DNA of 64,000 nucleotides from Piromyces finnis finn (Eukaryota; Fungi; Neocallimastigomycota): NCBI GenBank assembly GCA_002104945.1, contig MCFH01000015.1:62001-126000 (forward strand). Direction: 5' to 3'. How positions within the stretch are numbered: the first letter of the stretch is position 1; each line of letters begins with the position of its first letter. Positions 1 through 64,000 of the stretch are shown here, piece by piece. Under the pieces are notes generated by a model that was given only the letters and a program-made list of their open reading frames with translations, had not been told where the DNA came from and searched no databases. The translations under genes and the position numbers were made by a program.

Positions 1-23
1 ATTTAAAATAATAAAATAAAAAG

Positions 24-3000
24 GTTAATCATGAATTACATATCAAAAATTTATTCAATGGTATCGAAAATTTATGTGATCCAACTAAATTAGAATTTGT
101 CCCAGAAGAATTAAATGTAAATGAATTGATTATTATATCGATATATTTAATATAATATTAATTAAAATATTGTATTTATTATTATATCATAGAATGTTAA
201 AAACTATATAAAACAATTATTAAATACTGTAAGTGATGCTAAATTGATAATAGAACGTTATTCTATTAAATTTGAAAAAGATGAAGATTATTTAAAATTA
301 GAAAGAAAAGCATTTAATGAGGTATTAAAATATTATAAGGCATTTAATATATATATATTAAATAAAATATATATTTTAAATTAAATATAATAATATTGTT
401 ATTTTCTATTTTATTATGAAATAATTGACAAAATAATTATTTTAATAGATTTTTCAAAAGCAATCTAATGAAATTGAAAAATATAAGAATATTGAAGAAA
501 AGTGTAATTCGATGATAAATATATTAAATAAGAAAGAAGAGGAATACAAAGAAAAAATAGAAAAAATGAATAATGACAATAATATCTTATTAAATAAATT
601 AAAAGAAACAGAAGGAAATTATTTAAGTCTTATAGAAGAAAATAATTCAAATGAAAATGTCTTACATTTGGTTTCTAAACTAAATAAAGTATTTAATGAT
701 AATAAAAAAGAAATACAAGAATTGGAAATTAAAGAAGATGTTATTAATAATATTATATTAGCAATTGATAGCTTAAAGAAAATAGTTTCAAACACAAATT
801 TATATATCACGAATGAAGTTCAAACAGATGAATTATTAGATCCACAATATATTGAAAGGGTAACAAAAATTATATAAATTTTATTTGTATTGAGCAAATA
901 TAAGAAAAAAATTGTGCCTAAATAGATTAACATTTTTGTTATTGTTATTGTTATTGTTATATAATATATTAAATTAAAGTTGGAAAAGAATGTAGAAACT
1001 ATGACAAATCAAATTACTGAACTCAAAAAAGAAAATAATATATTTAAAGATAGTAAAAAAGAATTTGATACTATTATTAAAGAAAAAGAAGAAACTATTT
1101 ATCAATTAAAAATAAATAATGATGAATTTAAGAAAAAATTGGATCTTTCAAATGATGAAAAATATAAGGTTTGGATTATAAAACTCAAAATATAAATTAT
1201 ATGAAAGTTTATATATATATATATTAAATATCATATTTTAAAACAAAATAATTAATATAGGCCGATAAGGAAATTAATGAACTTAATAAAAAAATAGAAT
1301 CCTTAAAAAGCGATTATAAAACTAAAGATCTATCAATTCAACAATTACAAACTGAAGTTACTAAATTAAATAATGATAAAACAATAGATTCTAATAAAAT
1401 AAATCATTTAGAACAAGAAAATAAAAAAGTAGTTATCAATTATACTAATAATATATTACAATACCAAAAATTAGTATATTCATTAAAAATAAAAATATAT
1501 ATATATATATTTTTTTTAGATTGAAAGTTGTAGTGAAGACCGTCAAAAAACTATTGATAAATTAGCAAAGGAAATTGAAGAAGATAAGAAGAAGATCATT
1601 GAAGTAATTAATACCATTTTAATAATAATATATAATTTATTATAATATAAAATATTAATAAAAAAATATTATTTATAAATATAGTTAAATGATATGATTG
1701 AACAATACAAAAATACAATTGAAGAAAATCAAAATTCACATGAAAAATCAATAGAAACAATGAAAATTGAACATGAAGAAAGAATTGAAGATCTAACATC
1801 TCAATATAAGCAATCTTCGGAAAATGTATCTAAAGTTGAACAACAAGTATTTCAAGTATGTTTAAAAAACTTAAATATCATTTTGTTAAAGAAATAATAA
1901 GCATATGATTAATATTTATTCATTATATTAATATAATAAACCATTAGCTTGAAGAACAAGTTGTTGATTATCAAGAAAAATTCATGGAATTACAAAATGT
2001 ATTAGCAGAGCAGAAAGAATGTATAAATGAAAGAGATATTCAAATTAATGAATTATTAGCCCAAGTAGATTCATCTACCAACGAAATTCAAACTCTCCAA
2101 AATACAATAAATAATGTACTTTTTCTTTAATAATAAATTATATATATATATATATTGGAATACATTATTTGTGCTTATAAATTAAAATTAATGTTTTTAT
2201 TTTTTCCATAAAAGCTACATAATCAAATAGGTGATTTTGAAAATAAAATTAATGATATAAAAGAAGAAGCAAAAATTGAAAATATAAAATCAAACGAGTC
2301 AATAGATAAATTAAAGGAACAATATGAAACCATTTTACTTGATAAAGACTCAACAATTTCTCAACTAAATAATGATTACCAAGCAACAATTGCTAAAAAG
2401 GATGATAAATTAACACAATTAACTGAAAAATATGAACAAACAATATCAGAAAAATCAGAACAGGTTATTAGGTTAATTGAAGAAAATGAATTATTACTAT
2501 CAGAAAAAGAAGATATTAAGCAATTAACAAAAGACTTTAATAATAAATTAAATGAAAAAAACAACGAAATAGAAAGCATAAAAAAGAAATATGATTATAT
2601 AAATGAACAATTTAAACAAAGTGAATTCATAATTAAAGAAAAAGAAGAAAATATTGTTCAGATTAATGATGAATTAAAACAAAATAGTCAAAAAGTTAGT
2701 GAGCAGAAAAAAATTATTGAAAAATATAAGCAGCAACATAAAATGCAAATGGAAAAAGAAAAAGAAGAACAAAAAAATAATAATGAAAAAGATAATAAAA
2801 TAAAGGAATTAAATGAAAAAATAAAACAATTAGAAATGAATTCTATTGAGAAGGATAATATAAATAAAACCAATATAATGAACAATGATTATTATATTAA
2901 ATCAATTAATGAAAAAGATGCTGAAATTGATAGTTTAAAAGAAGAAAAAAAGAAATTTAAAGAAATAATATGTGAAAAGGAAAACAAAATATTAAGTTTA

Positions 3001-6000
3001 AATAAATATATTGATGATATCAAAGATACCAAAGAAAAGGACGATTTAATAAAAGATATAAGAAATGAATGTAATGATTTTAAACAACTAATTGACGAAA
3101 AAAATAAGGAGATCACAAAATTAAAGAACATTAAAGAAACTATCGAACAAAAAGATGAATATATTAAAAAAATAAAAATGGAAATGGAACAACTTAAAGA
3201 AGATATTAAATCAAAGGATAATAACTCACAGGAACTAAATGACATTAAAAGTGAACTTAAGGAAAAAGATTCTATCATTATGAACTTAAAAGAACAAAAT
3301 AAATTAATAAAAGAAAATTCAGACATGGCAGTTAAAAAGTTAAAAGAGGATATTATTAATAATAAAAAAGAAATTAATGAAAAAGAAAACATTATCCATT
3401 CCTTAAATATGAATAATGAAGATTTAAAATTAAAATATGAAAATCAAATGAAATCAATCAGTAATAAGGATGAAAAGCTAAAGAATTTAGAAGAAATTCA
3501 TGAAAGATGTCTACAAGGACACAAAGAACAAATTACTCAGATGACAAAGGATTATGAAGATAAGGTAAATCAATTGACATTAGCATATGAAAAACTCAAA
3601 AAAAATGAATATCAAAATGATGACAATAAAAGTTATATATCAGATTCTGATAAAACAAAAGTTTCACCTCATTTCAGTAATGGTACTGAGAATATGAATT
3701 ACAATGATATAGTTGTTATTAATAATAAAATATTAAGTTATAAGAATAAAATTGAAATTCTTACAAAAGAATTAAAAATGAAAATGAATACTGAAGATAA
3801 TAATGAATTAGACAAAGCAAAAAATAGCTGCGAAAATAGTCAAGGAATTATAAAGGACCAAACTAGCATTGATATTACTATTCAATATCAACAAGAACTT
3901 AATGAAAAAAATATTTTGATTGAAAAATTGAAAAAAGTTAACCAAGATATATTATATGAAAAAGATGAGCTTGTTGAAAAGTTAAGAACTAAAAATAATA
4001 ATAGTGATCAAGATTATATAAATTCATTGAAAAAAGAAAATGAAAAATATAATAATGAGTTAGAAGAATATAAAGTTAAATACAATGAACTTGAAAATGA
4101 AAACAGACAAGTTCAAGAATATTATGAATTGAACTTAGTTAAAATGGAAGAATATAAAAATCAAATTAATGAATACAAACAGCAAGTAGTTGAACTTACA
4201 GAAGTCAATGAAAATTACAAAAAAATAGAAAACGAATTAAATAATATGAAAAAGGAAAATAACAACTTTAATAGCAACTTTAAAGATAATATGAATATTC
4301 AAAATATTAATGAAAACGAAAACGAAGAAACTAAAAAACTTAAGAACGATCTGGTTATCTCACAAATTAATGAGCAAAATCTTCAAAATCAATTAAAACT
4401 ATTAAATCAAACATTGGAATCTGAAACGAATAAGATAGAACATTTGAATAATTTAAATGAAGAACTGAGAGCAAATATAGAAGAACAAACCCAAGAAAAA
4501 AATGAATTATTAACAAGATTATCTGAACTTGAGAGAAATAACCAAGAATTAAATGAACAATCTGAAAAATATGAAAGTATTCTTGCTGAAAACGAAAGAT
4601 TACGTAAAAGTTATTCTGACAGTGAAATTGTTTCAAGAGCAATGTATCATGAACTTCAAGATATGAGAAAAAAATACTCAGAATTACAGAATGAATGTGA
4701 TCTACAACAAAATAAATGTAGAGATTTATTAGATACCTGTCAACAGCTTGAAGAAAGATACAATAAAACAATGAATGAAAATGAATCTTTAAGACAAAAC
4801 TTGGATGATAATGAAGTTGCTTCAAGAACTATGTATCATGAATTACAAGATATAAGAACTCAATACAATTTAATGCAAAAAGAATTTGAAATGGAAAGTA
4901 ACAAATATCAAAACTTACTTGAAAATTATCACACTTCTGAAGAACATAATAAAAATCTAATTGCTGAAAAAGAACATATTCAAAGATCATTAAAAGAAGA
5001 AGAAGAAAAGTCAAGATCATTTTATTGTGAACTTCAAGATTTAAGAAATATTGTTAACAAAAATCAACATATTACTGAAGCTATGAAACAATCAGAAGAT
5101 AGATTTAATAACGTATCTGCTGAAAATGAAAGATTAAGAAAACTTTACGAAGACGAAAATAGAGCTGCAACAGATATGTATCATGAACTTCAAAGCATTA
5201 GAACTAGATATAATGAATCACAAAACAAATATGAACAAGAATGTCAAAAGAATCAAAAATATATTGCTGACTATGAGCATCTTAATACTCGCTTCCAATC
5301 ATTAACTACAGAAGCGGAAACATTACGTTCTACTTTAGAAGATAGAGAACATCTTCATAGAATTGCAGATAAAGAATTAGAAGAGATCAAAAAGAAGCAA
5401 AGTCATGACTATGCAATAATTGATGGATTGAAACGCGGTAATTATAATATAATAAAAATTAAAAGATAATTTTATATAAAAACTAGATGATATATATATT
5501 TACAATTAATTTTGATGGTTAATTTATTAGAATTAAAAACTTTAACCGAAAAGAATAAAATGATTCAACAAGGTAAATATAAATATAATTTATGTTTATT
5601 TAGTATTTTTTAAAAATAAAAAGTAAAATAAAAAAAAAAAAAAGATAAAATAAAATAATAATATTAATAATAATAAATTATAATTATTTAATTTTTATTA
5701 ATAATAGAACATAAAGTATTAAACGATGAATATACAAAATTGAAGCAAGATACCCAAAAGAGAAATAGCTTAAACTCTAAGCTTGATGAAAAATTTAAAC
5801 AAGCTTCAAATGAATTTAAAGTAATTAAAAAAAATTAATTGTTTATTAATAATATTATACATTATTATTCTAAATTTTTAACAAATATAACATATAAATA
5901 GAAATTAAGAGAAGATAATGAAAACTTATCTGAGAAGTTAAAGCATGATTCTTTAATAATAAAACAACTCGAAGCTGCTTTAAAACAAAAAGAACAGGTA

Positions 6001-8361
6001 AATTTTAATTAAAAATATTAAAATCATTTATACTAAATTATTAAATAACTTTTCTTATAAAAATAATTTTATAAAAGGAATGCTTAACTATGTTCCAAGA
6101 ATTTAATGTATTCAAATTAAAGGCTGAACATCAAATATCAAAGAACAATGAAGGTATATATATCGAAATAGTAATTAGCAAGGGTATAAATAAATATATG
6201 ATTAACAATTTATTAATATAAAACTTAACTTTTCTAAATAAAAAAAAAAAAATTAGCTTTAACAAAAGCACAAGAGATAAATAAGAAAAAGGTTGAAACA
6301 CTTGAAAATGAAATTAAAGAACAAAAATCAGTTAATACAGAAAAAGTTGAAGTATGTACTAAATATAGGACTCTATATTTACATTTTATTATATTCTAAA
6401 TGTATGTGTATTTTTTTGCTTTTTATAATTAAAAAAAAAAAAAAAAAATAGAAATTGGAACAAGAAATAAGTTCACTCAAGATTGATTATGAAAAAGAAA
6501 GCATGCTAAAGATAGAAAAAGAAACCGTAATAACTAATTTATAAAATAAATTAGATTAGATTAATACTTTGTATATATATAATAATCAAATAATCTTATA
6601 ATTATTATTTAGATTTTACAAGAAAAATCTTTAGAAATCACACAATTGCAAATAAAAATTAAAGAATTAAATGAAAAAATTAAAGATAAAACAGAAGAAA
6701 AAGCATTACAAGAAAATATTGATAAATTGAATACCCAAATTGAAAAATTAACTAGAGACAAGCAATTACAAGAATTAAGCACTATGGAAAAAATTGAAAT
6801 TCTTGAAAAAGAAAAAGATCAAGTAGTTGCTGAAAAACAATATGAAATTGATAGTCTATGTATTCAACATCAAATATATATTGATGACTATCAAAAAAAG
6901 ATTGATTCCTATGAAGAAAAAATTTCATCATTGAATTCAGAACTTTCTGAGAAGAACAATATATTGGATGAAACTGGAAAATTAATAAAAAATAAGGATT
7001 CTTTTACCTATGAAGCTTTTATGAAACTCATTAAAGAAAATAATGGAAATATAGAACAAAAACAAAAAGAGACACAAGTTAATATCAAATAATTATATTA
7101 ATTATTATTAAAAATAATATTAATATTTATTAAATTGAAATATATTCTATTTTAATATATAAAACATATAAAATAAGGAAAATAATTTGATTACCACTCT
7201 TCAAAAACAATTATCCCTAAAAGAGAATGAGGCTAGAAGTTATATCTATCAAATTCAAGAACTTGAAGGAAAAATAAGAATGATGGAAAGGTAAATAATA
7301 AATATATAATAATTAATAAAGAAATTTTATTTATAACTGAAATAAATAAAATATGTATTATTTTAATAATCTCTAATAAATAGCTCGTTAGAATATACTA
7401 AAAGAGAACTTCATAGACAAATTGCTAGATCAAATGAAGAAAAGACTGTTATAAAAAAAGAAAATATTAATTCTGATAAAGATAAAGAGGTATTATAAAA
7501 ATTAATATATATATATATTGATAATTTAAATAATTAATTGATTTATTTTTAATATTTTTTAAAATAGGTATTCTTATTAGAAATAGCTAAATCGGAATCA
7601 GAACGATTAAGATCTGAAATTTCACGACTTAAAAAAGAGAATCAAACACAACAATTAGTTTATGAAAATGGTAAATCACAACACCTCAATATACAAAATC
7701 TAAAAATTTTAAAATAACTAATTATATCCTCATATTCATCATCATAAAAATAATAATTATAAATTAATGTGTAGATTTATCACATTCACGTCAACTTCTT
7801 CAACAAGAAAGAAATGAAAATAAAATATTGAAACAAAAATTACAAAAGTCCAATGTAATTAAAAATCTTTTATTATTATCATTAATTTAATTAGTGAATA
7901 ATTCTATTAAACAAAAATTATCCATCAATATTAATTTATATATTTATTCATATATCTTATCGATATTATTTTTATTTTATCAATAGGAAAAAGATATTAG
8001 TAGTGGTTTACCTATTAGATCAGTTGTTAATGATGTTGTTCAAAATGAAATTAATAATGAAAATAACGATAGTTTTTTCCTTAGACATCAAAGATCAAAT
8101 AGATATTTAAAAGAAAATAATGTATTGCAATCATCACTAAAAGAAAACAATGATGATGATATAAAAGTAATATATTCTAAAATAATAATTGTATCTATAT
8201 TTAGTTGAAATAATTTCTTAATTCTTATACTCTTTTTATATATAAAAATATTTCACATTCTTTCATTACAGATACCGAAAAAAAGCCAAAGAAACATTTA
8301 TGTTGAAAAAAGAAATATTCATGTAAGAAATGAAAATCCAGATACTTGTAATCAACAATAA
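24..8361 (+). CDS. Giant coiled-coil protein, 5' end outside the window; about 22 exons and roughly 2,000 codons visible; C-terminus ...NPDTCNQQ*
   Basis: ORF-track pieces (512-877, 980-1195, 1694-1897, 2743-5469, 6646-7092) are E/K/N/Q-rich heptad sequence and can be joined through GT-AG introns. One large exon spans about 2215-5437. The last exons are 7987-8166 (phase 0) and 8272-8361 (IPKKSQRNIYVEKRNIHVRNENPDTCNQQ*). Some internal exon edges are approximate. Confidence 0.8.
4633..5385 (+). repeat. Internal ~63-aa protein repeat (SRxMYHELQD...) in about 4-5 copies
   Basis: SRAMYHELQD, SRTMYHELQD, SRSFYCELQD and ATDMYHELQS recur at spacings of 63, 63 and 52 aa in ORF 2743-5469. Confidence 0.8.
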
Positions 8362-9044
8362 TCACACATATAAATTATCAGACTCATAATTTAACATTAT
8401 AAACTTTAAATTTATTAGAATTAAAAAATATATATATCCTATGATATTCCTTTTTTTTAATATCTTTTAAATATGTTTTTTTTTTTTTTTTTTTATTTAT
8501 TTGTTTGTCTGTTTGTTTGTTTGTTTGTTTTTTTTTTTCATAAAATTTAATATTCTTTAGATAGTATTAAAAATATTGTTGTAAAGATATTAAAGCGTTG
8601 AAAATATATTATTTATATTCCCGATATAATATATTTTTTTATTTTTAAAAGCTTTATACCTTATTACTTCACATACATAAATATGCAATTTAATATATTT
8701 TTTTTTTTTTTTAACACTTTAATAAAAACTACTCAATGTAAATAATTTTATAATAATAATAAAAAAAAAAATATTTAAAAAAAAAAAGACATATTTTTGA
8801 TACTACTTTCATTCTATTTTTTATTTAAAAGTTGGCTTTATACATATTCAGAAAAAAATAATGATAATAAATAATTATAAACAGTTAAAATTAATAACTA
8901 AATAATTTTTTGTGTAAAATCAAAAAGATATATTTTAATAAAAATATAAAATTAAATTCCAATGATTTTTGCATTTTACATAGTTTAAAATTGAAATAAG
9001 TATTTTTAAACTAATTCGAAAATGATATTTAGTTTTAAAGAAAT

Positions 9045-9720
9045 TTATATAGATTCCAAAATTATTTTATTTTCATCTAAAAATGATTTTATTTCTTGTG
9101 GCATAAATATTTCTTCTTTTTCTTCAGCAGCATTACCATCTTTTAATTCTTCTTTCTCGAATAATGATTCAACATTTTTAAAATTTTTATATTTGTCAAA
9201 GTTTTTTATCATTGCATTTACTTTTTCAATTTGACCATTTTCCAATTCAAAAAGAAATTTCATTGCACTTGATTTTATTATAACAATAAAAAAAAATAAA
9301 AAAAAAAAAAACAATTAATTATTAAAATAAATAAAAAAAAAAAATAAAAAAATAATAATATATATAATAATATACCTTGCTTCTCCATATTGCTCACCTA
9401 CTTTAGATCCATTATCAAAACCAATTTTAAATCCTTTTTCAAAACTTTCTTGAATTGTGGATATTTTTCCATGATCTATTCCTTGAATATATCCCATCTA
9501 TGCGAGAAAAAAAAAAAAAAAAAGGGAAAAAAAGTTTATTATATAAATATTTAAATTAAAATTCAAATAAAATTCAATTATAGTATTACATGTGATTAAA
9601 TAAGAAACATTATGTATTACTTACATTTTGATTAATTTCACTCATTCTATTGTAATTTCTATCCGACATTATTCTGTCATATTCAGAGTCATCACAATCA
9701 TCCCATATATCATCATCCAT
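9045..9720 (-). CDS. YAE1: Yae1-family protein (Lto1-Yae1 adaptor for Fe-S maturation of Rli1/ABCE1)
   Basis: Exons 9720-9625, 9497-9376 and 9267-9045 splice in frame to MDDDIWDDCDDSEY...GYIQGIDHGKISTIQESFEKGFKIGFDNGSKVGEQYG. This has the acidic DDxW N-terminus and the GY..G...G...Q..F..GF..G pattern of Yae1_N. Confidence 0.8.
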
Positions 9721-10834
9721 CTTATTTTTTATAATTTCTAATTTTCAATTAATAATAAAAAGAAATAAAAAAAAAAAAGTTAAAAAATAAAAATTTTTAA
9801 TAATTTAGTTACACAATTTCATATATAGCAAATTATATAAACTTTAAATTTTTAAATTTTGATATCTAAAAATATTGGGAAATAAAGAAGCATACAACAA
9901 AAAATAAGCCAATTTAAGAATCAATTTTAATATCTTCATGACTGGATCCAACAGAAATTATAAATGCAGAGCCATTAATAGTAATATCACTAAAAGAAAA
10001 AAATTATTCCCAACACTCTTACAATATAGAAATCTAAATATCACGATCATCAGGACCCAAATCCGACCCTCCAAAAACCATGATGTGCTTTTACTAAATC
10101 ATCTACAAAAACCATTTAAATATAAATATATCATAGGTTTTTAAAGCTGTTTATTTCTTTTTTTATAAATAATAAATGATAATTAATAGTTTCTATTTGA
10201 AGATAAAAACCTAATGTTAATGAAAAAAATAAGCATTTATAAAATAATACAAAAAAAAAAAAAAAGCCTATTAATAATAGTAATACTCTTTATGAAATAT
10301 AATTACAAAAAAATAAAAATAGAAAATGAAAAAATCAATAAAAAATAAAAAATAAAATAAATAAAAAAATATAATATTTTAATAAATTTATAGAAATATT
10401 AAAATTACTAGCTCAATATCATTCCAAAAATTCTTTTATTTGTTAAAAAAAAAAAGATAAAGTTGAATTAGAAAAGTTTGAATTGAAGTTGGAAATATAT
10501 AATCTATTGATCTAAAATTAATTTCTCTTACTTTGAATTGACACGCATCATCTCTTCTTTAAAAAAGTTTTTTAAAATAAACAAAATTAAATAATCTAAT
10601 CCTTTATAAGTAAATTAACGAGTACTTGATTATTCACTTTGAAAAAAAATTTTTTTAATGGTTTTGAAACTTTAATATATTAATTATAATTTGGCTGCTG
10701 TTAATTCAAAAAAAATAAATAAAATTAGAAGAATTATAGTAAAATTTAATAAAACTTAAACTAATAAAAAAATGAAAACTATGTAATAACTTTAAAAGAA
10801 AAAACAAGCTACTATTATATTAAATCATATTGAC

Positions 10835-12120
10835 TTTTTTTTTTTTTTAACGGCATCAAATATTTTTAAACTTTATTATTAATTTAATTAAAATGATAAT
10901 ACATGTAATATAAAAAATTAAAAATAAAAATAAAAATTTAAAAAAAAAAAAAATGTTTAAATAAAAACAAATAAATAAAAATTGTGTATATTGTATTCTA
11001 GTAATTTTAATCAAAGTAAGAAAGCCATACTATTATACTAAAGTATAATAATTGCATTTGACTTCCAATAGGACACCAAGTCAAAGATCAAAATTTTGTC
11101 ATGGGACAAAATTATGATCTCCATTGGTTGCGCTGGTCCTCCTGGCCTATCTTACTGTTTCTTCAGCATTGATCTCCACTCTTGCAATATGGACAGTAGT
11201 TAGGATAAACTGGATCAACAAATTTTGCGGCTTTTGCAACTCTAGCATCCAGTTTGTATCTGCTTCTTGTTTTCAATAGTCAGTAGAAACCATTAGACAA
11301 ACTCTGGGTACTTATAACATAATTTAATAAAATCTTTAGTTTCAATGAATTTATTATCATCATAATATTGCGCTTTGATTGAATTCCTTTTGAGATCTTT
11401 CCAATAAAAGTTTTTAACTGCTTTAACATCACCATGCTTCTTTAATTTTTTATCAATTGTCCTACTTGATGTGCACCATGTATATTTTCTAAATTTAGGA
11501 ATCTAATTGACAAGGTATGAGATAATACAATTTGAGTTTTTCTACTTATTAAAATATCTAACCTGGGTTAATGCTCATTTGACTGATAATGGAGGAATAT
11601 TCAAATCTTTTGAAATAGAGTATAAAGATATAAACAATACAGCTTTATGAACTCCAGCAACCCATTGTATTCCTTTGTTAATATGCTTCTGAGCAATCCT
11701 AGACCTAGCTTTGTTGAATCCAAGTAATGGTGCAAAGTATAAAACTCTGCTGATCACTTGTGAATTAAGTACTAGCTTTTTGAAAGAAATGTGAATATTA
11801 GGATTTCTTAAGAATTTGCTGACTAAAAAAAGTCCTTTCAAAACCTTGTTATTAAGAGCTTTAATTACTGGTTTAAGGGGGAAATTCTTATCAAACGGAA
11901 CACCAAAATAAGTGGAATGGGTGTTCCTGCTAAGTAAAATTTTGGATCTTTCTTGTTCTGATTTTCTGCTGATTCAGGACGAATGACCATCGTTGAACAT
12001 TTCTGGATACCAAATTCCATTTCATTATACAAAACCCATTCATTAACTTTTTTTAGCATCTTTTTTAAGCATCTTCTTGAACTATATCATCTACAAAAAG
12101 ACCACCACAGCACCGAATGC
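10835..12120 (-). mobile_element. Decayed, 5'-truncated, internally deleted copy of the same LINE as in the 53-64 kb array
   Basis: Poly(T) at 10835-10848 is followed by AACGGCATCAAATATT, the same 3' end as the array copies. ORF fragments 11575-11841 and 11865-12059 match ORF2 but carry frameshifts and stops. There is an ~600-bp internal deletion near 11172. Confidence 0.92.
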
Positions 12121-12474
12121 TCATACTAACTTTTAACATAACTAGAAACCAAAATGCCACTAAAAATGCCACTAAAAATGGATCACTCAGTTAATGATTA
12201 TTGAATATTTTGATTTTCACACTTACCACATGTACAGTGATTCAAACAAATCAACTCAACTAATTTAGAATGTTGTTTGATTTTAAACTCTAACAACTTT
12301 CAGCTTATAGAATCCACATTAAAACTAATAAAATACAAAATGGTCATATATAATTTATTAAAATTATTTGTTCCATTACAATACTACGCTTTAAATGACT
12401 TTTATATTTTCACTTGCTAAAAAATTATATTACAATCCTAATCCTACTTTATCAATTTTTTAAAAAATAACAAA

Positions 12475-12758
12475 CTTCTAATTCATCAAAAATTAAAAAT
12501 CTTATTCTAAAAAAAATAATATTATACTTTATTTTTTATTTTTATCTTTATTAATCTTTATAAAATTTTACATAGTCCATTCTAAACAACTTTCCATATT
12601 TTGTATAATAATTTCCTTCTAATTCATCAAAAATTAAAAATTTTATTCTAAAAAAAAATAATATTATACTTTAATTTTTTATTTTTATCTTTATTAATCT
12701 TTATAAAATTTTACATAGTCCATTCTAAACAACTTTCCATATTTTGTATAATAATTTC
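12475..12758. repeat. Direct tandem duplication, two units of 141 and 143 bp
   Basis: CTTCTAATTCATCAAAAATTAAAAAT...CATATTTTGTATAATAATTTC occurs at 12475-12615 and 12616-12758, nearly identical. Confidence 0.9.
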
Positions 12759-13091
12759 AACCATTGACCTTATAATAACATTCCAGTAATATCTATTTTC
12801 TTCATTTATTTAAACAATCCAATTTCCATAATAATACTATTACATGATTTGTATTAATCTTCCTTTAAATTTCAAACACTTGATTTTATGATCCTTTTAT
12901 TAATGACATGATTAGTTTACTGTTTATAATGTACCCAAATTAATATAACAAATTTAATAATTATAATTATTCTCTATTTTGTACATAACACTTAAAAAAA
13001 TATTACTTTGTTTTCTTGATTTATATTTATAAATAATTGGTATCTTTTTATTATTAATAATAAAAGATTTTTTATACAGAATTTTAATTGC

Positions 13092-13730
<639 letters not shown>

Positions 13731-14790
13731 GATGACAATTCCTATTTAAAATAATAAAAGATGATGGATGTCATTATGATTATTTTATAAAAATATAATA
13801 TTAGTATTTCATTTAAAATTCATGACATTAATTATTAACACAACAAATAAATTATCCCTAAATGGAATAATTACATCATAAATAAACTAATTCATCACAA
13901 AAGTGTATAACTTTATCAGTTATTCACTTAACAAAAATTCATCATTTTACCTGACGGAAATTAAGACCAATTATCAAGAGAAAGAACTAAAATAATATTA
14001 TGAGATTATTTTGAATTATAGCACGAAATTTTTGCAATATGATTGGTTAATATTGGCTATAAGCCACAAATCAGAGAATTTGCTTTAAATTTCAAAATTC
14101 TGCATTAATTAAAAAATTTTCTTAATTTTTTTATTAAAAAGTGGAATAAAAATAGTATTTTTATATATTGTGTGTTAATTTTTAGGTTCTTACAAATTTC
14201 GAATATTGACTGATTTATGTGTGTATTATGTAAATAAAAAATATATATTAATTTATGAGTATTTATATTTATATAAAAAGTTATTATGTGCTCTTTTAAA
14301 AAAGTAATAATATAAATTTTGAAATTTTAATTTTAAAATTAAATTTCATTTAAGATGAATTTGAAATGTTAATTTTAATAATCTGTATAAAATAATATAA
14401 TACGATTAAAACAAATGAAAATATATATATTTATATATATAAAATAATAATTCAGTAAATATTAATAGCAATTTCTTAGAATAAAGCCAATTTTATTTCT
14501 TATTTATTTTTGAATTTATAAACTATTGTATTAAAATAAATTAGTGGATTGTGTAAAAATAGCATGTTTGCTTTTTTTATTAGCAAATTAGTTTTAATAA
14601 AAGTAAAATATAAATATTCTATTTTATTGTTTTTATCAAAGCTAACTAAATACTACCTTTTATTTCTTTCTTTTAGTCTTTATTGTAGAAAAATAGTTAT
14701 TTATGTACAAGATTATCATATCAATAATATAACTAATATAAATTATATATAAAATAAAAGATGAATCATTAATATTAATGTTACAGTTTC

Positions 14791-14980
<190 letters not shown>

Positions 14981-16327
14981 TGCTATTTATTGCTATTTAT
15001 TACCTTATTTTCAAAATAATTATTTGAATTTCAAAATTTTTGTTAAAGATATTATAGTCATTATAAATTAACTCTTTTTCATTTTCATATCTTCATAATT
15101 AGTAAAAAAAAAAAAAAAGGACATCTTTTCTTATTCTTGACTAGCTTTTTACCTAATATTTTCTAATCATTATAGTAATTACACTGGAATCCTATTGTTA
15201 ATTATGAATTCTAATAAATTTAAATTATCATTATAAAAATTTTGTATAAAATTATGCAATTGATTTTATATTTAATTTATCCACTTTCTATTAAGCTAAT
15301 CATTTTATTAGAAAAATAAGTTGTAGAAATTTAAAATCTAAAAAACTATGCTTAATTATATTATTAACATTAAACTTTATAATACCATCTATATTAGAAT
15401 TTAAATTATAATTATATAAAGCATCACTCACTTATCATGTTTTATTCATTTTAATTAACCTATTAATAATTAATATTAGTTATTATAATTTTACTATTAT
15501 TATGAATTAATTTCTTTATCCTTATTAATTTCGATTTAATTTACAATTTAATAAAAGTATATTACCAATATAAATATATTAATTATTTATATTATATTTA
15601 AATATTATAAAAAGAAATTCTTTTAGCCGCTATAATTAAAAAAAAAAACTCTGCCTTAATGTATAATCAATGTATTAAATGTATACAAATATTAAATAAA
15701 AATTTTTAAAAGTGTACTAAATAGTAGCAAAAATTGAGGTTTAATGAACACAATAAAATATACATTATGATTTTGAAAGAACGATAGCAGTTTTCCTTTA
15801 TTATACAATATAATTAACAAAATAGTATTGCTGGAATGAATACTAACTAACAAACCTTGATTATCATTAATTATTATTTTTTTTTTTTTTGTATTATTAT
15901 TTAAAATTATTAAGTATTAAGATTATGTGTTACCATAACCATAATAAATAACAAAATATTAAATAAGAAATTAAATAATTATAATGAAATTAAGCATATA
16001 TAATAAGATATTAAAATATTAATAATTAGTAATAATAAATAATATAATAATAATAAATAATATTCATAATATTCAATAAATAAGATTATAATAATTATGT
16101 ATCTGGAAAAAAAATATTTTTATCAATTTTTTAAAAAGTAAATTATAATGAAATTTGAATAAAAGATTTAAAATAAATATATATATAATATATATTCAAT
16201 AAAAAAAGAAAAAAAAAAAAAAAAAGGATTATTAAGAAAGATAAAAAAGAATAAAGTATTTAAAATTAAAATAACTGGAAAAAAAATAAACAAACATAAA
16301 ATAAAAATTTAAATAAAAAAAAAAAAA

Positions 16328-19206
16328 ATGAGTAATGTTCCAATGAATTTAAAACAAGTTTGTCCTCGATGTCAAGGTATGATTTTTCTAATAGAAAAAA
16401 AAAATAATGATAATGGTTATTTTTTTTAATATTTCCATTATTATATTAAATAGATTTATAATTAAATTAAACTATTACAGGGGCAGGGTTTGTTCATATT
16501 AATGATGAAATTAAACACGACAAAGCAAAAAATGTAAAATGCAAAAATTGCAAAAATTGTACAAGTAAGTAAAAATATGAATATCTGTATATTTAAAATG
16601 CATTTCTTAAATTTTATTATATTAATACATTAAAATATATATACTGTTATAATAGCTTGTCAAGGAACAGGTACTGTTGTTGGTAAAATGCCTTGTATAA
16701 CTTGTAATGGTAAGTTCACTGCAAAAAATATATATATAGTATATAATATAACTGTAGTATAAATCTCATTATCAATGTTTAATTCAATAAATAAAACAAA
16801 TGAGTATATATAATTAATATTTATATATTTATAATAAAACATAATTATATTTATATATTTATATATATATATAATAAAGTCAAAGGTTGGCTTCATGATT
16901 CTCCACATCCTCATGATACAGGTGATTCAATAAGATGTTTCTATTGTAAAACTTGTCCAGGTATATAAACATTTATAAATATTTATTATTCGCAATAACT
17001 TGAGATAAAAAGAAATTTAATTTTATAATTATATCTTTGTTTTCCGCATTATTTCACTGATGCTGTTGTTGTCATTTTACATAGATTGTAAAGAAGCTGG
17101 TGTTGTAGATATTAATTATAAAAAACCAGAATCTATCTCCTCAAAATCATCTGGTGGAAAACGTTCTAAATCAAAATCTTCAAAATCAAAACCTTCAAAA
17201 CAAGCATCGACTAATAGTAGTGACCAAAAATCAACAACTTCTTCTACACCAGCAGAAAATCATTTAAGAGGTTCTTGCCCTGTTTGTAGTGGTAAATAAA
17301 AATATTTAATATTTCATAGATTATTATTTAAAATGACTTTATATAACATTTATAAATTAACAATGGGGAATTTATATAGTACTTATAGAGTAGCAATTAT
17401 TGTAATTATTTTTTTGCGTTATTAAAAATGAAATATGATATTTATACAAAGTCTAAAAATGTAAAATAATAATAAAATTATACTGATTCTGAATTATTCA
17501 GTATATACTACAATTATAAAATAATAAGAGATAATAAGAATATTTATATTGGTTTAATATATATTTTATTAAATTATTTTTTAAATACCACCATTTTAAA
17601 ATTTTAATAGTTTTAATAGTATAAAATAACTAAAACGAAGAATTATTTTGATTTAAAAAAATGAATAAATTGAAAATTGTACTCAAATAAAAACATATAT
17701 AATATAATGGTGATGTATAGATTTTAATAATGTTGATTCTTAAATTCAATTTAATTCATAATTCAAACAATAAATAAAAAAGAAGTAATAATAATAAATT
17801 ATATAACAATTCAAAATATCCACATATATATATATTTATATTTGATAAAGCAAAATATAATAAATAAATAAATAAATAAATATTAGTATTAATATTTAAT
17901 TAATATATTTAATATATAGCATTAGGTTTTGTTCATGAAAGTCATATACCACATGATAAACCATCAGGAAAACCATGTAAATTCTGTAGTGTTTGTAGAG
18001 GTAATATTATAACAGTATAATTTAAAGAAAAAAAAAAAAAAATACTTGTTATTAATTATTTAATAAATATAATAGTTTGTGCTGGTGCTGGTATTATTGT
18101 AGGAAAACAAGCTTGTACACATTGTAGTGGTATGTAAATTTATTTTATCAAAAAAAAGTTGAATTATTAATTTTTTTATGTTGTTATCATTATTATTTAT
18201 TAATAAAAATATTAATTATTAACAGCTAAAGGTTGGTATCACCCTCCAAACTCAAAATTTGTTCATAATGTAACACCAAGTACTATGAGATGTTTCCATT
18301 GTAAAGATTGTCCAGGTATTTAGAATTGATCGTTAAAGAATACAATATCAAATGTTTTATAAATTATATAAATTAATAACTAATGCATGTATACTTTATA
18401 ATTTATTCAATTATATATTATATCAAAGTTTGTGGTGGATATGGTGTTGTTGATCCAACAAAATCAAAAGAAAATTATAGAAATTCAATTATTTCTCAAA
18501 AAACAGATCATACTCTCTATTCACCTCCATCAAAAGAAACTATAAATGTTCAATTAACACCACCTACCCATAAGAATTTTCAATTATCAAATCAACATTA
18601 TCAAAAGTTATTAGAAAAAGAACAAGAAAAACAACAAGAGCAATTAATATTGCAAGAACATATTCAGCAAAGATTAGAAATATCTCAAGCTCAACAAAAA
18701 ATAGAACAACAAATTGCACAACAACAAAAACTTCAACAAGAGCAACAAATAAAACAAATACAAATGCAACAAATGCAACAACTACAACTACAACAGATGC
18801 AAATGCAAATGCAGCAAATGTCTCTTTATCAACCTGTCATGTACATGCCATATGCTTATACCGCCTCACCAGTAGCAACACCGCTTACTACACCGGTTGC
18901 AACACCAGTCACACCAGTCATGCCCTATGGTTATGCAGCTCAAGCACAAACTATATGTACTTCATGTCAAGGTCTTGGTTTTAAACATAAAAAGAAAACA
19001 TCTAAACCACATAATCAAGTACCGAATGTTAGGTAAATATCAGTTTTCATTATAAAATATAGTAATAGCATTTATCATTCCAACATAATAATTCTATTTT
19101 TATTTATAAATAAATTTTATTATTATTATTATTATTATTACAATAAAGATGTGAAAATTGTAGAGATTGTAAAACTTGTCATGGAACTGGTTATATTTCT
19201 CTTTAA
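16328..19206 (+). CDS. 453-aa protein with five CxxCxxxG[FW]xH-x5-7-H-x7-8-CxxCxxCxxCxxxG zinc-finger-like modules and a Q/P-rich linker
   Basis: Ten exons splice to one open frame: 16328-16376, 16481-16564, 16656-16709, 16880-16960, 17085-17291, 17920-18000, 18076-18129, 18226-18315, 18429-19032, 19149-19206. All introns are GT-AG and the first eight are phase 1. Confidence 0.85.
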
Positions 19207-19603
19207 ATTAAAATTTAAACTTAAATTATTAACATAAAGCGTTTATCACGACAACAACAAAAACAACAAACAAACAATTTATAATTTTCGTATTAAAATT
19301 ATATTAAAAAAAATATATTTATTAAACTTTTTTAATATTAATTCTTTTTTTTTTTTTGTACTCAAATTATTATTTAACCTTTTTTTTTTTTTTTTTTTTT
19401 TTTATCTATTCGTAAAATAAATAAATAAAAAAAAAAAAAAAACAATAAAACTTTTAGAAAGAAGAAATATTTGTAATATAAATATAAAAAAAAATAGAAA
19501 AATAGAAAAAATAGAAAAAAAAAATAAAAGTTCATAATTAATATATAATTATTAAATTTATTGTTTGTTCATATTATTTAGTAATTTAATTTTTTATTTT
19601 GAT

Positions 19604-19661
19604 ATTTATTTATTTATTTATTTATTTATTTACTTATTTATTTATTTATTTATTTGTTTGT

Positions 19662-19744
<83 letters not shown>

Positions 19745-19745
19745 T
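19604..19745. repeat. (TTTA)n microsatellite
   Basis: Seen directly; it explains the FIYL ORF 19565-19807. Confidence 0.95.
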
Positions 19746-20374
19746 GTCTTTTTTTTTTAAATTATAATAACTATATTATGTATGAAATTAATATTATAAT
19801 TTTTTAAAATAGAAATAACTGGTAAATTAATAATATATATTATTGTATTTTATATATTATCAATTAAAAGGTATTGAATCTAAAATATTAAAAGAATAAG
19901 ACAAAATAAAATATTAAAAAATTAACAATAAAATCTTTCTCATATAAAATATTACAATTTTGGTTTTAATACTTATAATAATATTTAGATAAATGGACTA
20001 AAAAACTAAATTAATTTTAGTTTTACTTTTTTTAATTAATAAGTTTAATTTAGTCAAATAAGTACACTTTTCAATAAAATAAGCTTTAATAAATAAATCT
20101 TAAAAAATTTTTTTATATTATCTACATATATTATGAGTAGATATATTTAATATTTTTTTTTTTTCATTTAAAGTTTAATTAAATTTAAAAATAATTAAAT
20201 ATTTTTTTAATATTTATAAACTTTTAATTTATAATAAGACAAAAAAAAAAAAAAAAAAAAACAAGAATTTCAAAAAAAAATATTTTTTCTCTTTTTATTT
20301 TTTTATAAAGTTAGTTTAAAAAAAAAAAAAAAACTTAGAATTATTATTATTTATACTTAGATTTTTAATCAAAA

Positions 20375-21197
20375 ATGAGTTCCAGCTTAGATATGGCTTT
20401 AAATGATATTATTAAAAAGAATAGAAGAACTAGAATTCAAAGTAGAAGAAGAAGAGCTAATGGTACTGATAAAATTAGTATTGGAAGAAGAGGTAATAGA
20501 GATAGAAAGCCTTTAAATAGAAGAGAAAGAAATAAAGATGATGGTTCAAAAATTTTGATATCTAATTTAGCATATGGAGTTACTTCAAAAGATTTAAAAG
20601 TAAATATTTAAAAAAATATAATTTAAGATATAATGAATTGGTTTTTAAATTATTATTTATAAAATGGTATGATTTAATAGGAATTATTCAAGGATATTGG
20701 TCCAGTTAAATCTACTGCCATCAACTTTTTACCAAATGGTAAATCAAAGGGAACTGGTCAAGTTAATTTTGTCAGAAATAATGATGCTAAACGCGCCATT
20801 AATAAATATAATAATGTTGAATTAGATGGTAGACCAATGAAAATCGAAATGGTTCTTAGTTCAACTGCTGCTTTAAATATTTTAAAAAATAAGAATAATG
20901 TTAGGTATGTATTCCAACTACTATTTATAATTTATTTCTAATTATAATATCTTTTATAAATTAATATGGGGAAAAAAATGATTTGTTAATAAAATTTTTA
21001 TTTCATTCATTATTATTTTGAAAATTAATAATAATAGAGGACGTGCTAATAGAATGAGAAGAAGAAATAGAGGACCATTAAAAACTCAAGAAGAACTTGA
21101 TGCTGAAATGGACTCATACATGAAAATTGATGATATGAATGTTCAACCACAATCAAATGTAGGAGGAAATAGCTCTAACGCTGCTGTTGTAGCTTAA
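20375..21197 (+). CDS. YRA1: mRNA export adaptor Yra1/ALYREF (THOC4)
   Basis: Exons 20375-20599, 20681-20904 and 21038-21197. Contains the N-terminal LDMALNDIIKK box, an Arg-rich region, an RRM (KILISNLAYGV...SKGTGQVNF) and the C-terminal KTQEELDAEMDSYM box. Confidence 0.93.
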
Positions 21198-21756
21198 ATA
21201 TGAGGAGAGGAAGAAATTTTGAATTAAATATAATTAATTCTATTTCATTCTTAACTATAACAATAATATAAATTAAATTAATGCTTTGATTATTCAATAC
21301 CTTTTATTTCTTTATTAATTAAAACAATACATATACATATATACCAAATTAAAGAAAGAAAAGGTTATATTGAGAGGATTAAGAAACTTGATTTTAACAT
21401 CGAAAATAAATAATAAATATCAAAAATAAAGTAATTTCAATTAGCATCTTAATCCTTTAAATTCATATTATTAAATTTTGATGTTTTCTTTTTATTTTAT
21501 TATATCAGTTGTATCGATTATTTTTATTATTTTAATTACAAAAAAAAATGATGCTTTGGAAATATTATATATAGTTACCAACATAACCTTGAATTATTAG
21601 AAATTTTATTACTATAAAACTTTGTTTTTCAATACAACATGTAATAAAAATAAATAATATATACAAATTTTATTTATATCTATATAATAAAAAAAATATC
21701 TTTATTTTATAAAATATAATCAAGTCAATTCTCTATGACATAATAATTACATTTTA

Positions 21757-21792
<36 letters not shown>

Positions 21793-24700
21793 AATAATAT
21801 CAAAGATTCAAAACAAAAAAAAAAAAAGAAAAAAGAATAACGAATTATTATAGAAAAGAGAAAGTACAATGAGAAAAAAAAAAAAGAAACAAAGAAATAA
21901 AGAAAAAATAGGAACTTAATAGATGATTACACTTTATATAGCAAATGTTCTTATTTTTCTTTTTAGTTTCACTAATTAATAATGGATCATTGAGTTTTTA
22001 TTATAATAATTTGCATTCTTTCTTTATTAATGTTACTCTTTATTCCTTGCCTCAATGTTTTTTGATGATGATATATATATTAAATAGTAACATAATGGAT
22101 TTATTAATAAAATAATATATATATATTTGTTTTGGATTGTATTGAATATGAAAGGGGAAAAAAAAAAATGCATATAGAGGATATAGAGGACGATTATAGA
22201 AACAAAATTCAATTATACAGAGTAAAAATATAAATATAAATGATTTTATTTTTTAACACGAGTAAAATGGAATTTATATGATGAAATAAGGAAAAAAATT
22301 CTTAAAGATCAAGTAGTTGGGAATAAAATTAAATATTAAAAGTATTTAATTTTTCTTTTTTTATTAATAATTATTACTATTAGGAATAATAGATTTTTAT
22401 CAATAATCAAAATTGAATCAAAAAGACTTGAACATATATATATATTTAATATGAAATATCATAAAATAATGCAAATAATGCAATATAAATATATATATTA
22501 AGAAATTTCATGAGTGAAAATTCAAGTAAAATATAATTATTCAATAAGGATAGAAAAAAAGAACTGTTTTTTTCAACACTTTAAAATACTTTTTTTATGG
22601 AAATGAATGTTACTTTTTAAAATCAGTCTTTTATAATATCTATTAAATGTTTTTCTCTTGTTATTTATTAGTAATTATATAAAAAAAAAAATATCTCTGA
22701 CAGATTGACATTAACTCAAATCAATAATAATGTTGCTAATTGGTAAGCCAGTTCAAGATTATCTTTTTTTTTTTTTTTTGCAATTATAGTTCCACTTTTT
22801 TTTAGTATCCTTTTTTTTCTGTCCATATTTATTTTCTTTTTGACTAAAATACCTAAAAATTAAAATTATTAAATATGCATAAAGTCCTTTTTTTTTTTAT
22901 TTTTCTTTTTTATCTTTTATGTATCAAGTAGTAAAGTCTCTTATTTAAAAAAAAAAATTATAAGAAATTATAAAATTTCTTCTAAACTCGTATAATTATA
23001 TAAAATTGTTTATATTATTCTTTGTTTTCTATCAATAGATGTCTTGTGTCAATATAAAATGGCTATTGTTTGTCCAAAATAATAATAATGAATGTTTTTA
23101 TTTTATATTATTATAATACCAGTAAAAACTATGTTAAAAACTTGTTTTAACATAGAAAGATTTTGCTTAACCCTTTAAAATTTAAATAATTATAAATTAA
23201 ATGGATTAGGTTAGATTTAACAAAAATATAATAATATAAAATTTCCTGTAACATAATTTAAAAAATACAAGTTTTATAATGTGAATGTGAATAGAGCATA
23301 GAACTTTTTTAATTGTAAAAAAAAAAAAAAAAATTACTTATTTAAAAATTACTTATTTCACTTTTATATAACTATAACTATGTTATTTACAATCTAGTAA
23401 TAAAAAATATGCAATAAAATTTTTAGTATGAATAAATGCCAATATAATACAATGAATCATACCTTTTTTTTAATTTTAAATATAACCCTTTATTTTATAA
23501 TTTCGCGCTTTTATCCATTATAATAACTATTTATAAATAATAACTCTATAATTAATATATAATAAAATTATTAACACTATATATATATATTTTAAAAAAA
23601 GAGAGTAATACCCTATATTATTATTTGATATATTATTAATTGATAGTGGTCAATGTTCAAAAAAAATTAAAACAACAATCGGTCAATACTAAAGAAACAA
23701 TAAAACAGGTTAGGCTAGTATAATCAATGGAATTCTATTTCTTGATGCTGAATCCCATTGGTAGTTGAATACAATTATTATATTTATGTGTAGTAGTAAT
23801 ATTTTTTAATTAAACTTACTAGGAATACATTATATGTCCATTTTTTTATTCATTTTGTGCTTAAATTTATTTTTGAAATTTTCATTCCATTATATTAAAT
23901 TTATTTTTAAATACATATGTATAATAATATTAAACAAAATAAAAGTTTTTAATATATATCTTGTAAGTTTTTTATTTATTTGAATAGCTTTAATTATTTT
24001 TATTTCTAATTGATCTTTTTTATTATTATTACACATTTTATATTTTACACCGTATTGTATTATAATAATTTATATTTATATTTTTGAATGGCTTTCTATA
24101 TCTAATATTTTATGGCAAATGCATTAAAAATCATATTTTATTTCATATATATTGATAGTGAACCTACGACTGTCTTTTTGACTATTTTTTTTCAAGTTTT
24201 TAATTAAATTAAATAATAATTATTAAGAACCAAATATGGTAATAATCATAATTGTTATATTTTCAATAATTATAAAAAATTAACTTTATATTATCAACAT
24301 TTATATATATATTTAATATATTTCAACATATTATTATAAAATGAATTAATAAGTTAATATATGAAATATATTGAATACTAATACTATTTCAATATATTAA
24401 CAAAAATTGATTTTATTTTTAATTTTTTTTTGGTATAACCTTTATATTATTATTATTATAATCTAATATATTAGTTTAATTAAATCATCTATATTAAAAT
24501 TATTTTAATGTCATGTAATGAAATTTAATATAATAAACTATATTTCAATATATGATGGCTTTTATTATTTAAATACAATTTGTATTGTGTAATCCTAATA
24601 ATGATTTTTAATAAAATTAATCTATTTTTTAAATGATAAATTAAATTTAATATATAAATTAATATTTTTATAGTTGGTGGTTTTTTTATTATCTTTTTTT

Positions 24701-26223
24701 TAATATGCCTAACTTTATTGCATATAAAGATTTGGTTTACCAAGAAAGTATGGTAACTAAAAGTTGTTGTTATTTGAGCTATTTATAAAATTTAATACAA
24801 CAAATACTAATACTATTTTATGCTAATTAAATGGCAAGAAGAAATATAATAGCAATTTGGTTGTATTTATAATATATTAAATAAAAAATTAAATAGTTTT
24901 ACCTAATTTTATTAATCAATTTATTATATAATAATTATATTTGTAATACATTATTTTTAAATTGTAATACATTAAATGAATGTAACAAATTGTTAAAGAA
25001 TTTAACACTTTTTTTACTTTTTTTTTTTTTTTAAAGAAATTTAAAAAAAAATTATTTAAAAATAAACTAAAAGAAAAAAAAAAAAAAAAGAATATATTAT
25101 AATAGATATATTTTTTTTTTTAAAAAAAAGAAAAAGAAAAGGAAAAAGAAATCAATATATATTTATATTTTTAAGTATTTCTTTCTTTCTTTTTTTTCTA
25201 TGAAATATTCCCTTTTTTTTTAAGAAAGAATTCAAAGTTACTTCAACAACAACAACATCAACTATATTTATTTTATCGAACTACAAATATATAATTCATT
25301 GTATTTATCGTTTTTTTTTTTAATCAGAGAAAAAAAAAAGAGTAAATAACGACCATATCCTATACACTTTTTTCTGTAACCAAATATATATTAACAAAGC
25401 AATATTATATAAAAGAAAAGAGTGTAAAATAATAAAAATAAGCACAGACCTATAAAATTATATTCTTCATCCTCGACTGTATATTAAAAAGAAACCATTG
25501 TAATAAATATTTTAAAATTTGTAAAATTTAACAACTCTATTGTAAAGTCAATATTCATAAGACTACTCTATTCTACAACGAATATATTCATTTATTTTAA
25601 ATATCCACTAATTTCTTTTTCTTTTTTCTTTTTTTTTTTTTTATTCAAAAAAGTAATTTATATTTTTTATATCAAGAAATACAATTATTTTTATTTTATA
25701 TAACAAGAAAAGAAAAATTTAAAAATAAAGTAATTATAATAGTAAATTTCAATAATTTCAATAGTAAAATATAAAAAATATAAAATTCAAAAAAGAATAT
25801 TGTAATTTAATAAATAATTTCAAAAATAATAACAACGATAATATTTATTTTCATTTTACTTTATTCAAAATATCCTTTTACTATTTATTAATATTTAAAA
25901 GAAAAAAAAAAACATTTTAAAATTATTGTTTCTATTAATATAATAAATATTCACAAAGGAAAATCAAAATATTTAATATCTATTATTTTATATATCTTTT
26001 AATTACTTGTAAAGTTAAAACAATATATTTAAAACAGCAAAAATTAAAGTATATTTAAATATAAATATTTGAGAAAAACACAATAAATTTTACTTTATAG
26101 TCGTATTAATATTTTTTAACTAAATAGTTAAAAAAAAAATAAATTAATTAAACTATTAGTACAATATTATTTTTAGTCAATTAAATAAAATAGAATTTTT
26201 ATATATAAAGCAAGTAAACCAAA

Positions 26224-27151
26224 ATGACCGTCGATACTATCAAGATTTGTGAAGCTTCAGAAATAATAAAAGATACTTCTTCAAAAAACAAATCTATATT
26301 TACTTCAACTAGTGTTTTAGATTTAGTTAAATTTAATAATAATGAAGCTCTTATTAAATATTTACTTCCAAGAAAATCATTGGCTAAAAAGGATTGGCCA
26401 ACTTTGTTAGATGCAGAAGTTGAGAAATTAAAAGAAATTCAACTCGAGGAAAATACTAATCTTGTCAAGATTAGAGGATTTGTTAAAGAAATTCATTTTG
26501 AAAGAAGAAACAATAATTTCCCAGGAATTGTTGTTGTAAATACTATTTATAAAAAAATTCTATATTATTTTTTTATAAAAATAAATTAATTTTTATCATA
26601 TTTTATATATATATTTAAAATATTAATATTAATATAATAATATGTTTTGATAATGTCTTGTATATACATATATATTTATTTGTTTTTTTAGGATTATTTC
26701 GAAGATGGTAATTTACAAGAATATATTGAAAAACATGTAGATCTTCCATGGAAGAAAAGATATGAAATTGCTATGAAAATTACTGAAGGTATTCGTACTC
26801 TTCATCAATATGACATTTTCCACCATGATTTAAAAATTTCAAATATTGTAATGAAGGGTGATGTACCATATATATCTGATTATGGTTTTTCTGTTGTAAA
26901 TGACCCATGTCGTTCCAATGGTATTTATTCTGCTCCATTATTTTTATCTCCTGTTCAATTAGAAGAGTTATTCTTAGGAAGTAAGAACCCAACTCCATAT
27001 AACGAAAAGGATGATATTTACAGTCTTGGTTTCATATTCTATTATTTAGCATATTTAAAGAAACCATGGGCCACTGAAATTAAAGATACTTCAGATGCTA
27101 GTTTAATTTGTTGTAAGTATATTAATTTATTTATTTTACTCTATGAATAAT

Positions 27152-27184
<33 letters not shown>

Positions 27185-30072
27185 TATTTTCCAATTCTAT
27201 GATTATTAATATAATATAAATGATACAAATATAAATTTATATTTTGTGCTGTTTTAAAAAAACAAAAACAAAAAAAAATGTATATATATACTTAATATCA
27301 AATATTTTATTAATTAATATAAAAAGCTATTCTTTTTGAAAACAAGAGACCGGCTATGAAGGGAAAGGTTTTACATCCAGATTTCGAAAAACTTATTACT
27401 AATTGTTGGAATAAGAATGTTTCTAAGAGACCAACTATTGATGAAATTATTAAAATTTTAAGTAATTTAATGCAAGAAGAAGAAGTTTTTAAGACTGAAG
27501 TTTTAAATAAATTTGATACTATGCCAACTCAACATGAATTAAAAATTAAGGAACAAGAATTAAGAAAAGAACAAGAATTAAAGAAGGAACAAGAACTTCA
27601 AAAGGAAATAATGGAAAAACCAAAATTAAAGCCAATTGAATCAAATTCATCACCAGAATTGACAGAACAACAAAATGAATCTGAACCACAACCAGAAGAA
27701 GAAACTGAATTACCAGAAGCTACTGAAGTTTCAGAATTACCAAAGGCTTCAGAAGAACCAGTTGAATATTCAGAATTACCAAATGAAGAAGAAATCAAGA
27801 GTCCAGTTATTAATGAAATTTCAGAAACCCCAGAATTAAAGGAAGATGAAGTAGAAGAAGAAATGAATGAAAAAGAAGAAGAAATTAATATTGAAGAATC
27901 AACAAAGGAAGAAGAAGAAAAGGAAGAAATAAAGAAAGATGAAAATATTGTAAATGTTAAGAAGGCTAATGATGAAAAGAAGGATAGATATGCTTTAGAG
28001 CAAAGCAGAAGAGAACAAGAGTAAGTATCATATTGATAAGTTAAATAATATATATATATTTAAATTCTGTATAAAAACTTTTAAGAAAGACAATTTTAAA
28101 AATAAAAATTTAATCATGATGTATTAATAACAATATATTCCTACCATTGCTATAAAGGTACTTATTAAGAGAACAAGAAGAACGTGAACGTCATAAGATT
28201 AGAGAAGCTTTATTAAGACAATTAGAACTTAATAAGGCTGAAGCTGCTAGACAAAGAGAATTAGAAAAAATTGAACTTACTAAGCAAAAGGAAAAAGAAG
28301 CTTTTGAAAAGATTGAAAAGGCAAAGAATATCCTTTTAGAAAAGGAAAAAGAAAAATTAAAGAAAGAACAAGAGGAACGTGAAATTGAATTACAAAGACA
28401 AGAAGAAATCAAGAAACAATGGGAAATTTCCCAACAAAAGACCAAAGAATTAGAAAGAAAGAAGGAAGAGGAAAGATTAAAGAAGGAACAAGAGAAATTA
28501 TTAAAGATTAAACAAGAAGAAGAAGAAAACTTCCAAAAAACTTTAAAGGCTAAGGAAATTGAAGAAAAGAAAATTCAACAAAGAAAAGAAGAAGAATTAA
28601 GAAAGAAGAATGAACAAGAATTAAATATTGCTAAACAAAGAAAAATTCAAGAAGAAAAGTTAAAGGAATTTGAACAAAAGAAGAAGGAAGCTCAATTAAA
28701 GGAAAAACAAAAGAAGGAAGAAGAAGAAAAGAAGAGAAATGAAGAAGCCATGAATAGAATTCTTTTAGCTAAAAAGAAGTTAGAAGCTAAGGAAAAGAAG
28801 GTTATTGTTGATGAAGAAAATCAAAATACTTTAAATCTTATTAATAGCAATAACATGGATAGAAAGGCTATTTCTGATTTTGAAAAGAAGAGATTAGAAA
28901 TGTTAAAGGAAAAGGAAAAGAATCGTCAAATGAATATCGCTAAAAATGAAGATTTTGCCTTCCAAAAGGCTTTTGCTACTAAAAAGAGAATTGAAGAAAA
29001 AGAAAGTCAACGTAAAAAGGAAGAAGAAATAAAGAAGGAACAAGCTATCAATCGTGATAAAGAAAAGGTTGAAAAGTGGAAGGAACAAAAGAAGAAGTTT
29101 GAAGCTCTTGAAGAAGAAAGAAGAAGAATTCGTAATGGTGGTGTCAACCAAGATACTGGTTTCCTTTTCAATAACGGTCGTGTTTCACCATCTGTTGTTG
29201 CTAACCGTTCAAAGTTTGAAGCTCTCGAAGAAGAAAGAAGAAGAATTCGTGAAGCTGGTGTCAACCAAGATACCGGTTTCCTTTTCAATAACGGTCGTGT
29301 TTCCCCATCTGTTGTTGCTAATCGTTCAAAGTTTGAAGCTCTCGAAGAAGAAAGAAGAAGAATTCGTGAAGCTGGTGTCAACCAAGATACCGGTTTCCTT
29401 TTCAATAACGGTCGTGTTTCCCCATCTGTTGTTGCTAATCGTTCAAAGTTTGAAGCTCTCGAAGAAGAAAGAAGAAGAATTCGTGAAGCTGGTGTTAACC
29501 AAGATACTGGTTTCCTTTTCAATAACGGTCGTGTTTCACCATCCATTGGTCAAATTAATCGTGCTAAATTTGAAGCTCTTGAAGAAGAAAGAAGAAAAAT
29601 CCGTGAAGCTGGTGTTAACAAAGATACAGGTTTCCTTTTCAATAATGGCCGTGTCTCTCCTGTTTCAAACCGTGCTAATTTCTTTAAACAAAAGAGCGAT
29701 TCTGACAGTAATCAAATACGTTCTAACTCTCCACAATTCTATCGTCCATCTTCTCCATCTTTTAGATCTGCTTCTCCAACCCCATCTAATTCTTCTGTTA
29801 CCTCTTCATCAAGTCAGTACACTTATAAACTTCGTTCCACAAATTTAAAAGATTTTGAACAACGTAAATTGGAAAAACAACGTGAACAAGAACGTCAACG
29901 TCGTGAATTACAAAAACAACAAGAACAAGAAGCTTTCCAAAAACTTCTTAATGCCAAAAAGAAGATTAGTGAAATTGAAGCTCGTAAGAAGAGAGATCAA
30001 GAAGATCGTAAGAAAATTAATCAAAATGGACTTAATGATTTCAGAAGTTCAACTGAAGAAATTGAAGAGTGA
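26224..30072 (+). CDS. TKL-like protein kinase (atypical motifs) with an acidic linker, long coiled coil and tandem-repeat tail
   Basis: Exons 26224-26535, 26692-27112, 27327-28020 and 28158-30072. Kinase motifs: ALIK, DYFEDGNLQEY, LPWKKRYEIA, HHDLKISNI, DYG, DIYSLG, CWNKNVSKRPT. Confidence 0.85.
29095..29679 (+). repeat. Five 117-nt (39-aa) tandem coding repeats KFEALEEERRRIREAGVNQDTGFLFNNGRVSPSVVANRS
   Basis: Units start at 29095, 29212, 29329, 29446 and 29563; units 2-4 are nearly identical at the DNA level. Confidence 0.95.
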
Positions 30073-30448
30073 TAAGTCATTTTTTTTTTTTTTTTACTAT
30101 TTTTTCTTAAACACAAAAACTAAAAAGTAAAGAACAAACAAATAAACAAAAAAAAAAAAAAAAAAAAAAAAATAAAATAAAAAAAAAGATAAAAAACAAA
30201 AAAAAACACATATACATATACACACACACACACAAAAAAAAAAAAAAAATAGATCATACCATACTACTATATAATATATCCTTTATCGTCTATTATTAAT
30301 AATTTTTTTTTTTTTTTTTAAAAAAAAATACAATAAAGTTAATAAATAAAAAAAAAATCTATAAAAAATTTTATTAATTTGAAACTTCTGTCCATAATCA
30401 TAATAAAAGTTTATAATTTTATATATATTTATATATTTTATCTTGGGT

Positions 30449-30570
30449 GTATAAAAGTTTTTTCCTATTTTAAAAGGATTGATATTTTCTAATAAAAAAA
30501 TTTATATATAGTATAAAAGTTTTTTCCTATTTTAAAAGGATTGATATTTTCTAATAAAAAAATTTATATA
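30449..30570. repeat. Direct tandem duplication, two units of about 60 bp
   Basis: GTATAAAAGTTTTTTCCTATTTTAAAAGGATTGATATTTTCTAATAAAAAAATTTATATA occurs at 30449 and 30511. Confidence 0.9.
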
Positions 30571-31108
30571 ATTCTTTTTTCTTATTATTTACTAATGAAT
30601 TTAATCATGAAATATTTTATTATTCTTACAATTTTTTTTTTTTTTTTTTTTGCCTCTATATTTCATATGGAGTTTGGCATGTGGAAAATTGATCCTTTTA
30701 TAACATGAAAAATCAAATTTGTTTTAGTATATAATAGAAAAAAATATTTTCTATTTGGTGAAATAAATTAATTTTTATTTAAAAAAAAAAAAAAAAAAAA
30801 AAATAAAACACAATACAATGAAAAATAAAAAAAAAAAAATAAAAAAAACAACTTTTTTTTTTTTTTTAATTATAATTATTTGCGAGCCTTTATTAATAAT
30901 AATTATGAAATCTTATTTATAATATCCTTTTTCCTTATTTAATATAAATGCGCGAGTGTATTTTTATAAACAATAAAAATAGAGTAGAAGAAAATTATTT
31001 CTTATCCAAAAATTATAAATAATAATAATTATTATAAATTTATAGATTTTACAATAATTATTAGTATTTATAATTTTTAGAAAAGAAATAATTTTTAAAT
31101 TTGTTTAA

Positions 31109-32756
<1,648 letters not shown>

Positions 32757-33794
32757 TTTGATATATAACTTTTTCTTTTACTTTTTTTTTTATATAATCC
32801 AAATAATATAAAAAATTGATAATTCAATTTTATTTCTTATTGATTTAGAAAAGACAAAATATTATTGGATAAAAAACTTCTCCATATTAAATTAAAATTT
32901 AATATTAGATTAAAAAGAATTATTTATTTGATAGGCTAAAAAAAAAAACTTTTAATTTAAAAAGGTAATTTATAATTAAATCAATTATAGGAAAAAGCTA
33001 TATTAATATAATTTCAATTTCAAATTATTATTATCTTCATGGGAAAATTGAAGTAGGCTAAAGGATATGATATAAATTATAATATTTATAATGTCTAATA
33101 TTTTATTGAAAATAGATATTAAGACTTTTATAATATAGATATTTTATATAAATAAAACCTTTTATTTTACAATATATTAAAAAAGAAAAGTAGTATAGAA
33201 TTAATATATAGTTTCCATTTATTATTATCATTTTTTAAATATATATTAATGGTGCTAGAAATGTCATTTATTGACATATTACTTGTTAAAAATTTAACTA
33301 TGCATTTAGAAATAAATATAAAATGTTTAAAAAGTTATAGTATTAATAATCATTTTATTCTTATGAAATAAATAATAAATTTGTAATATAGATAAATATG
33401 TTTTTTTTTCTTCTTATTTAATATATATGTATATATATTTGTGGTAATATCAATTCTTTTTTTTTTTTATTTTATTATAGATAAAGTTGTTATTTGCTTA
33501 TTAAATATGTAGGCTGCTTAAATAGTTAAATTAATTAATACTGTTTAAATAAATAAACTAAATAAATTAAACAAATTTAATAAATAAATTAAATAAATTA
33601 AATGAATAAATAAATAAATAAATTAAATAAATTAAGACTATGAATTACAAAAATCTATATTTTAATGAAAGACGAAAGCTACAGGATCTATTTGTATTAT
33701 GTATTATATAAGTTAATGATATATTTTTTTTTTATTTTTTTTTATCAATCTCTATAGAAAGTCAGTTTTTTTCTTTCTTTTTTTTTTTTCTAAT

Positions 33795-35778
33795 TTAAGA
33801 CTGGTTTTTTGCAATTAATAATTGTTTTAACCAATAAATTTCTCTTTTGGCTTCAGCTAATTGTTTTTCCAATTCACAACATTTACAACTTAAATCGTGA
33901 GTTTGTTGCTTTAACATAATTTCGGTAAATTTTTTACGTGCTCTGAATCTAGCAGAAGCTTCAGTATTTCTTCTTCTTTTTTCTTCGGGATCGATAGTAG
34001 AAGGTTTATTTCTAATAGTAGTATTTTTAACATAAGTTTTATGAGGATGAGCTTTTAGTGGTGGTGCAAGGGTTCTTGCAATGCTAGTAAATCTCGATTT
34101 TGTTTCTTTTGGTGCAATATTAATAAGTTTTTGTTCAGTTTTTGATAATATGGCTGGTGCTATTTTAGTATTAGGAATAGTTGGAACTAACGATGTGTTA
34201 GAATTAAGAAGAGGAGGAACTAATGAAGAAGATGTAATATTTGATGGTTGATTTTTAAAAGAAACTTCGGTATTTAAAGGATTCGTTGTTAATGGATATG
34301 ATAAACTGGTTGTGCTGGATGAATTGATATCTAATAAGGATTGATTTAATGGTGAATTTAAAAGAGGATTATTTACATTAAGCAGTGAATTAGAAACCTT
34401 AATAGAATTATCAATTGAATTTGAGGAAGAGGTTAATTTTTGTTGTTTGAATATGGAACTCCTATTATTATTGGGGATATCAGGCAAGTCTTTTCTATCA
34501 TATAATGGATGTGGATCAGTTTCATTGTAAATCATTGATGTCATTGTACTAGTTAATTCATCATGATTTTGAATAGGTGTTGAAGAAGAATAAGAATTAA
34601 TATCCAGATTGTTATTCATCAAATATTCTTGATCTCTTATTAATTGATTGTTATTCTTTATATTTAAGGTATTAAGTACATTTGGTGATTCTTTTTCTAA
34701 TAAGCTTGATGCTGAAGAGGTCTATTATATATAATAAAAATTATTAATATACTATTACTATTATTATTTTTATTATTTTAGTTATTATCATCATTATATA
34801 ATTATAACAACAACTCTATTGCTGTTAATTTACTATCATAATATAATTCTATTCATATATACATATATTTTATTTTTATGATTTTTTATTTTTAATTAAA
34901 TTTTCTATACTTTATATATAAATATCATTATGATTTATTGTTATCATAAAAATATAAATTATTATTCTTACCGTTAAGGATTCGGAATAGGTTAATTTAT
35001 CTGAAATAATATTTTGATTTAGTTTTTGATTATTTATTAGAGGTAAATTGTCTAATGCATTGTAATCAGATTTATTAAGTTCATGATGTTCATGATTTTT
35101 TATTAAATTATCAATTACTTGTTTATCTATACTATCTTCAATACTATTAAAATTACCAACGGAAATTAAAATGTTATCATTAATGTTGTTTGGTATGTAC
35201 ATTGGATAGTTATCTTTAGGCTGTACTAAATAGTTCTTATTGGATTGTTCTATAGTATCATTAATTTTAGTAGTAATTTTGGTATCAGGAGGAGTAGATG
35301 CTGGTAATATTGTTGTATTAATTTGTTGCTTTTCCGTTACATTTTCTGCTTTTGTTGGTATATTGGTATTTAAAACTCCAGCAGTAACATTATCTTCTTT
35401 GTCAGTATTCTTTTCCACAAAAGTATCATCTAAATCAGTATAGTTACTAAATTCACCGATAATTTCCATATTATCTTCTAAGCAAGGATAAAATTGTAAT
35501 GCATGAAGTGAACATAAATGCTCATGATTTTGAGGCTGAATATGTTCAATTTTTTCGTTTATATCCTCATTATTTTGGATATTATAAATAGTATTATCAT
35601 TTTCTAATTTATCACAACCATAGCACATTTCATTTATTGTTTTAAAGTGATGTTGATGGTTATGATCGAGTAATTGTCGTAAAGTATCATAATCGGTTGG
35701 CATATGAAAATTCGTTGGAAGTTGTATTGCAGGAAAATTAATGTCATCCACATTACTTTTATTACTTTTTGATGACAT
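33795..35778 (-). CDS. bZIP transcription factor, CYS-3/MetR/Zip1-like basic region
   Basis: Exons 35778-34972 and 34721-33795 (phase 0 intron). C-terminal EEKRRRNTEASARFRARKK followed by a leucine zipper. Confidence 0.85.
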
Positions 35779-38700
35779 TTTGAATTAATTTATTAATTTT
35801 ACTATTTTTTTTTTAGAGTATTTATTTATGTATACTTTTTAAACTGTAAAATTTAACATATATTCTTTTTGTAAGTGTTTAATAAGAAATTGAATAGTTA
35901 TAAATAATTAAAACAAAACACAGATTTCAAACTTTCTTTATTTAGTTGCTTTTCTTTTATTACTACTACTACTATTATTATTGTTTATATTATATCTTTA
36001 TGGCAATAAGCCTAGTGATAATTAACAATAAATAAAATAATAAAGTAGAATATTTTGTATATATATAAAAAGAATTATTTAAAAAATTTCCTTTACTTAT
36101 ACAGGAATAATGGTTAGAAGAAATAATAGAAATTAATAATCATATTCAAATATGCATGCTATATATTAAGAATTTATATAAAAACTTGTAATGTTTAATA
36201 ATATAATCCTTTATATCTACTTACTATTACAATACAATCGTTTTACAATTAAAAAATGGACAATTATAATTTTATTTTCTGTTTTTAAAATATTTTAATA
36301 AAAGGTGTACTTTATTTTGATTTTACTGGCTAATAATAAATTGAATATTTTATTCTTATTTTATTGGTTGATTATTAAACCGAAATTCGTAATTTAAAGT
36401 TATAAAAAATTTTAAAGAATATATGAGGAGGAAAAAAATTTGTTTGTTTATATATATAATTTAATACACAGAAATAGAATTATTTGTTATTTAAAGAAAT
36501 TAAATATAATTAACTAATAAATATAAATTATCTTTGTACATTTTATAATTATTGAAAAATAAATAAAGAGAAAAAAAGAAAAATATTTGAATGAAATAAG
36601 TAATAATTTTTGTTAATAGATAAAAAATAATACAATTTATATATATATTATATGTATTTTTTTTATTATATTAAAATTTTATAATATTAAAAAAATATAA
36701 AGATATATAAGAATATTTTTTATCTACTTGAAATTATGAAATTGCCAAAGGGAATTAATAATAATTACATACATTTTATTCAGAATGTTAAAAAAGTTTT
36801 GCTTGTATAATAATATTTATATTTTTTTATTATGTGTAAATATTTTCAGTGTTATAAATGATAGTAATAAAAAATATTGAATTTTTAAATAAATAAATGA
36901 AAAAAAAAAAAGTTTTAAAGGTTTTAATGATTTGAAAATATAAATATATTATTAATAAATTATGATTTTAAGATTCATTATTTTATAGTGTGTTTTTATT
37001 TGTTGTTATGACCATATTTAATAATAAAATTGAAATAAGAAAAGTTATTTTATATGAACAAAATGAAAAAAGAGTTTATAATATGTAATTATAAAAATAT
37101 ACAGAGCTAATTTGAGAAATTATTTGAAGGTTTGAATATTTCTGGATAATTTTAATAAAGTTTAAATGATTACATGAAAATAATATTTTATCAATATTTT
37201 TAAAGTCAAGAGTTAAAATACACTCATTTCATGTAATCATATTAAATATAGCCATTAAATATTTTTTTCGATTATAAATATTTAAATTTTAACTTAAAAT
37301 CGAATCTTAAGTATTTATTTATATAACTAGCTTTATTTATAGTAGTTTTATGTGGTGTTAATTCATTATTTTAAATTACCATATTTTATGTTTTAATATT
37401 TAAGAAATAAATTTTTATATAGTAATAATATAATAAAAAAATACATATTTACTTTCTAATCGTCGTGACTATGTGATTAAATTTTTTCAAGAAACGAAGT
37501 TATTACCAGCATTATTAGTAACCTATCTTATCATTTCTTAACTTTTAATGTTTTTCATGTTAGAAATTGATCACTACTAGTCTAAACAATTTCATATTTA
37601 ATAATAATCCATTAATCAATAATAATAAAAAAAAGTATATAATAAAATATTAGTTAATAACATATTTCTGTTAATACAAATAATTGAAATATATAGATTT
37701 AATATAGAATAGTGGATAAAATTAATAAATAAAAAATTATATATTAATTAAGAAAAAGACATTATTTTATAATTAATTTATTGATTTTCGTATATAAAGT
37801 GTAAATCTTTTTCCATTCTTATAGTACAATATAAAATATATATTACAATAAATTAAATAATTAAAAATACTACTTATAAAATTGTGTATATTTTAATGAT
37901 TCAATTTTAAATTGACAAAATTTTCACTATATGGAATTTGAAATTTTATTTTCCTAATTAAATAATTGCATCAATAAGATATAATAAACCGTTTAGGAAT
38001 CATTACTAGAAATAGAAATAAAAAGGAAAATATTTAATTAAGAATAATATTAAGAATAAATTAAAAATTTTTATAAAAAAAAAAGTTTAAAATAATATTA
38101 ATAATATATTTTAATCATTTTATATATTTTTAAATATTTTAAGATTATCCCTTGATTATTATTAAGTAGTGGGAATTTTATAATTTAATATCATGAAACA
38201 ATGTAGCATGACATCATAAACCATGCTATATGAAATTTTTAATATATAGTTTAATCATATTAATTAATACTTAAATGAGAATTAATAACATATTAATATT
38301 AAATAAGATTTATGATAAAAATCTATGCTTTTATTATCATGTAAATCATAATATAATATCATACTTATTTTTTAATTTCTATTTTAAAGTTCTTCATCAC
38401 CATAAAAAGAAAAAAAATGTATAATTGAGTATTTACCATTTTTATATTATTATTTTATCTAGTTCTTATAAAAATCTCTTTATTATTAAAAAATTTATAG
38501 TAAATTATATTATGTGAAAAAAATATAGTCAGAATGGTGAAATAATTAAAAATATTATTAATGTAAATAGATAGTTTTAACTATTTTTTAATATTAATTG
38601 AAGACTATAAAATAAGAAAAATTAATAAAATATTTTCCAACTTATAATAAATAAAGTTTGATTAATAACTAACCTATTTTTTCCTTTAATAATATAATTT

Positions 38701-41561
38701 TATCCAAAATCAATTATAGATAGTAAATTATTTTCATATTTTATTATAAATTAAGGTTTGAACATGATATTAAAAATATCAATTTTTAATATTATCATTA
38801 ATATATATTTGCGGTTATTATACAGTAAAAATAGAATCAAAGAATAAATTACTAAAGTCAAACAAAAAAGATTGTTTTTGACCATTTTATATTTAATTAG
38901 AGTTTAATATAAAACATTAATGAAAATGATATAATAATAATAAATATTTTTATTTATTTTCTTCAATAAATAATAACTAAAAAAAAATAAAAGTATCCCT
39001 TTATATCAAAGTTTTTCATTAAATTGATTGATAAAACTAAAATTTATTTTTCATTTAATTTATATAGACTTTTAATTTTTTAAAATTATATACAACATAG
39101 CAACCAATGACCTTATTATGGATTGATATCATTAACAAATAATACAAATTTTATATATAATTGTTTGTTATAAAAGTTATATTAATATTATATTTAATTA
39201 TTATCTACCGTCATAAAATTTTCTAATTAAAACTGAAACTGAAACATACAAATAATTACGATTTAATTTATATATTATCGAATAAAATTTCCACTTCACT
39301 ATCAAAAAAAGCTATATTGATAAATTACAAAATGATAGATACTTACATATTATTATTATAATATAGTGTTCCTATATTTTTAGGTTATATTGTAATAATG
39401 ATCTATATCTAACAGTATTAATAATATTATAAAAGATATATTGTTTCATCCTTTTATAATATTTATCAATCAATGTATTGATGGATTTAAAATGCAAAGT
39501 TATAACCAATTGGAGAATAATCTATTTATTATATATTAATAATATATAATAAGTATTTATTATCTAAAAAATTAATTAATAATAAATTAAAAAACTTTAA
39601 TGCCTAATTAATTGAATATGTTATATATATGATATAAAAGGTTTTGGTGATAAAAATGATTTATTTTTTTTCTTTTAAATTGAAAAAATATATTATATAA
39701 TATATGGTAGTATATATTACAATATTAAGAATTTATTATTTTTACAAGATTCTATTTGGTATAAAAACTTTATTTATTATAGATTTCAATAAAAACTAAT
39801 TAATTACCTAAAATTTAATTTATTAATTTTAAAGTGTTTCAATTATTAATTATTTTTTTTTATCAGAATAACTAAAATATAATAAAAATGGTAAAAAATG
39901 AAAAAATTATATAACAACATATATATTAAAAAACTTTAATTATTAATTTTTTTCAATAATAAAATAACACATCAGAAAAAAAAACTCTCCATAGTCATTA
40001 TTGATTTATAATAATAATTATGAAAAGATTTTTTTTTAAATGATCTTTTTTTATTATATACACTAAATACTTTATTGTTGAACTGTTATGGAAAAGTATT
40101 TAAATGGTAATAAAATTAAGAAAAAAATAGTTAAATATAATTATATTTAAAATAATTAGATAAAAGAGTATATACAAAAATAATAAACAGTACCAAAATA
40201 ATTATTATTATATAATAAAATATTTTGAATATTATTATATCTATATACTAATTTAAATTTTAAGGTATACTATTACATTAAAATTAATTAATAGGATATG
40301 TTATAAATAATTTAAGATTACTTCATATTTTATTATTATTAAGAGTATAATTATAATTTAGCTACACTATAAGGAATATTAAAACATCCTAGACATTTCT
40401 AGTTGCTTAATAAATTACAAAAATTACAAAAGAGTTGAGTCAATAAATGACTATTATTTTGTTAAAATCTAATAATTACTGTTGAATATCTAATATTATT
40501 AATAATTTAATTTAATAAATGAAATATTAAATTTTAATTAAGATTTTCTATTAAAAATTAATTTATACTTTGAATAAAGTATTAATTTTTTTTAAGATAA
40601 AGATGTATATATTTTTAATTGTTTTATTACTAGTATTAATTATTGTTTACTATTATTAATATTATTTTCATTTTTATTTATTTACTAATAAGCTTATTTA
40701 TTACCAGTTTTTTTAATAATTATTAATTTTATATAATTAAATATAATATTTTTAATTAATTTTTTTTTAATACTTTTTTATATTTTTTTTTATATTATAC
40801 TATCCTAACTATATAGAAATATAATTATATTTCACATTATCATATATTATTATTATATTGTTTTTATTTTCAATATATTATTGATTTAAATTTTATTTTT
40901 TTGATATATATTTTTTTTATTATTATAACTATCCTAATAACAATAAGAATTTAAATAAACACAACTTTTTTTTTTTTTTTAGTTTTATTTGTAATGCTAA
41001 TCAATAGGATATGATGCTTTAATATTTATTACTATAATAATAATGTCAATTTTTTTTTTTATTGACTGATAATGTGGAATGCTTTTTATTATGAATTTAA
41101 AAGAAATTAAAAAATAATTAACCTAATAAATTTTTTTTTATTAAAATTCATTAATTCTCATCAAGCTTATTTTAATATTAATTTTACTTTTTATTTATGC
41201 ATAAAAATTCATAAAGAAAAAAAAGTATTATTTACATGAAGATGAATTAAAAGATTATAACAATACTATATAATATTATAAACTTCTAAAAGTTAATATA
41301 TGGTTATAATAAAATTCCATAGTAATAGTGGTATTAAAATATTGAAGATTCTATTACTTATTTTTTTATTTATTTATAAACTATAAAAAATAAAATATGA
41401 CTGTAAATCAAAAGATTTAGATAATTATATATAATTATGATGTTTTGAGTAACAATTAATTTAAAAATAAAAAGATTATTTTATAGTTAATTTCAATTAC
41501 TCTAATTGAATATTCCCTAAAAATATTTTCAGCTACGAATGATGGTATATGTAAATTTTAC

Positions 41562-42238
41562 TCATTCCCAACCCAAAATATATTTTAATCTGGCTTTGTC
41601 ATCAGAATCGGAACCATGCTTTGTTGTATCATTATTATTGTTGTTATTATTACAGTTGTTGTTACTATTATTTATATCATTATTAGGCATTTTTGATACT
41701 ATATTATTACTATTGCAATTTCCACTAAAAGAGTTATGTGCATTATTGTTAAAATTACTTAACATTGGGGATTGTTCAACACCTCGATTACCATTTATAT
41801 AATTATTTTGTTGATTGTTACTATGATTATTATTGTTGTTGTTGTTGTTGTTAACACGTACATTATTACTATTATTATTTATAGGTAGTCTTTCATTAAA
41901 ATTATTCATGTTTTGTTGTGGTTGTGAAACACAATTATTATTTTGTTGATTATTAAAATTATTATTATAAGAACAATTCAAATAGTTGCTATTATTATTA
42001 TTATTATTATCACAACAATTATATTGATAATTAGCATTATTACTATTATTATTTGGTATTTGTTGTGGATAAGGAGGTTGACTATTAAAGAATGGGCGAT
42101 TGTTGTTATTGTTGTTGTATTGGTTATAGTTATTAGAATTAATATTATTAGGACTATTGGGTGGTGAATTAATTTGTGAATTATTTGAAATGCTATTTTT
42201 CATACCATAAAATGGATTTGAATTATTATTACTACTAC

Positions 42239-42309
<71 letters not shown>

Positions 42310-42624
42310 GCATTCATTGAGTAAGAATTAAAACTATTGTTCATAGATTGGTTTGGTATAGCTTGATTTGATGAAATAGGTGAAAAGTTTTGATTATGTG
42401 AATTATGAATATGAACTGTTGGTACATTATTGTTATTACTATCTTGTTGTTGTTGTAGTTGTTGTGTATAATATAATTGACTATTATTCATATTAGTATT
42501 GCTACAATAATTACTATTGTTGCCATTATTATAAATTTGATTATTGATATTATTATTATTCATATTCATATAATTACAATTATTATTATTGTTGTTGTTA
42601 TTGTTGTTGTTGTTGTTATTATTG

Positions 42625-42661
<37 letters not shown>

Positions 42662-42770
42662 AATTATTATTTGGATAGTAGCTATTATTGAAATTATTAG
42701 TTGAATAATTATTTTGATAATTGGAATAATTTAAATTATTATTTATGTTATCATTATTGTTATTATTATA

Positions 42771-42803
<33 letters not shown>

Positions 42804-42976
42804 ATTATTATTATTATAATAGTTATTATAATTATTATAATTATTATAATTATTATTAATGTTGCTGTTGTTGTTAAAATTATTACAATAATTTTGATTA
42901 TTATTGTTGTTGTTGTTGTTGTTGTTGCTGTTACAATTCATATTACAATTGCTGTTGTTGTTATTATTATTATTAT

Positions 42977-43007
<31 letters not shown>

Positions 43008-44215
43008 GGTATTATAATTCATGTTACCATTGCTATTATTGTTATTATTAAAATTATTATTTAGAGATTGACAGTTCCATGTATTTCTGTTATTATAGAT
43101 GTATTCTGGTGGTGGAGTTGGTGGTTCCATTTTTATATTTGAGAAATTATTATTATTATTGTTATTATTATAATTACTTTGCGGGTTGCCACCACTATTG
43201 CCACTACCATTAGCAGTATTTGGTTGAGATGTATTGAAAAGTAAAGAATTATTTGGTTTTAATAATGACTCTGAGAATTCTAAATCAGCAGCAATGGATT
43301 TATTAATTCTTCTACTAAAAAGTTTACTTTCTTTTTCACGATGAACTTTTGTTGTAGATGAAGAATCATGATTACGCCTTGAATTTATCTTTCTTATAGA
43401 ATTTTCTGATATATTATTAATATTTTTAATTGAATTTTCAATTTCTGTTAAAGCAGAAGACGTAATAAGATTAGATGAAGAGTATGACGGTATTGGAAGA
43501 GTGGTCTTCTTTTTATAGATTCTTACTCTTCTAACACCCTTTTCTGGAACTATTGGAACAATTTTTCCTGAAGCAACTAATTCATTCCAAACTTTTGTGA
43601 TTAAACCACTATTAATAGAAGTAAGTTTATCTTTAGCTTTATCAAGAACAGCCTGCCATAAAATAACCATATGTTCACTCGTTTTGGCATAATGTTTAAG
43701 TGTTCTACATAATAATTCATGTCTTGGAGTAAAAGTAAAGTCTTTTAATTGTCTTAAAACATCAGCAGCATCTAAGAAACGGTAAACCTCTGAATAAAAA
43801 AAAATATTACTTAATAAACTAATAATAATAGTTTTTTTTTTTTTTTTTTTAAGCTATTTTATTAATATGCTTACGAGCTCTAGATATATTCCACTTCTTT
43901 CTGAAATATTCTTCTACAGTAAGATTAGCAGCCCTATATAATTTTCTTGATACAATAGTTTGAACTCCAAAAGCAGTCTTTTTAAATCTTTCTTGCTTTT
44001 TTTGGTATAAATATTCCTCTCTATTAATATGGGAAAAATTATTAGAAAAACCAAGAATAATTTCTCATACATTCACAAATATTCATGTTATTAAACACTC
44101 ACCGTATAATTGTATCACTTTTTAAATCAATACTTTCTTCTGCAGCCTTCAATTCTAAAGCCTGTATTGAATAATTATCATATCCTTCTGTTGTCATTTC
44201 TGTATTATTCTTCAT
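41562..44215 (-). CDS. Asn-rich protein with a conserved-looking helical N-terminal domain (putative DNA-binding regulator)
   Basis: Exons 44215-44103, 44020-43875 and 43789-41562 splice in frame: ...FKKTAFGVQTIVSRKLYRAANLTVEEYFRKKWNISRAQVYRFLDAADVLRQLKDF...LWQAVLD..., followed by about 500 aa of low-complexity poly-N. Confidence 0.8.
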
Positions 44216-47200
44216 TTTTTAATTTTTTAATTTTTATTTCATCGAATTTTTCAATTTAATAATTAATTATTTATATCTGCTGGATTTTATAGTATTTTCT
44301 ATAATTCAAAATTAAAAGAATTAACAAACAAAAAAAAAAATAGAGAGAGAAAGAGAACTTTAATTATACTCTATGATAATATAATGTTTATAACTTTTTA
44401 AATTAATTATATTCTATTAGGTCAGTTTTTTTTTAAAAATAATTTTTGGTAAAATTTTTTAACTTTTATATAAATTTTTGTAATTAATAAACATATCAGA
44501 ATTTTACAATAACCAACAATATAAATATAATTGTTTATATTATATATATGATATACTTTTAAAATAAATATATCAGTAATATATATTTATATATTTATGT
44601 ATATAATAATATAATTTATTTAGTAATATATTATATATAATGTGGTAATATAAACCTATTTATATAAACAGTTGATTGTTAATATATATATTTCTTATTA
44701 TTGAATATAAAAAGAATTAAGTTATTAGTGTTAAATTAGTTTCAATTTTACGATAGTTAAACATGCAATATATTAAAATTCAATTTATCATTTATAAACT
44801 GTAATAAATATGTTTTTTACAAAATTTAATGAGTAAATATTAACTATTACACAATATTAATAATGAAATTAATGCTAAATTTTAATCTATAATAAATTCT
44901 AATTATTAAAAAATAATATAAATATTAAATTTTATTTAATAATATTTAAATTAATATTATCCAAAATATAAGATTATATTTTTACAATATTTGAATATTG
45001 GATAAAAATGTGAAAAATTAAAAAAAATAAATTTTAAAATAAATTAATTTATTTACAGCAGATTTAAAATGGATAAAAAAAAAGATAAAAGAGATTAAGA
45101 GTTTTATGGATTAATATGATGTTAATATTCTCAATAAATAATAAAAAATGAAATATAAAAAGGGAATATAGTGAATAAATAAATAATGCTAGCCTGATAA
45201 AAATAAAACTTTTTATAATAGTGAAATTTAAAAATAATAATTGAAATTATGAGTATTTATGTAATATATTAGAGATATATAGTTAATATATTAATATGTT
45301 AAATTTAATTACAACATGTTGCATTTATTTTTATTTAAATTAATATATAAAACCTTTTTTTAAATTTATTGGAAACTTAATGGAGTATTACATACAGTTT
45401 ATTTACATAATATAATAATATTAATATATACAACTATAATATATATTGTAATGAAAATCTAATAAATTTTTATGTTTTAATAAAACAAAACATAAAAAAA
45501 AAATTCCATAAAATAGATTTCATCCTTTCAAATAGCATCATAATATATGATTCAATAAAAATAATATATGGGAATTTTATTTCACTAAACTTTATTTTTT
45601 AAATTAAGATTAATAGGAAATAAATTAATTCTTAATTAAATATATATATGAATCAAAAGATTTTGGTGAAAAAAGGATATTAAATTACTAAAAAAAAAAA
45701 AAATGTTAACCATATTTGAACAAATGTTTTAGATTATGAATGGTTAAACTCTAAGCAAATTAAATTAATGAAATACATTAAAAAAATTTCCACTCTAAAA
45801 AAAAGCCGCAATATAAATTTAAGTAATTCTATGATTATATGTGGCAAAAAAAATATTTTTTTACTTAATATCAGAAATAAAATATTAACGGAGCATTATT
45901 AAAAACTGTTTCAAATATACCTTAATAATAATTTATAATAATTAAATATTTTGAATCATAGATAAAATTATAATATGGATGTTGAAACTATTATATGTTA
46001 TTTATATTATTTTATTTATTTTTGTTTACTTTAATAAAATTTATTACATTCCTTAATATTAAAAAAAAATTAAGTATTATGTCTCTTTTTTTTTTCTATA
46101 TTAAAAAAATGGAAAATATAATAAATAAAAATATCCAATAAAAATTAAGTATATAAATGTTTAATTTTCTTTAACTTTATCATTACTTTGTGACACTTTC
46201 ATCCATATTATTAAAGTATTTAATATAAAGTAAGGTTCAAATTTTTAATTTAAATTTATGATATTAATTAAAATTTTAATTTTTTTTAGTTATCAATATA
46301 TAAAACTTTTGTAATTATTGATTATATTTAATTTACTTGCTACAATAATAAATTAAAAAGCCATAACAATACTATTATAATGATATCATGTATAAAAGGA
46401 TAATAAAGGAACAATAAAGGAGAATGATATAATACGAATAGATTTATAAAATTTATGATATTAATTTATTTATATTATTTTATATTAAAAAGTCATATTA
46501 TTTTGCATATCATCCATATATATATTATTAATATGAAATGATTATCACTTAACATATTAATTTAATTTAAAAATATTGATTTTATTAGTATTATATGGTC
46601 AAATTTACGATATTAATATAATTGTGTTACATTCATCACAAATATCTTTACTTCTTTTAATAAAAAATTCATAAAAAATTTCATAAAATGTTTCAAAAAA
46701 GTTTGCTCATTTTTAAAGTAATAAATGCATAAAAATAATAATATATAAATCATAATGATTTATCTCTTTATTGATAGACAACTTTATTCCTTTAACCACA
46801 ATCAATAATACATATATGATAGTTAATTTAATGGATAACATATTTTATCATTAATATATTAATTTATAATAAAGGGATACTTTTTTGAAAAAAAGTATCT
46901 AGTCACTATTGATAATTGATAATATATAATTTTAATAACTTGATTTTTTTTCAATTTTTATATGAGAACATATATTTTCTAATTTATTATATATAACATT
47001 TTAAATTTATACTATCTTTATATCAATAATTAACAATTAAAAGGATAATATTGTAATTATTACTTCATTATTATATATAATCAGCTTTGATAGATAAATA
47101 CAAAAATAATAAAATATTTTTTTTACAAAAACTATAGCATCATATATAAATAGTAATTCAAAAATATAAACATGATAATTACTGATATAGGAGAAAAAAA

Positions 47201-48683
47201 GCATAATAATTTATAAAAAGTCATTAACAAAAAGTTTAAATTATATTATTTTACATAATATTAATCGTATGAAAAAGTGATATTAATATATAGTATGATA
47301 TTAATATAACATTATAACCATTATTATAATGATTATGAAAATAATTAATATATAATAATTCTATTCATATGATAAGATTTTAAATTTCATTAAATAATAT
47401 ATTAATAATAATATAAACTGAAACACTTTCATATAAAAAAAACATTAAAAATGGTTATCATACCAATATAAAATTATTATTATTATATATACAAAAAAAT
47501 TTTTTTAGTGGTCACTTTTTATTCCATAAATGGTTAATATATTAAATTCGAAAGAAAATATTATAAATTAAGGTTATTCCATTTGAAACGTAAAATTCTC
47601 TCTTCATTTTTTCACCTTTTATGGTTAATTTATTGGTAATTAACAAAATAATTATTAGTCTTTTTATTTCGTCATACACTTTGTTTATTATATCTTTCAT
47701 TTAATACAAAAATGTATAATTAATTGAATCTTAATGTATTATAATTTTTTTAAATTTATTATTATATTATTACAATATTACAACAGTTGTACTACAATTA
47801 CATTATATATATTTATATTATTCATTAATAAATTGTTACAAGATTTTCTATATAGTTATTATTTAAATTATCTATATTATGTAGCACTAAAAGGATTTAT
47901 AACATCAAAATTTTAATATAATAATACAGATGATATAATAATTTTCACAAGGTATTTATATTTATTCTTTCTTTTTTAATTACTTAAACTCTATATAAAT
48001 TAAAACTAATAGAATTTAATGATTTAACCTTTTTTATTATTAATTATAGAAAATAATAAGATTTTTAAAAATAATAAAATTAGATTAATATATGTAATTT
48101 CTTGGTTATTCTTGATGATATATATTTTATTTTTTAAATAAATTCTCATTTTTATTTTAATTTTAATAAAGCATGATTTTTATTCAAGAAATATTTTAAT
48201 GCAAATTTATTTTTAAAAATTCTTAATTTCTTAAACTTTTAATTATTAGATTAAGAAAGGGAAAAAAAAAAAATTAAAATAGTAACATCAGTTAAAAATA
48301 TAAATTATTTTATTAAACAAAGGTTTTTGATTTTATTTCTGTAATATAAAAAAAAAAAAAAAGAAAAGAAAGTGGACTAAATTTAACATCTTTTGAAACA
48401 ATATTTATTATATACTTTAATATCTTATATATTATTATATTATTAATAATGAAATATAATCAATTATTTGAATAATTTTTTAAAAAGATTTTTTAAAAAA
48501 AAATCATTCATTTTTAAATATAATAAAAGTTATAGTTAAATGATATTTTTCCCTCAATAAACAAAATCAAAAACTCACCATGATTTACAACATAAATAAT
48601 AAATACATTAATGATATTACTTTATCTATTTTGTTGTAGTTCAATAAAATGATGTTATTTAACTTTTTTTAAATTTGATTTTA

Positions 48684-48951
<268 letters not shown>

Positions 48952-49367
48952 TAATTAAAATATTGTTTCTTTAATATTAAAATTAAAATTTAATATACAC
49001 TATATTTATGTATACTGTAATATTTATATATTAATATTATATTAATGAATATTTTATTATTATATAATAAAATCAAAATCAATTACTGAGTATTATTAAG
49101 CTTATTTTAGCGAAATTTAATTATTACAATTTTATGCGAGTCTAAATGATACTACATATTGAAATAATTATTATTTTATAATTTTTATTTATATTAAATA
49201 TATTATCATGGTTGTGTTATTAATATAAATCAATTTTAAAAGAAAAAATATTAAAAAGAAAAATATATTAAATACTATTATAAAATTAAAATTATATTCA
49301 TGCGTTAATACTACACATTTATCACACAACTTATAAAAATTTGTATTTCTACAAATCAAAAATGAAA

Positions 49368-49439
49368 CTCCGCACCGGGGAATCGAACCCCGGCCGCCGC
49401 GGTGAGAGCGCGGAATCCTAGCCACTGGACCAGTGCGGA
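49368..49439 (-). tRNA. tRNA-Glu(CTC), 72 nt, intronless
   Basis: TCCGCAC/GTGCGGA acceptor stem, CCGCG-CT-CTC-AC-CGCGG anticodon arm, GGTTCGATTCC B box, followed by a T-run. Confidence 0.96.
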
Positions 49440-51250
49440 ACAACAACCCTTGATAAAAAAGTGATGTACTACTCACATAAAAGTATAATCTAAGCTGACT
49501 AACAGCATAGTAATCTAACCCATGTCAATATCAAATTCAAGAAATATACTTCTTTATAAATAGATAATAAATATAACTTCTAAGCTTACTTTGAGAGAAA
49601 TAGTAATTAATTATAAACATATTTTTTATTTTATTAATTTTATTATTAAAATCATTATAATTAATCACTTATTAAAAATATAAAATAAGCAGAAATATAT
49701 CTACCCATGTACAAAAAAAGATTAAAAAAAAAAAATATTTAAATAAACTATTTAAAATCAATATAAAATTTAAAAAATTTTTAAAATAATATTTTTTTTA
49801 AAATTATGGAAAGATCATTTAATAAAATTTATTCATTAAAGGGTTAGATATTCCAGTTTTAATATTTAATAAATTAACCTTTTAGAGAAAATTACAATAT
49901 ATATAAAGAGTCATAATTCTTAAATCTTGTATCCTTAGAATATAAGACTACTTTTTTTTGAAAAGATCAGGCTTAAATCTATATTAATACAGATTTTCAA
50001 CATACTTTCACTATCACTACATTAAATATAATTATTTAAAACACAATGATTTAATAAGATCATATACATATATATTTAAACAAATAACAGCAACTTATTA
50101 ATTATTAATTAAATACTCTCTTTTTTTTTAAAGGTATAAATGTCTAATCCCATTAAATAATAATAATAATACTTAATTATTAATAAAAAAGAAAAATATT
50201 AATTTACTTTTTATTTTTTTTGTAAGATTATAATTATATATTAGTTATTATAGTATAGAAAGTAAATAAAGCTTCATTATTAAAATAATATTTTTATAAG
50301 TAAGTTCATTAGGCAATCTAATATTTAAATATTACTTAATTATTTAAACAAAATATATTTAATTCTTATCAAAGATTTAATTCTTATATTTATGTCTTAG
50401 CTGCTTAATTTATATTTATTCATATAGGTTTATCCCTAACCTAATAACTTGATGAAACCCACTTTTCAAGTTTTGTTAAGTTTCATGGATTTAGTTTGTG
50501 GTCAGGTCAGAATACATAAATTATATAGTAAAAAGTAATTTTTAGTAAGAATGACACTTGAAATGGAAATTAATATTCCAGTATCATCATCTTAAGTAAT
50601 TATTATGCTTTATGTTTTATTATTCGAATAATAATAATAAACATATTAAAATTTTTAAATGTTCATAATTTCCTCGATTGAACTAAAATGATGATTTTTT
50701 TCTTATATTTTTTAACAAGGCTTGTTTTAATATCATATACTTAAAAAAATAATTATTTGAAATATATAATTAATTATATTTTTGATTTTTATATTAGATA
50801 AATTAAATATTTTCTGTAATTTCTTTAAAAATAATATTTTTAATAAATAACAAATTCAAAAATTTTGATGAAACAATAAATTAAAAAAAAAAAAAAAAAA
50901 CATGTTTTATAATTAAGAAGTAACATTTATATAAACTATAATTATAATTAATTCCTTTTATTCTTTTTATTGTCTACCTATTGTAAATTTTTATAATAAA
51001 GAATTTTATCTTTTTTTTTTTTTTTATACATTTGTCATATATTACATGTATTATTATTTTTTATTATTAAGCATTACTTGTATTATTGTTATTTTTTATT
51101 TAAATTAACAGAATAAATTAATGTTATATATTTTAACATTATTTTTATTTGCTATTATAATTTCAATATATGATTTAACTTATTATTTTTTTTAATAATT
51201 TATTTAAGAATTATTAAATTCTAAAGTTGTTTTATTTAAAATTTATTATT

Positions 51251-51281
<31 letters not shown>

Positions 51282-51863
51282 AACACTATATATATATAAA
51301 ATGGTTGGTTATTGATCTACATTATTTTATTTATTTAAAGATACTCTCTTTTAACGTAAGGTGTATGTGATCATTATGGATTAAGTTATTTTATTATTAG
51401 GTAGTTTCTATTATATTTTAAGTGGGTAGAATTAGAATAATGATGCAGTATATTTCAAAAACACCATAAATAAAATATAATTATGAACGTTAGCAATAGA
51501 GAATGATATTTGAATAATATATTAGATAATATTGAATTTATTTCTATTTTATAATAATAAGAATAAATAATAAAAATAATAAATTTTATAATAATATAAT
51601 TAAATAGATTTTGGTTTAAAGTTTCTTTATTTAATTATTATTACTATTATGATTATAACATTAATAACATTCAATACTAATAGAATCGAAAGTTATTATT
51701 TAATAAATATAAATAGTTAAATACAAAATGTAAATATAAAAATATATTAATAATAAAATATAACTTTTCTGAAATAATAAAAATAAACAATAAGTATTCT
51801 TTCTTTTATAATTAATATTTAAACTGAGTTACATATAATAAATACTAAATCCGTAATTATTAA

Positions 51864-52015
51864 CCTAAAACTATTCTAAACTAAACTAACCTAAACTAAA
51901 ACTAAAACTAAAACTAAAATAAAATAAAACTAAAATAAAATAAAATAAAACTAAAATAAAATAAAACTAAAATAAAATAAAATAAAACTAAAATAAAATA
52001 AAATAAAACTAAAAT
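51864..52015. repeat. Degenerate (CTAAA/CTAAAA/TAAAA)n repeat
   Basis: Reads ...CTAAACTAAACTAACCTAAACTAAAACTAAAACTAAAACTAAAATAAAATAAAAC... directly in the sequence. Confidence 0.85.
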
Positions 52016-52265
52016 ATCAAATATTATTTATAAATGAAAAGCTCTCTCCTCTCTTTCTACATTTTGTTCTTTATCACTATTTTTATATCTTTTCCTTTCT
52101 TGTGAAACATTTGCGTTATAATAATTTATACTAATGTAGTTGAACTATTATTATCATTAGTAATTAATATACAATTTATAAAAGGATTAGATATTATTCA
52201 TAAAATATTTAAAATATTATATTTTTCTATGCATCTTGTATCAATAAAAATCATCAAAATTAGTA

Positions 52266-52337
52266 TCCGCATTGGTCCAGTGGCTAGGATTCCACGCTCT
52301 CACCGTGGCGGCAGGGGTTCGATTCCCCTATGCGGAG
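52266..52337 (+). tRNA. tRNA-Glu(CTC), 72 nt, second isodecoder
   Basis: TCCGCAT/ATGCGGA acceptor stem, CCACG-CT-CTC-AC-CGTGG anticodon arm, GGTTCGATTCC B box, ATTTTT terminator. Confidence 0.96.
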
Positions 52338-52933
52338 TTCATTTTTCTATTAACTTAATAAAAATGTTTTCCTATTTTTTTTTTAAACAAAAAAGAAAAT
52401 ACTTTTTTTATTTAAAATAAAACAAAACAATTATTTAAGTTGCATAAATATTCAATGAATTCTGATTTTTATACTGTGTGGGATTGATCTCTTCCTAAAA
52501 AATTAATTGAAATAAAAAAGGAAAGTAACATCAGGTGTGGTCGTATGGTGCCTACTAAACTCTCCCATGAACTCATAATGTCTCCATTCGAAGAAATATT
52601 AACATTGAACTTCATATTCGGAACATTAATAATGTCCCTTTGCCATATAAGTACGACAGTCGGCACTCTTGATTATATTAGGTGTTTTACTAAACTTAAC
52701 ATGAACAAACACGAGGGCCGTCAGGAATAATTCTATTACTCGCAATAGAAATTAAGGTAGTGTTTTCATAACCGCATCGGATACGAATAATCTAAGTAAT
52801 TCTTAAATTTAAGTAAGATTTATTGAGACCAATATGCATTGGGCGATTTGAATTAAAGAATTTGCTGTTAGTATTTCTGAGGGCTTTACTTCCATTATTA
52901 AGGCTACTATTATTACATTAATGTCCTATAATA

Positions 52934-53060
52934 TGACCTATCTTACTGTTTCTTTAGCATAGATGCTCTTGGTTGTTGCTTAAAACCTTTAAAACATTGT
53001 CCATTGTTGGTAGTAGAAACCATAGGCAGATTCTGGGTGCTTATAGAACAATTTAATAAA
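52934..53060 (-). pseudogene. Small, highly decayed remnant of the LINE ORF2 3' region with an ~660-bp internal deletion
   Basis: CCTATCTTACTGTTTCTTTAGCATAGATGCTCTTGG...CATTGTCCATTG aligns by eye to about 53343-53416. AGTAGAAACCATAGGCAGATTCTGGGT...AATTTAATAAA aligns to about 54078-54126. Confidence 0.75.
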
Positions 53061-55135
53061 TTTTTTTTTTTTTTTTTTTAGCGGCATCAAATATTTTTAA
53101 ATTTTATTATTAAAATTATAATAAAAAATAAAAATAAAAATAAAAAAAAATATGTTTAAATAAATACAAATGAATAAAAATTGGGTATAATGTATTCTAG
53201 TAATTTTAATTAAAGTAAGAAAGCCACTATCATACTAAAGTATAATAATTGTATTTGACTTCCAATGGGACACCGAGCCAAAGACCAAAATTTTGTCATG
53301 GAACAAAATTATGATCTCCATTGGTTGCGCTGGCCCTCCTGGCCTGTCTTACTGTTTCTTCAGCATTGACGCTCTTGGATGTTGCTTCAAACCTTTTGAA
53401 CATTGACCATTGCTGGCCAATAGCAAAAGGCATGATTTTGGTTAGAAGTTCCGCGGTTACCGTCAAGAATGGTGTTCCTTCGTTAGTACCAGATTGAATC
53501 TGACGCTTACAAAGTTCTTTCCATTCCCTTGAATTGTAATTAATATTGTTAAAACTTCTTCCCCCAAGAAGGAATTTAAATATTTTACTGCACACACTAG
53601 AATAATCATACACATTAATATTCACCGGATTATTAGAACTATTACTATCATTAACTAAATTACTATCTAAATTAGAATTATTATCTTCACTATTGCTATC
53701 ATTACTAATATTATTATTTCTATTATTGTTATTATTACTATTGTTACTATTACTATTGTTACTATTACTATTGTTATTACTACTATTGTTACTATTACTA
53801 TTAATGTTATTACTATCTCTACTGATATTATCAATTTCATTATTATTGATAGGACTATTGGAATTACGTTGGCTGAAAAAAATTAATAGCTGGACTATAG
53901 AATCATAATGTTTAATACGGATATCTCTAAATGTTGGACAATCTAATAACCAATGTTTAATACTTTGATCTCCACACTTGCAACATGGACAGTAGTTAGG
54001 ACAAACTGGATCAACAAATTTGGCAGCTTTGGCAACTCTAGCATCCAACTTGTATCCGCTTCTTGCTTTCAATAGCCAGTAGAAGCCATAGGCAAACTCT
54101 GGGTACTCATAACATAATTTAATAAAATCTTTAGTTTCAATAAATTTATTATCATCATAATATTGCGCTTTGATTGAATTCCTTTTGAGATCTTTCCAAT
54201 AAAAGTTTTTAACTGCTTTAACATCTCCATGTTTCTTTAATTTTTTTTCAAGTGTCCTACTTGATTTGCACCACGTGTATTTTCTAAATTTAGGAATGTA
54301 ATTGACAAGGTGTGAGATAATACAATTTGAGTTTTTCCATTTGTTAAAACATCTAACCTGAGCTAACGCACATTTGGCTGACAATGGAGGAATATTCAAA
54401 TCTTTTGAAATAGAGTATAAAGATATAAACGATACAGCTTTATGAACTCCGGCAACCCATCGTATTCCTTTGTTAACATGCTTCTGAGCAATCCTAGACC
54501 TAGCTTTGTTGGATCCAAGTAATGGTGCAAAGTATGAAACTCTGCTAATCACTTGTGAGTTAAGTACTAGTTTTTTGAAAGGAATAGGAATATTAGGATT
54601 TCTTAAGAATTTACTGACTGAGAAAAGCCCTTTCAAAACTTTGTTATTAAGAGCTTTAATTACTGGTTTAAGGGACAGATTCTTATCAAATGGAACACCA
54701 AGATAAGTATAGCAATCAGTAGTTGGAATGGGTTGTCCTGCTAAGTAAAATGTTGGATCTCTCTTGTTCTGATTTTCTATTGATTCAGGACGAATCACCA
54801 TCGTTGAACATTTCTGGATACCAAATTCCATTTCATTATACAATGCCCATTCATTAACTCTTCTAAGCATCTTTTTTAAGCATCCTCTTGTTGGAGCACA
54901 AATAACTATATCATCTGCAAAAAGTCCACCACAGCATCGAGTGTCACCTAAACTGACTCCTAGATCTTCGCACTCTCTAAATATATCATTAATAAAGAGA
55001 TTAAAGAGAATAGGAGAAAGAGGGCAACCTTGACGGACTCCTTTCTTCACATCAAAAGATTTCGAGAATTGTCCATCTAATTTGACATTAGCCTTAGATG
55101 TTAAATATAAATTTTTGATAAATTGTAGACTCTTA

Positions 55136-55137
<2 letters not shown>
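53061..55137 (-). mobile_element. LINE copy A (RTE/RTEX-like), 5'-truncated, about 2.06 kb plus A19 tail
   Basis: Poly(T) at 53061-53079, then the 3' UTR and open ORF2 C-terminus. It ends at 55137 (AGACTCTTACC), abutting the poly(T) of the next copy. Confidence 0.95.
53296..55050 (-). CDS. ORF2 fragment of copy A (RT C-terminal half, CCHC-like knuckle, Asn tract)
   Basis: ORF track: GVRQGCPLSP, LFADD, CPCCKCGDQSIKHWLLDC; the frame stays open up to the truncation point. Confidence 0.85.
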   Translation of the reverse strand: MKKGVRQGCPLSPILFNLFINDIFRECEDLGVSLGDTRCCGGLFADDIVICAPTRGCLKKMLRRVNEWALYNEMEFGIQKCSTMVIRPESIENQNKRDPTFYLAGQPIPTTDCYTYLGVPFDKNLSLKPVIKALNNKVLKGLFSVSKFLRNPNIPIPFKKLVLNSQVISRVSYFAPLLGSNKARSRIAQKHVNKGIRWVAGVHKAVSFISLYSISKDLNIPPLSAKCALAQVRCFNKWKNSNCIISHLVNYIPKFRKYTWCKSSRTLEKKLKKHGDVKAVKNFYWKDLKRNSIKAQYYDDNKFIETKDFIKLCYEYPEFAYGFYWLLKARSGYKLDARVAKAAKFVDPVCPNYCPCCKCGDQSIKHWLLDCPTFRDIRIKHYDSIVQLLIFFSQRNSNSPINNNEIDNISRDSNNINSNSNNSSNNNSNSNNSNSNNSNNNNNRNNNISNDSNSEDNNSNLDSNLVNDSNSSNNPVNINVYDYSSVCSKIFKFLLGGRSFNNINYNSREWKELCKRQIQSGTNEGTPFLTVTAELLTKIMPFAIGQQWSMFKRFEATSKSVNAEETVRQARRASATNGDHNFVP

Positions 55138-55176
<39 letters not shown>

Positions 55177-57477
55177 GGCATCAAATATTTTAAACTTTAT
55201 TATTAATTTAATTAAAATTATAATACATGTAATATAATAATTAAAATAAAATAAAAATAAAAAAAAATATGTTTAAATAAACACAAATGAATAAAAATTG
55301 GGTATAATGTATTCTAGTAATTTTAATTAAAGTAAGAAAGCCACTATCATACTAAAGTATAATAATTGTATTTGACTTCCAATGGGACACCGAGCCAAAG
55401 ATCAAAATTTTATCATGGAACAAAATTATGATCTCCATTGGTTGCGCTGGCCCTCCTGGCCTGTCTTACTGTTTCTTCAGCATTGACGCTCTTGGATGTT
55501 GCTTCAAACCTTTTGAACATTGACCATTGCTGGCCAATAGCAAAAGGCATGATTTTGGTTAGAAGTTCCGCGGTTACCGTCAAGAATGGTGTTCCTTCAT
55601 TAGTACCAGATTGAATCTGACGCTTACAAAGTTCTTTCCATTCCCTTGAATTGTAATTGATATTGTTAAAACTTCTTCCCCCAAGAAGGAATTTAAATAT
55701 TTTACTGCACACACTAGAATAATCATACACATTAATATTCACCGGATTATTAGAACTATTACTATCATTAACTAAATTACTATCTAAATTAGAATTATTA
55801 TCTTCACTATTGCTATCATTACTAATATTATTATTTCTATTACTACTATTGTTATTATTACTATTTCTATTATTACTATTACTACTATTGTTATTATTAC
55901 TATTGTTATTATTACTATTGTTACTATTACTATTAATATTATTACTATCTCTACTGATATTATCAATTTCATTATTATTGATAGGACTATTGGAATTACG
56001 TTGACTGAAAAAATTTAATAGCTGGACTATGGAATCATAATGTTTAATACGGATATCTCTAAATGTTGGACAATCTAATAACCAATGTTTAATACTTTGA
56101 TCTCCACACTTGCAACATGGACAGTAGTTAGGACAAACTGGATCAACAAATTTGGCAGCTTTGGCAACTCTAGCATCCAACTTGTATCCGCTTCTTGCTT
56201 TCAATAGCCAGTAGAAGCCATAGGCAAACTCTGGGTACTCATAACATAATTTAATAAAATCTTTAGTATCAATAAACTTATTATCATCATAATATTGCGC
56301 TTTGATTGAATTCCCTTTGAGATCTTTCCAATAAAAGTTTTTAACTGCTTTAACATCTCCATGTTTCTTTAGTTTTTTATCAAGTGTCCTACTTGATTTG
56401 CACCACGTGTATTTTCTAAATTTAGGAATGTAATTGACAAGGTGTGAGATAATACAATTTGAGTTTTTCCATTTGTTAAAACATCTAACCTGAGCTAACG
56501 CACATTTGGCTGACAATGGAGGAATATTCAAATCTTTTGAGATAGAGTATAAAGATATAAACGATACAGCTTTATGAACTCCGGCAATCCATCGTATTCC
56601 TTTGTTAACATGCTTCTGAGCAATCCTAGACCTAGCTTTGTTGGATCCAAGTAATGGTGCAAAGTATGAAACTCTGCTAATCACTTGTGAGTTAAGTACT
56701 AGCTTTTTGAAGGGAATAGGAATATTAGGATTTCTTAAGAATTTACTGACTGAGAAAAGCCCTTTCAAAACCTTGTTATTAAGAGCTTTAATAACTGGTT
56801 TAAGGGACAGATTCTTATCAAATGGAACACCAAGATAAGTATAACAATCAGTAGTTGGAATGGGTTGTCCTGCTAAGTAAAATGTTGGATCTCTCTTGTT
56901 CTGATTTTCTATTGATTCAGGACGAATCACCATCGTTGAACATTTCTGGATACTAAATTCCATTTCATTATACAATGCCCATTCATTAACTCTTCTAAGC
57001 ATCTTTTTTAAGCATCCTCTTGTTGGAGCACAAATAACTATATCATCTGCAAAAAGTCCACCACAGCATCGAGTGTCACCTAAACTGACTCCAAGATCTT
57101 CGCACTCTCTAAATATATCATTAATAAAGAGATTAAAGAGAATAGGAGAAAGAGGGCATCCTTGACGGACTCCTTTCTTCACATCAAAAGATTTCGAGAA
57201 TTGTCCATCTAATTTGACATTAGCCTTAGATGTTAAATATAAATTTTTAATAAATTGTAAACTCTTACCTCGGATTCCTAAACAATCTAATTTATGGAGA
57301 ATATTACCGATTGGGACTGAATCGTATGCTTTCCTGAGATCTAAAAAGGCCAAATATGTCTCTTTATTATCTAATTGACGTCTACGGCATATTTCTTGGA
57401 TTGAAATGAAAAGACTAATACTTTCTTCCTTTTTTCGAAAACCAAATTGTTCAGGTCTAATGAAATTATTCTTTAAA
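55138..57477 (-). mobile_element. LINE copy B, 5'-truncated, about 2.30 kb plus A36 tail
   Basis: Poly(T) at 55138-55173; homology to copies C and D ends at 57477 (TTCTTTAAA). Confidence 0.95.
55413..57353 (-). CDS. ORF2 fragment of copy B (reverse transcriptase)
   Basis: ORF track: AFLDLRKAYDSV, QGCPLSP, LFADD; no stops. Confidence 0.85.
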   Translation of the reverse strand: MAFLDLRKAYDSVPIGNILHKLDCLGIRGKSLQFIKNLYLTSKANVKLDGQFSKSFDVKKGVRQGCPLSPILFNLFINDIFRECEDLGVSLGDTRCCGGLFADDIVICAPTRGCLKKMLRRVNEWALYNEMEFSIQKCSTMVIRPESIENQNKRDPTFYLAGQPIPTTDCYTYLGVPFDKNLSLKPVIKALNNKVLKGLFSVSKFLRNPNIPIPFKKLVLNSQVISRVSYFAPLLGSNKARSRIAQKHVNKGIRWIAGVHKAVSFISLYSISKDLNIPPLSAKCALAQVRCFNKWKNSNCIISHLVNYIPKFRKYTWCKSSRTLDKKLKKHGDVKAVKNFYWKDLKGNSIKAQYYDDNKFIDTKDFIKLCYEYPEFAYGFYWLLKARSGYKLDARVAKAAKFVDPVCPNYCPCCKCGDQSIKHWLLDCPTFRDIRIKHYDSIVQLLNFFSQRNSNSPINNNEIDNISRDSNNINSNSNNSNNNNSNNNNSSNSNNRNSNNNNSSNRNNNISNDSNSEDNNSNLDSNLVNDSNSSNNPVNINVYDYSSVCSKIFKFLLGGRSFNNINYNSREWKELCKRQIQSGTNEGTPFLTVTAELLTKIMPFAIGQQWSMFKRFEATSKSVNAEETVRQARRASATNGDHNFVP

Positions 57478-57512
57478 TAATTTTACTTTAGACATATTAA
57501 AATCACTTGTTT

Positions 57513-57514
<2 letters not shown>

Positions 57515-57544
<30 letters not shown>

Positions 57545-60500
57545 GGCATCAAATATTTTAAACTTTATTATTAATTTAATTAAAATTATAATACATGTAA
57601 TATAAAAATTAAAATAAAATAAAAATAAAAAAAATATGTTTAAATAAACACAAATGAATAAAAATTGGGTATAATGTATTCTAGTAATTTTAATTAAAGT
57701 AAGAAAGCCACTATCATACTAAAGTATAATAATTGTATTTGACTTCCAATGGGACACCGAGCCAAAGATCAAAATTTTGTCATGGAACAAAATTATGATC
57801 TCCATTGGTTGCGCTGGCCCTCCTGGCCTGTCTTACTGTTTCTTCAGCATTGACGCTCTTGGATGTTGCTTCAAACCTTTTGAACATTGACCATTGCTGG
57901 CCAATAGCAAAAGGCATGATTTTGGTTAGAAGTTCCGCGGTTACCGTCAAGAATGGTGTTCCTTCGTTAGTATCAGATTGAATCTGACGCTTACAAAGTT
58001 CTTTCCATTCCCTTGAATTGTAATTAATATTGTTAAAACTTCTTCCCCCAAGAAGGAATTTAAATATTTTACTGCACACACTAGAATAATCATACACATT
58101 AATATTCACCGGATTATTAGAACTATTACTATCATTAACTAAATTACTATCTAAATTAGAATTATTATCTTCACTATTGCTATCATTACTAATATTATTA
58201 TTTCTATTATTGTTATTATTACTATTGTTACTATTACTATTGTTACTATTACTATTGTTATTACTACTATTGTTACTATTACTATTAATGTTATTACTAT
58301 CTCTGCTGATATTATCAATTTCATTATTATTGATAGGACTATTGGAATTACGTTGACTGAAAAAATTTAATAGCTGGACTATAGAATCATAATGTTTAAT
58401 ACGGATATCTCTAAATGTTGGACAATCTAATAACCAATGTTTAATACTTTGATCTCCACACTTGCAACATGGACAGTAGTTAGGACAAACTGGATCAACA
58501 AATTTGGCAGCTTTGGCAACTCTAGCATCCAACTTGTATCCGCTTCTTGCTTTCAATAGCCAGTAGAAGCCATAGGCAAACTCTGGGTACTCATAACATA
58601 ATTTAATAAAATCTTTAGTTTCAATAAATTTATTATCATCATAATATTGCGCTTTGATTGAATTCCCTTTGAGATCTTTCCAATAAAAGTTTTTAACTGC
58701 TTTAACATCTCCATGTTTCTTTAGTTTTTTATCAAGTGTCCTACTTGATTTGCACCACGTGTATTTTCTAAATTTAGGAATGTAATTGACAAGGTGTGAG
58801 ATAATACAATTTGAGTTTTTCCATTTGTTAAAACATCTAACCTGAGCTAACGCACATTTGGCTGACAATGGAGGAATATTCAAATCTTTTGAGATAGAGT
58901 ATAAAGATATAAACGATACAGCTTTATGAACTCCGGCAACCCATCGTATTCCTTTGTTAACATGCTTCTGAGCAATCCTAGACCTAGCTTTGTTGGATCC
59001 AAGTAATGGTGCAAAGTATGAAACTCTGCTAATCACTTGAGAGTTAAGTACTAGTTTTTTGAAAGGAATAGGAATATTAGGATTTCTTAAGAATTTACTG
59101 ACTGAGAAAAGCCCTTTCAAAACCTTGTTATTAAGAACTTTAATTACTGGTTTAAGGGACAGATTCTTATCAAATGGAACACCAAGATAAGTGTAGCAGT
59201 CAGTAGTTGGAATGGGTTGTCCTGCTAAGTAAAATGTTGGATCTCTCTTGTTCTGATTTTCTATTGATTCAGGACGAATCACCATCGTTGAACATTTCTG
59301 GATACCAAATTCCATTTCATTATACAAGGCCCATTCATTAACTCTTCTAAGCATCTTTTTTAAGCATCCTCTTGTTGGAGCACAAATAACTATATCATCT
59401 GCAAAAAGTCCACCACAGCATCGAGTGTCACCTAAACTAACTCCGAGATCTTCACACTCTTTAAATATATCATTAATAAAGAGATTAAAAAGAATAGGCG
59501 AAAGTGGGCATCCTTGACGGACTCCTTTCTTCACATCAAAAGATTTCGAGAATTGTCCATCTAATTTGACATTAGCCTTAGATGTTAAATATAAATTTTT
59601 GATAAATTGTAGACTCTTACCTCGGATTCCTAAACAATCTAATTTATGGAGAATATTACCGATTGGGACTGAATCGTATGCTTTCCTGAGATCTAAAAAG
59701 GCCAAATATGTCTCTTTATTATCTAATTGACGTCTACGGCATATTTCTTGGATTGAAATGAAAAGACTAATACTTTCTTCCTTTTTTCGAAAACCAAATT
59801 GTTCAGGTCTAATGAAATTATTCTTTAAACCATATTCTGAGATTCTAGTGGTGACAATTTTGGAGATCAACTTAATACCATTATTGATAAGTGATATACC
59901 TCGATAGTTATCACAATCTGTCAAATCTCCCTTCTTAGGAATAGAAACAATACTGGATTCATTCCATGAGTTGGGGAAATCTCCATCCCAAATACGGTTG
60001 AATAATTTAAGAATAAAATTTAAACCATGAGCATCATTATCTGAAGTAGTATTACCAGAAGAATTATTACCTGTAGCATTATTAGAATCATTACTTGATG
60101 GAATTAATGCTTTGTAAAATTCAATTGGAATACCATCCGGACCTGATGCTTTATAATTTGGAGTAGAGAGGATAGCTGACTTGACTTCATCAATACTAAT
60201 ATCTTGGTTGATATCCCACTCATCAAGCATAGGAAGTGAAAAACGTTTATTCATTGGTTCTTCATACCAATGCTCCAAATCAAGACTTACACCACTTGGA
60301 TCTGATGCAAGCTTTTCGAAATGATCATGCCACACATCTAGTTGTTCTTCCGTAGCAACAACTAATTCTCCATTTTTATTTTTAATTGGTTGAGCAATAA
60401 AGAAAGAATCTTTTCCAATTTTTGCAGTTTTCTTGATCCATTTCCAGGCCTTCTTAGGATTATGACTCTTCATATACTCACATCCTGTTTTAATCCAATG

Positions 60501-60629
60501 AAGATATTCTTGCTTCCTAAATTCATTACATCTTTTGTGGATGTAATCAATGAGCTTACGGTAGATTTTAATTCTTTTAATAAATTCATCTATATCATAA
60601 ATTCTTTCTTTTTTAAATCTCTTATACAA
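57515..60629 (-). mobile_element. LINE copy C, 5'-truncated, about 3.09 kb plus A27 tail
   Basis: Poly(T) at 57515-57541; homology to copy D ends at 60629 (CTTATACAA). Confidence 0.95.
57780..60629 (-). CDS. ORF2 fragment of copy C (complete RT domain)
   Basis: ORF track, 949 aa: KASGPDGIP, KKGDLTDCDNYRGISL, PEQFGFR, FLDLRKAYDSV, QGCPLSP, FADD. Confidence 0.88.
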   Translation of the reverse strand: MYKRFKKERIYDIDEFIKRIKIYRKLIDYIHKRCNEFRKQEYLHWIKTGCEYMKSHNPKKAWKWIKKTAKIGKDSFFIAQPIKNKNGELVVATEEQLDVWHDHFEKLASDPSGVSLDLEHWYEEPMNKRFSLPMLDEWDINQDISIDEVKSAILSTPNYKASGPDGIPIEFYKALIPSSNDSNNATGNNSSGNTTSDNDAHGLNFILKLFNRIWDGDFPNSWNESSIVSIPKKGDLTDCDNYRGISLINNGIKLISKIVTTRISEYGLKNNFIRPEQFGFRKKEESISLFISIQEICRRRQLDNKETYLAFLDLRKAYDSVPIGNILHKLDCLGIRGKSLQFIKNLYLTSKANVKLDGQFSKSFDVKKGVRQGCPLSPILFNLFINDIFKECEDLGVSLGDTRCCGGLFADDIVICAPTRGCLKKMLRRVNEWALYNEMEFGIQKCSTMVIRPESIENQNKRDPTFYLAGQPIPTTDCYTYLGVPFDKNLSLKPVIKVLNNKVLKGLFSVSKFLRNPNIPIPFKKLVLNSQVISRVSYFAPLLGSNKARSRIAQKHVNKGIRWVAGVHKAVSFISLYSISKDLNIPPLSAKCALAQVRCFNKWKNSNCIISHLVNYIPKFRKYTWCKSSRTLDKKLKKHGDVKAVKNFYWKDLKGNSIKAQYYDDNKFIETKDFIKLCYEYPEFAYGFYWLLKARSGYKLDARVAKAAKFVDPVCPNYCPCCKCGDQSIKHWLLDCPTFRDIRIKHYDSIVQLLNFFSQRNSNSPINNNEIDNISRDSNNINSNSNNSSNNNSNSNNSNSNNSNNNNNRNNNISNDSNSEDNNSNLDSNLVNDSNSSNNPVNINVYDYSSVCSKIFKFLLGGRSFNNINYNSREWKELCKRQIQSDTNEGTPFLTVTAELLTKIMPFAIGQQWSMFKRFEATSKSVNAEETVRQARRASATNGDHNFVP

Positions 60630-60680
60630 AGAAGTGGCTTATGGTCTGATACAGGATAAAAATTATTTATAAATGATCCT

Positions 60681-60683
<3 letters not shown>

Positions 60684-60728
<45 letters not shown>

Positions 60729-63700
60729 GGCATCAAATATTTTAAACTTTATTATTAATTTAATTAAAATTATAATACATGTAATATAAAAATTAAAATA
60801 AAATAAAAATAAAAAAATATGTTTAAATAAACACAAATGAATAAAAATTGGGTATAATGTATTCTAGTAATTTTAATTAAAGTAAGAAAGCCACTATCAT
60901 ACTAAAGTATAATAATTGTATTTGACTTCCAATGGGACACCGAGCCAAAGATCAAAATTTTGTCATGGAACAAAATTATGATCTCCATTGGTTGCGCTGG
61001 CCCTCCTGGCCTGTCTTACTGTTTCTTCAGCATTGACGCTCTTGGATGTTGCTTCAAACCTTTTGAACATTGTCCATTGCTGGCCAATAGCAAAAGGCAT
61101 GATTTTGGTTAGAAGTTCCGCGGTTACCGTCAAGAATGGTGTTCCTTCGTTAGTATCAGATTGAATCTGACGCTTACAAAGTTCTTTCCATTCCCTTGAA
61201 TTGTAATTAATATTGTTAAAACTTCTTCCCCCAAGAAGGAATTTAAATATTTTACTGCACACACTAGAATAATCATACACATTAATATTCACCGGATTAT
61301 TAGAACTATTACTATCATTAACTAAATTACTATTTAAATTAGAATTATTATCTTCACTATTGCTATCATTATTAATATTATTATTTCTATTACTACTATT
61401 GTTATTATTACTATTTCTATTATTACTATTACTACTATTGTTATTATTACTATTGTTATTATTATTATTGTTACTATTACTATTACTGTTATTACTATCT
61501 CTACTGATATTATCAATTTCATTATTATTGATAGGACTATTGGAATTACGTTGACTGAAAAAATTTAATAGCTGGACTATAGAATCATAATGTTTAATAC
61601 GGATATCTCTAAATGTTGGACAATCTAATAACCAATGTTTAATACTTTGATCTCCACACTTGCAACATGGACAGTAGTTAGGACAAACTGGATCAACAAA
61701 TTTGGCAGCTTTGGCAACTCTAGCATCCAACTTGTATCCGCTTCTTGCTTTCAATAGCCAGTAGAAGCCATAGGCAAACTCTGGGTACTCATAACATAAT
61801 TTAATAAAATCTTTAGTTTCAATAAATTTATTATCATCATAATATTGCGCTTTGATTGAATTCCCTTTGAGATCTTTCCAATAAAAGTTTTTAACTGCTT
61901 TAACATCTCCATGTTTCTTTAATTTTTTATCAAGTGTCCTACTTGATTTGCACCACGTGTATTTTCTAAATTTAGGAATGTAATTGACAAGGTGTGAGAT
62001 AATACAATTTGAGTTTTTCCATTTGTTAAAACATCTAACCTGAGCTAACGCACATTTGGCTGACAATGGAGGAATATTCAAATCTTTTGAAATAGAGTAT
62101 AAAGATATAAACGATACAGCTTTATGAACTCCGGCAACCCATCGTATTCCTTTGTTAACATGCTTCTGAGCAATTCTAGACCTAGCTTTGTTGGATCCAA
62201 GTAATGGTGCAAAGTATGAAACTCTGCTAATCACTTGTGAGTTAAGTACTAGTTTTTTGAAAGGAATAGGAATATTAGGATTTCTTAAGAATTTACTGAC
62301 TGAGAAAAGCCCTTTCAAAACCTTGTTATTAAGAGCTTTAATTACTGGTTTAAGGGACAGATTCTTATCAAATGGAACACCAAGATAAGTATAGCAATCA
62401 GTAGTTGGAATGGGTTGTCCTGCTAAGTAAAATGTTGGATCTCTCTTGTTCTGATTTTCTATTGATTCAGGACGAATCACCATCGTTGAACATTTCTGGA
62501 TACCAAATTCCATTTCATTATACAAGGCCCATTCATTAACTCTTCTAAGCATCTTTTTTAAGCATCCTCTTGTTGGAGCACAAATAACTATATCATCTGC
62601 AAAAAGTCCACCACAGCATCGAGTGTCACCTAAACTGACTCCTAGATCTTCGCACTCTTTAAATATATCATTAATAAAGAGATTAAAGAGAATAGGAGAA
62701 AGAGGGCATCCTTGACGGACTCCTTTCTTCACATCAAAAGATTTCGAGAATTGTCCATCTAATTTGACATTAGCCTTAGATGTTAAATATAAATTTTTGA
62801 TAAATTGTAGACTCTTACCTCGGATTCCTAAACAATCTAATTTATGGAGAATATTACCGATTGGGACTGAATCGTATGCTTTCCTGAGATCTAAAAAGGC
62901 CAAATATGTCTCTTTATTATCTAATTGACGTCTACGGCATATTTCTTGGATTGAAATGAAAAGACTGATACTTTCTTCCTTTTTTCGAAAACCAAATTGT
63001 TCAGGTCTAATGAAATTATTCTTTAAACCATATTCTGAGATTCTAGTGGTGACAATTTTGGAAATCAACTTAATACCATTATTGATAAGTGATATACCTC
63101 GATAGTTATCACAATCTGTCAAATCTCCCTTCTTAGGAATAGAAACAATACTGGATTCATTCCATGAGTTGGGGAAATCTCCATCCCAAATACGGTTGAA
63201 TAATTTAAGAATAAAATTTAAACCATGAGCATCATTATCTGAAGTAGTATTACCAGAAGAATTATTACCTGTAGCATTATTAGAATCATTACTTGATGGA
63301 ACTAATGCTTTGTAAAATTCAATTGGAATACCATCCGGACCTGATGCTTTATAATTTGGAGTAGTGAGGATAGCTGACTTGACTTCATCAATACTAATAT
63401 CTTGGTTGATATCCCACTCATCAAGCATAGGAAGTGAAAAACGTTTATTCGTTGGTTCTTCATACCAATGCTCCAAATCAAGACTTACACCACTTGGGTC
63501 TGATGCAAGATTTTCGAAATGATCATGCCACACATCTAGTTGTTCTTCCGTAGCAACAACTAATTCTCCATTTTTATTTTTAATTGGTTGAGCAATAAAG
63601 AAAGAATCTTTTCCAATTTTTGCAGTTTTCTTGATCCATTTCCAGGCCTTCTTAGGATTATGACTCTTCATATACTCACATCCTGTTTTAATCCAATGAA

Positions 63701-64000
63701 TATATTCTTGCTTCCTAAATTCATTACATCTTTTGTGGATGTAATCAATGAGTTTACGGTAGATTTTAATTCTTTTAATAAATTCATCTATATCATAAAT
63801 TCTTTCTTTTTTAAATCTCTTATACAACTTCATTTTGATTTTTTGAAGATTAAAAATTTGTTGTGAAATATGAAATGAAGACATTATAACATTATTTGCT
63901 GAAGTAATACTGAGCTCGTCTGCAATTGAAAAAGCAGTTGAAGTAAACTCTTTGGAAAGTTCATCTGTAGAAACATTAGGATCGTTGGATTTTGCTGAAA
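60684..64000 (-). mobile_element. LINE copy D, at least 3.27 kb plus A42 tail; 5' part runs off the window
   Basis: Poly(T) at 60684-60725; AATAAA lies about 25 nt upstream of the tail on the sense strand; the ORF is open to the window edge. Confidence 0.95.
60963..64000 (-). CDS. ORF2 of copy D (RT plus C-terminal zinc knuckle); any endonuclease domain would lie beyond the window
   Basis: ORF track 60963-63884 (973 aa). The frame remains open upstream (SAKSNDPNVSTDELSKEFTSTAFSIADELSITSANNVIM). KKGDxxxCxNYRGISL and PEQFGFR resemble RTE/RTEX-clade RT. Confidence 0.88.
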   Translation of the reverse strand, partial: SAKSNDPNVSTDELSKEFTSTAFSIADELSITSANNVIMSSFHISQQIFNLQKIKMKLYKRFKKERIYDIDEFIKRIKIYRKLIDYIHKRCNEFRKQEYIHWIKTGCEYMKSHNPKKAWKWIKKTAKIGKDSFFIAQPIKNKNGELVVATEEQLDVWHDHFENLASDPSGVSLDLEHWYEEPTNKRFSLPMLDEWDINQDISIDEVKSAILTTPNYKASGPDGIPIEFYKALVPSSNDSNNATGNNSSGNTTSDNDAHGLNFILKLFNRIWDGDFPNSWNESSIVSIPKKGDLTDCDNYRGISLINNGIKLISKIVTTRISEYGLKNNFIRPEQFGFRKKEESISLFISIQEICRRRQLDNKETYLAFLDLRKAYDSVPIGNILHKLDCLGIRGKSLQFIKNLYLTSKANVKLDGQFSKSFDVKKGVRQGCPLSPILFNLFINDIFKECEDLGVSLGDTRCCGGLFADDIVICAPTRGCLKKMLRRVNEWALYNEMEFGIQKCSTMVIRPESIENQNKRDPTFYLAGQPIPTTDCYTYLGVPFDKNLSLKPVIKALNNKVLKGLFSVSKFLRNPNIPIPFKKLVLNSQVISRVSYFAPLLGSNKARSRIAQKHVNKGIRWVAGVHKAVSFISLYSISKDLNIPPLSAKCALAQVRCFNKWKNSNCIISHLVNYIPKFRKYTWCKSSRTLDKKLKKHGDVKAVKNFYWKDLKGNSIKAQYYDDNKFIETKDFIKLCYEYPEFAYGFYWLLKARSGYKLDARVAKAAKFVDPVCPNYCPCCKCGDQSIKHWLLDCPTFRDIRIKHYDSIVQLLNFFSQRNSNSPINNNEIDNISRDSNNSNSNSNNNNNNNSNNNNSSNSNNRNSNNNNSSNRNNNINNDSNSEDNNSNLNSNLVNDSNSSNNPVNINVYDYSSVCSKIFKFLLGGRSFNNINYNSREWKELCKRQIQSDTNEGTPFLTVTAELLTKIMPFAIGQQWTMFKRFEATSKSVNAEETVRQARRASATNGDHNFVP

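Follow-up and report, generated by a model that had tools for sequence, protein, structure and literature searches.

Four poly(A)-tailed LINE copies joined head to tail in Piromyces finnis, a possible product of serial template jumping

The analysis of a 64-kb stretch of DNA from the gut fungus Piromyces finnis (in the following referred to as the window) by sequence reading and BLAST revealed an array of four LINE copies of the same family (family 1), all located on the minus strand and arranged head to tail. Copies A to D, possibly together with further copies beyond the window, may represent one unresolved retrotransposition intermediate that arose by serial template jumping or by a relay that was primed on a single free cDNA end, a reading that we favor tentatively and whose chances we place a little short of even. 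We infer that RNA templates were used to form the joints, all within one event. The array is composed of the following parts:

53061 to 55137, minus strand: copy A (family 1), A19 tail, 5′-truncated in the RT region, 614 open codons, approximately 2.08 kb
55138 to 57477 (57514 including its 5′ patch), minus strand: copy B, A36 tail, 688 open codons, approximately 2.38 kb
57478 to 57514, minus strand: 5′ patch of B, 37 nt, comprising 29 nt identical to the GDFN-motif region of the endonuclease and 8 extra nt (57507 to 57514)
57515 to 60629 (60683 including its 5′ patch), minus strand: copy C, A27 tail, 950 open codons, approximately 3.17 kb
60630 to 60683, minus strand: 5′ patch of C, 54 nt identical to the SDH-motif region of the endonuclease
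60684 to 64000 and beyond, minus strand: copy D, A42 tail, 1012 open codons within the window, at least 3.32 kb

The four same-orientation, tailed copies of the original prediction were recovered by both sequence reading and BLAST. Their tails of 19, 36, 27, and 42 nt correspond to plus-strand poly(T) runs at 53061 to 53079, 55138 to 55173, 57515 to 57541, and 60684 to 60725, respectively, with the same 3′ end after each run. The ORFs, which had been described as open, indeed contain 0 internal stops between the 5′ end of the respective copy and the natural stop codon, and pairwise identities among the four copies range from 98.0% to 98.7% over the common 2.06 kb. Copy D is probably full length; complete copies at the loci L015 and L016 measure 5.7 to 6.2 kb. 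The previously noted increase in length toward the right is real, but its chance probability amounts to approximately 1 in 12 to 1 in 24, and we offer no mechanism for it. Likewise in agreement with the original prediction, sequence reading revealed no target site duplication (TSD) around A, B, or C, nor between the parts of the array, the 5′ end of the composite being located beyond position 64000.

With respect to the element type, an RVT_1 domain was identified in the ORF (E = 9e-36), and the element harbors GDFN and SDH endonuclease motifs. Its protein homologs, which originate from Neocallimastigomycota, carry PF03372, while the Pfam endonuclease model remained below threshold on the L016 copy. 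The taxonomy of these homologs and a 98% match to P. finnis ruled out Dictyostelium as the origin, which the AT-richness and the tRNA gene had first suggested. The ORF contains a C-terminal Cys/His-rich stretch (CPNYCPCCKCGDQSIKHWLLDCP), which we read as a putative CCHC-type knuckle. Since the closest solved relative is human L1 ORF2p (E = 2e-33, compared to 3e-18 for R2) and the Cys/His knuckle is present, the sequence points to an L1-like element with APE, RT, and CCHC in one ORF. Both features presumably also speak against the RTE/RTEX label.

Every joint within the array consists of a complete poly(A) tail, LINE-derived sense sequence, and a truncated copy, with 0 to 2 nt in common per joint and extra nucleotides at a single one. 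The A36 tail of B lies directly against the 5′ end of A, with 1 nt in common. For the 5′ patch of B, blastn returned 100% matches to L016 (3410 to 3438) and L015 (7699 to 7727); B itself resumes at L016 position 4740, which corresponds to a skip of approximately 1.3 kb downstream of its patch source. The peptide encoded by this patch is QTSDFNMSKVKL, as compared to GDFNLSTEKL in homologs. The 5′ patch of C, with the peptide SGSFINNFYPVSDHKPLL, matches L016 (3579 to 3632) and L015 (7868 to 7921) with 100% identity (blastn), and C resumes at L016 position 3940, so that the patch source lies 307 nt upstream (a skip of approximately 0.3 kb). The joint between C and its patch has 2 nt in common, the patch is out of frame with C, and in Logan contigs, the reads of other copies continue uninterrupted on both sides of 60629/60630. 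A possible 7-bp snap-back at the same joint may be due to chance. Thus, while the original prediction of differing junctions holds, the fillers of B and C are not foreign but represent sense patches from the element's own endonuclease region. Their 100% identity to the endonuclease region of full-length copies rules out that they were left over from flanks or TSDs when consecutive copies were directed to the tRNA gene.

The sequence to the left of A contains two tRNA genes and older LINE sequences:

49368 to 49439, minus strand: second tRNA-Glu(CUC), differing by compensatory stem changes according to our reading of the sequence
52266 to 52337, plus strand: tRNA-Glu(CUC) gene (ARAGORN; Rfam RF00005, 59.5 bits)
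52338 to 52384, no strand assigned: spacer of 47 nt from the tRNA gene to the first poly(A) tail, holding the tRNA TTTTT terminator, with the tRNA-adjoining sense sequence TAGGAAAACATT
52385 to 52924, minus strand: Y, an old, degenerate, 5′-truncated family-2 LINE copy with an A10 tail (52385 to 52394)
52934 to 53060, minus strand: Z, two short, family-1-like sense patches at the 5′ end of Y, with neither a 3′ UTR nor a tail of their own

This region had been considered a unique flank, a view that was overturned by tblastn and blastn, which identified Y and Z as older LINE debris in the same orientation. Y exhibits 55% to 62% identity to the C-terminal regions of the proteins P0027, P0049, and P0018 (tblastn), where the alignment is interrupted by one in-frame stop as well as two frame changes, and matches L016 at 10456 to 10682 (87%) and 11050 to 11269 (80.5%) on the nucleotide level (blastn). 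In comparison to the family-2 copy in L016, 367 nt are missing, and the 3′ end of Y is similar to the family-2 end in L013 and L016. Within Z, 52934 to 53010 corresponds to the ORF C-terminus, and 53011 to 53060 originates from approximately 0.7 kb further upstream in the element. Both parts show 84% to 89% identity to copies A to D and to L015/L016 (blastn); the first nucleotides in sense orientation are TTTATTAAATTG, and the translation (FIKLFYKHPESAYGFYY / QQWTMF*RF*ATTKS) includes two stops. Y with the Z patches displays the same skip-and-patch style and may go back to an earlier such event beside the tRNA gene. Overall, sense orientation and direct fusion apply alike to A to D, the endonuclease patches of B and C, the two Z patches, and Y. 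The LINE pile, with its six members all on the minus strand, is located wholly downstream of tRNA-Glu, and all 3′ ends face the tRNA gene, at a distance of 47 nt for the tail of Y and 723 bp for that of A. The window holds 2 tRNA genes, as compared to 0 in the other loci (approximately 150 kb), and the position of the oldest member next to a tRNA gene is unlikely to be a matter of chance (approximately 0.5% by a rough count).

Family-1 copies elsewhere, including an older solo copy within the window, served for comparison:

10835 to 12127, minus strand: E, an older solo family-1 copy, approximately 91% identity, A14 tail, internal deletion

While the candidate TSD of E is ambiguous (8 of 10 nt matching), TSDs of 11 bp in L015 as well as 36 to 37 bp and 11 bp in L016 were found for solo family-1 copies, whose targets were not A-tracts and whose nicks were at non-T sites. 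Since solo copies carry ordinary TSDs, the missing TSDs in the array are not a family trait. Furthermore, the internal tails of the array (27, 36, and 42 nt) are longer than all family-1 tails that abut target DNA (9, 14, 18, 19, 23, and 25 nt; exact rank test, 1/84), with the comparison of tails based on 3 versus 6 copies and that of patches on 3/4 versus 0/3. In L016, five LINE pieces lie within 11 kb in the same orientation, with family-1 copies repeatedly in or near other LINEs; the 73- and 75-nt non-LINE spacers of this cluster yielded no match, and it therefore looks like the result of ordinary neighboring insertions. ARAGORN and Rfam scans of the window found no tRNA gene near E, and tRNA genes were absent from all eleven other LINE loci examined, with none within reach of the L015 and L016 copies or of their relatives in L008 to L014 and L017 to L019. 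When metagenomes were scanned for related loci, 7 contigs of the size of the element were obtained, all lacking flanks, and a protein search with the RT region gave no further P. finnis models. The P. finnis assembly is based on long reads and contains many young copies.

The relationships among the four copies were assessed from variable sites, of which 11 group A and C against B and D, 3 group A and B against C and D, and 2 group A and D against B and C. This alternating sharing between A/C and B/D excludes unit amplification, as the original prediction had also maintained. Among the private changes, 12 are non-synonymous and 25 are synonymous, implying that selection acted before insertion. 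Singleton rates range from 0.16% to 0.42%, and the ages of A to D are indistinguishable, with 6 non-synonymous singletons in D versus 2 in C. Judging from their sequences, A to D stem from four distinct active source lineages and are about equally young.

Under the template-jumping reading, reverse transcription would have been primed at a nick in the old LINE debris (Z/Y) that lies 47 nt downstream of tRNA-Glu, and the enzyme would have copied 2.06 kb of one LINE RNA, giving rise to A. The growing cDNA would then not have joined the DNA upstream but would have moved with its 3′ end onto the poly(A) 3′ end of a second LINE RNA (B), either through jumping of the same reverse transcriptase or through a second LINE particle taking the end over. 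C and D would have been added likewise, with two short stop-overs on LINE RNA pieces, which would account for the GDFN and SDH patches. Among the mechanisms that had been proposed for the array, serial template jumping is the one favored by the sense patches, the lack of TSDs, the long internal tails, and the indistinguishable ages. In line with copying from an RNA 3′ end, the 3′ UTR is complete at the start of B, C, and D, and their tails comprise 27 to 42 A. Since a reverse transcriptase that jumps onto an RNA 3′ end copies the tail in full, while splitting a resident tail can only shorten it, the long internal tails favor jumping. Sense-only chimeras have been described as a signature of RNA-templated joining (PMC13174262, PMC2104539), and for a fungal LINE, double jumps between templates have been documented (PMC2104539). 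Moreover, template jumping by R2 proteins leads to tandem products in vitro, and the junctions that these proteins yield in human cells include the types "tandem insertion" and "extra template" as well as internally gapped ones (PMC11371274). However, if D is full length, a cDNA of at least 13.7 kb and six or more template changes would be required, which is long for one event, although a relay by further particles, if it took place, would ease this problem. Furthermore, four different source RNAs would be needed together in one event, the single TSD predicted around the chain is unseen within the window, beyond which the 5′ end of the array lies, and long resident tails, if they were preferred targets, could also give long internal tails.

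The closest parallels to the array are tandem R2 products and chimeric LINE retrocopies. Tandem copying by R2 (PMC11371274) likewise results in head-to-tail 3′-to-5′ joints (full-length or truncated), extra-template patches, and gapped copies, with little or no homology at the joints. However, the R2/PRINT system is engineered, site-specific (rDNA), and dependent on a restriction-like endonuclease and short templates, whereas the array consists of four long copies of a natural L1-like APE LINE that stem from different source lineages and are joined via complete poly(A) tails. Chimeric retrocopies (L1 with U6, U3, Alu, or mRNA, PMC13174262; tripartite MGL copies in Magnaporthe, PMC2104539) resemble the array in the direct sense fusion of different cDNAs, in the 5′-truncated LINE part on the 3′ side, and in the double jumps documented in a fungus (PMC2104539). 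They combine a LINE with small or cellular RNAs and usually have two or three parts, whereas in the array, the acceptors are other LINE RNAs at their poly(A) ends, repeatedly and on a kilobase scale.

Alternatively, the copies may stem from successive independent insertions, each nicked in a resident poly(A) tail, with D or a copy further upstream arriving first and with pure-A TSDs that would be invisible; we regard this as somewhat unlikely. The poly(A) retroelements L1 and Alu are well known to insert into A-rich tails that are already present, which gives rise to tandem copies in one orientation whose TSDs are concealed by A-runs, as could be the case for the array. Joints and orientation would come out the same, each tail could accommodate an 11-bp TSD, the non-synonymous singletons of D and C would suit an older D, and the L016 cluster demonstrates repeated same-orientation landings of family 1 in or near LINEs. 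However, the process requires an endonuclease and priming that favor T-rich sites, while the three TSD-bearing family-1 insertions were nicked at other sequences. Pure A/T runs of at least 19 nt are common outside LINEs (9 in the 53 kb to the left of the array), so that a mere preference for A-tracts cannot account for three hits within a single array and a further attractor would be needed. Repeated targeting of one site, which had been put forward as a mechanism, is retained as a rival, with the frequency of such runs counting against a plain A-tract version of it. In addition, the internal tails are longer rather than shorter than solo tails, the 19-nt tail of A minus an 11-nt TSD leaves at most 8 nt of its own tail, and the clustering of patches at array joints would be left without a reason.

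We consider it improbable that the array is a chronological stack formed by repeated tRNA gene-directed integration, in which new copies are inserted at a set distance and push older ones outward, as for the Dictyostelium element TRE3. TRE3 inserts 14 to 305 bp downstream of tRNA genes, and this type of targeting has been described as unique to dictyostelids (PMC5006619). The pile shares this geometry, as its 3′ ends face tRNA-Glu from downstream and its first tail is found at 47 nt, a likeness in position and orientation, and the rarity of tRNA genes speaks for more than chance adjacency. However, the member nearest to the tRNA gene (Y) is the most decayed rather than the youngest, and the young copies start at least 0.7 kb away behind older debris. 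If nicks occurred at a set distance from the tRNA gene, neighboring copies would be separated by a TSD copy, and none was seen between the array parts. While TRE3 copies are always found near tRNA genes, most copies here are not, including E, the L015 copy, and the L016 copies (four separate spots in total, the two L016 sites being counted apart) as well as the relatives in the remaining loci; strict tRNA targeting of family 1 is therefore not supported.

An assembly artifact, a nested insertion, or a tandem unit duplication is very improbable. The element is highly repeated, as reflected by very high read depth, and Logan contigs break at the poly(T) runs, leaving the joints unbridged. However, every joint is unique in truncation point, patch, and tail length, and each copy carries private variants, which repeat collapse or expansion cannot create. 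Nested insertion, already judged not visible in the original prediction, is ruled out by a patch order that is wrong for one split copy and by the absence of 5′ remainders where they would be predicted.

Polar head-to-tail arrays without TSDs, primed on a free DNA 3′ end, are formed by HeT-A/TART/TAHRE in Drosophila and GilM/GilT in Giardia, where they are located at chromosome ends and replace or flank telomeres. Although the P. finnis array is likewise polar, with 3′ ends inward and no TSDs, its origin by telomere-like terminal addition or chromosome-end healing, which had also been proposed, is extremely improbable, as the array is internal, with 53 kb of ordinary gene-bearing DNA on one side, the chain stops at LINE debris and a tRNA gene instead of a terminus, and no telomere-type repeats were found in the 64-kb window. 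The extension of a free internal 3′ end is nevertheless part of the template-jumping reading.

Template jumping by LINEs is known mainly from in vitro and engineered insertion systems, and natural cases are mostly two-part chimeras with small RNAs. If the template-jumping reading is true, a four-member, kilobase-scale chain of LINEs with intact ORFs would show the reach of template jumping in a living genome, provide a one-step route to tandem repeat arrays, and establish a mechanistic link between ordinary retrotransposition and telomere-style end extension. As a broader and unlikely extension, long polar LINE arrays might be a regular product of retrotransposition in P. finnis, in which LINE particles priming on poly(A) tails would repeatedly extend a free DNA 3′ end, often one left by nicking some tens of bp past the downstream side of a tRNA gene, resembling a HeT-A-like, telomerase-style relay at internal sites. 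In our literature search, no tRNA-directed non-LTR element outside dictyostelids was found, and if the tRNA adjacency turned out to be general in the genome, the LINEs described here would be the first one. If the relay reading is true, such arrays would record one or a few events each, and the anchoring at tRNA genes would represent a convergent, TRE3-like targeting that newly evolved in fungi.

Reading the sequence and BLAST both place four minus-strand copies of one non-LTR retrotransposon (family 1; copies A to D) in the last 11 kb of the window. An annotated protein of Piromyces finnis (assembly GCA_002104945.1) gave a match of 98%, which places the DNA in that species. Read on the plus strand, each copy opens with an uninterrupted stretch of T and then a 3' end common to all four, and pairwise identity over the common 2.06 kb is 98.0-98.7%. 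Between the point of 5' truncation and the natural stop, no internal stop interrupts the 614 (A), 688 (B), 950 (C) and 1012 codons (D, read up to the window end). The T runs, BLAST matches and open codons thus bear out the original prediction of four same-orientation, ORF-intact, poly(A)-tailed, 5'-truncated copies placed head to tail. A reverse transcriptase domain was found in the ORF, an exo-endo-phosphatase endonuclease domain is present in its homologs, and human L1 ORF2p is its nearest solved relative; clade placement was made from domain order and this best solved match.

Features of the array and its left flank
49368-49439, minus strand: second tRNA-Glu(CUC) gene
52266-52337, plus strand: tRNA-Glu(CUC) gene (tRNA gene scans)
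52385-52924: Y, a copy from a second LINE family, 5'-truncated and degenerate (tblastn and blastn)
52934-53060: Z, two family-1-like sense patches, 84-89% identity, two in-frame stops
53061-53079, read on the plus strand: poly(T) of copy A, 19 nt
55138-55173, read on the plus strand: poly(T) of copy B, 36 nt
57515-57541, read on the plus strand: poly(T) of copy C, 27 nt
60684-60725, read on the plus strand: poly(T) of copy D, 42 nt

Variable sites among the four copies fall into B alone (15), A alone (13), AC|BD (11), C alone (10), D alone (6), AB|CD (3) and AD|BC (2), which shows that adjacent copies are not duplicates of one another. The copies derive from four source lineages, and most private changes (12 non-synonymous versus 25 synonymous in the ORF) predate insertion, having been gained under selection in active lineages. 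Singleton rates of 0.16-0.42% per copy, determined together with two extra full-length copies, do not differ significantly; all four copies are young, and their relative ages are indistinguishable. An Asn/Ser-rich low-complexity part of the ORF (53640-53850, 55750-55980, 58120-58330 and 61300-61500) occurs in two variants of length and sequence, one in A and C and the other in B and D (99% and 98% identity within pairs, ~90% between), so that the variants alternate along the array.

The joints, known from the genome assembly since assembled short-read contigs break at the poly(T) runs, include two fillers, neither of which occurs a second time within the window: one of 37 nt joins the body of B to the tail of C, and one of 54 nt the body of C to the tail of D. 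These are pieces of the element's own endonuclease region: in the element sense frame, the former translates as QTSDFNMSKVKL (GDFN motif) and the latter as SGSFINNFYPVSDHKPLL (SDH motif). The full-length family-1 copies at two loci on other contigs, L015 and L016, match the longer filler over all its 54 nt and the shorter one over 29 of its 37 nt at 100% identity, leaving 8 extra nt beside the tail of C. Both patches also lie on one gut-metagenome contig at a spacing of 194 nt, which is what an intact endonuclease region would give, and at position 60629/60630 reads from other copies continue uninterrupted on both sides. The bodies of B and C restart 1301 nt and 307 nt, respectively, downstream of their patches, with 1-2 nt common to both sides at each joint. 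Patch identity and downstream restarts together indicate that B and C, both truncated, each carry at the 5' end a short sense patch and an internal skip.

The sequence left of A is older LINE debris that terminates beside a tRNA gene. Y aligns to three homologous proteins (P0027, P0049 and P0018) at up to 55-62% identity in tblastn; its reading frame contains one stop and changes twice, and it lacks 367 nt present in the family-2 copy of L016. Its A10 tail sits 47 nt downstream of the tRNA-Glu(CUC) gene. Counting Z and Y, the pile includes six or more members drawn from two families, in a single orientation throughout and with 3' ends pointing toward this gene. The two tRNA-Glu(CUC) genes are divergently oriented, 2.8 kb apart, and differ by several compensatory stem changes (acceptor and T stems), by which both look functional. 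A (CTAAAA)n/(TAAAA)n microsatellite (51870-52015) precedes the tRNA gene at 52266-52337 by 250 bp, and an (ATT)n run of 260 bp (48690-48950) lies near the other one; neither is telomere-type.

Outside the array, the full-length copy of L015 is flanked by an 11-bp TSD, TTTCTTAAAAA, and L016 holds a full-length copy with a TSD of 36-37 bp and a 29-nt copy with an 11-bp TSD, GTTAGTTTGTT. The reported lack of TSDs between array members is upheld, while these insertions carry them. L016 contains five same-orientation LINE pieces in 11 kb, separated by TSDs or unique spacers; both its family-1 copies lie, in the same orientation, inside another LINE's 5' leader (965-8170). Its family-1 5' end shows ~124-bp tandem monomers, and the start of the endonuclease region (2840-3184) is in a separate frame overlapping the main 1221-aa ORF (3130-6795), either a copy-specific frameshift or a family feature. 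Within the window, an older solo family-1 copy, E (10835-12127; ~91% identity, A14 tail, ambiguous TSD), is ~600 nt short, the missing parts including the low-complexity region and some of the ORF C-terminus. A 110-nt stretch at 23753-23863 (plus sense, opposite to the array) with 80% identity to the family-1 3' UTR may represent a SINE tail derived from the LINE, and four to five 117-bp tandem repeats (29095-29665) lie within an ORF (28750-30072).

Among the mechanisms considered, we tentatively favor serial template jumping, in which the reverse transcriptase would go from one LINE RNA onto another, or transfer of a free cDNA end to more LINE particles. This reading would explain why the tail is complete at each joint, why TSDs are absent and all copies point the same way, where the sense patches and skips come from, and why the copies are of similar age. 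There is direct precedent for template jumping: R2 proteins produce tandem copies of their templates in vitro and, in human cells, yield tandem, extra-template and internally gapped junctions (PMC11371274), a fungal LINE has been documented to make double template jumps (PMC2104539), and L1 gives rise to chimeras with Alu and other RNAs in sense orientation (PMC13174262). Three points weaken the reading: a cDNA of at least 13.7 kb is required, the tail and patch comparisons rest on small samples, and the chain's 5' end lies beyond the window and hence outside the sequence analyzed.

Successive insertions, each into the tail of a resident copy, would yield the correct array anatomy but appear less probable than jumping. 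They require an unexplained attractor, since A-tracts are common (nine pure A/T runs of at least 19 in 53 kb outside LINEs) and solo copies sit at non-A targets (A-tract targets in 0/3 TSD-bearing L015/L016 insertions, whose primer ends are not T-rich). They also predict internal tails no longer than the original ones, whereas the internal tails (27, 36 and 42) all exceed the six target-abutting tails (9-25; rank test 1/84, n = 3 versus 6). Strict tRNA targeting as in TRE3 (PMC5006619), whose orientation recurs at Y with the LINE tail downstream of the tRNA gene and the 3' end toward it, does not hold for family 1: tRNA genes are lacking near most copies (none at E or at the comparison loci L008-L019, of which the seven longer ones total ~150 kb), the copy closest to one is the most decayed, and nicking at a constant distance would be expected to leave copies of the TSD between neighbors, where none were seen. 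Of the three mechanisms originally proposed, template jumping thus gains from the tails, patches and missing TSDs, while telomere-like end addition is not supported, as the window contains no telomere repeats and ordinary DNA lies left of the array. Nested insertion, unit amplification and mis-assembly do not fit the unique joints, private variants and patch order, in agreement with the earlier reading against the first two.

The tRNA adjacency itself is a genuine but unexplained lead. Just two tRNA genes occur in the ~210 kb of gut-fungus DNA examined, and a rough count over a dozen loci gives a chance of ~0.5% that a LINE tail would fall 47 nt from one on its downstream side, in TRE3 orientation. 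A dictyostelid survey describes TRE-type tRNA targeting as unique to dictyostelids (PMC5006619), and our literature search turned up no publication on LINEs linked to tRNA genes in anaerobic fungi. In the Piromyces finnis array, the adjacency probably bears on the placement of the first nick.
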